From NCBI GenBank assembly GCA_001768975.1, contig MEND01000098.1:1-46103 (forward strand): 46,103 nt of DNA, read 5' to 3'. A program made the translations under genes and the position numbers. This DNA comes from Bacteroidetes bacterium GWA2_31_9 (GTDB taxonomy: Bacteria; Bacteroidota; Bacteroidia; Bacteroidales; GWF2-33-38). This document shows positions 1 to 46,103 of the stretch, one piece after another (position 1 is the stretch's first letter; the number at the start of each line of letters is the position of its first letter). The notes under the pieces are model-generated. The model saw only the letters and a program-made list of their open reading frames with translations, searched no databases and was not told where the DNA came from.

Positions 1-3000
1 AAATCACAGAAGATATTTCGGGAAAGCCAACAGGAATAAATACAGTAACTGTTACCGATGCAAATGGTTGTACAAAAACAAATACTACAAATATTACCCA
101 ACCAGCATTGGCACTTACAGCAACAGCAACAAATACAAATGTAAGCTGTAACGCTGGTTCAAATGGAACTGCAACAGCAACGCCTGTTGGAGGAACGTCG
201 CCATATTTCTATACATGGACTGATGGTGAAACAACACAAACAATTACAAATAAGCAAATTGGAACTTACGATGTAACTGTAACTGATTCAAAAGGTTGTG
301 TGGTTAATGCTTCTGTAACTATTACTGAACCAACAGCATTATCTGCATCTATAACTGCCCAAACTGATATATTATGTAATGGAGCTTCGACAGGTTCTGC
401 CACTGTTACTGAGGCAGGAGGAACATCTCCATACTTGTATTCATGGACAGGTGGAGGATCAACTGCAACCTATTCAAATGTTATTGCAGGAATTTATACA
501 GCAACTGTTACAGATTCACACTCTTGTACTGCAACTGCTTCTGTAACTATAACAGAGCCAACTGCATTGGCAAGCTCTATCGTTTCTCAAACAAATGTAG
601 GTTGTAACAATGGAACTGATGGCGATGCTACAGTTGAAGCCTCAGGAGGAACAACACCATATACATATTTATGGAGTAATGGTCAAACAGTTACAACTGC
701 CACAAATTTAAATTTTGGATTATATCCAGTAACAGTAACTGATAATAATTTATGTACTAGTATTTCTGAAGCTACTATTACTCAGGCAACATCTTTAGCA
801 ATTTCAGTTACTTCACAAATTAATGTGAGTTGTTTTGGCACAGCTACAGGTTCTGCAAATACAACTACTACAGGAGGGTCAACACCTTATACTTATTTAT
901 GGTCAAATGGACAAACTTCTTCAAATGCATCAAGTTTAATAGCTGATGTTTATTCTGTTACAGTTTCTGATGCAAATGACTGCAACGCATTAACCGCTTT
1001 AACAATCTCTGAACCTGCATTATTGACTTCATCTGCAAACTCCACCGACGTTACTTGTAATGGCGGAAATGATGGAAGTGCAACTGTTGAGGCTTTAGGC
1101 GGAACACTTCCATATAATTATGTTTGGTCAAATGGAGAGTCAACATCAATTGTTTATAACTTAATAGCAGGAATTTATGGTGTTACTATAACTGATAATA
1201 ATAGCTGCGAAACAACAGCATCAGTTACGATAATTGAACCAGTACCAATGTCTCCTGATGCCGGACTACCACAAACAGTTTGTTCAAAATCAATAATTTC
1301 ATTAACTGCTACAGGTGGTGAAAATTACATTTGGAGCAATGGAGTTAATCAAGGATTACCTTACGAAATAATTTCTACTACAAATTTTTATGTTACAGTA
1401 ACCGATTCTGTTGGTTGTTCATCAATTGACTCAGTCCTTGTTACAGCGTTACAATTACCTACAGTTTCAGCTGGTGATGACAAATCAATTTGTCCAGGAA
1501 GTGATGTCCAACTTGGGGGGAATCCTACAGCAACTGACGGAGTTAGCCCTTATACTTATATCTGGTCTAATTCTGAATCATTAAATGATGAAACAATTTC
1601 AAATCCTACGGCAAATACTTTAGTAAGCCAAACTTATATTGTTACAGTTACCGATTCAAATGCTTGTAGCAATTATGATTCTGTTCAGGTTAATTTAACA
1701 TTTTTAGCTTCTGTTGCAGCAGGTACTGATGCTACAATCTGTGAAGGAACTTCCTATGCTTTATTTGGCTCTTATGGTGGGGGCGCTTCATCAATTACAT
1801 GGACTTCTCTAACAGGAGGAACTTTTGATAATGATACTTTGCCAACCGCAACTTATACTCCTTCATCTGCTAATATAACTAATGGTTCTGTAATGTTAAC
1901 AATTACAACAGATGATCCTCCTGGTCAATGCGAAGCGATTAAAGACTCTGTTATGATTACTATAATAGGAAAACCAACTGTATATGCAGGAGTAGATAGT
2001 GTTATTTGCGAAGGTAGTACTTATGATTTATCAGGAATTTTTGGTGGAAGTGCAAATGCAATTATTTGGACATCAATAGATGGAAGCTTTGGTGATTACA
2101 CATCCACGAATACAATTTATACCCCTTCATCGAGTGAGATATTTGCAGGTGGTGTTTATATTGTGATTACTTCTAATGATACTTCCGGATATTGTGCAGT
2201 TGCTAAAGACACAATGTTTTTAGCAATAAATCATATAGCTTCTGTTAATGCTGGAATTGATACAAGTATTTGCCAAGGACAAAGCTATACTCTTGCGGGA
2301 TCTTATAGCGGAGGTGCTAGTTCAATATTATGGACATCTTCAACAGGAGGAACTTTCGACAATGATACTTTGGTAAGTGCAAAATATACTCCTTCGGCAC
2401 TTGATATTTCAACTGGCTTTGTTGTTTTAACAATCACAACTAATGATCCTGATGGACCATGTTATGTTGACAGCGATAGTATAAGAATAAACATTAATCC
2501 AAAAGCTATTGCTAATGCCGGACCTGACAAACAAATATGTCCAAATGCTTCTTGTACAATTTCAGGGGCAAGTGTCGGAGGAAGTACTACATCATTCTAT
2601 TGGACATCAACAGGTTCGGGAACTTTCGATAACGACACAATACTTAATACAACATATACACCAAGTATTGCTGATATTAATCTAGGCTCTGTATATCTTT
2701 ATCTTCATACCAATAATCCTCTGGGGGTTTGTAATGCTGTATCAGATAGAATGACATTAACAATTTCAGGATTTGTAACTGTAGTTGCTGAGGAAGACAA
2801 AGTTATATGTGCAAATTCTAATGCTGTTAGCGTATCTGGATTAGTTAGCGGTCCTATAACTACCGGAATTTGGTCAACTTCAGGAGCTGGAACTTTTACA
2901 TCTGACACTGCATTATCAACATACTATATTGTTAGTCCAGAAGATACATTAGCAGGTTCTGTTACAATTTACTTATCATCTGAAGACAATGGGGCTTGCG

Positions 3001-6000
3001 ATCAGGTTAGTGATTCACTAATATTGACAATAAATCCAGAGATTTATATTAATGCTGGTATAAATGACACTGTTTGTGCAAACAATGCTGAAATATTATT
3101 AAATGGAAATGTTTGGGGTGGCACAAATACAGGAAGATGGTCTTCTAGTGGAACAGGAATTTTTACACCTAACGATTCTGCTTTAAATGCGATTTATATT
3201 CCAAGTATTGAAGATACTACAGCTGGTGAAGTAACTTTGTATTTGTTATCAACTAATAATGGATTATGTGATGAATATCTTGATTCAGTAACAATTAAAA
3301 TCACTCCTGCACCAGTTGCAAATGCAGGAACTGACATTTATGTATGCGTTAATAATCCAGAAATCCAATTAGATGGAAATATTTTTGGAGGAAGTGTAAA
3401 CGGAGTATGGACTACAAATGGAACAGGCACATTTACACCAAACGATAGTATTGTTAATCCAACTTATTCGCCAACAGAAAGTGACACTTTAGCTGGAAGC
3501 TTGACTTTTGTACTTACATCAATTGAAAATGGTAGTTGTTTAGCTTCTGCTGATACTGTAAAAGCATTCTTTACTCCTGCTCCAATAGTTTTTGCAGGAG
3601 ACGATGTTACAATTTGCGGAAACGATTCAACTCAATTGGCTGGTTCTGTAATTGGTGGTGCAGGTACTGGTGTTTGGTCGTTGTATAATTCTACAGGTCA
3701 AATTGTTCCTAATACGAGTTCTTTAAATGCTTATTACAAACCTAGTCAAAATGATATAAGTGCTGGCTTTGCAACACTTATATTATCATCTAGCAACTTA
3801 CAAGGATGTTTAGTTGAGCGAGATACAGTAGTCATTAACTTAACTACTTCGCCCACTGTAAATGCTGGTGATACAACTACAGTTTGTGAAAATAACAGCA
3901 TAGTTCAGATTAATGGAGATGTTTCAGGAATATCAAATACTGGTTCTTGGACAACTAGTGGAGATGGAAGCTTCGGTTTTGCAGATACAGTTTTAATAAA
4001 TGAGTACTATCCTGGAATTAATGATATATCAGACGAATATGTAAGTTTAATATTGACATCTACTAATAATGGAAATTGTCCGGCCGATGTTGATACATTT
4101 TTCGTGAATATTCTTCCTAAACCAATTGTATTTGCCGGAAATGATAAAAATGTTTGTAAAACTTTGAATGCATCACTTAATGGAACAGTTTCTGGAACAA
4201 CAACAACAGGTTCTTGGATTACTTTAGGAGATGGTTCATTTAGTAACAACAATATTTTAAATCCTACATACATACCTGGGACAAACGACACTGCAACTGG
4301 TTTTGTATATTTAGTTCTTACATCAACTAATAATTTAAGTTGTATTGAAGTTTCAGACACTATTAAGCTAAATTTCATTGACTTGCCTTATGTTAATGCA
4401 GGAAGCGACTTAAGTATTTGTAATAATAATACTGAGTTTGACTTATCTGGAATCATAAATAGTCCTACAAATACTGGACAATGGATAAGCTCTGGTACTG
4501 GAACATTTATTCCAAATGATACTGCAATGAATGTAACTTATATTTCAACTCCAGATGACACATTATCAGGAAATATAAGCATTATTTTAAATGCAACTAA
4601 CACTTGTACATTCTCAGATACAATATTGATTAATTATTCATTAAGTCCAGTAATAGAAGCTGGTGTAAACAGAACAATTTGTATTGATCAATCTCAGGTT
4701 CAATTATCAGGATTTGCTGGTGGTGGTGCTTCAGGTGGCATCTGGACAACAAGTGGTACAGGATATTTCACACCAAACGACTCTACATTGAATGCAAAAT
4801 ATATTAGAAGTTCTCAAGACAGTTTAAATTCAATTTTCTATCTTACATTAACAGCTACAAATGTTGATAATTGCATAGAAGTTAAGGATTCTCTTAGAGT
4901 AAAAATAACAACAATTCCTGTGGTTGAAGCAGGAAGCGATTTTACTTATTGTGCAAATAATGCGACAATACATCTTGGTGGAATTATTACAGGTGTAGCT
5001 TCAACAGGAGCTTGGACAAGTTCTGGAACAGGAACTTTCACAGCCTCAAATACAGATTTGAATGGTTTTTACAATCCAAGTGCAGCTGATACAGCTAATG
5101 GATTTGTAAGGTTAACATTATCATCTACAGATGCATGTTTAAATATTTCTGACAGCGTTTTATACACATTTAGTCCTGCTCCATACGTTAATGCTGGGCT
5201 TGATAAAACTGTTTGTGCAAATAATAATACTGTCGATTTATATGGATATGTAAGCTCTTCTTCAAATACAGCAAAATGGCTTTCAACAGGAACAGGTTCG
5301 TTTTCTCCTAACAATACAGCTCTTAATGGTCAGTATATGCCAAGTAACACTGATATATCAAATCATGGCTGTAAATTAATATTGCTTTCAACAAACAACG
5401 GAATGTGCTTTGCCGAAAGAGATACCATTAATTTGGAAATTACACCTTCTCCTGTTGTAAATGCTGGTTCACAACAATATGTTTGTAAAGATGCAACTAT
5501 TTCATTAAATGGATCTGTAACAGGAGGTTCTAGCTCAGGTATTTGGTCAACAAATGGAACAGGAACTTTCAATCCTTCAAACACAGAACTTAATGCGACT
5601 TACACTCCTAGTCCATCCGATACAATTGCCGGAATATTGACATTTACTCTTAAATCAACAAATAATGGAACATGTAACGAGGTGTCTTCAGCTATGGTTG
5701 CAATTTTTACAGACAGACCAACTGTTGATGCAGGCACAGATTTAACACTTTGTGCTAATAATGCAAATGTTAATCTAAATGGAATAGTTTCAGGAAGTAC
5801 TACAACAGGAATTTGGACAACTACTAATGCTGGAACTTTCCTTCCGAGTGAAACTGATTTAGAGGCAACATATAAACCATCGGTTGCAACCTTAGCTAGT
5901 GGTTCTACACAATTAATTTTAACTTCAGCAAATTCCTGTGAACAAAGTGATACCATTACTTTAACCTTTACAACAGCACCTTTGGTTTCAGCTGGCTCTG

Positions 6001-9000
6001 ATCAGGTGTTTTGTGTCAATAATCCGGAAGTTCAATTAAACGGATCTGTAACATTAGGTGCATCAACCGGAAAGTGGACTACATCGGGTACAGGTCAGTT
6101 TGTTCCTAACGACTCTACATTTAGTGCAATTTATAACCCAAGTGTTTTAGATACACTTCTCGGACAAATAACCTTAACACTCTCATCTACAAATCATGGA
6201 GATTGCAATACGGAATCTGATTTTATGACTGTTAGTTTTGTCGAAAAACCTATTGTTGATGCAGGATTTGACCAAACTATTTGTGCCAATAATCATGTGT
6301 TTTTTGATGGGCAAATTGATGGGGGAATAAATATGGGCTATTGGTCAACAAGTGGTACAGGTAATTTCTTCCCCGACTCAAGTATATTATGGGCTTATTA
6401 TAAGTTTAGTTCTCAAGATACTACTCAAAATCAATTGCCATTTGTATTAAGTACTCCCGATTTTGCAGGATGCGTTTCCGAATCCGATACTGTTGTTGTA
6501 AGTATAACTCCTGCTCCTCATGCTTTTGCAGGAAACGATACTATTGTATGTGCTAATAATTCAAATCTTCAACTAAATGGCTCTATTTGGGGTCCAACAA
6601 TTACAGGCAAATGGAATAGCTCTGGAAACGGTACTTTTTCACCAAATGACACAACTTTAAACGCATTCTATATACCGGGAACAGCTGATATTGATTCAGG
6701 ATTTGCATATTTAACTCTCTGGAGTACAAACGATGGCGATTGTTTTTATGCTTATGATACATTAAAGGTTACAATCTTGCCTAGTCCTGAACCAATTGCA
6801 GGCAGTGACCTATATATTTGCAATGGCGACTATGTTAGAATCAATGGAAGTATTGGTGGAAATTCAACTTCCGGAATTTGGAATACAAATGGAACAGGGA
6901 CAATTACACCTAATGACACTAGCTTAAGTATCATTTATATCCCTTCTGCAACTGACACAATTAATGGTAGTATATATTTTGTTTTGACTTCAACTAATAC
7001 AGGACTATGTAATGCTGAACAAGATACTGTTTACGTTTACTTCTCAGCTCCTCCAGTTGTAGATGCTGGCTCTGATAAAATAGTCTGTGCAAATAATGCA
7101 GAAATTATTTTAAATGGAATCGTTTCTGGAAGTTCTATAACAGGCGAATGGACAACTAGCGGAGATGGTACATTCTCGCCAGATTCCATCAGCTTAGATG
7201 GCAATTATATTCCTGGATTAAGCGATTTGAGTTTAGGTCATGTTATTTTGACATTATCTTCAACTTTTTCATGTCGAGTTCAAGATTCAATTTATTTAAC
7301 TGTTACGCCTGCTCCTGTTGTTAATGCTGGAATGGATTTAATAATATGCAATAATCAATCTTCAGTTGATTTGTCAGGAATTGTTTCTGGTGGAGCATCT
7401 ACTGGAATTTGGACTTCTACAGGAAACGGTACTTTTTCACCAAATAATGAGAGTTTATTAGCAGATTATATTATTAGTCAGCAAGATAGTATTGACAGAA
7501 CCTTTATGTTGATTTTGACATCTACTAACAATGGCGATTGCTTTGCTGTAAGTGACACAATGAAAGTAACAATAACATCTATTCCACAAATTACTGCTGG
7601 CTCTGACCAAATTGTTTGTGCTAATGTTGAGGCAATTCTTGAAGGAGATATAATTGGTGGTAATAATTCAGTTCATTGGACAACATCTGGTTCTGGAATT
7701 TTCTTGCCAAGTGATACAGCCAGAGATGCTTCATATATTTTCAGTGCAGCTGATACAACAATTGGAGAAGTAATTTTAACAATTCAATCAACTAACTCTT
7801 GTGTTAGCGTTCTAGACGATATGCATATTGACATAACTCCTGCTCCCGTTTTGGATATTTGGGTTACTAGTCCTGCTTGCGAAAACAATGATGCAATTCA
7901 ATTATTTAGTTCTGTAAATATTGCTGGAGGTGCAATTTGGAGTTCGATTACAAATGGAACTTTTTCACCAAATGATTCAGTTCGAGAGCCAGTGTATTAT
8001 ATGTCTAACGATGATATAGATAATGGGTACATCTTATTAGTACTTACAAGTATTGAAAATGGAAATTGTAATGCTGTAATAGATACCTTTGAAATGTCAA
8101 TTATTCCAAAACCAAATGTAAATGCAGGCTTAGATCAAAATATTTGTTTTGAAAATCTTTATGTAAGATTAAATGGAGCTGTTTCAGAGGGTTCTAATTC
8201 TGGTGTTTGGACTACAAATGGTTCAGGTTCATTTGTACCTGATAGCACAAATCTAAATGCAATCTATATCCCTTCTGACAATGATACAGTTTCATCTCAA
8301 AATGGAATTTATTTTATACTTACTTCTACAAACAATGGCTCATGTAATGAAGAAGCCGACACTGTGAATGTGATATGGACTGAAATGCCAATTGTGAATG
8401 CAGGAGAAAATATTGAAGTATGTGCTTACGATGGAAATATTCAGCTTTCAGGAACAATTGTAGGTCCAAATAATTTTGGTAAATGGACTACTTCTGGAAC
8501 TGGAACATTTGTTCCTGATAACACCAGTTTAATTACTGCTTATGTCCCAAGTCAGGAAGATGTTGACAATGTTGACATTGTATTAACTCTTACAGCCACT
8601 CAGAGTTGTGTTCCGATAAAAGATGAAATAATTCTTTCTTTAAATTCAGGTCCTTCTGTCGATTTTACAAGTGTTGAAACTTGTAATAGTACTTCAGTAT
8701 TGTTTAATAATCTTACTACAAATAATTCCGGAACAACTTATTTTTGGAATTGGAGCTTTGGTGATGGGACTACTTCTTCAGATTTAAACCCAAGTCATAC
8801 ATATAATTCAATTAATAATTATACTGTTGAATTAAAGGCAACTACTGATAAAAACTGTGTCGATTCTGTCAGAAAAACTATCTCATTACACAGTATAGAA
8901 GCAAGCTTTGTTTCTATAGCAAAATGTTTAAAAGACGAAGTAATTTTCAGAGATAGTTCAATTGTTGAAAATGATACAATCAGTTCATGGTATTGGGATT

Positions 9001-9656
9001 TTGGTGATGGATATTCAGATAATAATTACATTACAAATCATTTGTACAATGAAATCAACACTTATGATGTATGGTTAAATGTTAGTACTGTCTCTGGATG
9101 CGAAGATTCAATTAATAAATCAATTGAAATATATCCTGACCCAATTTCAGGATTTACCGTAACTCCTGAAAAGCCTTTCCCTTATGATGAAGTTTCGTTT
9201 ATAGATAATTCTATTGGAGCAACTCAATGGCTTTGGATATTTGGCGATAATTCAGATACTATTAATCTTCAAATGCCAACACATTCTTATACTAATAACA
9301 ATACTTATCAGGTTACACAAATTGCAATTAACGATTATGGTTGTACAGATACTTTAACTATTGATTTCTTAGTTGAAGGCATTGTTGATCCATTTATTCC
9401 ATCAGCATTTTCACCAAACAACGATGGACAAAATGATGTTCTGCGTGTAAGAGGAGGGCCGTTTAGTTCGGTCGAGATGCAAGTTTATAACAGCTGGGGA
9501 AGGTTGCTATTCGAGTCAAATAGCCAAACAACAGGTTGGGATGGAACATATAAAGGCAAGCAACAACCAATAGGTGTTTACATTTATATTGTTAAAGTAA
9601 TAACAACAGATGGTGTAACTCATTATAAACAAGGTGATGTAACAATTTTAAGATAA
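1..9656 (+). CDS. Giant cell-surface adhesin, 5'-truncated by the window edge (3217 codons visible). Order: SprB-type repeats, 26 tandem ~88-aa modules, 3 PKD domains, T9SS type-B (gliding-motility-associated) C-terminal domain
   Basis: Frame 3 is open from nt 3. The upstream peptide ITEDISGKPTGINTVTVTDANGCTKTNTTNITQP is already the end of a SprB-type repeat, so the TTG at 108 in the ORF track is internal, not a start. Stop TAA at 9654-9656. The C-terminus FIPSAFSPNNDGQNDVL..VYNSWGRLLFE..WDGTYKG..GVYIYIV fits the type-B CTD pattern. Confidence 0.9.
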   Translation, partial: ITEDISGKPTGINTVTVTDANGCTKTNTTNITQPALALTATATNTNVSCNAGSNGTATATPVGGTSPYFYTWTDGETTQTITNKQIGTYDVTVTDSKGCVVNASVTITEPTALSASITAQTDILCNGASTGSATVTEAGGTSPYLYSWTGGGSTATYSNVIAGIYTATVTDSHSCTATASVTITEPTALASSIVSQTNVGCNNGTDGDATVEASGGTTPYTYLWSNGQTVTTATNLNFGLYPVTVTDNNLCTSISEATITQATSLAISVTSQINVSCFGTATGSANTTTTGGSTPYTYLWSNGQTSSNASSLIADVYSVTVSDANDCNALTALTISEPALLTSSANSTDVTCNGGNDGSATVEALGGTLPYNYVWSNGESTSIVYNLIAGIYGVTITDNNSCETTASVTIIEPVPMSPDAGLPQTVCSKSIISLTATGGENYIWSNGVNQGLPYEIISTTNFYVTVTDSVGCSSIDSVLVTALQLPTVSAGDDKSICPGSDVQLGGNPTATDGVSPYTYIWSNSESLNDETISNPTANTLVSQTYIVTVTDSNACSNYDSVQVNLTFLASVAAGTDATICEGTSYALFGSYGGGASSITWTSLTGGTFDNDTLPTATYTPSSANITNGSVMLTITTDDPPGQCEAIKDSVMITIIGKPTVYAGVDSVICEGSTYDLSGIFGGSANAIIWTSIDGSFGDYTSTNTIYTPSSSEIFAGGVYIVITSNDTSGYCAVAKDTMFLAINHIASVNAGIDTSICQGQSYTLAGSYSGGASSILWTSSTGGTFDNDTLVSAKYTPSALDISTGFVVLTITTNDPDGPCYVDSDSIRININPKAIANAGPDKQICPNASCTISGASVGGSTTSFYWTSTGSGTFDNDTILNTTYTPSIADINLGSVYLYLHTNNPLGVCNAVSDRMTLTISGFVTVVAEEDKVICANSNAVSVSGLVSGPITTGIWSTSGAGTFTSDTALSTYYIVSPEDTLAGSVTIYLSSEDNGACDQVSDSLILTINPEIYINAGINDTVCANNAEILLNGNVWGGTNTGRWSSSGTGIFTPNDSALNAIYIPSIEDTTAGEVTLYLLSTNNGLCDEYLDSVTIKITPAPVANAGTDIYVCVNNPEIQLDGNIFGGSVNGVWTTNGTGTFTPNDSIVNPTYSPTESDTLAGSLTFVLTSIENGSCLASADTVKAFFTPAPIVFAGDDVTICGNDSTQLAGSVIGGAGTGVWSLYNSTGQIVPNTSSLNAYYKPSQNDISAGFATLILSSSNLQGCLVERDTVVINLTTSPTVNAGDTTTVCENNSIVQINGDVSGISNTGSWTTSGDGSFGFADTVLINEYYPGINDISDEYVSLILTSTNNGNCPADVDTFFVNILPKPIVFAGNDKNVCKTLNASLNGTVSGTTTTGSWITLGDGSFSNNNILNPTYIPGTNDTATGFVYLVLTSTNNLSCIEVSDTIKLNFIDLPYVNAGSDLSICNNNTEFDLSGIINSPTNTGQWISSGTGTFIPNDTAMNVTYISTPDDTLSGNISIILNATNTCTFSDTILINYSLSPVIEAGVNRTICIDQSQVQLSGFAGGGASGGIWTTSGTGYFTPNDSTLNAKYIRSSQDSLNSIFYLTLTATNVDNCIEVKDSLRVKITTIPVVEAGSDFTYCANNATIHLGGIITGVASTGAWTSSGTGTFTASNTDLNGFYNPSAADTANGFVRLTLSSTDACLNISDSVLYTFSPAPYVNAGLDKTVCANNNTVDLYGYVSSSSNTAKWLSTGTGSFSPNNTALNGQYMPSNTDISNHGCKLILLSTNNGMCFAERDTINLEITPSPVVNAGSQQYVCKDATISLNGSVTGGSSSGIWSTNGTGTFNPSNTELNATYTPSPSDTIAGILTFTLKSTNNGTCNEVSSAMVAIFTDRPTVDAGTDLTLCANNANVNLNGIVSGSTTTGIWTTTNAGTFLPSETDLEATYKPSVATLASGSTQLILTSANSCEQSDTITLTFTTAPLVSAGSDQVFCVNNPEVQLNGSVTLGASTGKWTTSGTGQFVPNDSTFSAIYNPSVLDTLLGQITLTLSSTNHGDCNTESDFMTVSFVEKPIVDAGFDQTICANNHVFFDGQIDGGINMGYWSTSGTGNFFPDSSILWAYYKFSSQDTTQNQLPFVLSTPDFAGCVSESDTVVVSITPAPHAFAGNDTIVCANNSNLQLNGSIWGPTITGKWNSSGNGTFSPNDTTLNAFYIPGTADIDSGFAYLTLWSTNDGDCFYAYDTLKVTILPSPEPIAGSDLYICNGDYVRINGSIGGNSTSGIWNTNGTGTITPNDTSLSIIYIPSATDTINGSIYFVLTSTNTGLCNAEQDTVYVYFSAPPVVDAGSDKIVCANNAEIILNGIVSGSSITGEWTTSGDGTFSPDSISLDGNYIPGLSDLSLGHVILTLSSTFSCRVQDSIYLTVTPAPVVNAGMDLIICNNQSSVDLSGIVSGGASTGIWTSTGNGTFSPNNESLLADYIISQQDSIDRTFMLILTSTNNGDCFAVSDTMKVTITSIPQITAGSDQIVCANVEAILEGDIIGGNNSVHWTTSGSGIFLPSDTARDASYIFSAADTTIGEVILTIQSTNSCVSVLDDMHIDITPAPVLDIWVTSPACENNDAIQLFSSVNIAGGAIWSSITNGTFSPNDSVREPVYYMSNDDIDNGYILLVLTSIENGNCNAVIDTFEMSIIPKPNVNAGLDQNICFENLYVRLNGAVSEGSNSGVWTTNGSGSFVPDSTNLNAIYIPSDNDTVSSQNGIYFILTSTNNGSCNEEADTVNVIWTEMPIVNAGENIEVCAYDGNIQLSGTIVGPNNFGKWTTSGTGTFVPDNTSLITAYVPSQEDVDNVDIVLTLTATQSCVPIKDEIILSLNSGPSVDFTSVETCNSTSVLFNNLTTNNSGTTYFWNWSFGDGTTSSDLNPSHTYNSINNYTVELKATTDKNCVDSVRKTISLHSIEASFVSIAKCLKDEVIFRDSSIVENDTISSWYWDFGDGYSDNNYITNHLYNEINTYDVWLNVSTVSGCEDSINKSIEIYPDPISGFTVTPEKPFPYDEVSFIDNSIGATQWLWIFGDNSDTINLQMPTHSYTNNNTYQVTQIAINDYGCTDTLTIDFLVEGIVDPFIPSAFSPNNDGQNDVLRVRGGPFSSVEMQVYNSWGRLLFESNSQTTGWDGTYKGKQQPIGVYIYIVKVITTDGVTHYKQGDVTILR
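3..1241 (+). repeat. SprB-type protein repeat array (1 partial + 5 complete ~76-aa units) at the visible N-terminal part of the adhesin
   Basis: Recurrent pattern C-N-G-x3-G-x-A-T-V-x3-GG-T-x-P-Y-x-Y-x-W-S...G-x-Y-x-V-T-V-T-D-x-N-x-C...V-T-I-T-E-P. Copies are diverged at nucleotide level. Confidence 0.8.
1704..8645 (+). repeat. 26 tandem copies of an 86-91 aa module
   Basis: I counted 26 consecutive units, from LASVAAGTDATICEG to MPIVNAGENIEVCAY. Consensus: P-x-V-x-AG-x-D-x2-VC-ANN-x5-L-NG-x-V-x-G-x3-TG-x-W-T-T-SG-TG-T-F-x-PN-x3-LNA-x-Y-x-PS-x2-D-x3-G-x3-L-x-L-T-S-T-NNG-x-C. Two conserved Cys per unit. Units 5 and 24 have a degenerate AGxD motif. Confidence 0.85.
8646..9384 (+). other. Three PKD-type domains
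   Basis: Three copies of the PKD hallmark: W-x-(F/W)-GDG...H-x-Y...Y-x-V (WNWSFGDGTTS..HTYNSINNYTV; WYWDFGDGYSD..HLYNEINTYDV; WLWIFGDNSDT..HSYTNNNTYQV). Confidence 0.75.
9385..9653 (+). other. T9SS type-B C-terminal sorting domain (gliding-motility-associated CTD)
   Basis: PSAFSPNNDGQNDVLRV..MQVYNSWGRLLFES..GWDGTYKGKQQPIGVYIYIVKV motif string at the extreme C-terminus. Confidence 0.8.
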
Positions 9657-9657
9657 C

Positions 9658-10680
9658 ATGAATATGAAAACATTATATATAATTCTGGTTTTGTTATTTA
9701 TAACAAATGTTTTGTTAAGTCAGGATTTGCATTTATCTCAATATCAAGAAGCAAAATTATTGTTTAATCCAGCTTTAACAGGCGATTATGATGGCGATTA
9801 TAGAGTTCATCTTCAACATCGTTCGCAGTGGGGATCTGTAATAAAAAATCCTTTTAGAACAGAATTTTTCTCGTTTGATAAATCATTCAAACGAAAACTT
9901 AAAAGATTGCATGTAGGTATTTATGCTTTAAATTATAGAGCTGGAGTTGGAAAATTTAATTTATTCAATTTAATGGCTTCTGGTTCTTATGAAGTAACGA
10001 TTGATCCTTCAAATCAGCAACATTTAATTTTTGGAACTCAACTTGGAATGGTTCAAAATAGTTTTGATGTTAGTAGCTTTACGTTTGATAATCAGTTTAC
10101 AAGTGCAAACGGTGGAAGTTTTGACCAAAGTATAAATAGTGGTGAGACATTTGAAAAAACTAGTGTGCTAAAGCCAGATGTTAATTTTGGAGTACATTAT
10201 TTATTTCAAAATCGATTCAATTATTTTAACTCATCTGTCTATAAAGTAGCAACTTATAATCCCTATGCTGGAATAGTTGCATATCATCTTACTCAGCCTA
10301 ACCTAACCTTTTCTGAAGTTAAAAACAAACTTTATCGTCGATACTTTATGTATGCAGGTTGTAAAATAAAAGTAAATACTCCAATTTGTGTTGAACCTAG
10401 TTTTATTTATATGAGGCAGCTTAATATTAATGAATTTCAGATTAGTACAACCACTTATTATTTTGAAAAGAGTTATAATGTTTTCTTCTTTGCAACCCTA
10501 AATTTGCGACCAAAAGATGCTTTTATTGTTTCACTTGGAGCAATATATGGCAATTACAGAATCGGTGTTGGTTATGATATTAATACATCTCCATTAAAAG
10601 CAGTAACAAATAGTAAGGGTGCATTTGAAATTTCACTTACTTATACTAAATTTGATAATAAGACATATGCGATGTTTTAA
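9658..10680 (+). CDS. PorP/SprF-family T9SS outer-membrane protein, likely cognate partner of the upstream type-B CTD adhesin
   Basis: Signal peptide, then the family N-terminal signature QDLHLSQYQEAKLLFNPALTG. C-terminal beta-strand-like ending ..GAFEISLTYTKF. ATG lies 1 nt after the adhesin stop. Confidence 0.8.
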   Translation: MNMKTLYIILVLLFITNVLLSQDLHLSQYQEAKLLFNPALTGDYDGDYRVHLQHRSQWGSVIKNPFRTEFFSFDKSFKRKLKRLHVGIYALNYRAGVGKFNLFNLMASGSYEVTIDPSNQQHLIFGTQLGMVQNSFDVSSFTFDNQFTSANGGSFDQSINSGETFEKTSVLKPDVNFGVHYLFQNRFNYFNSSVYKVATYNPYAGIVAYHLTQPNLTFSEVKNKLYRRYFMYAGCKIKVNTPICVEPSFIYMRQLNINEFQISTTTYYFEKSYNVFFFATLNLRPKDAFIVSLGAIYGNYRIGVGYDINTSPLKAVTNSKGAFEISLTYTKFDNKTYAMF

Positions 10681-10705
10681 TTTCTATAAAATTAATGATT
10701 ATTAA

Positions 10706-11143
10706 ATGTTGAACGATGAATTTTTTATGAATGAAGCTCTTAAAGAAGCAAAAATTGCTTTCGAAAAAGGCGAAATTCCTATAGGAGCAGTTATTGTTTC
10801 AAATAATCAAATAATAGCTAGAGCTCATAATATGACAGAAACATTAAACGATGTTACTGCTCATGCCGAAATGATGGCGTTTACATCAGCATCAAATTAT
10901 CTTGGAAGTAAATATTTAAACGATTGCACACTATATGTAACTATAGAGCCCTGCACTATGTGTGCCGGAGCTTCTTATTGGACACAAATAGGGAAAATTG
11001 TTTATGGAGCTGACGATGATAAAAGAGGTTTTTCAAAAATTAATTCTCAAATTTTACATCCTAAAACCGAATTAATTAAAGGTGTTTTAAAAGATAAATG
11101 TGCTGAATTGATTATTCAGTTTTTTAAGTCTAAAAGAAATTAA
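10706..11143 (+). CDS. tadA: tRNA-specific adenosine deaminase
   Basis: CDA-fold zinc motifs HAEMMAF and PCTMCAGA, about 145 aa, MNEALKEAKIAFEKGEIPIGAVIV N-terminus. The start could be the internal Met 7 codons downstream. Confidence 0.85.
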   Translation: MLNDEFFMNEALKEAKIAFEKGEIPIGAVIVSNNQIIARAHNMTETLNDVTAHAEMMAFTSASNYLGSKYLNDCTLYVTIEPCTMCAGASYWTQIGKIVYGADDDKRGFSKINSQILHPKTELIKGVLKDKCAELIIQFFKSKRN

Positions 11144-11202
11144 TTTGAATTTATCACAATTTTTTTTTTACATTTATAATCTGATTCTAATTAATTTAAA
11201 AT

Positions 11203-13320
11203 ATGAGATATGTCTTTTTAGCAATATTATTATCTTTCATAATAAATAGCTTGGCATTTTCGCAAGAAAATAAAGTAAAAGTAAAACTTGAATTAAAAGA
11301 TTTAGCAAACGAAAAACTCATTCCCAAAAGTGGAATTGTAATATTCGAAATCGACAGAGCTTTAAGGCTTGCCAGACCCTCAGATGATGGTATTTATTTA
11401 TTTGACCTTTTACCAAACAAAAAATATAAAATTACATTTGATAAAGCTGGATATGTTATTGCCGAATTACAATTTAATACAAATCTTCCAGAAGGAACTT
11501 CATTAGCAAAATCTCCTTTGCTAAACTTTACTGCTTATGGAGTAAAAGGCTCAGAAGCAGAATCATATAAAAAAGAAAAAGTTTTTGTTTCATTTTCTGA
11601 CAATATAAAAAATTTCCAAATTCAAGAACCCGGAAGCAAAATTTTCAAAAGCACATCAGAAAATCTAAGCCCACTTCAACTAATTGGAGATAATGGAGTT
11701 CAAACAGCTCCTGATGTAAAGACGAAAATTGAACCACAAATACCTGCTGAAGTTCCCAAAATTGTTGAGAAAAAAGTTAAAGTACAGAAAAGCGATAGTA
11801 CATTCTGGTCAAAAGTTAGCGATGTTAAAGACAGTATTAAGTCTGTAACAAAGAATATTATTGAAAAGATTAAAAATCAATCTGTTGCTGATGGTTCGGA
11901 AGCTAAACAAAGCTCTGAAATTGTTTATGAGGCAATGTCCACAAAGGTTGATTCAATAATGGATATAAAAGAAAATGTTGAAGCAATAAATACAATAGAA
12001 CCTAAAGAGCTTGAGATAAAAAACACATATAAGTCACTCGAAAAACGTAGAGAAAGTATTGTTATGGCAAGGCAACTTCTCGAAGAAGCCAAACTTAATT
12101 GTAAAACAAAAGAAGATAGTCTTCAGGTTCAGGTTCGTGAGTTAAAAATCAATGAAGAAGAAGGAGACATTTTAATTGTTGAACAACAATTGGAAAATGC
12201 AAAAAAACAACTTTTGCTTCAAGAAGCTCAAATAAATGGACAAAAAATAGTAATTTACTCCTCATTAGTATTACTACTTATTTTATTTGTTTCGTTAATT
12301 TTTGTTTTTATTCAATTTAAAGCAAAGAAAAAAGCTTTTGCTTTGCTTGAACGACAACACGCTGAAATACAACAAAAAAACGAAGAAATTACAGCACAAC
12401 GAGATGAAATTGAAGCACAAAGAAATCTTTTAGGAGAACAAAAAACAACTATCGAGGCAATACTCGTTTCACTTACAGATAGTATTAATTATGCCGAACG
12501 TATTCAGATTGCAATGTTGCCTGATAATCAGGTACTAAACAATGTTTTTAAAGAAAATTTCATTCTGGATAAACCCCGAGATGTGGTAAGCGGCGATTTT
12601 TATTACTTTAAGCAAATTGAAGATTATTTTGTAATAGCAGTAGCCGATTGTACAGGGCATGGAGTTCCAGGAGCATTTATGAGTATGCTGGGCATAGCTT
12701 TTCTTAATGAATTAGTCGATAAATATTCTGACACATCAAAAATTCAAACATCTGAAATAGTCAATCATCTTCGCGAAAAAATTATTCGATCATTAAAACA
12801 ATCTGGAAACGAAGGCGAACAGCAAGACGGAATGGATATTGCAATTTGTACAATTGATTTAAAAGCAACTACAATAGAGTTTTCAGGTGCAAACAATGCT
12901 CTTTATTTGATTCGAGGAAAACAAAGCTTTAGCGAAGTTGAATTTGCCAATCAAGTGCCAAATTTCCAAGTTTTAGAAGCTCAAGATTCTGTGTTAATTG
13001 AGATTAAACCTGATAAAATGCCTGTAGGAATTTATACCCGAATGGAAAACTTTAATTCTCAAAAGTTCAATATTTTGAAAAATGACAGATTATACTTGTT
13101 TAGTGATGGATTTTCTGATCAACATGGAGGGGCTAGTGGACGCAAAATAAAATCACGAAAATTTAAAGAATTATTACTCGAATCTCATTCATTAAGAATG
13201 AATCAACAAATGGAGTTTTTAGAAAACTTTATTAACGACTGGAAAAAACACCTTGATAGTTTCGACAATAAACCATTCGAACAAACAGATGATATTTGCG
13301 TAATAGGAATTCAAGTATAA
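11203..13320 (+). CDS. Membrane-anchored PP2C/SpoIIE-family protein serine/threonine phosphatase: signal peptide, beta-rich N-domain, long coiled coil, one TM, cytoplasmic phosphatase
   Basis: TM segment IVIYSSLVLLLILFVSLIFVFIQF. The C-terminal domain has SpoIIE/PP2C motifs SGDFYYF, ADCTGHGVPGAFMSMLG, DGMDIAIC, FSDGFSDQ, DDICVIGI. Confidence 0.8.
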   Translation: MRYVFLAILLSFIINSLAFSQENKVKVKLELKDLANEKLIPKSGIVIFEIDRALRLARPSDDGIYLFDLLPNKKYKITFDKAGYVIAELQFNTNLPEGTSLAKSPLLNFTAYGVKGSEAESYKKEKVFVSFSDNIKNFQIQEPGSKIFKSTSENLSPLQLIGDNGVQTAPDVKTKIEPQIPAEVPKIVEKKVKVQKSDSTFWSKVSDVKDSIKSVTKNIIEKIKNQSVADGSEAKQSSEIVYEAMSTKVDSIMDIKENVEAINTIEPKELEIKNTYKSLEKRRESIVMARQLLEEAKLNCKTKEDSLQVQVRELKINEEEGDILIVEQQLENAKKQLLLQEAQINGQKIVIYSSLVLLLILFVSLIFVFIQFKAKKKAFALLERQHAEIQQKNEEITAQRDEIEAQRNLLGEQKTTIEAILVSLTDSINYAERIQIAMLPDNQVLNNVFKENFILDKPRDVVSGDFYYFKQIEDYFVIAVADCTGHGVPGAFMSMLGIAFLNELVDKYSDTSKIQTSEIVNHLREKIIRSLKQSGNEGEQQDGMDIAICTIDLKATTIEFSGANNALYLIRGKQSFSEVEFANQVPNFQVLEAQDSVLIEIKPDKMPVGIYTRMENFNSQKFNILKNDRLYLFSDGFSDQHGGASGRKIKSRKFKELLLESHSLRMNQQMEFLENFINDWKKHLDSFDNKPFEQTDDICVIGIQV

Positions 13321-13330
13321 TAAACAAAAT

Positions 13331-13810
13331 TTGAAAATAACTATATATACTGATGGTGCAGCTCGTGGCAATCCAGGTCCAGGCGGATATGGAGTAGTAT
13401 TAATATCTGGAGTTCATCGAAAAGAACTTTCACAAGGATTTAAACTAACAACAAACAACAGAATGGAGCTTTTAGCTGTAATAGTTGGATTAGAAGCATT
13501 AAAAAACGAAGGCTCAATTGTTGAAATATTTACAGACTCTCGCTATGTTGTTGACTCAGTTGAAAAAGGCTGGGTTTTAGATTGGGAAAAAAAATCATTC
13601 AAAAAAAAGAAAAATCCAGATTTGTGGATGCGGTTTTTAAAAATCTATCGAAAACATAAAGTAAAGTTTCATTGGATTAAAGGTCACTCAATGATAAAAG
13701 AAAACGAAGTATGCGATCAACTGGCGGTCAGAGCATCAATGGGAATTAACTTACCTGATGATTTGGGTTATCAATCTGAGGATAAAAATGACCAAACGAA
13801 GATTTTATAG
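13331..13810 (+). CDS. rnhA: Ribonuclease HI
   Basis: ITIYTDGAARGNPGPGGYGVVL, NNRMELLAVI, FTDSRYVV and HWIKGHSMIKENEVCDQLA give the D-E-D-H-D catalytic pattern. The only in-frame start giving the canonical N-terminus is TTG at 13331. Confidence 0.85.
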   Translation: MKITIYTDGAARGNPGPGGYGVVLISGVHRKELSQGFKLTTNNRMELLAVIVGLEALKNEGSIVEIFTDSRYVVDSVEKGWVLDWEKKSFKKKKNPDLWMRFLKIYRKHKVKFHWIKGHSMIKENEVCDQLAVRASMGINLPDDLGYQSEDKNDQTKIL

Positions 13811-14036
13811 CACTATTGTTGTACAATATTTATCAAAAAAAATCACCTATTCATCAAATTTAACGACATTTTAACATCTTAATAATAAAATATTAAGCAA
13901 TCATTCTGTCTGTATGTTTCAGATATTGAGCCGTTTATAGTTATCTGGATGAGATTGTAAATCAAGGAAAAAACCTCGTAAGAAAATAAACGTAATATTC
14001 AAAACAATTAATTAATATTTTTTAACATATTTTTTT

Positions 14037-14044
14037 TAATTTTG
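14037..14044 (+). promoter_or_regulatory. Candidate Bacteroidota -7 promoter box (TAatTTTG) upstream of the second adhesin
   Basis: Exact match to TAnnTTTG, 40 nt upstream of the ATG at 14084. No good -33 TTTG partner seen at canonical spacing. Confidence 0.3.
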
Positions 14045-14083
14045 CATTAGTAGTTGAAAAGATTAAATATTAAAATAACTTTT

Positions 14084-17000
14084 ATGAAAAAAATTTTCAA
14101 ATTAATGGTTATTGTTTTTTGCCTGTTTTTTGGCATTTCTAGAACAAATGCTCAAATAAACAATCTTGAAAAAATTAGTAAAGAAAATACGGAAAGTCAA
14201 ACTGTTTTAAAAAGTAATGAAACAGAAGTTAGGCGTATCCCTCGTAAAAAAGTTGAATCTAGCCCAGAGAAGGGTGTGGCAGAAACTAAAGAGAAAAAAA
14301 ACGATGAAAACAGCTCATTAACTGATAAAAAGTTTTCTAATGATTCACAATTAGAAATTACTGAACTAAATAAAAACATTCAAGCTCTTTCTAATGACGA
14401 GTGTTCAAATGCGCTTCCTATTGATGTTGTAAACTGTAGTTTAGCTTTTTATTATTCTTTCACAACAACAGGTGCAACAGCTTCCTCCGGAATTCCTGCT
14501 CCAGGTTGTGCAAGCTATTCTGGCGGAGACGTTTGGTTTAAAGTCGTTGTGCCAGCTTCAGGTCATATCATTTTTGATACATATGAGTATGATATCCTAG
14601 ATGGAGGAATGGCTATATATTCAGGAGATTGTACTTCTTTAACGTTAATTGAATGTGATGATGATGATGGGGTTGGATTAATGCCATATATTGACAGATC
14701 GGGTCTTACTCCTGGCTCTACAATTTATATTAGATTTTGGGAATATGGTAATAATGTAGCTGGCTACTTTTATTTAAGCATTTACGAGCCAGTGTCATCA
14801 ACATCAATTAATTTAAATGGGAATATGGGAACAGTAAGTGGTTGCTGTGTTGAATTATATGATAATGGCGGGACATTAGATTATGGGAACAATCAAAATT
14901 CCACAATAACATTTCAAACAACTGCAGGAAATAGGGTAAGAATGAGTATTTGGGATTTTGCAACAGAAAATGGGTGGGATTATCTTTGGATTTATGATGG
15001 ACCAAACACTTCAAGTCCATTAATGTTTAAATGGACAGGAATTCCTGCTTATATTCCAGATGCTGTTTCTTCAGGACAATACTTAACTGTCAAATTTACC
15101 TCTGACGGATCAGGTAAAGATGTTGGTTTTGCTGCTTATATTTTTTGCGAAGAGATTCCTCCTGCACCTGGTCTTTGTTCAGGAAATTCTCCTGCAAGTG
15201 ATAATTGTTCAAATTCAACACATATTTGTGATCCTAATCAATATTGTGGGAATACAAGTAGCTATTACACACCAGACCTTCCAGGAAATATGTGTAACGG
15301 ATGTGGTCTTTTTGGTGGAAGTATAGAAAATAATTCATGGATTTCTTTTACAGCAGCAGCAACAATAGCTACTTTACAATTTAATGTTACTAATTGTACA
15401 GATGCACTGGGAATACAATTTGGTATATATTCAGGGTCAAGCTGTAATAGCTTTACCTTACTCTCAAATGTTACAAATACTACAAATGCACAAATAGGTT
15501 CACAACAAATTTCTGCATCTGGTCTTACAGTTGGAAATACATATTATGTAATGGTAGATGGTTTTGCAGGTGATGTTTGCGACTATTCAATCACAGTAAT
15601 TGATGGAATAATGACAGGAACTGTTTCAGGAGATCAAACAGTATGCTATGGATCTACAGGAGTTACATATACAATGAATGCTATTGCTACTGGTTATAAC
15701 TGGTCTGTACCAACTGGTGCAACAATTACAGCAGGTTCCGGAACAAATACAATTACTGTAAATTGGGGAACAGCATCATCAGGTGATGTTGTATGTACTG
15801 CCAGTGCCGGAACTTGTGATGGGGCATCATCTACTTTAGCTGTTAATATTACTGTTCCTGCTACAGCATCTATTTCATATACAGGAACTCCATTTTGTAA
15901 ATCTTCTACATCGCAAACTGTTACATTAACAGGAACTGGAACATATACTGGTGGAACATATACAGCCAGTTCATCAAACTTATCAATTAATGGCACTACT
16001 GGCACAATAAATCCAAGTGCAAGTTTAGCTGGAACATATACTGTAACTTATACACTACCTGCAGTTGGTGGTTGTAGTACTATTATTGCAACAACTTCTG
16101 TAACAGTAAAACCTGCACTGACTGCTACTGCTACTGCATCAAATGTAAATTGCAACGGAGATGCAACTGGAGGTGTTTCTTTAACTCCTGGAGGTGGTAC
16201 TCCTAGTTATACATATAACTGGTCAAATTCTACAATTAGTCAGAATTTATCAAATGTTGTAGCTGGAGATTATTATGTTACTGTTACTGACGATAATAGC
16301 TGTACCGTTACAACTTCTGCAACTGTAACTCAACCTGCTTCAGCATTAACTGCTACAATAACTGGAAATAATCCTTCGTGTAACGGAAGTGCAAACGGCT
16401 CAGTTTCTGCTTCTGCTAGTGGTGGCACATCTGCATATTCATATTTATGGGATGATCCTGCTTTTCAAACAACATCTACTGCTTCAAATTTATTAGCAGG
16501 AACATATTCTGTAACTATTACAGACTTAAATGGTTGTAAATATTACGACAGTCAAGTTTTAAATCAACCATCTGCAATAACAATTACTGAAGCATCAAAT
16601 AATGATGCAACTTGTGGAAATGCTGATGGTAGTGCCTCAATTTCTGTTTCAGGAGGAACTTCTCCATATACTTATTTATGGACAGATGGCGAAACTTCAA
16701 ATTCAATCTCAGGAAAGCTCGCTGGCTCATATAATGTAACTGTTACTGATGCAAACTCTTGTTCAAATATTTTAGCTGTTGTAATAGGTAATGCAAGTGC
16801 TCCTGTTGCTAATTTAGATTCACAAACAAACATCTTGTGTAATGGTAATAATACAGGAAGTGCAACTATAACTTATTCTGGAGGAACCAGTCCTTATACT
16901 ATTATCTGGTCAAGTGGCGGAAACTCTACAACAGAATCTAATCTTATAGCTGGAAATTATTCTGTAACCGTAGAGGATGCTAATAATTGCCAAGCAACAG

Positions 17001-20000
17001 TTAATGTTACAATTACTCAACCGAATCCACTAAATGCACCTGTAACATCTCAAACAAATGTCAATTGTTTTGGAGAAAATAATGGTTCTGCTACAATTTC
17101 AGTAAGTGGTGGAGTTACACCATATTCTTATTCATGGTCGGCAGGAGGCTCAACAACAGCAACAAATGGTTCTTTAACAGCAGGAAACTATGATGTAACT
17201 GTTACTGATGCAAACAGTTGTACAAAGTTTACAAGTGTAACAATTACTGAACCATCTCAATTACTATCATCATTAAGTTCACAGACAGATGTAAATTGTA
17301 ATGGAGAATATAATGGCGAAGTAACTGTTACGGTAAGTGGTGGAACTTCTCCGTATAATTATGCGTGGTCATCAGGTGGTACAGGTTTAAATGAAACAGG
17401 TTTGAATGCTGGAACATATACATTTACAGCTACAGATAATCATGGTTGTACAACAAATTTATCTATTGATATTACTGAGCCACAAGCTTTAGCTGCTAGT
17501 GTTGCTTCGAGTTCAAATTTAACTTGTAATAGTTCAGCAGATGGGGATGTTACTATTAATGTTACTGGTGGAGTTACTCCATATACAATTTTATGGTCAA
17601 ATGGAAATACTGGTTTAAGTGACTCAAATCTTTCTGCTGGACTATATACTTTTACTGTAACTGATGCACATTCTTGTACTGATTCTGCTAGTGTAACATT
17701 AACAGAACCATTGATTTTAAATGCTGTAATATCATCTTATTCAGATGTTAACTGTAATGGGGGTAACGATGGCTCAGCAACAGTTATTGTTTCTGGAGGT
17801 ACAACCCCATATGCTTATAATTGGTCTAGTGGTGGTAACGGAGCTACTGAAAATAATTTATCATTCGGCACATATACAGTTACTGTAACAGATGTTAATA
17901 ACTGTGAGAACATTGTAACCGTTGATATTAATCAACCTGCAACACTTACATCTTCTATTGTAATTAATGACAGTATTAATTGTAATGGATTTAACAATGG
18001 TATATTGTCTGTTAACTATTCTGGAGGAACACCTCCATATAATATCATCTGGTCAAGTGGAGGGACAACTGATATTGAAAGTAATTTAGTTGCTGGCAAT
18101 TATGATGTTAGCATTACTGATGCCAATTTATGTACAACATCGGCAAGTATTAGCTTACCTGAACCTGAAGTATTAAATGCATCAATAATTGGAACAGATG
18201 TAAGTTGTAATGGAGGAAATGACGGTAGTGCCGATTTAACTGTAACAGGTGGAACTTCACCATATACATTTGAATGGTCAACTTTAGAAACAATCGAAGA
18301 TATTTCAGGATTGAATGCAGCTAACTTTGTAGTAACAGTTACAGACTATTATGGATGTATTGTAAATACTAATGTTAATATTAATGAGCCATCTGTACTA
18401 GCTTTAACACCAAGTTCAACCCAATCATCTTGTGGGAATACTGATGCAACTGCTTCAGTTACACCTTCTGGTGGTACAACTCCATATACCTACTTTTGGT
18501 CAAATTCTCAAACAACACAATCTATTTCATCTTTACCATCAGGGAGTTATTCTGTAACAGTTACCGACAACAATGGATGTAAAGATAGTCTTACAATTAG
18601 TATTAGCGATATGGGAGCTCCAGTAGCAGTTGCTACTGTTCAATCAAATGTTTCATGTTTTGGATATAACGATGGTTCTGCAACAGTTAATGTAACTTCA
18701 GGAAATAGTCCATTTACATACTTATGGAGCGATGCTTCTGCTCAAACTGACTCAATAGCAGTTTCATTAGTTGCCGACACCTATAGTGTTACAGTTTTTG
18801 ACGTGAATAATTGCAAAACAATAGAAACAATTACTATAACACAGCCTTTAGAGTTAATAAGTTCATATATAAAATCTGATGCCAGTTGTAATACTTTTAA
18901 TGATGGAAGTATTAATTTAACAGTAGCTGGAGGTATAACTCCATATTCATTTATTTGGGATGACATATTAAATTCAAATACTGAGGATTTGTCTGGCTTA
19001 ACTGCTGATAATTATAGTGTTACCATTACTGATGCTAATGGTTGTATCTCTAATTCTACTATTACGATAAATGAGCCAGACCAGATTATTGGGTCTATTG
19101 CTGTTACAAATGTAATTTGTAATAGTGGAAAAAATGGAGCTTTAGATTTAACTGTAACAGGTGGAACTAGCCCATATACATTTTTATGGAACGATTCTGG
19201 AAATAGTACTATAGAAGATTTAGTTGGACTACTAGCAGGAAATTATTCAGTCACAATTACTGATGCTAATAATTGCCAAACAATTGAAACTACAACAATA
19301 ACTGAACCTTCAGCAATTGTTTCAAATATTTCAGGTACTGATATCATTTGTTATGCTGGCACAAATGGTGCTGCTGACTTAACAGTTTCAGGAGGAACTA
19401 CACCTTATACTTTTTCTTGGTCAAATTCTGCTACTACTGAGGATATTTCTAATTTATCGTTTGGTAATTATTCTGTGAATATTTTTGATAATAATTTATG
19501 TTCAGCAACTGCAACTATTACCATTAATCAACCTACTGAACTTATAATTACTTTCAGTAATGTTGTAGATGCAATTTGTAGCGGAAACGGTGGTTCAGCT
19601 ACTGCCGATGTAACTGGAGGCGTTTCAGCATACACTTATGTTTGGGATTTTTATACAGGAAATCAAACTACTCAAACCGCATCAGGCTTAACATCAGGAA
19701 CATACCAGCTAACTGTAACTGACAATAATTTATGTACTGCAACAAATTCAGTTACAATAAATAGTTTAGCAGGAGGAACAGCAATCATAACTTCTTCAAC
19801 AAATAATAATTGCTTTGGAGATAAATTTGGTTCAGCAACAGCTTCCTTAACTATTGGTACATCTCCATACACTTATTTTTGGTCAAATTCTAATACTACT
19901 GCTACTGCAAACAACTTAACTGCAGGAACATATTCTGTAACTGTTACAGATGCAAACAATTGCGTTTCTAGCACATCAGTTACTATTTCAGAACCTACTG

Positions 20001-21193
20001 ACATAGAATTAACTACTACCCAAACACCTACCAGTTGTTATGGAGGTTCTGGTGGTACAGCAACTGTTTCTGCTACAGGTGGAACATTTCCATACAGCTA
20101 TTTATGGAATGATGCAAATAATCAGACTAATGTTACTGCAACAAACCTTACAGCAACAGGATATACCGTTACCGTTACTGACGCTCAGGGATGTACAAAA
20201 TCAGAAAACATTACAGTATTGAGTCCTGAAATGATTAACGTAACAGCATTTCCAACAAATGTTAAATGTAAAGGCTTTAATAATGGCGGAATTACATTAA
20301 CTGTAAATGGAGGCACTACACCATACTCATACAATTGGTCAAATGGAAGTAATTCGGTTACAATTATAAATCTTGCAACAGGAGTGTATTCAGCTACAGT
20401 AACTGATGCAAATGGATGTTCTGACACAAAAGAAGTTACAATAACAGAACCAGCGTCAGATTTACAATTTAATGTAACAACCGTTGAAGCTGATTGTTAT
20501 AATGGTGATAATGGCGAAGCAACAGTTAATGTTGTTTCAGGAACTTCACCATATACTTATATTTGGTCGGCAAACAATCAGACATCACAAACAGCAACTG
20601 GTCTTATTCCAAATAATTACTATACAGTTACAGTTACTGATTTTAATAGTTGTTTTTCTGTAGGAATAGTTAATATCGGTTCTCCTTCTCAAATTGAAAG
20701 AGTTGACTCTTTAACAACTATTAATAATACAAGTTGTATGGGAAGTATCGATGGAAGTATTTTCATAAAATACACTGGAGGAACATCTCCTTATTCATAT
20801 TATTGGAACAATGGAAAAACTGACGATAAAATTTATGATTTATCAATGGGAACTTATCTTATAACAATAACAGATTTTAATAATTGCGAATTGGTTGATA
20901 CGTTTGAAGTTGGAACTAATCCTACAAACTGCCTAGATATTCCAACTGCATTTACACCAAATGCTGATTCATACAATGATACTTGGGAAATAAAATATCT
21001 GTATTTATATCCAAATGCTTCAATAAAAGTATTTAATAGATGGGGACAGCTTGTTTATGATTGTAAAGATGGATGTAAACCATGGGATGGTACTCACAAC
21101 GGCAAACCTCTAGCTTTTGGTTCGTTTACATATATTATTGATTTGAATGATGGCACCGATCCAATTAACGGAGTAGTAACTTTAATTAAATAG
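14084..21193 (+). CDS. Giant SprB-like cell-surface adhesin (2369 aa): signal peptide, K/E-rich linker, Cys-rich beta domains, CUB-like domain, Ig/PKD-like domains, 21 SprB-type repeats, T9SS type-B CTD
   Basis: The track ORF begins at a TTG (14054). The ATG at 14084 gives a clean signal peptide, MKKIFKLMVIVFCLFFGISRTNAQ. C-terminus IPTAFTPNADSYNDTWEI..IKVFNRWGQLVYD..PWDGTHNGKPLAFGSFTYII is the type-B CTD pattern. Confidence 0.9.
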   Translation: MKKIFKLMVIVFCLFFGISRTNAQINNLEKISKENTESQTVLKSNETEVRRIPRKKVESSPEKGVAETKEKKNDENSSLTDKKFSNDSQLEITELNKNIQALSNDECSNALPIDVVNCSLAFYYSFTTTGATASSGIPAPGCASYSGGDVWFKVVVPASGHIIFDTYEYDILDGGMAIYSGDCTSLTLIECDDDDGVGLMPYIDRSGLTPGSTIYIRFWEYGNNVAGYFYLSIYEPVSSTSINLNGNMGTVSGCCVELYDNGGTLDYGNNQNSTITFQTTAGNRVRMSIWDFATENGWDYLWIYDGPNTSSPLMFKWTGIPAYIPDAVSSGQYLTVKFTSDGSGKDVGFAAYIFCEEIPPAPGLCSGNSPASDNCSNSTHICDPNQYCGNTSSYYTPDLPGNMCNGCGLFGGSIENNSWISFTAAATIATLQFNVTNCTDALGIQFGIYSGSSCNSFTLLSNVTNTTNAQIGSQQISASGLTVGNTYYVMVDGFAGDVCDYSITVIDGIMTGTVSGDQTVCYGSTGVTYTMNAIATGYNWSVPTGATITAGSGTNTITVNWGTASSGDVVCTASAGTCDGASSTLAVNITVPATASISYTGTPFCKSSTSQTVTLTGTGTYTGGTYTASSSNLSINGTTGTINPSASLAGTYTVTYTLPAVGGCSTIIATTSVTVKPALTATATASNVNCNGDATGGVSLTPGGGTPSYTYNWSNSTISQNLSNVVAGDYYVTVTDDNSCTVTTSATVTQPASALTATITGNNPSCNGSANGSVSASASGGTSAYSYLWDDPAFQTTSTASNLLAGTYSVTITDLNGCKYYDSQVLNQPSAITITEASNNDATCGNADGSASISVSGGTSPYTYLWTDGETSNSISGKLAGSYNVTVTDANSCSNILAVVIGNASAPVANLDSQTNILCNGNNTGSATITYSGGTSPYTIIWSSGGNSTTESNLIAGNYSVTVEDANNCQATVNVTITQPNPLNAPVTSQTNVNCFGENNGSATISVSGGVTPYSYSWSAGGSTTATNGSLTAGNYDVTVTDANSCTKFTSVTITEPSQLLSSLSSQTDVNCNGEYNGEVTVTVSGGTSPYNYAWSSGGTGLNETGLNAGTYTFTATDNHGCTTNLSIDITEPQALAASVASSSNLTCNSSADGDVTINVTGGVTPYTILWSNGNTGLSDSNLSAGLYTFTVTDAHSCTDSASVTLTEPLILNAVISSYSDVNCNGGNDGSATVIVSGGTTPYAYNWSSGGNGATENNLSFGTYTVTVTDVNNCENIVTVDINQPATLTSSIVINDSINCNGFNNGILSVNYSGGTPPYNIIWSSGGTTDIESNLVAGNYDVSITDANLCTTSASISLPEPEVLNASIIGTDVSCNGGNDGSADLTVTGGTSPYTFEWSTLETIEDISGLNAANFVVTVTDYYGCIVNTNVNINEPSVLALTPSSTQSSCGNTDATASVTPSGGTTPYTYFWSNSQTTQSISSLPSGSYSVTVTDNNGCKDSLTISISDMGAPVAVATVQSNVSCFGYNDGSATVNVTSGNSPFTYLWSDASAQTDSIAVSLVADTYSVTVFDVNNCKTIETITITQPLELISSYIKSDASCNTFNDGSINLTVAGGITPYSFIWDDILNSNTEDLSGLTADNYSVTITDANGCISNSTITINEPDQIIGSIAVTNVICNSGKNGALDLTVTGGTSPYTFLWNDSGNSTIEDLVGLLAGNYSVTITDANNCQTIETTTITEPSAIVSNISGTDIICYAGTNGAADLTVSGGTTPYTFSWSNSATTEDISNLSFGNYSVNIFDNNLCSATATITINQPTELIITFSNVVDAICSGNGGSATADVTGGVSAYTYVWDFYTGNQTTQTASGLTSGTYQLTVTDNNLCTATNSVTINSLAGGTAIITSSTNNNCFGDKFGSATASLTIGTSPYTYFWSNSNTTATANNLTAGTYSVTVTDANNCVSSTSVTISEPTDIELTTTQTPTSCYGGSGGTATVSATGGTFPYSYLWNDANNQTNVTATNLTATGYTVTVTDAQGCTKSENITVLSPEMINVTAFPTNVKCKGFNNGGITLTVNGGTTPYSYNWSNGSNSVTIINLATGVYSATVTDANGCSDTKEVTITEPASDLQFNVTTVEADCYNGDNGEATVNVVSGTSPYTYIWSANNQTSQTATGLIPNNYYTVTVTDFNSCFSVGIVNIGSPSQIERVDSLTTINNTSCMGSIDGSIFIKYTGGTSPYSYYWNNGKTDDKIYDLSMGTYLITITDFNNCELVDTFEVGTNPTNCLDIPTAFTPNADSYNDTWEIKYLYLYPNASIKVFNRWGQLVYDCKDGCKPWDGTHNGKPLAFGSFTYIIDLNDGTDPINGVVTLIK
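14807..15153 (+). other. CUB-like domain inside the adhesin
   Basis: GCCVELYDNGG..YGNNQNSTITFQT..GNRVRMSIWDFATENGWDYLWIYDGPNTSSPLMFKWTG..SSGQYLTVKFTSDGSGKDVGFAAYI follows the CUB layout: f-x-l-E..DYL-x-IYDG...l-x-v-x-F-x-SD-x-s...GF-x-a-x-Y. Confidence 0.55.
16115..20920 (+). repeat. 21 tandem SprB-type repeats (~76-78 aa each)
   Basis: I counted 21 units, from ALTATATASNVNCNGDATGG... to ...INNTSCMGSIDGS. Each carries C-x-G-x3-G-x-A, GGT-x-PY-x-Y-x-W and G-x-Y-x-V-T-(V/I)-T-D-x-N-x-C. Copies are diverged at DNA level. Confidence 0.85.
20921..21190 (+). other. T9SS type-B C-terminal sorting domain
   Basis: Same motif string as at 9385-9653: FTPN-x-D-x-(Y/Q)ND, NRWG, WDG, G-x-(F/Y)-x-Y-I. Confidence 0.8.
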
Positions 21194-21201
21194 TTAAGAT
21201 T

Positions 21202-22113
21202 ATGAAAACAAATATATTAATAATTATTATATGCTTTTTCAGCATAACATTGGTAAAAGCTCAGCAATTACCAATTTACAGTCAATATATGTTTAATAGC
21301 TTTTTGATAAATCCTGCTACAGCTGGAAGTGTTTCATATTTTCCAATAAGACTAACAGTTAGAGATCAGTGGGCTGGACTTAATCAATCACCAAGAACTC
21401 AAGCAATAAGTACACATGGTTTGTTAAATGGAAGAAGCGAAGCCGTTGGTGGATATATATTTAACGATAATTATGGACCCATAAGTAGAACAGGTGCATT
21501 AGTTGCATATTCACATCATTTAAGTATTGATAAGTATAGCTCAAAACTTGCTTTAGGTATATCAATTTCTGGTTTTCAGATTAAATTAGACCAAAGAGAT
21601 TTGAATTTAAATGATGATTATGACCCAATTATTTCAGGAGCAGTAGAACAAAAATTTATGCCAGATGCAGCATTTGGTGCGTATTATTATTCAGAGAAAT
21701 ATTATATTGGAGTTTCAGCCGCACAATTGTTCCAATTTAAAGTAAATTTAGGTGAAAATTCTACAAAACAGAGTTCTCTTGTTCGTCACTATTATTTTTT
21801 AGCCGGATATAATTTTGAAGTTTCTAAAGAAATAGATATTGAGCCTTCATTTTTGCTTAAACAAACAAAAGGAACTGCATTTCAGGGAGATATAAATGCA
21901 AGAGTTTATTATAAAAAAGATTACTGGCTTGGTATTTCTTACAGAACCAGCGATGCAATTATTGCCTTCTTAGGAGTTAAATATAAGGATTTTGTTGTAG
22001 GATATGCTTTTGATTATACCACTAGTGTTGTAGGTGATTATAGCAGTGGCTCTCATGAAATTATGCTTGGTTATAATCTAAAGGGTAAAAGCGGTGGTTC
22101 GAGGTTATTATAG
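21202..22113 (+). CDS. PorP/SprF-family T9SS outer-membrane protein, likely cognate partner of the second adhesin
   Basis: Signal peptide plus AQQLPIYSQYMFNSFLINPATAGS family signature. C-terminal ..SGSHEIMLGYNL. Starts 8 nt after the adhesin stop. Confidence 0.85.
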   Translation: MKTNILIIIICFFSITLVKAQQLPIYSQYMFNSFLINPATAGSVSYFPIRLTVRDQWAGLNQSPRTQAISTHGLLNGRSEAVGGYIFNDNYGPISRTGALVAYSHHLSIDKYSSKLALGISISGFQIKLDQRDLNLNDDYDPIISGAVEQKFMPDAAFGAYYYSEKYYIGVSAAQLFQFKVNLGENSTKQSSLVRHYYFLAGYNFEVSKEIDIEPSFLLKQTKGTAFQGDINARVYYKKDYWLGISYRTSDAIIAFLGVKYKDFVVGYAFDYTTSVVGDYSSGSHEIMLGYNLKGKSGGSRLL

Positions 22114-22164
22114 AATTATACTAAAAACGGAATAAATTGTTGAAATTTTTAAGTCCCTAGACCT

Positions 22165-22185
22165 ATCCTGAATTTAGTTCAGGAT
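22165..22185. other. Perfect 8-bp stem / 5-nt loop hairpin (ATCCTGAA-TTTAG-TTCAGGAT)
   Basis: Read directly. Lies in the convergent gap between the PorP/SprF-like gene and porX. No T-run follows on the + strand. Confidence 0.6.
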
Positions 22186-22222
22186 TCCAAATTCAAAGAT
22201 GGCTTTGTATATACTGCAAACG

Positions 22223-22270
22223 GGGAGAAAGTGAGCAGGTGAGATAGTGAGCAGGTGAGAAAGTGAGAAA
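22223..22270. repeat. Tandem 8-nt repeat: five exact GTGAG pentamers at strict 8-nt spacing, preceded by one degenerate unit
   Basis: gggagaaa gtgagcag gtgagata gtgagcag gtgagaaa gtgagaaa. GTGAG starts at 22231, 22239, 22247, 22255 and 22263. Confidence 0.8.
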
Positions 22271-22345
22271 ACAGACTCCTCTCGCACTTTCATAAAAATG
22301 CAAAAGTTATGAGCGTGCATAGATAGTAAGTCTTGGTTCTTGAAA

Positions 22346-22364
22346 TCCCGAAGTGAATTCGGGA
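22346..22364. other. Perfect 7-bp stem / 5-nt loop hairpin (TCCCGAA-GTGAA-TTCGGGA), a possible weak terminator for porX
   Basis: Read directly, about 70 nt downstream of the porX stop. On the minus strand the stem is followed by only TTT. Confidence 0.5.
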
Positions 22365-22433
22365 CAAGTTTTGGGGCTTTAGACTTGGGTCTTTTGAAGA
22401 ATGTAATAATTTACCCCACGAACAATAAATCTT

Positions 22434-23987
22434 TTATTTAGGCTCTAACAATATTGCCGGAATAAGCATTTCTTCTAAAGATATTCCACCATGTTGGAAA
22501 GTATCTTTATAATACTTTACATAATGATTGTAATTGTTTGGATAGGCAAAGAAATCTGTATTCTGAGAAAAAATATAAGTTGAACTTACATTTGTAAGTG
22601 GAAGAAATACCTTTTGTGGCTGAGTTATTTCAAATACTTCTTTAGGATTATAACCTAAGCTTCGTCCTTGCTTATATCTAATATTAGTTGTAGTATTTCT
22701 ATCACCAATAACTTTTATTGCATTTTGAACTCTAACAGCTCCGTGATCAGTTGTTAAGAATAGGTTAATTTTATGATCTGATAATATTTTTATTAATTCA
22801 AATAAAGGAGAATGCTCAAACCAAGATAAAGTTAAAGACCTATAAGCGGCTTCGTCTTCTGCCAGCTCACGAATCATATCCATTTCTGTACGTGCATGAG
22901 AAAGCATATCTACAAAATTAAACACAATAATCGATAATTGATTTTGAAGAATATTACTAATATTATCAATTATTTTTTTTCCAGCTTTATTATTAAATAC
23001 CTTTTCATAAAAGAATTTATCGGTTAATCCATTTCTTGAGAGGTTTCTTTTTAGTAATTCTTCTTCGTGCATATTTTTGCCACCATCATCTTCATCATTT
23101 AACCAAATATCTGGAAATAATTTTTGAATTTCTGATGGCATAAGACCCGAAAACATTGCATTTCGAGAATATTGTGTTGCTGTAGGCAGAATACTACAAA
23201 AAACAGATTCTTCGGCTACATTATATACTTCTCTGAATTTGGGTTCAAGAATTTTCCATTGGTCTAGCCTTAAATTGTCAATTAATATTATTACAACTTT
23301 TTTGTCTTCTTTTAATAGTGGAAAAACTTTTGACTTGAAAACACTTGGCGATAATAAAGGTTTAATCGACTTATCATCAGAAAACCAAGAAACGTAATTT
23401 TTTTTGATGAATTTGGAAAATGCATTATTGGCTTCATTTTTTTGCATTTTTATTATTTCATCCATTGCATTGTTCCCAGAACGTTCAAGTTCTAATTCCC
23501 AAAAAATTAATTTTTTGTAAATATCTACCCAGTTGTCGAAAGAATATGACTCATTTATTTGCATACCAATTTGCATAAAATCAGTTTGATATGCAGATGT
23601 AGTTTTTTCTGAAATTAGTCTTTGATGATCTACATTTTTTTTAATTGAAAGAAGAATCTGATTTGGATTTACAGGTTTAATTAGATAATCGGAAATTTTT
23701 GATCCAATAGCTTGTTCCATTATATTTTCTTCCTCACTTTTAGTTATCATAACTATTGGAAGAGATGGGAATTTTCTTTTTATTTCATTAAGAGTTTGAA
23801 GCCCACTTATACCAGGCATATTCTCATCAAGAAATATTAAATCGTAAGTGTTTTTATTTACAATATCAATTGCATCTGTTCCATTATTTGCAGTATCAAC
23901 CTCATAGCCTTTTTGCTCCAAAAATAATACATGTGGCTTTAAAAGATCAATTTCATCATCGACCCATAACAATTTAATTTTTCTCAT
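22434..23987 (-). CDS. porX: T9SS response regulator PorX (REC domain + PglZ/alkaline-phosphatase-superfamily domain)
   Basis: N-terminal receiver KLLWVDDEIDLL...YDLIFLDENMPGISG...PIVMITK. The C-terminal 350 aa has PglZ-type motifs (VVIILIDNLRLDQW, FNFVDMLSHART, LFLTTDHGAVRV). About 517 aa, as in PorX orthologues. Confidence 0.85.
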   Translation of the reverse strand: MRKIKLLWVDDEIDLLKPHVLFLEQKGYEVDTANNGTDAIDIVNKNTYDLIFLDENMPGISGLQTLNEIKRKFPSLPIVMITKSEEENIMEQAIGSKISDYLIKPVNPNQILLSIKKNVDHQRLISEKTTSAYQTDFMQIGMQINESYSFDNWVDIYKKLIFWELELERSGNNAMDEIIKMQKNEANNAFSKFIKKNYVSWFSDDKSIKPLLSPSVFKSKVFPLLKEDKKVVIILIDNLRLDQWKILEPKFREVYNVAEESVFCSILPTATQYSRNAMFSGLMPSEIQKLFPDIWLNDEDDGGKNMHEEELLKRNLSRNGLTDKFFYEKVFNNKAGKKIIDNISNILQNQLSIIVFNFVDMLSHARTEMDMIRELAEDEAAYRSLTLSWFEHSPLFELIKILSDHKINLFLTTDHGAVRVQNAIKVIGDRNTTTNIRYKQGRSLGYNPKEVFEITQPQKVFLPLTNVSSTYIFSQNTDFFAYPNNYNHYVKYYKDTFQHGGISLEEMLIPAILLEPK

Positions 23988-24034
23988 TTAGGATGTTTTA
24001 TTTAGACAAAAAGATAAACGAATAAAATCAAATA

Positions 24035-26722
24035 TTATTTGTAATTATTCTCGAAAAAAATCATGTATTTATCAATGTCTTTATTTTTAAAAAAGGAAGC
24101 AAAATTTGATGAAGATATTATGACCTGATTATAATTCGTTGAATTGAAATTATTAAAAACGTTTTCGTCTTTATTAATTGAATTAAAATATTTCAAAGCA
24201 GATGTTTTGTCGTCAAAACTTTTTACTGTAATTATATTATACTTGTCGTTAAGCTCCACTGTGCTAGTATTATAATCTGTTTTTGGATATTTATCCGTGT
24301 TAAAGTTTATAATATTAAACTGCAATCTGTTTTCATCAATTTTTTTCGTGGCTGCAATAATCATATAAAAATGTACTTCGCTTTCATTTAAATTATATAA
24401 CTCTGGTTCTTTTGAAGCAATTGAATCAGTTTTTTCTTCAATATCTATTGACTCTGAAGTAATCGAATTTCCAGACTCATCTTTAATATCTAAAGTTTTC
24501 ATTTTTGCAAGCACATTCTTTGCGTACTCAGCAACTCCATCTTTAGGAAAATCACTAATAACTGATTTTAGTTCAATTATCATTTCACTTGGTCCATTAA
24601 CTTTCCCTTTTGAAATAGCTTTTAAAAATCTGAATTTAGGAGATAATGCATTGTCGGCATATTGATTTTCAACAAAATTACAGGTTTCTAATACTTTAAT
24701 ATAATTTTCATTTTCGTAATCTGAATATGCTTCAGCATATATATTAAATATTTTTTTCTGACCTTCTTCTATTTCTTTCAAATAGTTAGGATTAGTAAGT
24801 GCTTTTGTATATTTAGAGTCAGGATACTTTTCTATTATTAAATTTTTGTAAAAATCGGATCTTGGTTGATTATTTTCCAACTTATTTAATTGATAAAGAT
24901 AATAGTATGAAGTTAACAGATATTCATTTTCAGGAAATCGCTTGTTCAGTTCTTCAAAAGTTGAAATAGCGAGTTTATAATCTAAAAACTTTTCTTTATA
25001 TACTTTTCCAAGATTAAAATATGCATCAACAATTTTTTCATTGGATGCTAACATCATTGAGTCAGTTAGTGGAATTTCTGTTAAATAAAATTCTCTGCTT
25101 TTAGTATTAGATGTTTTTTTATTAGATTCAGTAGAAGTTTGTTCGGTGTTTTCGGCAAATGTATCAGACATTACTATTGCTTTGTTTTTTCTTCGCCAGT
25201 TGTCTTCAAGTTTTCTTGTACCCCATTTACGTTTAAATTCAGACATTCCAACACCAATCATTCCTTGATTATAGAAATACCATTTTCCCCCCCCTGAGTT
25301 TTCTGGATTCAATTTGGAATTTTGTTGATTTTGATTAAAAATCATAGAATTAATTTGTTGCTGTTGCAGTTCTTCTTGTTGACGACGTTCTTCTTCTTTA
25401 ATTTTTTCAATAATACCGTCAATAAGATTATTTCTATCCTTTTCCGACATTTTTGCAATAAGTTGTACACTATCCTGAAATTGAATAACATTAGCATGAG
25501 TAATTAATTCATTTAGGTTAGCTGATAATAATGATATTTTAGTGTAGTCTGGATGGTCAGTAGGAAGAAATGACATTGTACTATCATAGTATGCCTGAGC
25601 GTTCTTATATATTGGTTTTGAGTAATATATGTCTGCAAGGGCAAGAAATGAAATAGCCTTTTGATAATCGTTAGATACACTTTTTTCAGCAGAAAGTTTA
25701 TAGTTTTCTATTGCCTCTTTTTCATTTCCCTCTTTTTTATAAATATTGGCAACTGCATAATATAGCTGATCTAAGTAATCAATGTTTTTATCATCTCGAA
25801 TCATTTTATTGAGCTGTTTTTTAATCTCTTTACTATTTCCATAAGACGATTCAAAAGAAGCAGATCTATTAATTTGAGCATTAAAAACCATCTCATAATT
25901 AGGATTCATTTTTATAACATCTGCATATAGTTTTGTAGCTTTTGAACTTTCATTGACATTTTGATATAACTGTGCTAAAATAAATTTGTAACGTGCTCTA
26001 TCTTTTTTCTTTTTTGTTTTTTCGATTGCAGTTAAAAGTTGAGGTATTGCATCGTCATATTTTTTTTGCTTTAAATAGTAATCAGCAAAAATTGCAGCAA
26101 CCTCTCCTTTATATTTCTTTGGGAACTTTCGTTCACCATCAATTTGATCAAGGATTTCTTTAGATTTTATATACCTTCCTAATTCATTATTGTTTTTTGC
26201 AAGCCACATCATTGCTTGATACCTTGTTTGCTCAGTATTAAATTTGCTAATAACAAACTCAAATGATTCAGCAGCAGTATAAAATTCATGTTTATAAAAG
26301 TTAGCTTTCCCCATTAGTAAATAGCAATCATCAATCCAGTTACAATAATCGTTTTTTTTCATGAAAGCTTTTTGCTTTTTAGTTTTTGCTGTCTTTTTTT
26401 TATTTGGCTTTACTCTAATTGAGTGCATTGTTATGGCTTTTGAAGCTTTTTTTATGGCAATATCCATATCTGATGAAGCCAACTGAGCTGTACTTGGGTC
26501 ACTATGAGTGAATGCAGGCAATGTTTTATTATAGTTATCTTTAAATCCTGTAGATATTTTTTTTACACCATCTTTTAGACTCTCATTTCCATTAAAATAT
26601 GTATTATAATGAGCTGTAAGATTGTGATACGATCTTGATAATATTGTGTTCTTTTTAGTTGAACAACCAGAAAATATAAAGAGAATAATAAATACTATTA
26701 ATATGTAATACTGTTTATACAT
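24035..26722 (-). CDS. sprE: TPR-repeat lipoprotein, SprE/PorW-type T9SS component
   Basis: The ATG at 26722 (the track adds one TTG codon) gives the lipoprotein signal MYKQYYILIVFIILFIFSGC-S. About 895 aa with many TPR-like Y/A/L-rich helices. Sits between gldN and porX. The family call rests on size, lipobox, TPR content and context. Confidence 0.65.
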   Translation of the reverse strand: MYKQYYILIVFIILFIFSGCSTKKNTILSRSYHNLTAHYNTYFNGNESLKDGVKKISTGFKDNYNKTLPAFTHSDPSTAQLASSDMDIAIKKASKAITMHSIRVKPNKKKTAKTKKQKAFMKKNDYCNWIDDCYLLMGKANFYKHEFYTAAESFEFVISKFNTEQTRYQAMMWLAKNNNELGRYIKSKEILDQIDGERKFPKKYKGEVAAIFADYYLKQKKYDDAIPQLLTAIEKTKKKKDRARYKFILAQLYQNVNESSKATKLYADVIKMNPNYEMVFNAQINRSASFESSYGNSKEIKKQLNKMIRDDKNIDYLDQLYYAVANIYKKEGNEKEAIENYKLSAEKSVSNDYQKAISFLALADIYYSKPIYKNAQAYYDSTMSFLPTDHPDYTKISLLSANLNELITHANVIQFQDSVQLIAKMSEKDRNNLIDGIIEKIKEEERRQQEELQQQQINSMIFNQNQQNSKLNPENSGGGKWYFYNQGMIGVGMSEFKRKWGTRKLEDNWRRKNKAIVMSDTFAENTEQTSTESNKKTSNTKSREFYLTEIPLTDSMMLASNEKIVDAYFNLGKVYKEKFLDYKLAISTFEELNKRFPENEYLLTSYYYLYQLNKLENNQPRSDFYKNLIIEKYPDSKYTKALTNPNYLKEIEEGQKKIFNIYAEAYSDYENENYIKVLETCNFVENQYADNALSPKFRFLKAISKGKVNGPSEMIIELKSVISDFPKDGVAEYAKNVLAKMKTLDIKDESGNSITSESIDIEEKTDSIASKEPELYNLNESEVHFYMIIAATKKIDENRLQFNIINFNTDKYPKTDYNTSTVELNDKYNIITVKSFDDKTSALKYFNSINKDENVFNNFNSTNYNQVIISSSNFASFFKNKDIDKYMIFFENNYK

Positions 26723-26757
26723 CAATTAATGTTAAAGTATTGATAACTATAAAAAAT

Positions 26758-26765
26758 CAAAATTA
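26758..26765 (-). promoter_or_regulatory. Candidate -7 box TAATTTTG for sprE/porW
   Basis: Plus strand reads CAAAATTA, so the minus strand reads TAATTTTG (TAnnTTTG). It lies about 36 nt upstream of the ATG at 26722 and downstream of the gldN terminator. Confidence 0.3.
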
Positions 26766-26838
26766 TTTTATTAAGGTTTAAAATTAGTTATTTTTTTAAA
26801 TTTTAGGAAATAAAGATTGTAAACGAATATGTAAATGC

Positions 26839-26865
26839 AAAAAAAAACCGCTTTTTAAGCGGTTT
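26839..26865 (-). terminator. Rho-independent terminator of gldN
   Basis: Minus strand: AAACCGC-TTAAAAA-GCGGTTT (7-bp stem, 7-nt loop) followed by a T6 run, starting 9 nt after the gldN stop. Confidence 0.75.
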
Positions 26866-26873
26866 AGATTTTA

Positions 26874-27725
26874 TTAGTATTCCCACAAATCGTGTTCTAA
26901 TTCAAATATTTTATTTTTTATTTTTTCTGCTTCAAGAATTGCATCTAATCCCATTTGGTATGCATCTATACGTCTATTATCATAAACGTTAGTTTCCTGA
27001 TAGATATAGCTATTGAAAAGTCTTTTAAAGAACATATCATCAAATGTGCGTCTTTCGGCATCATTGTTTACATTAAAAACCTCATGATTTGCAAATAATG
27101 GTCGTGCTGCAGGAAAGTAAACCCAAAAAACTTGTCTTGTCTTTTGATCAACTTGTTCTAAATCATCATCCCTATAGTACATTCTGAGAGGGCATAATCC
27201 TACAATTCGCACGTCAAGTCTTCCTTTTTGTTTATCAAAAAACCAAACTTCCTTCATCAAATATTTTAATACTTCTGATGAAGTAATTTCTCCCTTAACT
27301 ACTGTTTCTACCATTTGCCCAGTATTTACATCTTCAATCATATTGGTTTTGTCTTTTGCATCAAATACTTCAATTAAACCTTCATGCGTAAGTGGCACTT
27401 TAAATTCATCATCAACGGATGCATCATAAACAATCATATTTGCCTTTTCCATACCATATTGAAGTAGGTCGATTAAACTCATTCTGTCATCAACAGGTTT
27501 TTTAGGAAAATATAAAGGATGATTTATTTTTTCTCTTAAATCTAACATTCTCCATATTTTTTTACTCCACATAACATCTGCTTCACGTAAATGATAGTAT
27601 GGAACAAATTTTCTTGCAGGAACATGTTCTTTTACATAAATACCATCCAGTACATCTTGAGCAACAACATTCTTGATATTACTCAACATTGTTGCGATAA
27701 CTAATAATATCAATACTGTTTTCAT
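26874..27725 (-). CDS. gldN: Gliding motility / T9SS periplasmic ring protein GldN (PorN)
   Basis: Signal peptide, about 283 aa, last gene of the K-L-M-N series. GldN-like core (WSKKIWRMLDLREKINHPLYFP, VWFFDKQKGRLDVRIVGLCP). Confidence 0.8.
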   Translation of the reverse strand: MKTVLILLVIATMLSNIKNVVAQDVLDGIYVKEHVPARKFVPYYHLREADVMWSKKIWRMLDLREKINHPLYFPKKPVDDRMSLIDLLQYGMEKANMIVYDASVDDEFKVPLTHEGLIEVFDAKDKTNMIEDVNTGQMVETVVKGEITSSEVLKYLMKEVWFFDKQKGRLDVRIVGLCPLRMYYRDDDLEQVDQKTRQVFWVYFPAARPLFANHEVFNVNNDAERRTFDDMFFKRLFNSYIYQETNVYDNRRIDAYQMGLDAILEAEKIKNKIFELEHDLWEY

Positions 27726-27737
27726 AATAATATTTTT

Positions 27738-29387
27738 TTAGTTTAGTTTAAAAATTATAGGCGACAATGGTCTATTTGAACCATCAGGTCCTGCAGCTTT
27801 AATATCATCAAAATAAACTTTTTGACCCTTTTCAACTTTTGCAATTAATGCTTTTTGATCAGGTGTTAAAATATTGTTTGGAGATGCTTTAATTTGTTCA
27901 AAACCTTTTATTGTTGCTGATACAGTAAATCCTTTTACTATAAATTTTAAATCAAAATCAAAATTTTCCAAATCTGCAATAACTCCACTTTGAGCTGCTA
28001 ATAAATTCTTAGCAATAACTCCACCTTTACTTCCAGCTACTTTAGCAACAGGATCAGGTACTCGCTTTACTCTGAATTTTGATTGTCCCATAGATTTTGC
28101 CTTCCCTTCTTCATCTTTAGCAGAAACACTTATTGTTGCTTCTCCTGCAGTACTTACTCTTGCTACATATCCAGTTCCTGATTTAGAAAGATTTCCTTGA
28201 GAAATTGTTGCAGAAACTTTATCATCTGTAAAACCTGAAACTGAAATATCCAAAGGATTATCAACGCCTATATACATTACGTTCATTTTTGTAGCAGAAA
28301 CCACAGCCATAGGTTTAGTAACTGTATATTCAATATCTTTAATTGGATATTCTTTATATGCTCCTGTTGGAGTTTTTACTTTTATTAATGCAGAATATTT
28401 TTTATTTCCTGTTGAACTACCAGATATTTCCAATGTACCAACACCTTTGCTAACTGATACAGAATCAATCTTGCCTGTTAATTCATGCTTTACAGTATCA
28501 TAGCCTTCACCAACAAAAATTAAAGGATTTTCAGTTGTACTGAATGCAGCAACAAATAAATCTGCAGTATATGAACTTCCTTGTACAATTACAGTTGACT
28601 TTGGTATAACTTTTCCTGCTAATGTATCAAATTTAAAATCTTCTGAACTAAAAGCTCCAAGCAATTCACTTACTACCTGTGATTCTGCATTTTGTACATT
28701 ATTTTGTAATTGAGACAATACCGTAATACAAGCTACAATTGGTAAGTGATAAAATTTGGATGTTGACCAATATCTATCAGCAGGATCTTCACTATTAGTT
28801 ATTGGATCCTTAGTATCAATTCCTAAATCACCTAATTTAGATTTTATAACTTCTTTAGTAATATCAGATAATCTTAGTTCCCTTCTATCAAACAGAGAAA
28901 TTAACGCTTCACGAAACTTATTAAGTTTTTCTTTAATTTCATTTGCAACTAAACTTGGATTCTCTGGTTGAGTACCATCACCTAAAAAAAAGTGAGTAGG
29001 AATATCATAATTATCTTTCGAATCAATTAGCATAATATTACTAACTGCTGTATCAACCATTTCTGGCTTTTTATCTGTTTCTAAAATAATTTCTTTTTTA
29101 ATGTCCTGAATAAAGTTATAAAGGCTGTCTGCCATTTCTTTAGCATCTTGAGCGGCTTTGTGAAAAGGCTCTACCTTAATTCTATTTACACTAAGTTGTT
29201 TGTCAAAATCAGCATATAATTTATTATTCTTTCCATCAAAAGCCTTGTTAGTAACTTCAAGACCATTATTAACTATAACAAAAGCATTTAGTATATCTTT
29301 GGATACATTAAGTGCTAACAGTGCAGTTAGAACTAAATACATCATACCAATCATCTTCTGCCGAGGTGTTTCTTTTCCGTGACCCAT
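27738..29387 (-). CDS. gldM: Gliding motility / T9SS motor-associated protein GldM (PorM)
   Basis: Canonical N-terminus M-x-GKETPRQKMIGMMYLVLTALLALNVS (single TM), long periplasmic region, about 549 aa. Confidence 0.9.
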   Translation of the reverse strand: MGHGKETPRQKMIGMMYLVLTALLALNVSKDILNAFVIVNNGLEVTNKAFDGKNNKLYADFDKQLSVNRIKVEPFHKAAQDAKEMADSLYNFIQDIKKEIILETDKKPEMVDTAVSNIMLIDSKDNYDIPTHFFLGDGTQPENPSLVANEIKEKLNKFREALISLFDRRELRLSDITKEVIKSKLGDLGIDTKDPITNSEDPADRYWSTSKFYHLPIVACITVLSQLQNNVQNAESQVVSELLGAFSSEDFKFDTLAGKVIPKSTVIVQGSSYTADLFVAAFSTTENPLIFVGEGYDTVKHELTGKIDSVSVSKGVGTLEISGSSTGNKKYSALIKVKTPTGAYKEYPIKDIEYTVTKPMAVVSATKMNVMYIGVDNPLDISVSGFTDDKVSATISQGNLSKSGTGYVARVSTAGEATISVSAKDEEGKAKSMGQSKFRVKRVPDPVAKVAGSKGGVIAKNLLAAQSGVIADLENFDFDLKFIVKGFTVSATIKGFEQIKASPNNILTPDQKALIAKVEKGQKVYFDDIKAAGPDGSNRPLSPIIFKLN

Positions 29388-29425
29388 TGTGTATTATTTT
29401 ATCAATTAAACTGAATTAAAAAGAA

Positions 29426-30463
29426 TTAAGCATTTCCTCTTGGAAAGTTCATGGCAGATAACATATTGCCATAAATTGTATTTAATGAAGCAAGGTTTTG
29501 ACCTAGTTTTGAAACTTCATCTCTGTATTTCTTAGTATCTTCAACAGAGTCTTTAAGGTTTTGCATCATTTCATTAACACCACCATATAGTTGTTCGGAA
29601 ACTTTTAATTGTTCATTTGTTCCTTGTAATTGTAGTTCATAAACGGCATTTAAAGCAGATAAATTTTTGGTAATAAAGCCTAATTGTTCAGCATAAGTTT
29701 TATTATTATCTATTACTGAAGATGAGCCAGATTGTAATGATTCAGCTAAAGTCTGATAAGTATTTGTAATTTTATTTCCAGCTTCGTGAATTTTTGAAGC
29801 TAATTCATTTCCAGAATTTGCTACTTTTTCTGCAACAGTATTTCCAACATTATTAAATATGTCGGCAACATTTGAACCCGATTTTGCAACTAATTCTGCT
29901 GCTTTAGAATAAGAGTTTGATAATTCATTTGCATTTTGACTTAATTCAGATGTTGATTTTGAATAAGATTCATTAAAATGGCTAAATGAAGAAGATGCTG
30001 TTTTAATATTTGAAACATATTCTTGAGTTGCAATTGATGCTCCAGAAATATCTGACATTTTTGAAGTGGTATCGCTTAATGATTGAAATCCTTTACCAAG
30101 TTTCTCAAAAGTCTCTGGTTTTAAATCAGCAGAACCTAACAAATCTTCAAATCTTTCTAATGCAGATTTCTTTTGTTCCTTTTTTTCTGGAACTATTTCT
30201 GTTAATTCTTCTTCATGCATACCCGCTAATTCTGGATAAGCTAAACTCCAATCAATTTCTTCATGTAAAGGTTCAAATGCAGAGAAAAAGAAAATTAATG
30301 CTTCAACGCTCAGACCAACAACAAGCATAGGTCCAGCTCCAGGCCAGTGCATAATTTTGAAAAGAGCACCAATAATAACCACAGATGCACCCCATCCATA
30401 AAGTTTGGCCATAAATTTTTTCCAGGCTTTACTTTCTACAAGTTCCGTCATGTTAAATCCCAT
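29426..30463 (-). CDS. gldL: Gliding motility / T9SS motor protein GldL (PorL)
   Basis: Two N-terminal TM helices with the conserved stretch KLYGWGASVVIIGALFKIMHWPGAGPMLVVGLSVEALIFFFSAFEP, then a cytoplasmic coiled-coil tail. An alternative start at the Met 4 codons in is possible. Confidence 0.9.
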   Translation of the reverse strand: MGFNMTELVESKAWKKFMAKLYGWGASVVIIGALFKIMHWPGAGPMLVVGLSVEALIFFFSAFEPLHEEIDWSLAYPELAGMHEEELTEIVPEKKEQKKSALERFEDLLGSADLKPETFEKLGKGFQSLSDTTSKMSDISGASIATQEYVSNIKTASSSFSHFNESYSKSTSELSQNANELSNSYSKAAELVAKSGSNVADIFNNVGNTVAEKVANSGNELASKIHEAGNKITNTYQTLAESLQSGSSSVIDNNKTYAEQLGFITKNLSALNAVYELQLQGTNEQLKVSEQLYGGVNEMMQNLKDSVEDTKKYRDEVSKLGQNLASLNTIYGNMLSAMNFPRGNA

Positions 30464-30523
30464 AGTTCTAAATTTTAAAAGTTTCTAATTAAAAGGTAAT
30501 GTAATGTAATTTATTTTTATTTG

Positions 30524-31954
30524 TTAATATACTTGAGAATATGATCCAGCGTCCATTTTGCTTCTGCCTAAGAATGTTTGAACACATCTAAAGCCAATGT
30601 ACGATTTAGCAGTATCTTGATATTCATAAGTCCTTGTTCCACATTGTAAATAGTATGCAATATCTTTCCAAGATCCGCCTCTTAAAACTTTTCGTTTTCT
30701 TACTGGAGGGTCATCTGGTAATGCATCATAAGTATAATCTGGGTTTAAATCATCTGTAAAACTTAATGCAGATTCGTCAAAAGCGTTTGCTGTCCATTCA
30801 GAAACGTTTCCACCCATATCATATAAACCATAATCATTTGGGTCATAACTTGCAACCATAACTGTATGAAAACCACCATCATCAACATAATTGCCTCGAA
30901 GTGGTTTAAAGTTTGCAATAAAACAGCCAGTATAATTTCGAGTATAGTAGCCACCCCAAGGATACATTGATAAATCTAAGCCACCTCTAGAAGCATATTC
31001 CCATTCAGATTCAGTAGGAAGTCTATAATCTTGAACAAATATTTCGCCGTTTTCTGCTAAAAATCCATTCATTAACTGAGTTCTCCAAACACTAAATGCT
31101 GTAGCTTGTTTCCAACTAACACCTACTACAGGATAATTATCAAAAGCAGTATGCCAAAAATACATATTTGTCATTGGTTCATTAAATGAATATGTAAAAT
31201 CTGTAATCCAACACAAAGTATCTGGATAAATATTTATAACATCTTTCATTATATATGAAGATCTATCTTTAATTGGAACAGTTTTTCCAACACCAGATCT
31301 GTCAATTTTATTTCCATTTCTAGTAACACTAAAATTAACTACATCTCCAGAGTACTGTTGCTCATCGAAATCATAAGAATGTCTTGAATTAATACCATCG
31401 TATGAAAATTTCTTTGCAGCTTGTTTTAAATCAATCCAAAAATACTCAAACATTAATTTTCTTGTATCTAATTCCTTTCTTCTATAAAATCTTTCTTGTG
31501 GAGGCAAATACATATCTTCAAGAATCTCTCTTTCCTCATCGCCTTGCCAATCAATAGTACTTTCCCAATTAATAAAAGGAGGATCAATTGCTTCTCCAAA
31601 TTCATCTTCTTCAATTAAAAAATCTTCAGGCATTTGCTCTCCAAGTTTTTTATATGCAATTGAATCTCTAACCCAATAAACAAACTGTCTGTATTCATTA
31701 TTAGTGATTTCAGTTTCATCCATCCAAAATGCTTGAACTGAAACAGTTTTTGACTGAGTTGTAATTGCATATGAAACATCTTGATCGGCTGGTCCCATAT
31801 TATAACTACCCATTGGAATAAATAACATTCCATATGGATCTGGCGGAAACCACTCTTCACGATTTTGAACACCAGTTAATTCCCCATTGCCCATCATACT
31901 ACAACCGCTGAAAAGTACAACTATTGAAATACTAAAAATTAGTAACTTTTTCAT
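30524..31954 (-). CDS. gldK: Gliding motility / T9SS lipoprotein GldK (PorK), FGE/SUMF1-fold
   Basis: Lipobox VLFSGC-S. FGE-type motifs (PVVGVSWKQATAF, WEYASRGG, YDMGGNVSEWT, LRGGSWKD, YIGFRCV). About 476 aa, immediately upstream of gldL. Confidence 0.9.
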   Translation of the reverse strand: MKKLLIFSISIVVLFSGCSMMGNGELTGVQNREEWFPPDPYGMLFIPMGSYNMGPADQDVSYAITTQSKTVSVQAFWMDETEITNNEYRQFVYWVRDSIAYKKLGEQMPEDFLIEEDEFGEAIDPPFINWESTIDWQGDEEREILEDMYLPPQERFYRRKELDTRKLMFEYFWIDLKQAAKKFSYDGINSRHSYDFDEQQYSGDVVNFSVTRNGNKIDRSGVGKTVPIKDRSSYIMKDVINIYPDTLCWITDFTYSFNEPMTNMYFWHTAFDNYPVVGVSWKQATAFSVWRTQLMNGFLAENGEIFVQDYRLPTESEWEYASRGGLDLSMYPWGGYYTRNYTGCFIANFKPLRGNYVDDGGFHTVMVASYDPNDYGLYDMGGNVSEWTANAFDESALSFTDDLNPDYTYDALPDDPPVRKRKVLRGGSWKDIAYYLQCGTRTYEYQDTAKSYIGFRCVQTFLGRSKMDAGSYSQVY

Positions 31955-31999
31955 AATCCCTCCTTATTTATATTAAAACAGAAAGTTCAATTTATTATT

Positions 32000-32953
32000 T
32001 TATAAAAATCTTACGCTTTTATAACTTCCCCTCTTTTTGTCAACACTTATATTAAAGCAATATCCAGCCATAAATTCATGAGATAATCTATTATAACTTC
32101 CAATCTTTGAAGTAACAACATCAAATGCGTATCCAACTTTAATTCCATTTTTCAATTCTATTCCTAACATTCCAATTATTGCATCACCTGGTCTATATGA
32201 AACGCCACCCCAAATCATTTTATTGTATATTACAGTAGCATTAACGTCAAATTGTGATGTAGAACCATCTGATTTAATGTAAATTGATGGTCTAATTTCA
32301 AACAATGGATTGTTTGGTAATTGATAAAAATATCCAGCAGTTAAATAATAATGACGCTTCAAAAAAGTACTATTTGTTACATCAAAACTCATTTTTGGCT
32401 GAGTTAAATGTGTAGATGATAAACCAACATATAAGTCATTTGTTCTATAAAAAGCTCCTAAAGCCATATCAAAAACCATGTGACTTGCGTTTGTTGCTGG
32501 AATTGAAGGATCGCTTTCACTTGTACCTCCACCAGCTAAATCAGTTGGAGTAATCCACTTTTCTACATCGTATGATTTATTAAGTAATCCCAAATTAAGT
32601 CCAATCCCTAGTTTCCCATCACCTAAGTCAAGCTTATAAGCATAAGCTACTTTAAGAGTAACATTTTTTTCATTTCCTATTCTATCGTTTAATACCGATA
32701 ATCCTACGCCGCTATTTATCATCTTTATTGGAGCGTCAACATTAAAAACTGTTGACATAGGGTATCCATCAAAGCCCATCCATTGATGTCGATTGATTGC
32801 AGTAGCACATATTGCATCGTTACTGCCAGCATATCCAGGATTAACATACAGTTGATTAAACATATTATAGCTAAACTGTGCATCTTGTTGTGCAGACACA
32901 ATTGTAGATATAGTCAACATTATTAATGTTGAAACTAGGGCTAATTTGTTCAT
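32000..32953 (-). CDS. porP: PorP/SprF-family T9SS outer-membrane protein, in the porP position ahead of gldK
   Basis: Signal peptide plus AQQDAQFSYNMFNQLYVNPGYAGS signature. C-terminal ..SHEFMAGYCF. 45 nt upstream of gldK on the same strand, as in porP-porKLMN operons. Confidence 0.8.
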   Translation of the reverse strand: MNKLALVSTLIMLTISTIVSAQQDAQFSYNMFNQLYVNPGYAGSNDAICATAINRHQWMGFDGYPMSTVFNVDAPIKMINSGVGLSVLNDRIGNEKNVTLKVAYAYKLDLGDGKLGIGLNLGLLNKSYDVEKWITPTDLAGGGTSESDPSIPATNASHMVFDMALGAFYRTNDLYVGLSSTHLTQPKMSFDVTNSTFLKRHYYLTAGYFYQLPNNPLFEIRPSIYIKSDGSTSQFDVNATVIYNKMIWGGVSYRPGDAIIGMLGIELKNGIKVGYAFDVVTSKIGSYNRLSHEFMAGYCFNISVDKKRGSYKSVRFL

Positions 32954-33195
32954 ATTGAGCTTTTTAGGTCTGTTTTTTTCAATATAAAATCTATTTTAAA
33001 ACACGTAAAATAAACAAATAAATTCATTATAACCAAATTTTATTAACAATTTCTGTTAATAAGTTCAAACTAAATTTAAACACTATTACGAGATATAAAT
33101 AATAAAAGTTCTGTTTTGTCAAATGTTTTTTTAAATTTAATTTTTACTAAAGTATATTTTTTATTGATAAACTCTGCAATTTTAGATATAAAAAA

Positions 33196-34326
33196 TTAAT
33201 TAATTTTTTGGTAAGTAAGCCACCACTTGTCTGGCAATTCATGGTTACAAGCCTTTAAGTAGTCATTATAAGAACATGATACAATTAAATTTCTGTCTTT
33301 TATTTTTTGGTATGGAATTTCAAACCACCATCTGTCTGTTTTTAGGCTTTTAAAAAAAACAACATTATATTCATTATTAATATGTACTATAAATTTTTTA
33401 TAATTTGAATTATCTGTGGTTGGATATTCTACTTGTTTCTGTGATATGCCTTCAATAAAATACCAAATCATTTGTGCAGCAAGTATATAAGTTTGGCTAT
33501 TATCAGTATTATTTCCGATTAAATCGAATAAGCTATATGCTAAAAGTTTATCGCTTAATCCTGAATATTTTGCTATTTGACATGCCTCATCTCCTGAAAA
33601 TCCATTTGGAGAAGAAAATAAACTTAATCTAGCATCACTTGATTTAATAGTATTAAAACTGAAATTGATTAATTCAGCATCTCTAAGTATTGGTTCAATT
33701 TCTTTAATGTTTGACCGAACTAGTCCTAAACGAAAATAATCAAAATAATAATTACTAAGCTCTTCAAGGCTTTTTTGACTTTGAATGTACGACTGGTAAC
33801 CAATGTTGGTATAATTAAATAAGTATTTACTTCCTGAATCAATTATTTTTGACAGATACGACTGTTTATATTCGTCATTATCAGCTATATGAATTTTTGA
33901 TTCGATAGATGCAATGTTTACAAATTTTTGAATTTTATCAAAGGCAAGGTAAATCCCATATATTCCATTCTGATTTCCACCAATTATTATTGGAATAATA
34001 TTTTTCTCGTATAAATATATTATAACATCTCTAATTCCTATATGAGTATCATTGATTGTTTTCCCATTTCGAAAATTTCCTAAATCAATTATTTTTACAT
34101 TGTTATAATAACTTTCAAGTGAATAAAGATGTTGTCTTATTGAGTTTGAAACAGAATAATCATCGTTAATAAAATCGTTACTAAAACCAATTATAGCAAG
34201 ATTTGAATTATCTATATAAGATTGATTGTTATCGTATTGAAAAATAGATTTTCCTAATGAGCTATCATGCAAAAGACTATACAGATGCGATTCTGTTGGA
34301 ATGAAATAATCTTCTAATAATATCAT
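33196..34326 (-). CDS. Arginase/formimidoylglutamase-fold protein with substituted metal-binding motifs (probable pseudoenzyme)
   Basis: Ureohydrolase-like spacing of three motif positions, all altered: IIIGGNQNG where GGDHS is expected, NIASIESKIHI where DAHxD is expected, FSFNTIKSSDA where SxDxDxxDP is expected. Extra ~80-aa W-rich C-terminal extension. Confidence 0.45.
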   Translation of the reverse strand: MILLEDYFIPTESHLYSLLHDSSLGKSIFQYDNNQSYIDNSNLAIIGFSNDFINDDYSVSNSIRQHLYSLESYYNNVKIIDLGNFRNGKTINDTHIGIRDVIIYLYEKNIIPIIIGGNQNGIYGIYLAFDKIQKFVNIASIESKIHIADNDEYKQSYLSKIIDSGSKYLFNYTNIGYQSYIQSQKSLEELSNYYFDYFRLGLVRSNIKEIEPILRDAELINFSFNTIKSSDARLSLFSSPNGFSGDEACQIAKYSGLSDKLLAYSLFDLIGNNTDNSQTYILAAQMIWYFIEGISQKQVEYPTTDNSNYKKFIVHINNEYNVVFFKSLKTDRWWFEIPYQKIKDRNLIVSCSYNDYLKACNHELPDKWWLTYQKIN

Positions 34327-34339
34327 TTTATTATATTGT

Positions 34340-36628
34340 CTATTTTACTTTTTCACCCACTAACTCTAAGCATTGAGAATATGTGATTTCTTCTGCTTTT
34401 AAGTCTTTAGGGATTTTAAAGTTTTTCTTTTTATAAGAAATATAAGCACCCCAGCGTCCTGCTAATACTTTAAGTTCTTTGTTTTCTGGAAATTCTTTAA
34501 TTGTTTTTTTCGATGCTTTATCAATTTTTTCAATTATAATTTCAATGGTTCGTTCAATAGTAATTGTCATTGGGTCGTCTTCTTTTCCCAGAGAATAAAA
34601 TCCACCATCATATTTAGCATAAGGACCAAATCGTCCAATTCCAATTGTAACAATTTTATCATTATAAGTTCCAACTTCTCGAGGCAATTTGAAAAGGCTT
34701 AAAGCTTCTTCTAATGTAATTGTTTGTATCAATTGACCTTTAAGTAAACTTGCAAATTTTGGTTTTTCTTCTTCGTTGTTTTCGCCAATTTGAATCATTG
34801 GTCCGTATCTGCCAATTTTTGCATAAACGGTTTTTCCATTTGGGTCTTCACCAAGAATTCTTTCCCCTTTTGCTTTTTCTGATACAGTTTGAGTATTATC
34901 AACTTTGGCATGAAAAGGTTTGTAGAATTTATCAATCATTTTTTGCCATTGCAATTTTCCTTCAGCAATTTCATCAAATTCGGCTTCTACTGAAGCTGTA
35001 AAATTATAATCTAATATATCGGCAAAATATTCTACTAAAAAATCATTTACAACGATTCCAATATCTGTTGGAAAAAGTTTAGATTTTTCTTTTCCGGCAG
35101 TTTCTGTTTTAACCTCTTCTTTTAAAGATTTTCCGGTAAGAGTTAACATATTGTAATTACGATCAACACCTGTGCGGTCTTCTTTAATTACATAACCACG
35201 ATTTTGAATTGTTGAAATTGTTGGAGCATAAGTAGATGGTCTTCCAATTCCCAAGTCTTCCATTTTCTTAACTAGGCTAGCTTCTGTATATCTTGCTGGA
35301 TAATGTGTATATTTTTCGGTTGCTGTAATTTTTTTACAATTTAATTCGGCACCTTTTAATAATTCAGGTAATAGAGTTTCGTCGTTTTCTTCTTTTTCTT
35401 CATCAGTTGATTCGAGATAAACTTTAAGAAAACCATCAAATTTTAATACTTCACCAGATGCTACAAATTTTTCTTTTTGATTTGAGATATTAATATTAGC
35501 TGTAGTTTTTTCAAATTTAGCATCGCTCATTTGAGATGCCAAAGTACGTTTCCAGATTAAATCGTATAGTCTTTGCTCGTTTGAGGGTCCGGTAATATTT
35601 TTATTCGATAAATATGTTGGTCTAATTGCCTCGTGAGCTTCTTGAGCACCTTTACTTTTAGTTACAAATGTTCTTTTATGAGCATAGTTTTCACCAAAAG
35701 AGGATTTTATTTCGCTAAGTGCTGCTGCAACTGCCGATTCTGCTAGATTTAATGAGTCAGTTCTCATATAAGTAATATGACCTGCTTCATATAATTTTTG
35801 TGCAACAGTCATTGTTTGTGAAACAGAAAATCCCAATTTTCTTCCAGCTTCTTGTTGTAAAGTAGAGGTTGTAAATGGTGGAGCTGGTGATTTTTTTGAA
35901 GGTTGAGTAACTACGTCATCTACATTGAAAATGGAATCTTTACATTTTTCCAGAAAGTTTTTAGCATCATCTTTCGATGTGAATTTTGTATTTAATTCGG
36001 CTTTAAATTCTTTTTTTGCTTTATCTGTAGAAACTGTAAATATTGCTATAACCCTGTATGATGATGTTGAATTGAAAACTTGAATTTCTTTTTCTCTTTC
36101 AACAATTAATCTTACTGAAACAGATTGAACACGTCCAGCAGATAATGCTGGTTTTATCTTTTTCCATAGTAGTGGAGATAATTCAAATCCAACAAGTCTG
36201 TCCAATATTCTTCTAGCTTGTTGAGCATCAACAAGATCTTTGTTTATTTTTCGTGGATTTGCAACAGCTTTTTTAATAGCTTCTTTTGTAATTTCGTGAA
36301 AAACAATTCTTTGAGTTTTTTCTTGTGGAATTTTCAATGCTTCACATAAATGCCATGAAATTGCTTCTCCTTCACGGTCCTCATCGGAAGCAAGCCAAAC
36401 AACTTTTGCTTCTTTTGCATATTTAGTCAATTCAGTTACTAACTTTTTTTTGTCGGCAGGAACTTCATAAATAGGTTCATAGTTTTTATCTATTTTAATA
36501 CCATTCTCTTTTTTTGATAAATCTCTAATATGACCAAAACATGATTTTACTAAAAAATCTTTTCCTAAAAATGTTTGAATTGTTTTGGCTTTTGCAGGGG
36601 ACTCAACTATTACTAAATTTTCTTCCAT
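34340..36628 (-). CDS. topA: DNA topoisomerase I
   Basis: Toprim N-terminus LVIVESPAKAKTIQTFLG..., EGEAISWH, active-site tyrosine context GHITYMRTDS. About 762 aa. Confidence 0.95.
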   Translation of the reverse strand: MEENLVIVESPAKAKTIQTFLGKDFLVKSCFGHIRDLSKKENGIKIDKNYEPIYEVPADKKKLVTELTKYAKEAKVVWLASDEDREGEAISWHLCEALKIPQEKTQRIVFHEITKEAIKKAVANPRKINKDLVDAQQARRILDRLVGFELSPLLWKKIKPALSAGRVQSVSVRLIVEREKEIQVFNSTSSYRVIAIFTVSTDKAKKEFKAELNTKFTSKDDAKNFLEKCKDSIFNVDDVVTQPSKKSPAPPFTTSTLQQEAGRKLGFSVSQTMTVAQKLYEAGHITYMRTDSLNLAESAVAAALSEIKSSFGENYAHKRTFVTKSKGAQEAHEAIRPTYLSNKNITGPSNEQRLYDLIWKRTLASQMSDAKFEKTTANINISNQKEKFVASGEVLKFDGFLKVYLESTDEEKEENDETLLPELLKGAELNCKKITATEKYTHYPARYTEASLVKKMEDLGIGRPSTYAPTISTIQNRGYVIKEDRTGVDRNYNMLTLTGKSLKEEVKTETAGKEKSKLFPTDIGIVVNDFLVEYFADILDYNFTASVEAEFDEIAEGKLQWQKMIDKFYKPFHAKVDNTQTVSEKAKGERILGEDPNGKTVYAKIGRYGPMIQIGENNEEEKPKFASLLKGQLIQTITLEEALSLFKLPREVGTYNDKIVTIGIGRFGPYAKYDGGFYSLGKEDDPMTITIERTIEIIIEKIDKASKKTIKEFPENKELKVLAGRWGAYISYKKKNFKIPKDLKAEEITYSQCLELVGEKVK

Positions 36629-36839
36629 CTGTATTTATTTTAAAGCCACAAAATAAAGCAATTACAAATCGCTCTGCAAATTTTTAATTTTTTAAATGTA
36701 TCAAGCAGATGTAAAAACAATATTTTACACATTTGTATTCGATTGAAAATAAGTTTTTTAAGTTGTGTTAAAATTATTATTTAAAAGTTAAAAGAATTAA
36801 TTTTTGACCATACAATATTATTATATACTTAAAATTTCC

Positions 36840-36847
36840 TATCTTTG
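36840..36847 (+). promoter_or_regulatory. Candidate -7 box TATCTTTG upstream of sufC
   Basis: Exact TAnnTTTG match, 27 nt before the ATG at 36875. The nearest TTTG upstream (36803-36806) is too far for a canonical -33 element. Confidence 0.3.
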
Positions 36848-36874
36848 TTCTTATTTAGATTAAATACATATAAG

Positions 36875-37624
36875 ATGCTTAAGATAGTTGATTTACACGC
36901 AAATATTAATGAAAAAGAAATTCTTAGAGGAATAAATCTTGAGATTAAAGCTGGTGAGGTTCATGCTATTATGGGACCAAATGGTTCAGGAAAAAGTACA
37001 TTAGCAGCTGTTTTAGCAGGGCGAGAAATTTTTAATGTAACTAAAGGAGAAGTTATTTTTAATGGTAAAAATCTTTTAGAACTGAGTCCAGAAGATAGAG
37101 CAAGAGAGGGAATATTTCTTGGATTCCAGTACCCAATTGAGATTCCGGGAGTGAGTATGGTAAGTTTTATGAAAACTGCTGTGAACGAAGCCAGAAAATA
37201 TAAAAACCTTCCTGCTTATTCTTCTTCAGATTTTTTGAAATTAATGCGTGAAAAAACAGCATTAGTTGAAATTGATTCAAAACTAACAAATAGGTCTGTA
37301 AATGAAGGTTTTTCGGGTGGTGAAAAAAAGAAAAACGAAATTTTCCAAATGGCAATGCTTGAGCCAAAACTTGCAATTCTTGACGAAACCGATTCAGGAT
37401 TAGATATTGATGCTTTACGAATAGTTTCAAATGGCGTAAACAAGCTTAAGAACAAAGACAATGCAACTGTTGTTATTACTCACTATCAAAGACTTTTAGA
37501 TTATATTGTGCCTGATTTTGTTCATATTTTATATAATGGAAGAATTGTAAAATCGAGCGGAAAAGAACTCGCATTAGAGCTTGAGGAAAGAGGATACGAC
37601 TGGATTAAAAAAGGAGAGGTTTAA
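36875..37624 (+). CDS. sufC: Fe-S cluster assembly ATPase SufC
   Basis: MLKIVDLHANI... N-terminus from the ATG at 36875 (the track's TTG at 36845 adds 10 unlikely codons). Walker A GPNGSGKST, signature FSGGEKKKNE, Walker B LAILDETDSGLD, H-loop ITHY. Confidence 0.95.
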   Translation: MLKIVDLHANINEKEILRGINLEIKAGEVHAIMGPNGSGKSTLAAVLAGREIFNVTKGEVIFNGKNLLELSPEDRAREGIFLGFQYPIEIPGVSMVSFMKTAVNEARKYKNLPAYSSSDFLKLMREKTALVEIDSKLTNRSVNEGFSGGEKKKNEIFQMAMLEPKLAILDETDSGLDIDALRIVSNGVNKLKNKDNATVVITHYQRLLDYIVPDFVHILYNGRIVKSSGKELALELEERGYDWIKKGEV

Positions 37625-37655
37625 GAATGTTTGTTAGTTTGTTTTATGACATTAT

Positions 37656-38288
37656 ATGATGTTAAAAGAGCTTGTAAAAAAAATATCATTTTTTAAAGAT
37701 TCTGAATATTTTCAATCAGGTTTATTGCGTTCGATTAAAACCGAAACAAAATTATTAGAAGAAAGAACGATAGTAAATAATTTTTTGTCGCTATTAATTG
37801 ATTCTAAATTTGATTATGATTTTATTCTTAGTATTTTGTTTTCAGAACTTTATATGAATATTTGTCAACATTCGGAATCTGAACAATCGTTTTATTATTT
37901 TTCAAAATGCAATTCAGAAAATTCGATTGAAATTATATTTTTTGACACAGGTGTTGGAATTCCAAATAAAATTCGAGCATACTATAAAAATAAAACTTTT
38001 GAAAGCGATTCTGAGTGTATCGAATTTGCGTTACAAAACGATGTTACAACTAAAAGCTTTATTCAAAATTATGGAAGAGGTTTAGATAATGTAAAATCTT
38101 GTATTTCTTCATATTGTGGAGAATTTCAGATTTTTTCTGGAAATGGTAAATTTTCTTTTGATGGAACAAAATATATAAAACGTTCGTTATCAAAAAAAAT
38201 AAACGGAACAATGGTTTTTATTAAAATCAATTTAAATAATCTTACAATTAAGCAAGATAATGATTACTCAAATGAATTAACTTTTTAA
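37656..38288 (+). CDS. Small stand-alone GHKL (Bergerat-fold) ATPase/kinase-like protein, RsbW/SpoIIAB-like layout
   Basis: N-box SELYMNICQHS (E64..N67..H72), G1 box FFDTGVGIP (D97xGxG101), G2 box NYGRGLDNV (G140xGL), in canonical order within 210 aa. No TM, DHp or sensor domain. Confidence 0.6.
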   Translation: MMLKELVKKISFFKDSEYFQSGLLRSIKTETKLLEERTIVNNFLSLLIDSKFDYDFILSILFSELYMNICQHSESEQSFYYFSKCNSENSIEIIFFDTGVGIPNKIRAYYKNKTFESDSECIEFALQNDVTTKSFIQNYGRGLDNVKSCISSYCGEFQIFSGNGKFSFDGTKYIKRSLSKKINGTMVFIKINLNNLTIKQDNDYSNELTF

Positions 38289-38289
38289 T

Positions 38290-39111
38290 ATGATAATTCG
38301 AGTTGTTGATATTACAAATGATTATTATTCAGGAATATCTGGATTAAAGGTTGGGAAGTATATAGATAAAGCAATCTTAGATAATCCTGAAACAGCTATC
38401 TCTGTTTCATTTTATGGGATAGAATCAATTGCACCATCGTTTGTTAATGGAGCATTATTATACATCGTTGATTTATATGGAGTAGATTTTTTTAAATCAA
38501 AAATTAAAATTATTGAGGTATCAAGCAAAGTTCAGTTTTTAATTAAGGATAATGTTTTAAAATATTTTGATTTTAAAAATTCATTTATGCAACAATTAAA
38601 AGCCAAGAATTTTTATTTAGCAATTGATGGAAGTAATGAAAGTGAAAGCATTAAACAGTATTTAAAGAATCTGAATAAATCGGAATCTTTAAACATTAAT
38701 TTTAATAATGATTTTATAGATTCTAATAGGATTAAACAATATATTAAAAATACAGACTGTGTAATATTTATATTGTCGGAAAAAAATTATTCCAATATTA
38801 TTTTAGAGTTGTTATCAGTAGCTATTCAAAATAATTTACCTTGTATTTTATTAATAAAGAAGGGTGTTTATATTAATTTAACAGAGAGAGAAAAAGATAA
38901 GGTTTTTATCTCTAGATTTGATAATAAAAATATTATAAAATCAATCAGGGATATTAATGAAATAGTATTAAAAAATAATATAAACTCGCCAAATATTCAA
39001 AAAGCTCAATTAAAAAGATCAAAAAATACTGAACCCATAATTTTTTGGTCAGCTTTAGCTTTTTTAGCAAATCTTTTGTTTAGTAGCATGTTAGTTAAAA
39101 GTAAAAAATAA
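38290..39111 (+). CDS. STAS-like (DUF4325-type) domain, then a TIR-like/Rossmannoid domain and a C-terminal TM anchor
   Basis: aa 1-95 show the DUF4325-like pattern (GLKVGKYIDKAIL..AISVSFYGIESIAPSFVNGAL..). aa ~107-228 show alternating beta/alpha elements (FYLAIDG, ESIKQYLKNL, DCVIFILSEKNYSNIILELLSVAIQNNLPCILLIKKG). aa 249-268 form a hydrophobic helix, IIFWSALAFLANLLFSSMLV. ATG lies 1 nt after the upstream stop. Domain calls come from pattern reading only. Confidence 0.45.
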   Translation: MIIRVVDITNDYYSGISGLKVGKYIDKAILDNPETAISVSFYGIESIAPSFVNGALLYIVDLYGVDFFKSKIKIIEVSSKVQFLIKDNVLKYFDFKNSFMQQLKAKNFYLAIDGSNESESIKQYLKNLNKSESLNINFNNDFIDSNRIKQYIKNTDCVIFILSEKNYSNIILELLSVAIQNNLPCILLIKKGVYINLTEREKDKVFISRFDNKNIIKSIRDINEIVLKNNINSPNIQKAQLKRSKNTEPIIFWSALAFLANLLFSSMLVKSKK

Positions 39112-39123
39112 TAATCAATTTAT

Positions 39124-40491
39124 ATGTCGGAAGTAGTTGAAAAAAAAGATATTAAATCGCAATATTTAGAACTCTTCAGTGAAAATATTGATAAAATATC
39201 TAATGTATCATCTTCAATAATAAATAAATTCAGAAATCAAGCCATTAAAGATTTTGAAAAGTTAGATATTCCGAACAAAAGGAATGAAAATTATAAATAT
39301 TTAGATTTAAAAACCGCTTTCGATAATAAATACAATTATAATTTTATTCAAAGTAAAATACAGGTTAAGCTCGAAGAGGTTTTTCGTTGTGATGTTCCAG
39401 AAATGGATACCGAAAGTATTGTTCTTATAAATGGATGGTACGGAAATAAAACAAATTTACTTCAAAAGGTTGAGGGGAAAGCTATTATTGGAAGTTTTTC
39501 GGAAGCAGCAAAACAATATCCCGATTTATTTGAGAAGTATTATTCGAAATCGAAAAATATTGAAAAAGAAAGTTTAGTTTCTCTAAATACCGCATTTGCA
39601 GGCGATGGCATTTTCTTTTATGTGCCAGATAATATCGTGCTTGAAAAGCCAATTCAAATTATCAACTTGATGGTTAGCGAAGAAGATACTTTTGCTCAAC
39701 CACGAAACTTATTTATTCTTGGAAAAAACAGTCAGGCTAAAATTATAGTTTGCGACCACACTTTATCGGCAAGTAAATTTCTTTCAAACTCAGTTACAGA
39801 AGTTTTTCAGGAAGAAAATTCGGTTTTTGATATTTATAATCTTCAAAACGAGCATAATGGTGCATCGAAAGTGTCTTCTGTATTTTTCAATCAAAGCAAT
39901 AAAAGCACATTATTATCAAACATTATTACTCTTCATGGCGGAGTTGTCAGAAACAATGTTTATGTAAATGTTGATGGCGAACATTGCGAAAGTAAGCTTT
40001 ATGGACTTTATTTGTCAGACAAATGGCAAAACATTGATAACTATACTTATGTGTCGCATAATAAGCCAAATTGCAATAGCAGCCAATTTTATAAAGGAAT
40101 ACTTGACGATGCATCAATAGGTGCTTTTAATGGAAAAATTTATGTTAGCAGAGAAGCTCAAAAAACATCTGCTTATCAGGCAAATAATAACATTCTGTTG
40201 ACAAATGATGCAAAAGTTAATTCCAAGCCTCAACTAGAAATTTATGCCGATGATGTTAAATGTAGTCATGGAGCAACTTCTGGTCAAATTGATGAAAATG
40301 CGTTATTTTATTTACGTTCGAGAGGAATTTCCGAAAAAGAAGCAAGATTCCTGTTGTTATATGCTTTTACAAACGAAATAATTAAGGAAATTAAAGTAGA
40401 AGCTTTAAGAGATAGAATTAGTAATTTGGTTGATAAACGTTTACGAGGAGAATTAGCACGTTGCAATAGCTGTGTAATTAATTGTTGTTAA
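39124..40491 (+). CDS. sufD: Fe-S cluster assembly protein SufD
   Basis: About 455 aa. C-terminal beta-helix region with SufB/D family motifs (KPQLEIYADDVKCSHGATSGQIDENALFYLRSRGISEKEARFLL). Confidence 0.9.
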   Translation: MSEVVEKKDIKSQYLELFSENIDKISNVSSSIINKFRNQAIKDFEKLDIPNKRNENYKYLDLKTAFDNKYNYNFIQSKIQVKLEEVFRCDVPEMDTESIVLINGWYGNKTNLLQKVEGKAIIGSFSEAAKQYPDLFEKYYSKSKNIEKESLVSLNTAFAGDGIFFYVPDNIVLEKPIQIINLMVSEEDTFAQPRNLFILGKNSQAKIIVCDHTLSASKFLSNSVTEVFQEENSVFDIYNLQNEHNGASKVSSVFFNQSNKSTLLSNIITLHGGVVRNNVYVNVDGEHCESKLYGLYLSDKWQNIDNYTYVSHNKPNCNSSQFYKGILDDASIGAFNGKIYVSREAQKTSAYQANNNILLTNDAKVNSKPQLEIYADDVKCSHGATSGQIDENALFYLRSRGISEKEARFLLLYAFTNEIIKEIKVEALRDRISNLVDKRLRGELARCNSCVINCC

Positions 40492-40652
40492 ATTTTTTTT
40501 GAAGCAGATTATTTTATAAATTTACATATAAATTAATCGTAATAGTTTTAACAACTAAACAGTTTGAACAATTATTTAATTGAACACACAAGTGTACTTC
40601 TACAAGAATTTTAGTGGAAATTAATGATTTTAGAAAATAAATAAATTTCAAA

Positions 40653-40895
40653 ATGAGCACTTTAGACCTTAAAAGAAACTTACATTTATTGATAGATAGT
40701 ATTGATAATGAAAATCTTTTGTTGAATTTTTATAACTTAATGAAAACTCGTACTTCATTAAATGAAGGTAAGTTATGGGAAAAGCTATCTGAACAGGAGC
40801 AAAATGAATTACTATTAGCATTTGAAGAAAGCTTTGAACCTGAAAATTTGATTTCATTAGAAGTAATGAAAAAAAAACATGAAAAATGGCTTTAA
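40653..40895 (+). CDS. Putative antitoxin (small acidic helical protein) of a ParE/RelE-type TA pair
   Basis: 80 aa. Overlaps the downstream toxin gene by 10 nt (ATGGCTTTAA). N-terminus LDLKRNLHLLIDSIDNENLL is typical of small Bacteroidota antitoxin partners. The family is not identifiable by eye. Confidence 0.5.
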   Translation: MSTLDLKRNLHLLIDSIDNENLLLNFYNLMKTRTSLNEGKLWEKLSEQEQNELLLAFEESFEPENLISLEVMKKKHEKWL

Positions 40896-41188
40896 TAATA
40901 AAATTGTCGAAAAGAGCAGATATAAAATTTGATAAAATTCTAGATTATTTATTATTAGAGTATGGTGAAGAGAGCACTAAAATATTTGTGAAAAAAGTTT
41001 ATAATTTTCTTGAGGTTTTATCAGAATTTCCTGAAATAGGAACAATTGAAAATAGAGAAAAAGGAATCAGAAGTTTTACAATTATAGAACAAATAAATGT
41101 TTTTTATAGGATTGAAAATGAGAAAATTATTATACTAACTTTTTTTGACAACAGACAAAATCCAAAAAAGAAAAGTAAAATAATTTAG
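40886..41188 (+). CDS. Type II toxin, RelE/ParE superfamily
   Basis: 100 aa. LSKRADIKFDKILDYLLLEYGEES..FPEIGT....IRSFTI.E.INVFYRIENEKIIILTFFDNRQNPKK follows the ParE-like toxin pattern common in Bacteroidota. Confidence 0.7.
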   Translation: MALIIKLSKRADIKFDKILDYLLLEYGEESTKIFVKKVYNFLEVLSEFPEIGTIENREKGIRSFTIIEQINVFYRIENEKIIILTFFDNRQNPKKKSKII

Positions 41189-41260
41189 TTAAAAAATAAT
41201 TTATTTGAAAATATATTTCTTTGAATTTGATTAATTTTCAATAAGCAACAAAAAATTATT

Positions 41261-42487
41261 ATGACTTTTGATATAAAAAAAATAAGAGCTGATTTTCCAA
41301 TTTTAAGCCGTGAAGTGAATAAAAAACCATTGATTTATCTTGACAATGGTGCAACAACACAGAAGCCTCAAGTAGTTATTGATAAAATAGTTGATATATA
41401 TACAAATTATAACAGCAATATTCATCGTGGTGTTCATTATTTGAGCAGTTACACTTCAGAGGCTTATGAAAATTCGAGAAAAACTGTTCAATCGTTTATA
41501 AATGCCAAATATTCGCATGAAGTAATTTTTACAAGTGGAACAACCGGCTCAATAAATACACTTGCCGACTCTTTATGTCAGGATTATATAAAGCCTGATG
41601 ATGAGGTAATTATTTCAGAATTAGAGCATCATGCAAATATAGTTTCGTGGCAAGTTCAGTTTGGTGGTAAAGGAGTAAAACTTAAAGTATTACCAATAAA
41701 TGATGCCGGTGAGCTTTTGATTGAGAAATTACCTGAATTGATTTCTGAAAAAACTAAACTTATTTCTATAACTCAGGTATCAAACACATTAGGAACAGTT
41801 AATCCTGTAAAAGAAATTATTAAAATTGCACATCAGTATAATATTCCTGTATTAATTGATGGGGCACAGGCAGTTCAGCATACAAAAGTTGACGTTCAAG
41901 ATTTGGATTGCGACTTTTATGTTTTTTCCGGTCACAAAATATATGCACCAACCGGAATCGGAGTTTTATATGGAAAAGAAAAATGGCTCGACAAACTTCC
42001 CCCTTGCCAAGGTGGTGGCGATATGATTTTGTCGGGTTCAGTGTCGTTTGAAAAAACACTTTATCAAAGATTACCTTTTAAATTTGAAGCAGGAACAACA
42101 AATTATGTTGGAGCTATTGCAATGGCTACAGCTTTAGAATATGTTCAAGGCATTGGAATTGAAAATATTGAAAATTACGAAAAGCAATTATTAGAATATG
42201 CAAACAAAAAATTATCGTCAATTTCTGAATTGATAATTTACGGAAATGCAAAAAATAAAGCTTGTGTAATTTCATTTCTTATAGATACCGTTCACCATTA
42301 CGATACTGGTATGATACTCGATAAATTAGGAATTGCAGTTAGAACAGGCACACATTGCACCGAACCTTTGATGAAACGCCTAAGAATTGATGGAACTGTT
42401 CGTGCATCGATGGCTTTTTACAATACATTTGAAGAAATTGATGTACTATGCAGTGGAATAGAGAGAGTTAAAACAATGTTTTTTTAA
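41261..42487 (+). CDS. sufS: Cysteine desulfurase SufS (group II, PLP-dependent)
   Basis: IYLDNGATTQKP, HHANIVSW, PLP-lysine context FSGHKIYAPTGIGVLYG, catalytic Cys loop RTGTHCTEPL. 408 aa. Confidence 0.95.
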   Translation: MTFDIKKIRADFPILSREVNKKPLIYLDNGATTQKPQVVIDKIVDIYTNYNSNIHRGVHYLSSYTSEAYENSRKTVQSFINAKYSHEVIFTSGTTGSINTLADSLCQDYIKPDDEVIISELEHHANIVSWQVQFGGKGVKLKVLPINDAGELLIEKLPELISEKTKLISITQVSNTLGTVNPVKEIIKIAHQYNIPVLIDGAQAVQHTKVDVQDLDCDFYVFSGHKIYAPTGIGVLYGKEKWLDKLPPCQGGGDMILSGSVSFEKTLYQRLPFKFEAGTTNYVGAIAMATALEYVQGIGIENIENYEKQLLEYANKKLSSISELIIYGNAKNKACVISFLIDTVHHYDTGMILDKLGIAVRTGTHCTEPLMKRLRIDGTVRASMAFYNTFEEIDVLCSGIERVKTMFF

Positions 42488-42498
42488 TACAATATATT

Positions 42499-43116
42499 AT
42501 GGCTAAAGTCTTAGTTACTGAGGAAAAATTAAATTTTGCTATCGAATATTTCAATGAGCTTAATGAAAAAGAATACATTAAAATATTGAATGATTTTCAG
42601 AAAGAACAAATTCATTTGAGAGATTATTTACAAGAATTAAATGCTGGTTTTGAATTAGACAGTGAGCTTTTTGACGATGTAATGGACATGACATTAATTA
42701 TTTGGAAAGCATTTAAGGATTCTAATAATAATGTTTTCCCGATTGTAACTGACGATATTATTGACCAAGTTGAGATAGAGGCTGAAAATGCAGATAATGA
42801 ATTAGCCAAATCGCTCGGAATAAATTTGGATGACGAGAAGGTTGATTTATCGAAACTTAAAACAATAAACGACAAGTTTAAAGCTGGTGACGTTGATAGT
42901 CCTGAAGAGCTTTTAAAGTTGATTGAAAAAAATAATTTGGGAGATTTTCTGAAAAAATCGGAAGGTTCGCACACAGAAAATCAGGAAGTTTTGACTGATT
43001 TTGTTTACGAAGAAGTGTATTCGATGGAAGATATTGAAGCCGTTGATGCATCGGCATGTTGTGATATTTTGTTTGATGTAATAAAGTGTTTTGATAAAAC
43101 AATAAATAAAAAATAA
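42499..43116 (+). CDS. Hypothetical highly acidic protein (205 aa) nested between sufS and sufE
   Basis: Long ORF on the operon strand, 11 nt after the sufS stop and ending 2 nt before the sufE ATG. D/E-rich. C-terminal Cys cluster DASACCDILFDVIKCF. No family recognised. Confidence 0.55.
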   Translation: MAKVLVTEEKLNFAIEYFNELNEKEYIKILNDFQKEQIHLRDYLQELNAGFELDSELFDDVMDMTLIIWKAFKDSNNNVFPIVTDDIIDQVEIEAENADNELAKSLGINLDDEKVDLSKLKTINDKFKAGDVDSPEELLKLIEKNNLGDFLKKSEGSHTENQEVLTDFVYEEVYSMEDIEAVDASACCDILFDVIKCFDKTINKK

Positions 43117-43118
43117 AA

Positions 43119-43538
43119 ATGAGCGAAATTCAGGAACAAATAATTGAAGAATTTTCACTTTTAGAAGACTGGATGGATAAATATAATTATCTTATCGAAC
43201 TTGGTAAAGAATTGCCAGCCATAGACGAAAAATTTAAAACTGATGAATATTTGATTCGAGGCTGCCAGTCGAAGGTTTGGCTAAATGTTGAGGAAAAAGA
43301 CGGAATCTTACATTTTACAGCCGATAGCGATGCAATTATTACTAAAGGTATTGTTTCATTATTGATTAAAGCTATAACCGGAAGAACTCCCGACGAAATT
43401 GTTGAAACAGAATTGTATTTTATTGACAAAATCGGATTAAAAGAAAATCTTTCGCCAACTCGTGCAAATGGCCTGGTTGCAATGGTTAAGCAGATGAAGC
43501 TTTATGCTATTGCTTACAGGGAAAAGCTTAAAGGATAA
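43119..43538 (+). CDS. sufE: Sulfur acceptor protein SufE
   Basis: 139 aa. Conserved active-site Cys context YLIRGCQSKVWL, then FTADSDAIITKGIVSLL and SPTRANGL. Confidence 0.9.
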   Translation: MSEIQEQIIEEFSLLEDWMDKYNYLIELGKELPAIDEKFKTDEYLIRGCQSKVWLNVEEKDGILHFTADSDAIITKGIVSLLIKAITGRTPDEIVETELYFIDKIGLKENLSPTRANGLVAMVKQMKLYAIAYREKLKG

Positions 43539-43653
43539 AAGCACCAAACTCAAAGATTAAAGCCCAAAGGTTGGAAGAAGAAGTAAGCAGTATTCAGAAA
43601 GCAGTAAACAGTAACAAAGAACAACAAACTACAAACTACAAACAATCCTATAT

Positions 43654-43977
43654 ATGACACAAGAAGATGAACTTTTTATACTAGAATCGACAATAGTAAC
43701 TACTCTAAAAACTATTTTCGACCCCGAAATTCCAGTAAATATTTATGAATTAGGGCTTATTTATAAAATTGATATTGACGAATACAATAATGTTGAAATT
43801 ACAATGACTCTGACTTCGCCAAATTGCCCAATGGCAGACGATTTAATTCAGGAAGTTAGAGACAAGGTTAAAGGAATAGAAAAAGTAAACAGAGTTACAA
43901 TTGATTTAGTTTTTGACCCACCATGGTCGCAAGATATGTTATCGGATGAAGCAAAACTTGATTTGGGATTATTATAA
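43654..43977 (+). CDS. SUF-system DUF59 (MIP18/SufT-like) Fe-S assembly protein
   Basis: 107 aa. DPEIPVNIYELGLIY...TLTSPNCPMAD (conserved Cys)...DPPWSQDMLS. Confidence 0.85.
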   Translation: MTQEDELFILESTIVTTLKTIFDPEIPVNIYELGLIYKIDIDEYNNVEITMTLTSPNCPMADDLIQEVRDKVKGIEKVNRVTIDLVFDPPWSQDMLSDEAKLDLGLL

Positions 43978-43986
43978 TTATTATTT

Positions 43987-44802
43987 ATGACTAAATATTT
44001 TAAAGTTTTTTTAATTTGTTATTCTACATTAGTTCTAAACTTAACAGGTTTTTCGCAGGTCAAATTAACTATCGATAGCCTTAAACTTTCGCCTCCCGGA
44101 ACAGTTTGGGTAAAAGACAATATTTACATCGACCAATTTCCTGTAACAAATGCCGATTATACCGAGTTTTTGCTCACAGCTGCAGCTTATTACAATCCAA
44201 AAGTTCATGATACTATTCAAAAAATGCCGACTTATAAAGTGAATTGGAAAAAGCTATCTGAATATTTTTTTACTTTAGAACTTGATGAGGATTTTTTAAA
44301 AAAGCTTGATTTGAATTATTACGAACCTCTTAGTTGGACAAATGACTCGAATCTGCAATTTTCGTATTACGACGATGAATATTATAGCAATTTTCCAATA
44401 GTCAATATCTCGTACGAACAAGCCAAAGAGTATTGTAAATGGCGTTCAGATATGGTTTTATTAAGCTATGCAATAAATGTAAGTAGCAAAAAGAAGCGTG
44501 ATGTTTTATATACTAAATTCAATTTCAGGCTTCCAAGGTTTGATGAATGGAAAAGTGCTTACGATATTTTTGAAATCAAAAACGAACCTTTTACAAAACC
44601 AGTTTCAGGAGAGGATTCAGAATCTGAATATTTTCATTACACTCCCGGAAATGTTTCGGAAATGCTTGATGTAAAAGGACAAGCTGTTGGTGTAAGCTGG
44701 AAAGATAATTTAGATTCAACAAAACCAATTAATCCTGTTCAATATCAAAAACCCAGCGACTGGCTAGGATTTAGATGTATTTGTGAGATTCTTGAATATT
44801 AG
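43987..44802 (+). CDS. Secreted FGE/SUMF1-domain family protein (divergent)
   Basis: Signal peptide. PVTNADYTEFL, NISYEQAKEYCKWRS, FRLPRFDEW, GNVSEML, SWKD and terminal WLGFRCICE match the FGE-sulfatase domain order. Confidence 0.6.
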   Translation: MTKYFKVFLICYSTLVLNLTGFSQVKLTIDSLKLSPPGTVWVKDNIYIDQFPVTNADYTEFLLTAAAYYNPKVHDTIQKMPTYKVNWKKLSEYFFTLELDEDFLKKLDLNYYEPLSWTNDSNLQFSYYDDEYYSNFPIVNISYEQAKEYCKWRSDMVLLSYAINVSSKKKRDVLYTKFNFRLPRFDEWKSAYDIFEIKNEPFTKPVSGEDSESEYFHYTPGNVSEMLDVKGQAVGVSWKDNLDSTKPINPVQYQKPSDWLGFRCICEILEY

Positions 44803-45323
44803 AGGGTTTGACGACACTGTTAAAAAAATTCTTTATTTACATCTAATATTTCTGAACTAAAACTTATATGTACAATATTCAGAATATCAGCATTTAAGCA
44901 CAGTAATTCTGAATTAAAATAATTAATTTTATCTGGTTAATTATTACTTTAATCAAAGATTGATATTTAAAATACAGAAATAACATATTTTAACTATTGT
45001 TTATTATGGGCATCTCAATTCCTGTATGATATTCAAATGAAAAAACATATAATATAATTATATATTTAAAATTGTCTTCTATTTTGTAATCTAAGCCTCG
45101 TATATTTGTAATAGTAAGATTATTAACAAGATACACGCAATATATTTTTTAATATATTATTTACTTAAATCATTTTTTTTAGTCATCAAATATTGCTGAT
45201 TAGTCAAAAATGAAACATTGCAATTTTTAATTAAGGCATTATTAAAACTAAAAATTATAAATTTATTTAACTTTAAATATATAATCTAAATTATTAATTA
45301 TCAAACAATTAAATTTACCTTTT

Positions 45324-46103
45324 ATGAAAAAGCACATACATTTTCTGTATTTTACACTGATTTTTGCAGTAATTTTAAGTACAGTTACATTTTCGCAAAC
45401 AAATGAAGAAATCAACATTCAGAAATTAAAATACGAGAAATTTTTGAATGAACACCCTTTCAACAAACACGAGAAAAAAACTCCTAAAGATTGGAAAAAA
45501 TCAACTCCAAAATGTGATAGACCAGACTTAATGATGGAACGTGATTTTTTATTGACTTTAGACCCAAATACAGGAACTGTTCCTAAAGAAAGATTAGCAG
45601 ATGCAAATCTTATAGCTAAACAAATTTTAGCTCAAAAGTCAGCAATTGCAGGAGTAAGTTGGACTGAGCGTGGACCAAATAATGTTGGTGGTAGAGTGCG
45701 TGCTTTAATGTTCGACCCAAATGATGCTGCAAATGGTTATAAAAAAGTATGGTCAGGAAGTGTTTCTGGTGGACTTTGGTACAACAACGACATAACTGAT
45801 GAAAATTCAAGTTGGTATCATGTTAACGATTTTTGGGATAATATTGCTATTGGCTGTATTACTTATGACCCTTCAAACAAACAAGTTTTTTATGTAGGTA
45901 CAGGCGAAGGTTACGACTCCAGAATGGTAAAAGGTTTAGGTATTTTACGTTCGCCCGATGGAGGAAATAGTTGGTTCTATTTGAATAATACTAAAAATGC
46001 AAATTTTGGTTCTGTACAAAAGATTGTAGTAAAATCTAACGGAAATGTTTTTGCAGCAACAAATACCGGTGTTTATAAATCAACCGACCAAGGCTTAAAC
46101 TGG
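45324..46103 (+). CDS. Secreted BNR/sortilin(VPS10)-type beta-propeller repeat protein, 3'-truncated by the window edge
   Basis: Not in the ORF track because it is open-ended. I translated ATG 45324 to 46103 as 260 codons without a stop. Signal peptide MKKHIHFLYFTLIFAVILSTVTFSQ. WTERGPNNVGGRVRALMFDPND, GSVSGGLWYNND, VGTGEG, ILRSPDGGNSW and VYKSTDQGLNW are BNR/Asp-box-like S-x-D-x-G-x-x-W repeats. Confidence 0.7.
   Translation, partial: MKKHIHFLYFTLIFAVILSTVTFSQTNEEINIQKLKYEKFLNEHPFNKHEKKTPKDWKKSTPKCDRPDLMMERDFLLTLDPNTGTVPKERLADANLIAKQILAQKSAIAGVSWTERGPNNVGGRVRALMFDPNDAANGYKKVWSGSVSGGLWYNNDITDENSSWYHVNDFWDNIAIGCITYDPSNKQVFYVGTGEGYDSRMVKGLGILRSPDGGNSWFYLNNTKNANFGSVQKIVVKSNGNVFAATNTGVYKSTDQGLNW

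Follow-up and report, generated by a model that had tools for sequence, protein, structure and literature searches.

In the window (the whole stretch of 46,103 nt that was analysed), sufC and sufD are separated by two tightly coupled open reading frames, here called ORF A and ORF B, and the question raised by this locus is whether they belong to Fe-S biology or form a separate system that has settled in the operon. The original prediction chose the latter and described the pair as a GHKL ATPase followed by a tail-anchored protein with STAS-like and TIR-like parts. Its account of the gene layout is accurate in coordinates, strand and spacing (Table 1). The suf cluster of this lineage starts with sufC as its first gene, the end of which lies 31 nt before ORF A; a single nucleotide separates the TAA of ORF A from the ATG of ORF B, and 12 nt lie between the end of ORF B and the start of sufD. 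No terminator-like site flanks the pair, in agreement with what had been predicted. A sigma-70 promoter scan was uninformative in this AT-rich DNA, and the sole well-placed Bacteroidota-type -7 box (TAnnTTTG) is found at 36840, upstream of sufC, counts of this motif being otherwise at chance level. For the cassette itself no promoter is evident, and it would probably be transcribed together with sufC-sufD. The AT-richness that had been noticed in the insert is real, the composition profile giving ORF A a GC content of 0.237 and ORF B one of 0.227, whereas the suf genes have 0.30-0.33; apart from parE (0.221), no gene in the window has values as low as these two. The GC3 of ORF A and ORF B is host-like (0.14-0.16), and thus the AT-richness of the pair arises from amino-acid composition and not from codon usage.

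Table 1. Positions of the genes, predicted domains and accessory segments at the sufC-sufD-sufS locus of the window.
Feature	Position	Strand	Basis or remark
sufC (ABC ATPase)	36875..37624	+	ORF and translation; L015 orthologue carries ABC_tran; upstream flank of the cassette
Accessory segment, 1,487 bp	37635..39121	+	ORF A + ORF B cassette; in the window and L015, not in L016
ORF A, 210 aa	37656..38288	+	Predicted VapK/SpoIIAB-like GHKL Ser-kinase core
ORF B, 273 aa	38290..39111	+	Predicted DUF4325 + TIR-like + TM
DUF4325 / VapS-like STAS-like domain (predicted), ORF B aa 1-102	38290..38595	+	Pfam, PHROG, PDB profile
TIR-like domain (predicted), ORF B aa 105-228	38602..38973	+	hhalign to TIR+TM proteins
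C-terminal TM anchor (predicted) IIFWSALAFLANLLFSSML, ORF B aa 250-268	39037..39093	+	Lys/Arg-flanked
sufD	39124..40491	+	L015 orthologue carries SufBD_N + SUFBD_core; downstream flank of the cassette
Second accessory insertion	40653..41188	+	Between sufD and sufS; ParE_toxin E 5.6e-9
Antitoxin-like ORF, 80 aa	40653-40895	+	In second accessory insertion
ParE toxin gene	40886-41188	+	In second accessory insertion

A housekeeping role in the suf system, for example the coupling of Fe-S assembly to the membrane or to a stress signal, might be read from the tight, same-strand packing of the pair with sufC and sufD and from the lack of a promoter or terminator of its own, but it is largely refuted by comparative data and is scarcely credible. 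The suf operons of relatives indicate that the pair is accessory and not conserved suf biology, as the original prediction had supposed, because it is missing in two of them. In the relative L016, which shares ~84% DNA identity with the window and encodes a sufD protein 89% identical to its counterpart here, sufC is followed directly by sufD, 51 nt apart. The blastn collinearity breaks at this point, L016 positions 3246-5958 corresponding to window positions 34920-37634, and L016 positions 5999-7782 to window positions 39122-40904. L017 has a canonical sufBCDS arrangement without the pair. The one close relative that keeps the pair at the same suf position as the window is L015, a conservation that a Fe-S role would also accommodate; only this lineage has the pair in suf, and the other homologous contexts (7/7) are without suf genes, which argues against such a role. 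In the suf operon, the cassette is therefore an accessory element. The 3′ part of the sufC-sufD spacer in L016 bears a weak resemblance to the 3′ end of ORF B, and terminal repeats, direct or inverted, were sought at the segment boundaries, with chance AT-rich matches as the only result. The second accessory insertion, located between sufD and sufS, varies in a similar manner: the ParE cassette is missing in L015, and in L016 only the antitoxin and the first five parE codons remain. Since this ParE cassette is also variable in the same operon, the spacers of the operon behave as variable sites for the insertion of selfish cassettes, which again speaks against a Fe-S function. The ORF A/ORF B cassette is probably horizontally mobile.

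The two genes always co-occur, as expected of a functional pair by the original prediction, an ORF A homologue being located directly upstream of an ORF B homologue in 8/8 distinct contexts; the family amounts to ~25 clusters at 50% identity. A metagenome scan with an 8-sequence alignment recovered four loci, and no copy of ORF B was detected in phage and plasmid collections (tblastn) or in a viral-contig scan. The neighbours of the homologous pairs comprise HEPN+MNT; XisH/XisI, an AAA_15/21 ATPase and Fic; NADAR and HerA; Uma2 and SLFN_AlbA_2; and TIR-FGE-sulfatase. In one context, an HSDR_N_2-N6_Mtase gene overlaps the start of the kinase gene, and in one, Cas9 is located ~3.5 kb away. A defence setting is suggested for the homologues, which often have TA, R-M or Cas genes beside them, but not for the window, where the neighbourhood of the pair is housekeeping (gld/T9SS genes, topA and suf) with no defence island; the link to defence neighbourhoods is anecdotal, being drawn from eight contexts without a statistical background. 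Neither the window nor any of the eight contexts contains a PIN gene. The claim that the pair matches no named defence system withstood a search of PADLOC-DB v2, in which neither protein had a match at E <= 1, and an NCBIfam scan of the pair likewise gave no match. A literature search on DUF4325, or on partner-switching in combination with anti-phage, found no description of this architecture.

ORF A is likely to be a VapK/SpoIIAB-like GHKL kinase core, judging from its motifs and profile matches, which is consistent with the stand-alone SpoIIAB/RsbW-type GHKL protein originally proposed. The Bergerat boxes follow the canonical order, and E64, N68, H72, D97-x-G-x-G101 and G140-R-G-L143 are invariant across 8 family members; the N-box Asn is N68 and not N67, as had been assigned, since residue 67 is Met. 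The profile phrog_3364 matches ORF A with an E-value of 1.6e-30, aa 50-199 aligning to positions 141-294 of 304. The kinase of a Deinococcus GHKL-STAS-PIN operon, used as a positive control, matches the same profile over its full length (E 1.4e-41), and hhalign relates ORF A to this kinase at 94.8% (E 5e-8). All PDB profile matches of ORF A (19/19) are GHKL proteins. The Pfam HATPase_c match of ORF A (20.7 bits, E 5.7e-4) is below the 26.4 cut-off, and the homologues tested are likewise sub-threshold (7/7, E 2.8e-5 to 0.18). The AF2 model of ORF A, for which 3 sequences were used, has low confidence scores (pLDDT 53.5, pTM 0.57); the best 16 Foldseek matches of this low-confidence model are SpoIIAB, UsfX, RsbW or CheA-P4, with E-values from 1e-3, and the target-normalised TM-scores, which are those of a poor model, are 0.54-0.69 for the anti-sigma kinases and 0.33-0.48 for CheA P4. 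ORF A is without the ~110-140-aa N-terminal domain of full-length VapK-like proteins, 49 residues preceding the region that matches phrog_3364, and sufC ends too close upstream for ORF A to be any longer. ORF A homologues of 281-282 aa cover phrog_3364 positions 6-295. The N-terminal extension of these long homologues has no significant match to the DUF4325 profile (probability <1%), and the sole basis for regarding it as a STAS domain is the full-length coverage of phrog_3364.

The N-terminal domain of ORF B is homologous to VapS, and the prediction that the protein opens with a DUF4325-type STAS-like module agrees with both its Pfam and its VapS profile matches. The match to Pfam DUF4325 (PF14213) is borderline (E 7.5e-5, 22.8 bits versus a cut-off of 23), and precomputed PF14213 matches are present in five ORF B homologues. 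In addition, phrog_9989 matches the domain with an E-value of 7e-10, profile A6 matches VapS (PDB 9Z7O, chain A) with an E-value of 1.3e-9, and hhalign relates the domain to a Deinococcus VapS-like protein at 98.7%; the match of CapS (9Z71) to profile A6 is marginal (E 0.49). The model of this domain has a pLDDT of >90, and in it the invariant motif P49-S50-F51-x-N53-G54 opens the helix 49-63. S50, encoded by the codon 38437-38439, is invariant in the ORF B family and nearly invariant among DUF4325 proteins. The phospho-serine of VapS, S48, aligns to P49 of ORF B, so that S50 is offset by one residue.

The middle domain of ORF B is probably homologous to TIR-like proteins that carry a TM helix. 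The TIR-like character that had been predicted for it is supported by hhalign, which aligns ORF B aa 100-232, without the TM helix, to the TIR portion of stand-alone TIR+TM proteins (99.2%, E 3e-19); the accompanying proposal of E173 as the catalytic Glu does not stand, since this residue is not conserved. Pfam TIR_2 is found in 8/10 of the stand-alone TIR+TM proteins, two of them above threshold, and one also matches ThsB_TIR; their Glu aligns to the Glu of the plant TIR 'WCLDE' motif. A W-x-LLG...L tail pattern is common to these proteins and the ORF B family, and the single TM helix that was expected at the end of ORF B is evident from a Kyte-Doolittle 19-residue maximum of 1.94 and a model helix at 253-268. 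In the ORF B model, the middle domain is a five-stranded alpha/beta fold. The whole model gave only generic Rossmann-like matches in Foldseek (SIS, NDT/DNPH1/BcmB and receiver), with no TIR structure among the best 50, and ORF B has no direct Pfam TIR match; the TIR assignment thus draws on profile-profile homology instead of a structural match. An NDT/DNPH1-like identity of the domain was considered and rejected, because no acidic residue is conserved after strand 4 (strand 185-190).

These features bear on the model of the original prediction, in which the middle domain is an active TIR/NDT-like effector that processes NAD+ or nucleotides, uses E173 as the catalytic residue and is released by the kinase. 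This model is improbable. The TIR_2-positive proteins to which the domain is homologous do conserve the catalytic Glu, but the corresponding position ('WCxxE') is L174 in ORF B and is mostly Gln in the family, in which ~5/30 members have Glu and would fit an active enzyme. E173 itself is present, but it lies one residue before the canonical position, and homologues have K, A or another residue in its place. The N-glycosidases NDT, DNPH1 and BcmB are found among the weak Foldseek matches (target-normalised TM-scores 0.62-0.71, E 5e-3 to 1e-2) and would agree with nucleotide processing, but the Glu that NDT and DNPH1 require after strand 4 is not conserved, and the Pfam and Foldseek results for TIR noted above also count against the model. 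No strictly conserved polar residue was found in the TIR-like domain across the wider ORF B family. Since the canonical Glu is absent and E173 is not conserved, an NADase effector is unlikely in this copy.

The claim that the system is undescribed holds only for part of it. The logic of a kinase acting on a STAS protein has been described in CapK/CapS and VapK/VapS/VapC, in which phosphorylation of the STAS protein by the kinase and its consequences were demonstrated (Chambers et al., 2026, EMBO J; PMC13373217), whereas the TIR-like+TM output and the N-terminally short kinase are undescribed. [quoted passage not shown] PIN.4 VapC genes coupled to DUF4325 genes have also been reported (PMC5499597). 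The cassette resembles VapKSC (PDB 9Z7O) in that its kinase shares phrog_3364 with the VapK-like kinase, its DUF4325 domain is homologous to VapS with a conserved Ser opening helix 2, and a kinase gene is tightly coupled to a following STAS gene in a mobile, TA-like cassette. However, the cassette contains no PIN/VapC gene, the ssDNA-sensing STAS domain is missing from the N-terminus of ORF A, the position of the conserved Ser differs by one residue (PSF in ORF B versus SPF in VapS), and the STAS-like domain of ORF B is fused in cis to the TIR-like domain and TM helix, whereas VapS has a short inhibitory tail. CapK-CapS (HTH-STAS-GHKL kinase and STAS-wHTH repressor; PDB 9Z71-73) is similar in having a STAS substrate with a C-terminal output domain, but the output of ORF B is TIR-like + TM instead of wHTH, ORF A has neither HTH nor STAS domains, the sequence match to CapS is marginal, and the next gene is sufD, with no immune operon to be regulated. 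SpoIIAB-SpoIIAA and RsbW-RsbV share with the pair a kinase that has the N, G1 and G2 boxes on a minimal GHKL fold (predicted in ORF A) and a STAS-like partner in which a Ser opens a helix; their kinases are also the best structural matches of the low-confidence ORF A model. By contrast, the cassette encodes no sigma factor or PP2C phosphatase and is accessory and mobile, and the domain of ORF B is DUF4325 and not a canonical STAS, is anchored to the membrane and has a TIR-like domain attached. With regard to TIR defence proteins (ThsB of Thoeris, TIR_2 and TIR+TM), the middle domain and TM helix of ORF B appear homologous to the ~155-aa TIR+TM proteins, but the catalytic Glu conserved there is lost in ORF B, the first strand (βA) reads 'AIDGS' instead of 'FISYS', and there is no ThsA-like partner, the partner of ORF B being a kinase and not an Mrr_cat protein.

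With moderate confidence, we interpret the cassette as a rare two-gene module, self-contained and horizontally mobile, of the GHKL-kinase/STAS-substrate class (CapK-CapS, VapK-VapS-VapC), which would act as a phospho-switched toxin or abortive-infection system and not as a Fe-S factor. A feasible model may be that ORF A, once bound to the DUF4325 domain of ORF B, phosphorylates S50 at the N-terminal end of the second helix, by analogy with S58 of SpoIIAA, S54 of CapS and S48 of VapS. Phosphorylation would alter the self-association or autoinhibition of ORF B, and the membrane-anchored TIR-like domains may then assemble and arrest growth, in the manner of a toxin or an abortive-infection system. 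With the catalytic Glu missing in this copy, assembly, perturbation of the membrane or signalling as a scaffold is a more probable output than hydrolysis of NAD+. The trigger of ORF A may also differ from that of CapK/VapK, because the ssDNA-sensing N-terminal domain is absent. It is tempting to speculate, as a tentative and narrower version of this interpretation, that a sensor-less VapK-like kinase phosphorylates a STAS domain fused to a degenerate TIR-like domain and a TM helix, and that a phospho-controlled, non-NADase assembly leads to growth arrest.

Alternatively, the pair may perform non-lethal partner-switching, in which a membrane-tethered STAS domain sequesters and releases a GHKL anti-sigma factor or protein-binding switch, the target being encoded elsewhere and the TIR-like domain serving as a scaffold or for oligomerisation. 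We consider this unlikely. The best structural matches of ORF A, the classical SpoIIAB and RsbW, are anti-sigma factors, but the nearest sequence relatives of the pair are of the VapK/VapS type, with the phage-associated phrog_3364 and phrog_9989, and not the housekeeping RsbW/RsbV. One homologous locus adjoins a divergently oriented ECF sigma factor, as might be expected of such a switch; no third partner gene is conserved at the homologous loci, however, and the pair occurs as an isolated two-gene unit in unrelated loci. Its presence and absence vary among close relatives, which is atypical of core regulators, whereas the missing catalytic Glu would fit a scaffold role, and CapS itself is a precedent for a regulator.

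The interpretation as a phospho-switched conflict module would extend the GHKL-kinase/STAS switch to a third type of output, namely a cis-fused, membrane-anchored TIR-like domain, and this third type supports the view that the switch serves conflict modules as a general plug-in regulator. If the narrower version is true, a non-NADase TIR-like assembly at the membrane would represent a new effector mode for bacterial TIR-like domains, and the pair would be the first case of a CapS/VapS-type phospho-switch that directly gates a covalently attached effector. The cassette offers a compact two-gene system for studying how STAS phosphorylation gates an attached effector, and allows a test of the role of a TIR-like domain without the catalytic Glu. 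Genome annotations should not list ORF A and ORF B among the suf components. The stand-alone TIR+TM proteins (~155 aa), for their part, pair with small Mrr_cat proteins and sit in defence islands, where the TIR+TM module is reused with this different partner.

The two genes between sufC and sufD are confirmed as a cassette that is both rare and accessory, and it belongs to a recently described class of GHKL kinases and STAS substrates as a variant not described before. An exhaustive HMM search of 1.84 billion representatives recovered ~22–26 full-length relatives of ORF B (the STAS-like, TIR-like and transmembrane protein). Wherever the genomic locus of an ORF B homolog was recovered, a homolog of ORF A (the kinase) lies directly upstream, overlapping or at most 12 nt away. 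The co-occurrence asked about in the original prediction holds in all eight distinct contexts: inside suf (the window and L015, a relative's locus); between an M16 peptidase and HEPN+MNT; beside XisH/XisI, an AAA_15/21 ATPase, CYTH and Fic; between an ECF sigma factor and NADAR, with HerA farther on; between A2M and Uma2, with SLFN_AlbA_2 farther on; between a PRTase and GH92, with a TIR-FGE-sulfatase farther on; after an HSDR_N_2-N6_Mtase that overlaps the kinase start; and within ~3.5 kb of Cas9. Among these contexts the suf location is confined to the window lineage, and a suf-related role for the pair is highly improbable. Searches found no flanking repeats at the cassette and no copies in phage, plasmid or viral-contig collections.

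The suf operons of relatives show that the pair is an accessory element there. L015 (~88% DNA identity to the window) carries the pair and entirely lacks the ParE-type toxin–antitoxin cassette that lies between sufD and sufS in the window; in L016 (~84% identity; Bacteroidetes bacterium GWA2_30_7) the pair is absent and sufC and sufD are 51 nt apart, a difference that may stem from insertion or from deletion; and L017, from a more distant relative, has the canonical sufB-C-D-S. These three configurations show that both suf spacers are variable sites for accessory cassettes. At the second spacer, L016 retains the antitoxin, but its parE is cut down to the five initial codons (MALIL), joined to the front of sufS.

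The pair is separated from sufC by 31 nt and from sufD by 12 nt, with 1 nt between the two ORFs. The scan detected no terminator-like site bracketing the pair, and the sole well-placed Bacteroidota-type −7 box (TAnnTTTG) is at 36840, 5′ of sufC; the simplest reading is therefore that the pair may be cotranscribed with the suf genes. Terminator-like sites are at chance level (two found, 1.4 expected from shuffled sequence), and the ORF B coding sequence contains a terminator-like hairpin with a trailing T-run. As originally observed, the pair is more AT-rich than the suf genes (GC 0.237 in ORF A and 0.227 in ORF B vs. 0.30–0.33), and together with parE it is the lowest-GC coding DNA in the window. 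Its GC3 (0.14–0.16) is host-like, so the AT-richness reflects amino-acid composition, not foreign codon usage.

Features of the window and of related loci
Locus	Feature	Position	Strand	Remark
Window	sufC	end 37624	+	upstream flank of ORF A
Window	ORF A	37656-38288	+	210 aa; short form
Window	ORF B	38290-39111	+	273 aa
Window	Terminator-like hairpin	38388-38409
Window	sufD	start 39124	+	downstream flank of ORF B
Window	ParE-type cassette	40653-41188		80-aa antitoxin-like ORF, 100-aa ParE toxin
L015	ParE-cassette site	7338-7360
L016	ParE-cassette site	7531-7790
Window	suf cluster start	34340-36875 region		sufC first, adjoining divergently oriented topA
L017	Region for sufB comparison	3716-5179
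Window	Acidic ORF	42499-43116		205 aa
L016	ORF at same position	9021-9653		210 aa
L009	Long ORF A homolog	7143-7988		phrog_3364 coverage
L012	Long ORF A homolog	4339-5187		phrog_3364 coverage
L022	Mrr_cat-like + TIR+TM pair	5489-6459
L024	Mrr_cat-like + TIR+TM pair	5492-6486
L026	Mrr_cat-like + TIR+TM pair	4498-5465
Window	Giant ORF	108-9656		3182 aa
Window	PorP/SprF	9658-10680		follows first giant ORF
Window	SpoIIE/PP2C-domain protein	11203-13320		705 aa
Window	Giant ORF	14054-21193		2379 aa
Window	PorP/SprF	21202-22113		follows second giant ORF
Window	Response_reg-PglZ protein	22434-23987

The domains originally called in both proteins were largely right. ORF A has the Bergerat boxes, which its family conserves; the N-box Asn is N68 rather than N67. 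In Pfam, ORF A matches HATPase_c alone and below threshold (E 5.7e-4), as does every homolog tested. The strongest support for a GHKL protein is its match to phrog_3364 in PHROGs (E 1.6e-30), and two other lines agree: all 19 PDB matches of the family profile are GHKL proteins (CheA, SpoIIAB, HK853; E 0.035–0.24), and the top 16 Foldseek matches of a low-confidence AF2 model (pLDDT 53.5) are SpoIIAB, UsfX, RsbW and CheA-P4. For comparison, the VapS sequence led to plasmid P5 of Deinococcus gobiensis, which bears a GHKL–STAS-like–PIN operon; the 300-aa “ATP-binding protein” of this operon matches phrog_3364 over the full length (E 1.4e-41) and the ORF A family by hhalign (94.8%, E 5e-8). The family comprises a long form (n = 2, 281–282 aa), covering phrog_3364 essentially end to end (positions 6–295), and a short form of the kinase core only (ORF A and homologs of 192–215 aa), covering positions ~115/141 to 295. 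This partial coverage indicates that the window kinase is, as judged from sequence, a VapK-like GHKL core lacking the N-terminal domain, which in CapK/VapK is a STAS domain making an ssDNA-sensing groove (PMC13373217).

The AF2 model of ORF B (pLDDT 77, pTM 0.70) comprises a confident N-domain (aa 1–102), a five-stranded α/β domain (aa 105–228) and, after a disordered linker, a C-terminal helix (hydropathy maximum 1.94, aa 250–268). The N-domain is DUF4325, with a score just below the cut-off (22.8 vs. 23 bits), and matches phrog_9989 (E 7e-10); combined with stand-alone DUF4325 proteins, its profile matches the solved Escherichia VapS (9Z7O_A; E 1.3e-9) and the Deinococcus VapS-like protein (98.7%). 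Transcriptional coupling between PIN.4 VapC genes and DUF4325 genes was already described in an older survey (PMC5499597). Within the ORF B family, conservation is highest in P49-S50-F51-x-N53-G54, at the start of helix 49–63; P49 aligns with the experimentally phosphorylated S48 of VapS, and S50, one residue later, is a candidate phospho-acceptor.

The same HMM search recovered ~12 proteins of 150–173 aa that match the C-terminal half of ORF B only and begin “MKVFISYS..D”; eight of ten match Pfam TIR_2, and one also ThsB_TIR. With TM tails removed, their TIR part aligns with the ORF B middle domain by hhalign (99.2%, E 3e-19), by which homology the domain is classed as TIR-like. Foldseek with the whole model gave no TIR structure, only weak generic Rossmann-like matches (SIS, NDT, DNPH1, BcmB, receiver domains). 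A nearly invariant Glu of the short proteins aligns with the plant TIR catalytic Glu (“WCLDE,” 7XOZ, 5TEB), for which ORF B has L174; across 30 family members this position is mostly Gln, with Glu in ~5, and “DGS” after strand 1 is unconserved in the wider family. A canonical NADase is not expected. E173, originally proposed as the catalytic Glu, adjoins this position and varies among homologs (K, A or others), and an active NADase or nucleotide effector using it is improbable. The stand-alone TIR+TM proteins (~155 aa, catalytic Glu kept) are preceded in all three loci by an overlapping ~170-aa Mrr_cat-like protein, amid GmrSD, HEPN, SNF2, HerA/DUF87, AbiEii and McrBC genes; the arrangement suggests a distinct candidate defence module of two genes, with the TIR+TM part in common with ORF B.

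The pair is related to named systems, though it had originally not been recognized as any of them: it shares its kinase and STAS families with CapKS and VapKSC. In the former, ssDNA-activated CapK (HTH-STAS-GHKL) phosphorylates a conserved Ser of CapS (STAS-wHTH), whose dimer then dissociates; in the latter, phosphorylation of the VapS antitoxin by VapK frees the PIN toxin VapC and protects against phage (Chambers et al., EMBO J 2026, PMC13373217). Unlike these systems, the pair fuses its TIR-like+TM output in cis, lacks PIN and wHTH domains and has a kinase without a sensor domain. Neither TIR domains nor TM outputs come up in that paper, and no description of this architecture was found elsewhere in the literature searched. 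Best supported, and somewhat favored, is the model of a toxin or abortive-infection module governed by a phospho-switch, in which ORF A would phosphorylate S50, ORF B self-association would be altered and the membrane-anchored TIR-like module would thereby be released. What is observed of this model is limited to homologies, gene pairing and accessory status; phosphorylation, trigger and effector action are proposed. A non-lethal partner-switching regulator is a less likely reading.

Elsewhere in the suf cluster, sufB is missing from the window, where tblastn with L017 SufB matched only the paralogous sufD, and the acidic ORF between sufS and sufE has a weak DUF488-N3i match (E 0.004). The window otherwise consists of housekeeping genes (gldK-N, PorP/SprF with giant ORFs, topA, suf). 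No link was found between the cassette and the PP2C gene ~24 kb away. Each giant ORF has an unusually high GC2 (~0.5) and a PorP/SprF gene after it, an arrangement that probably represents paired T9SS cargo and shuttle genes.
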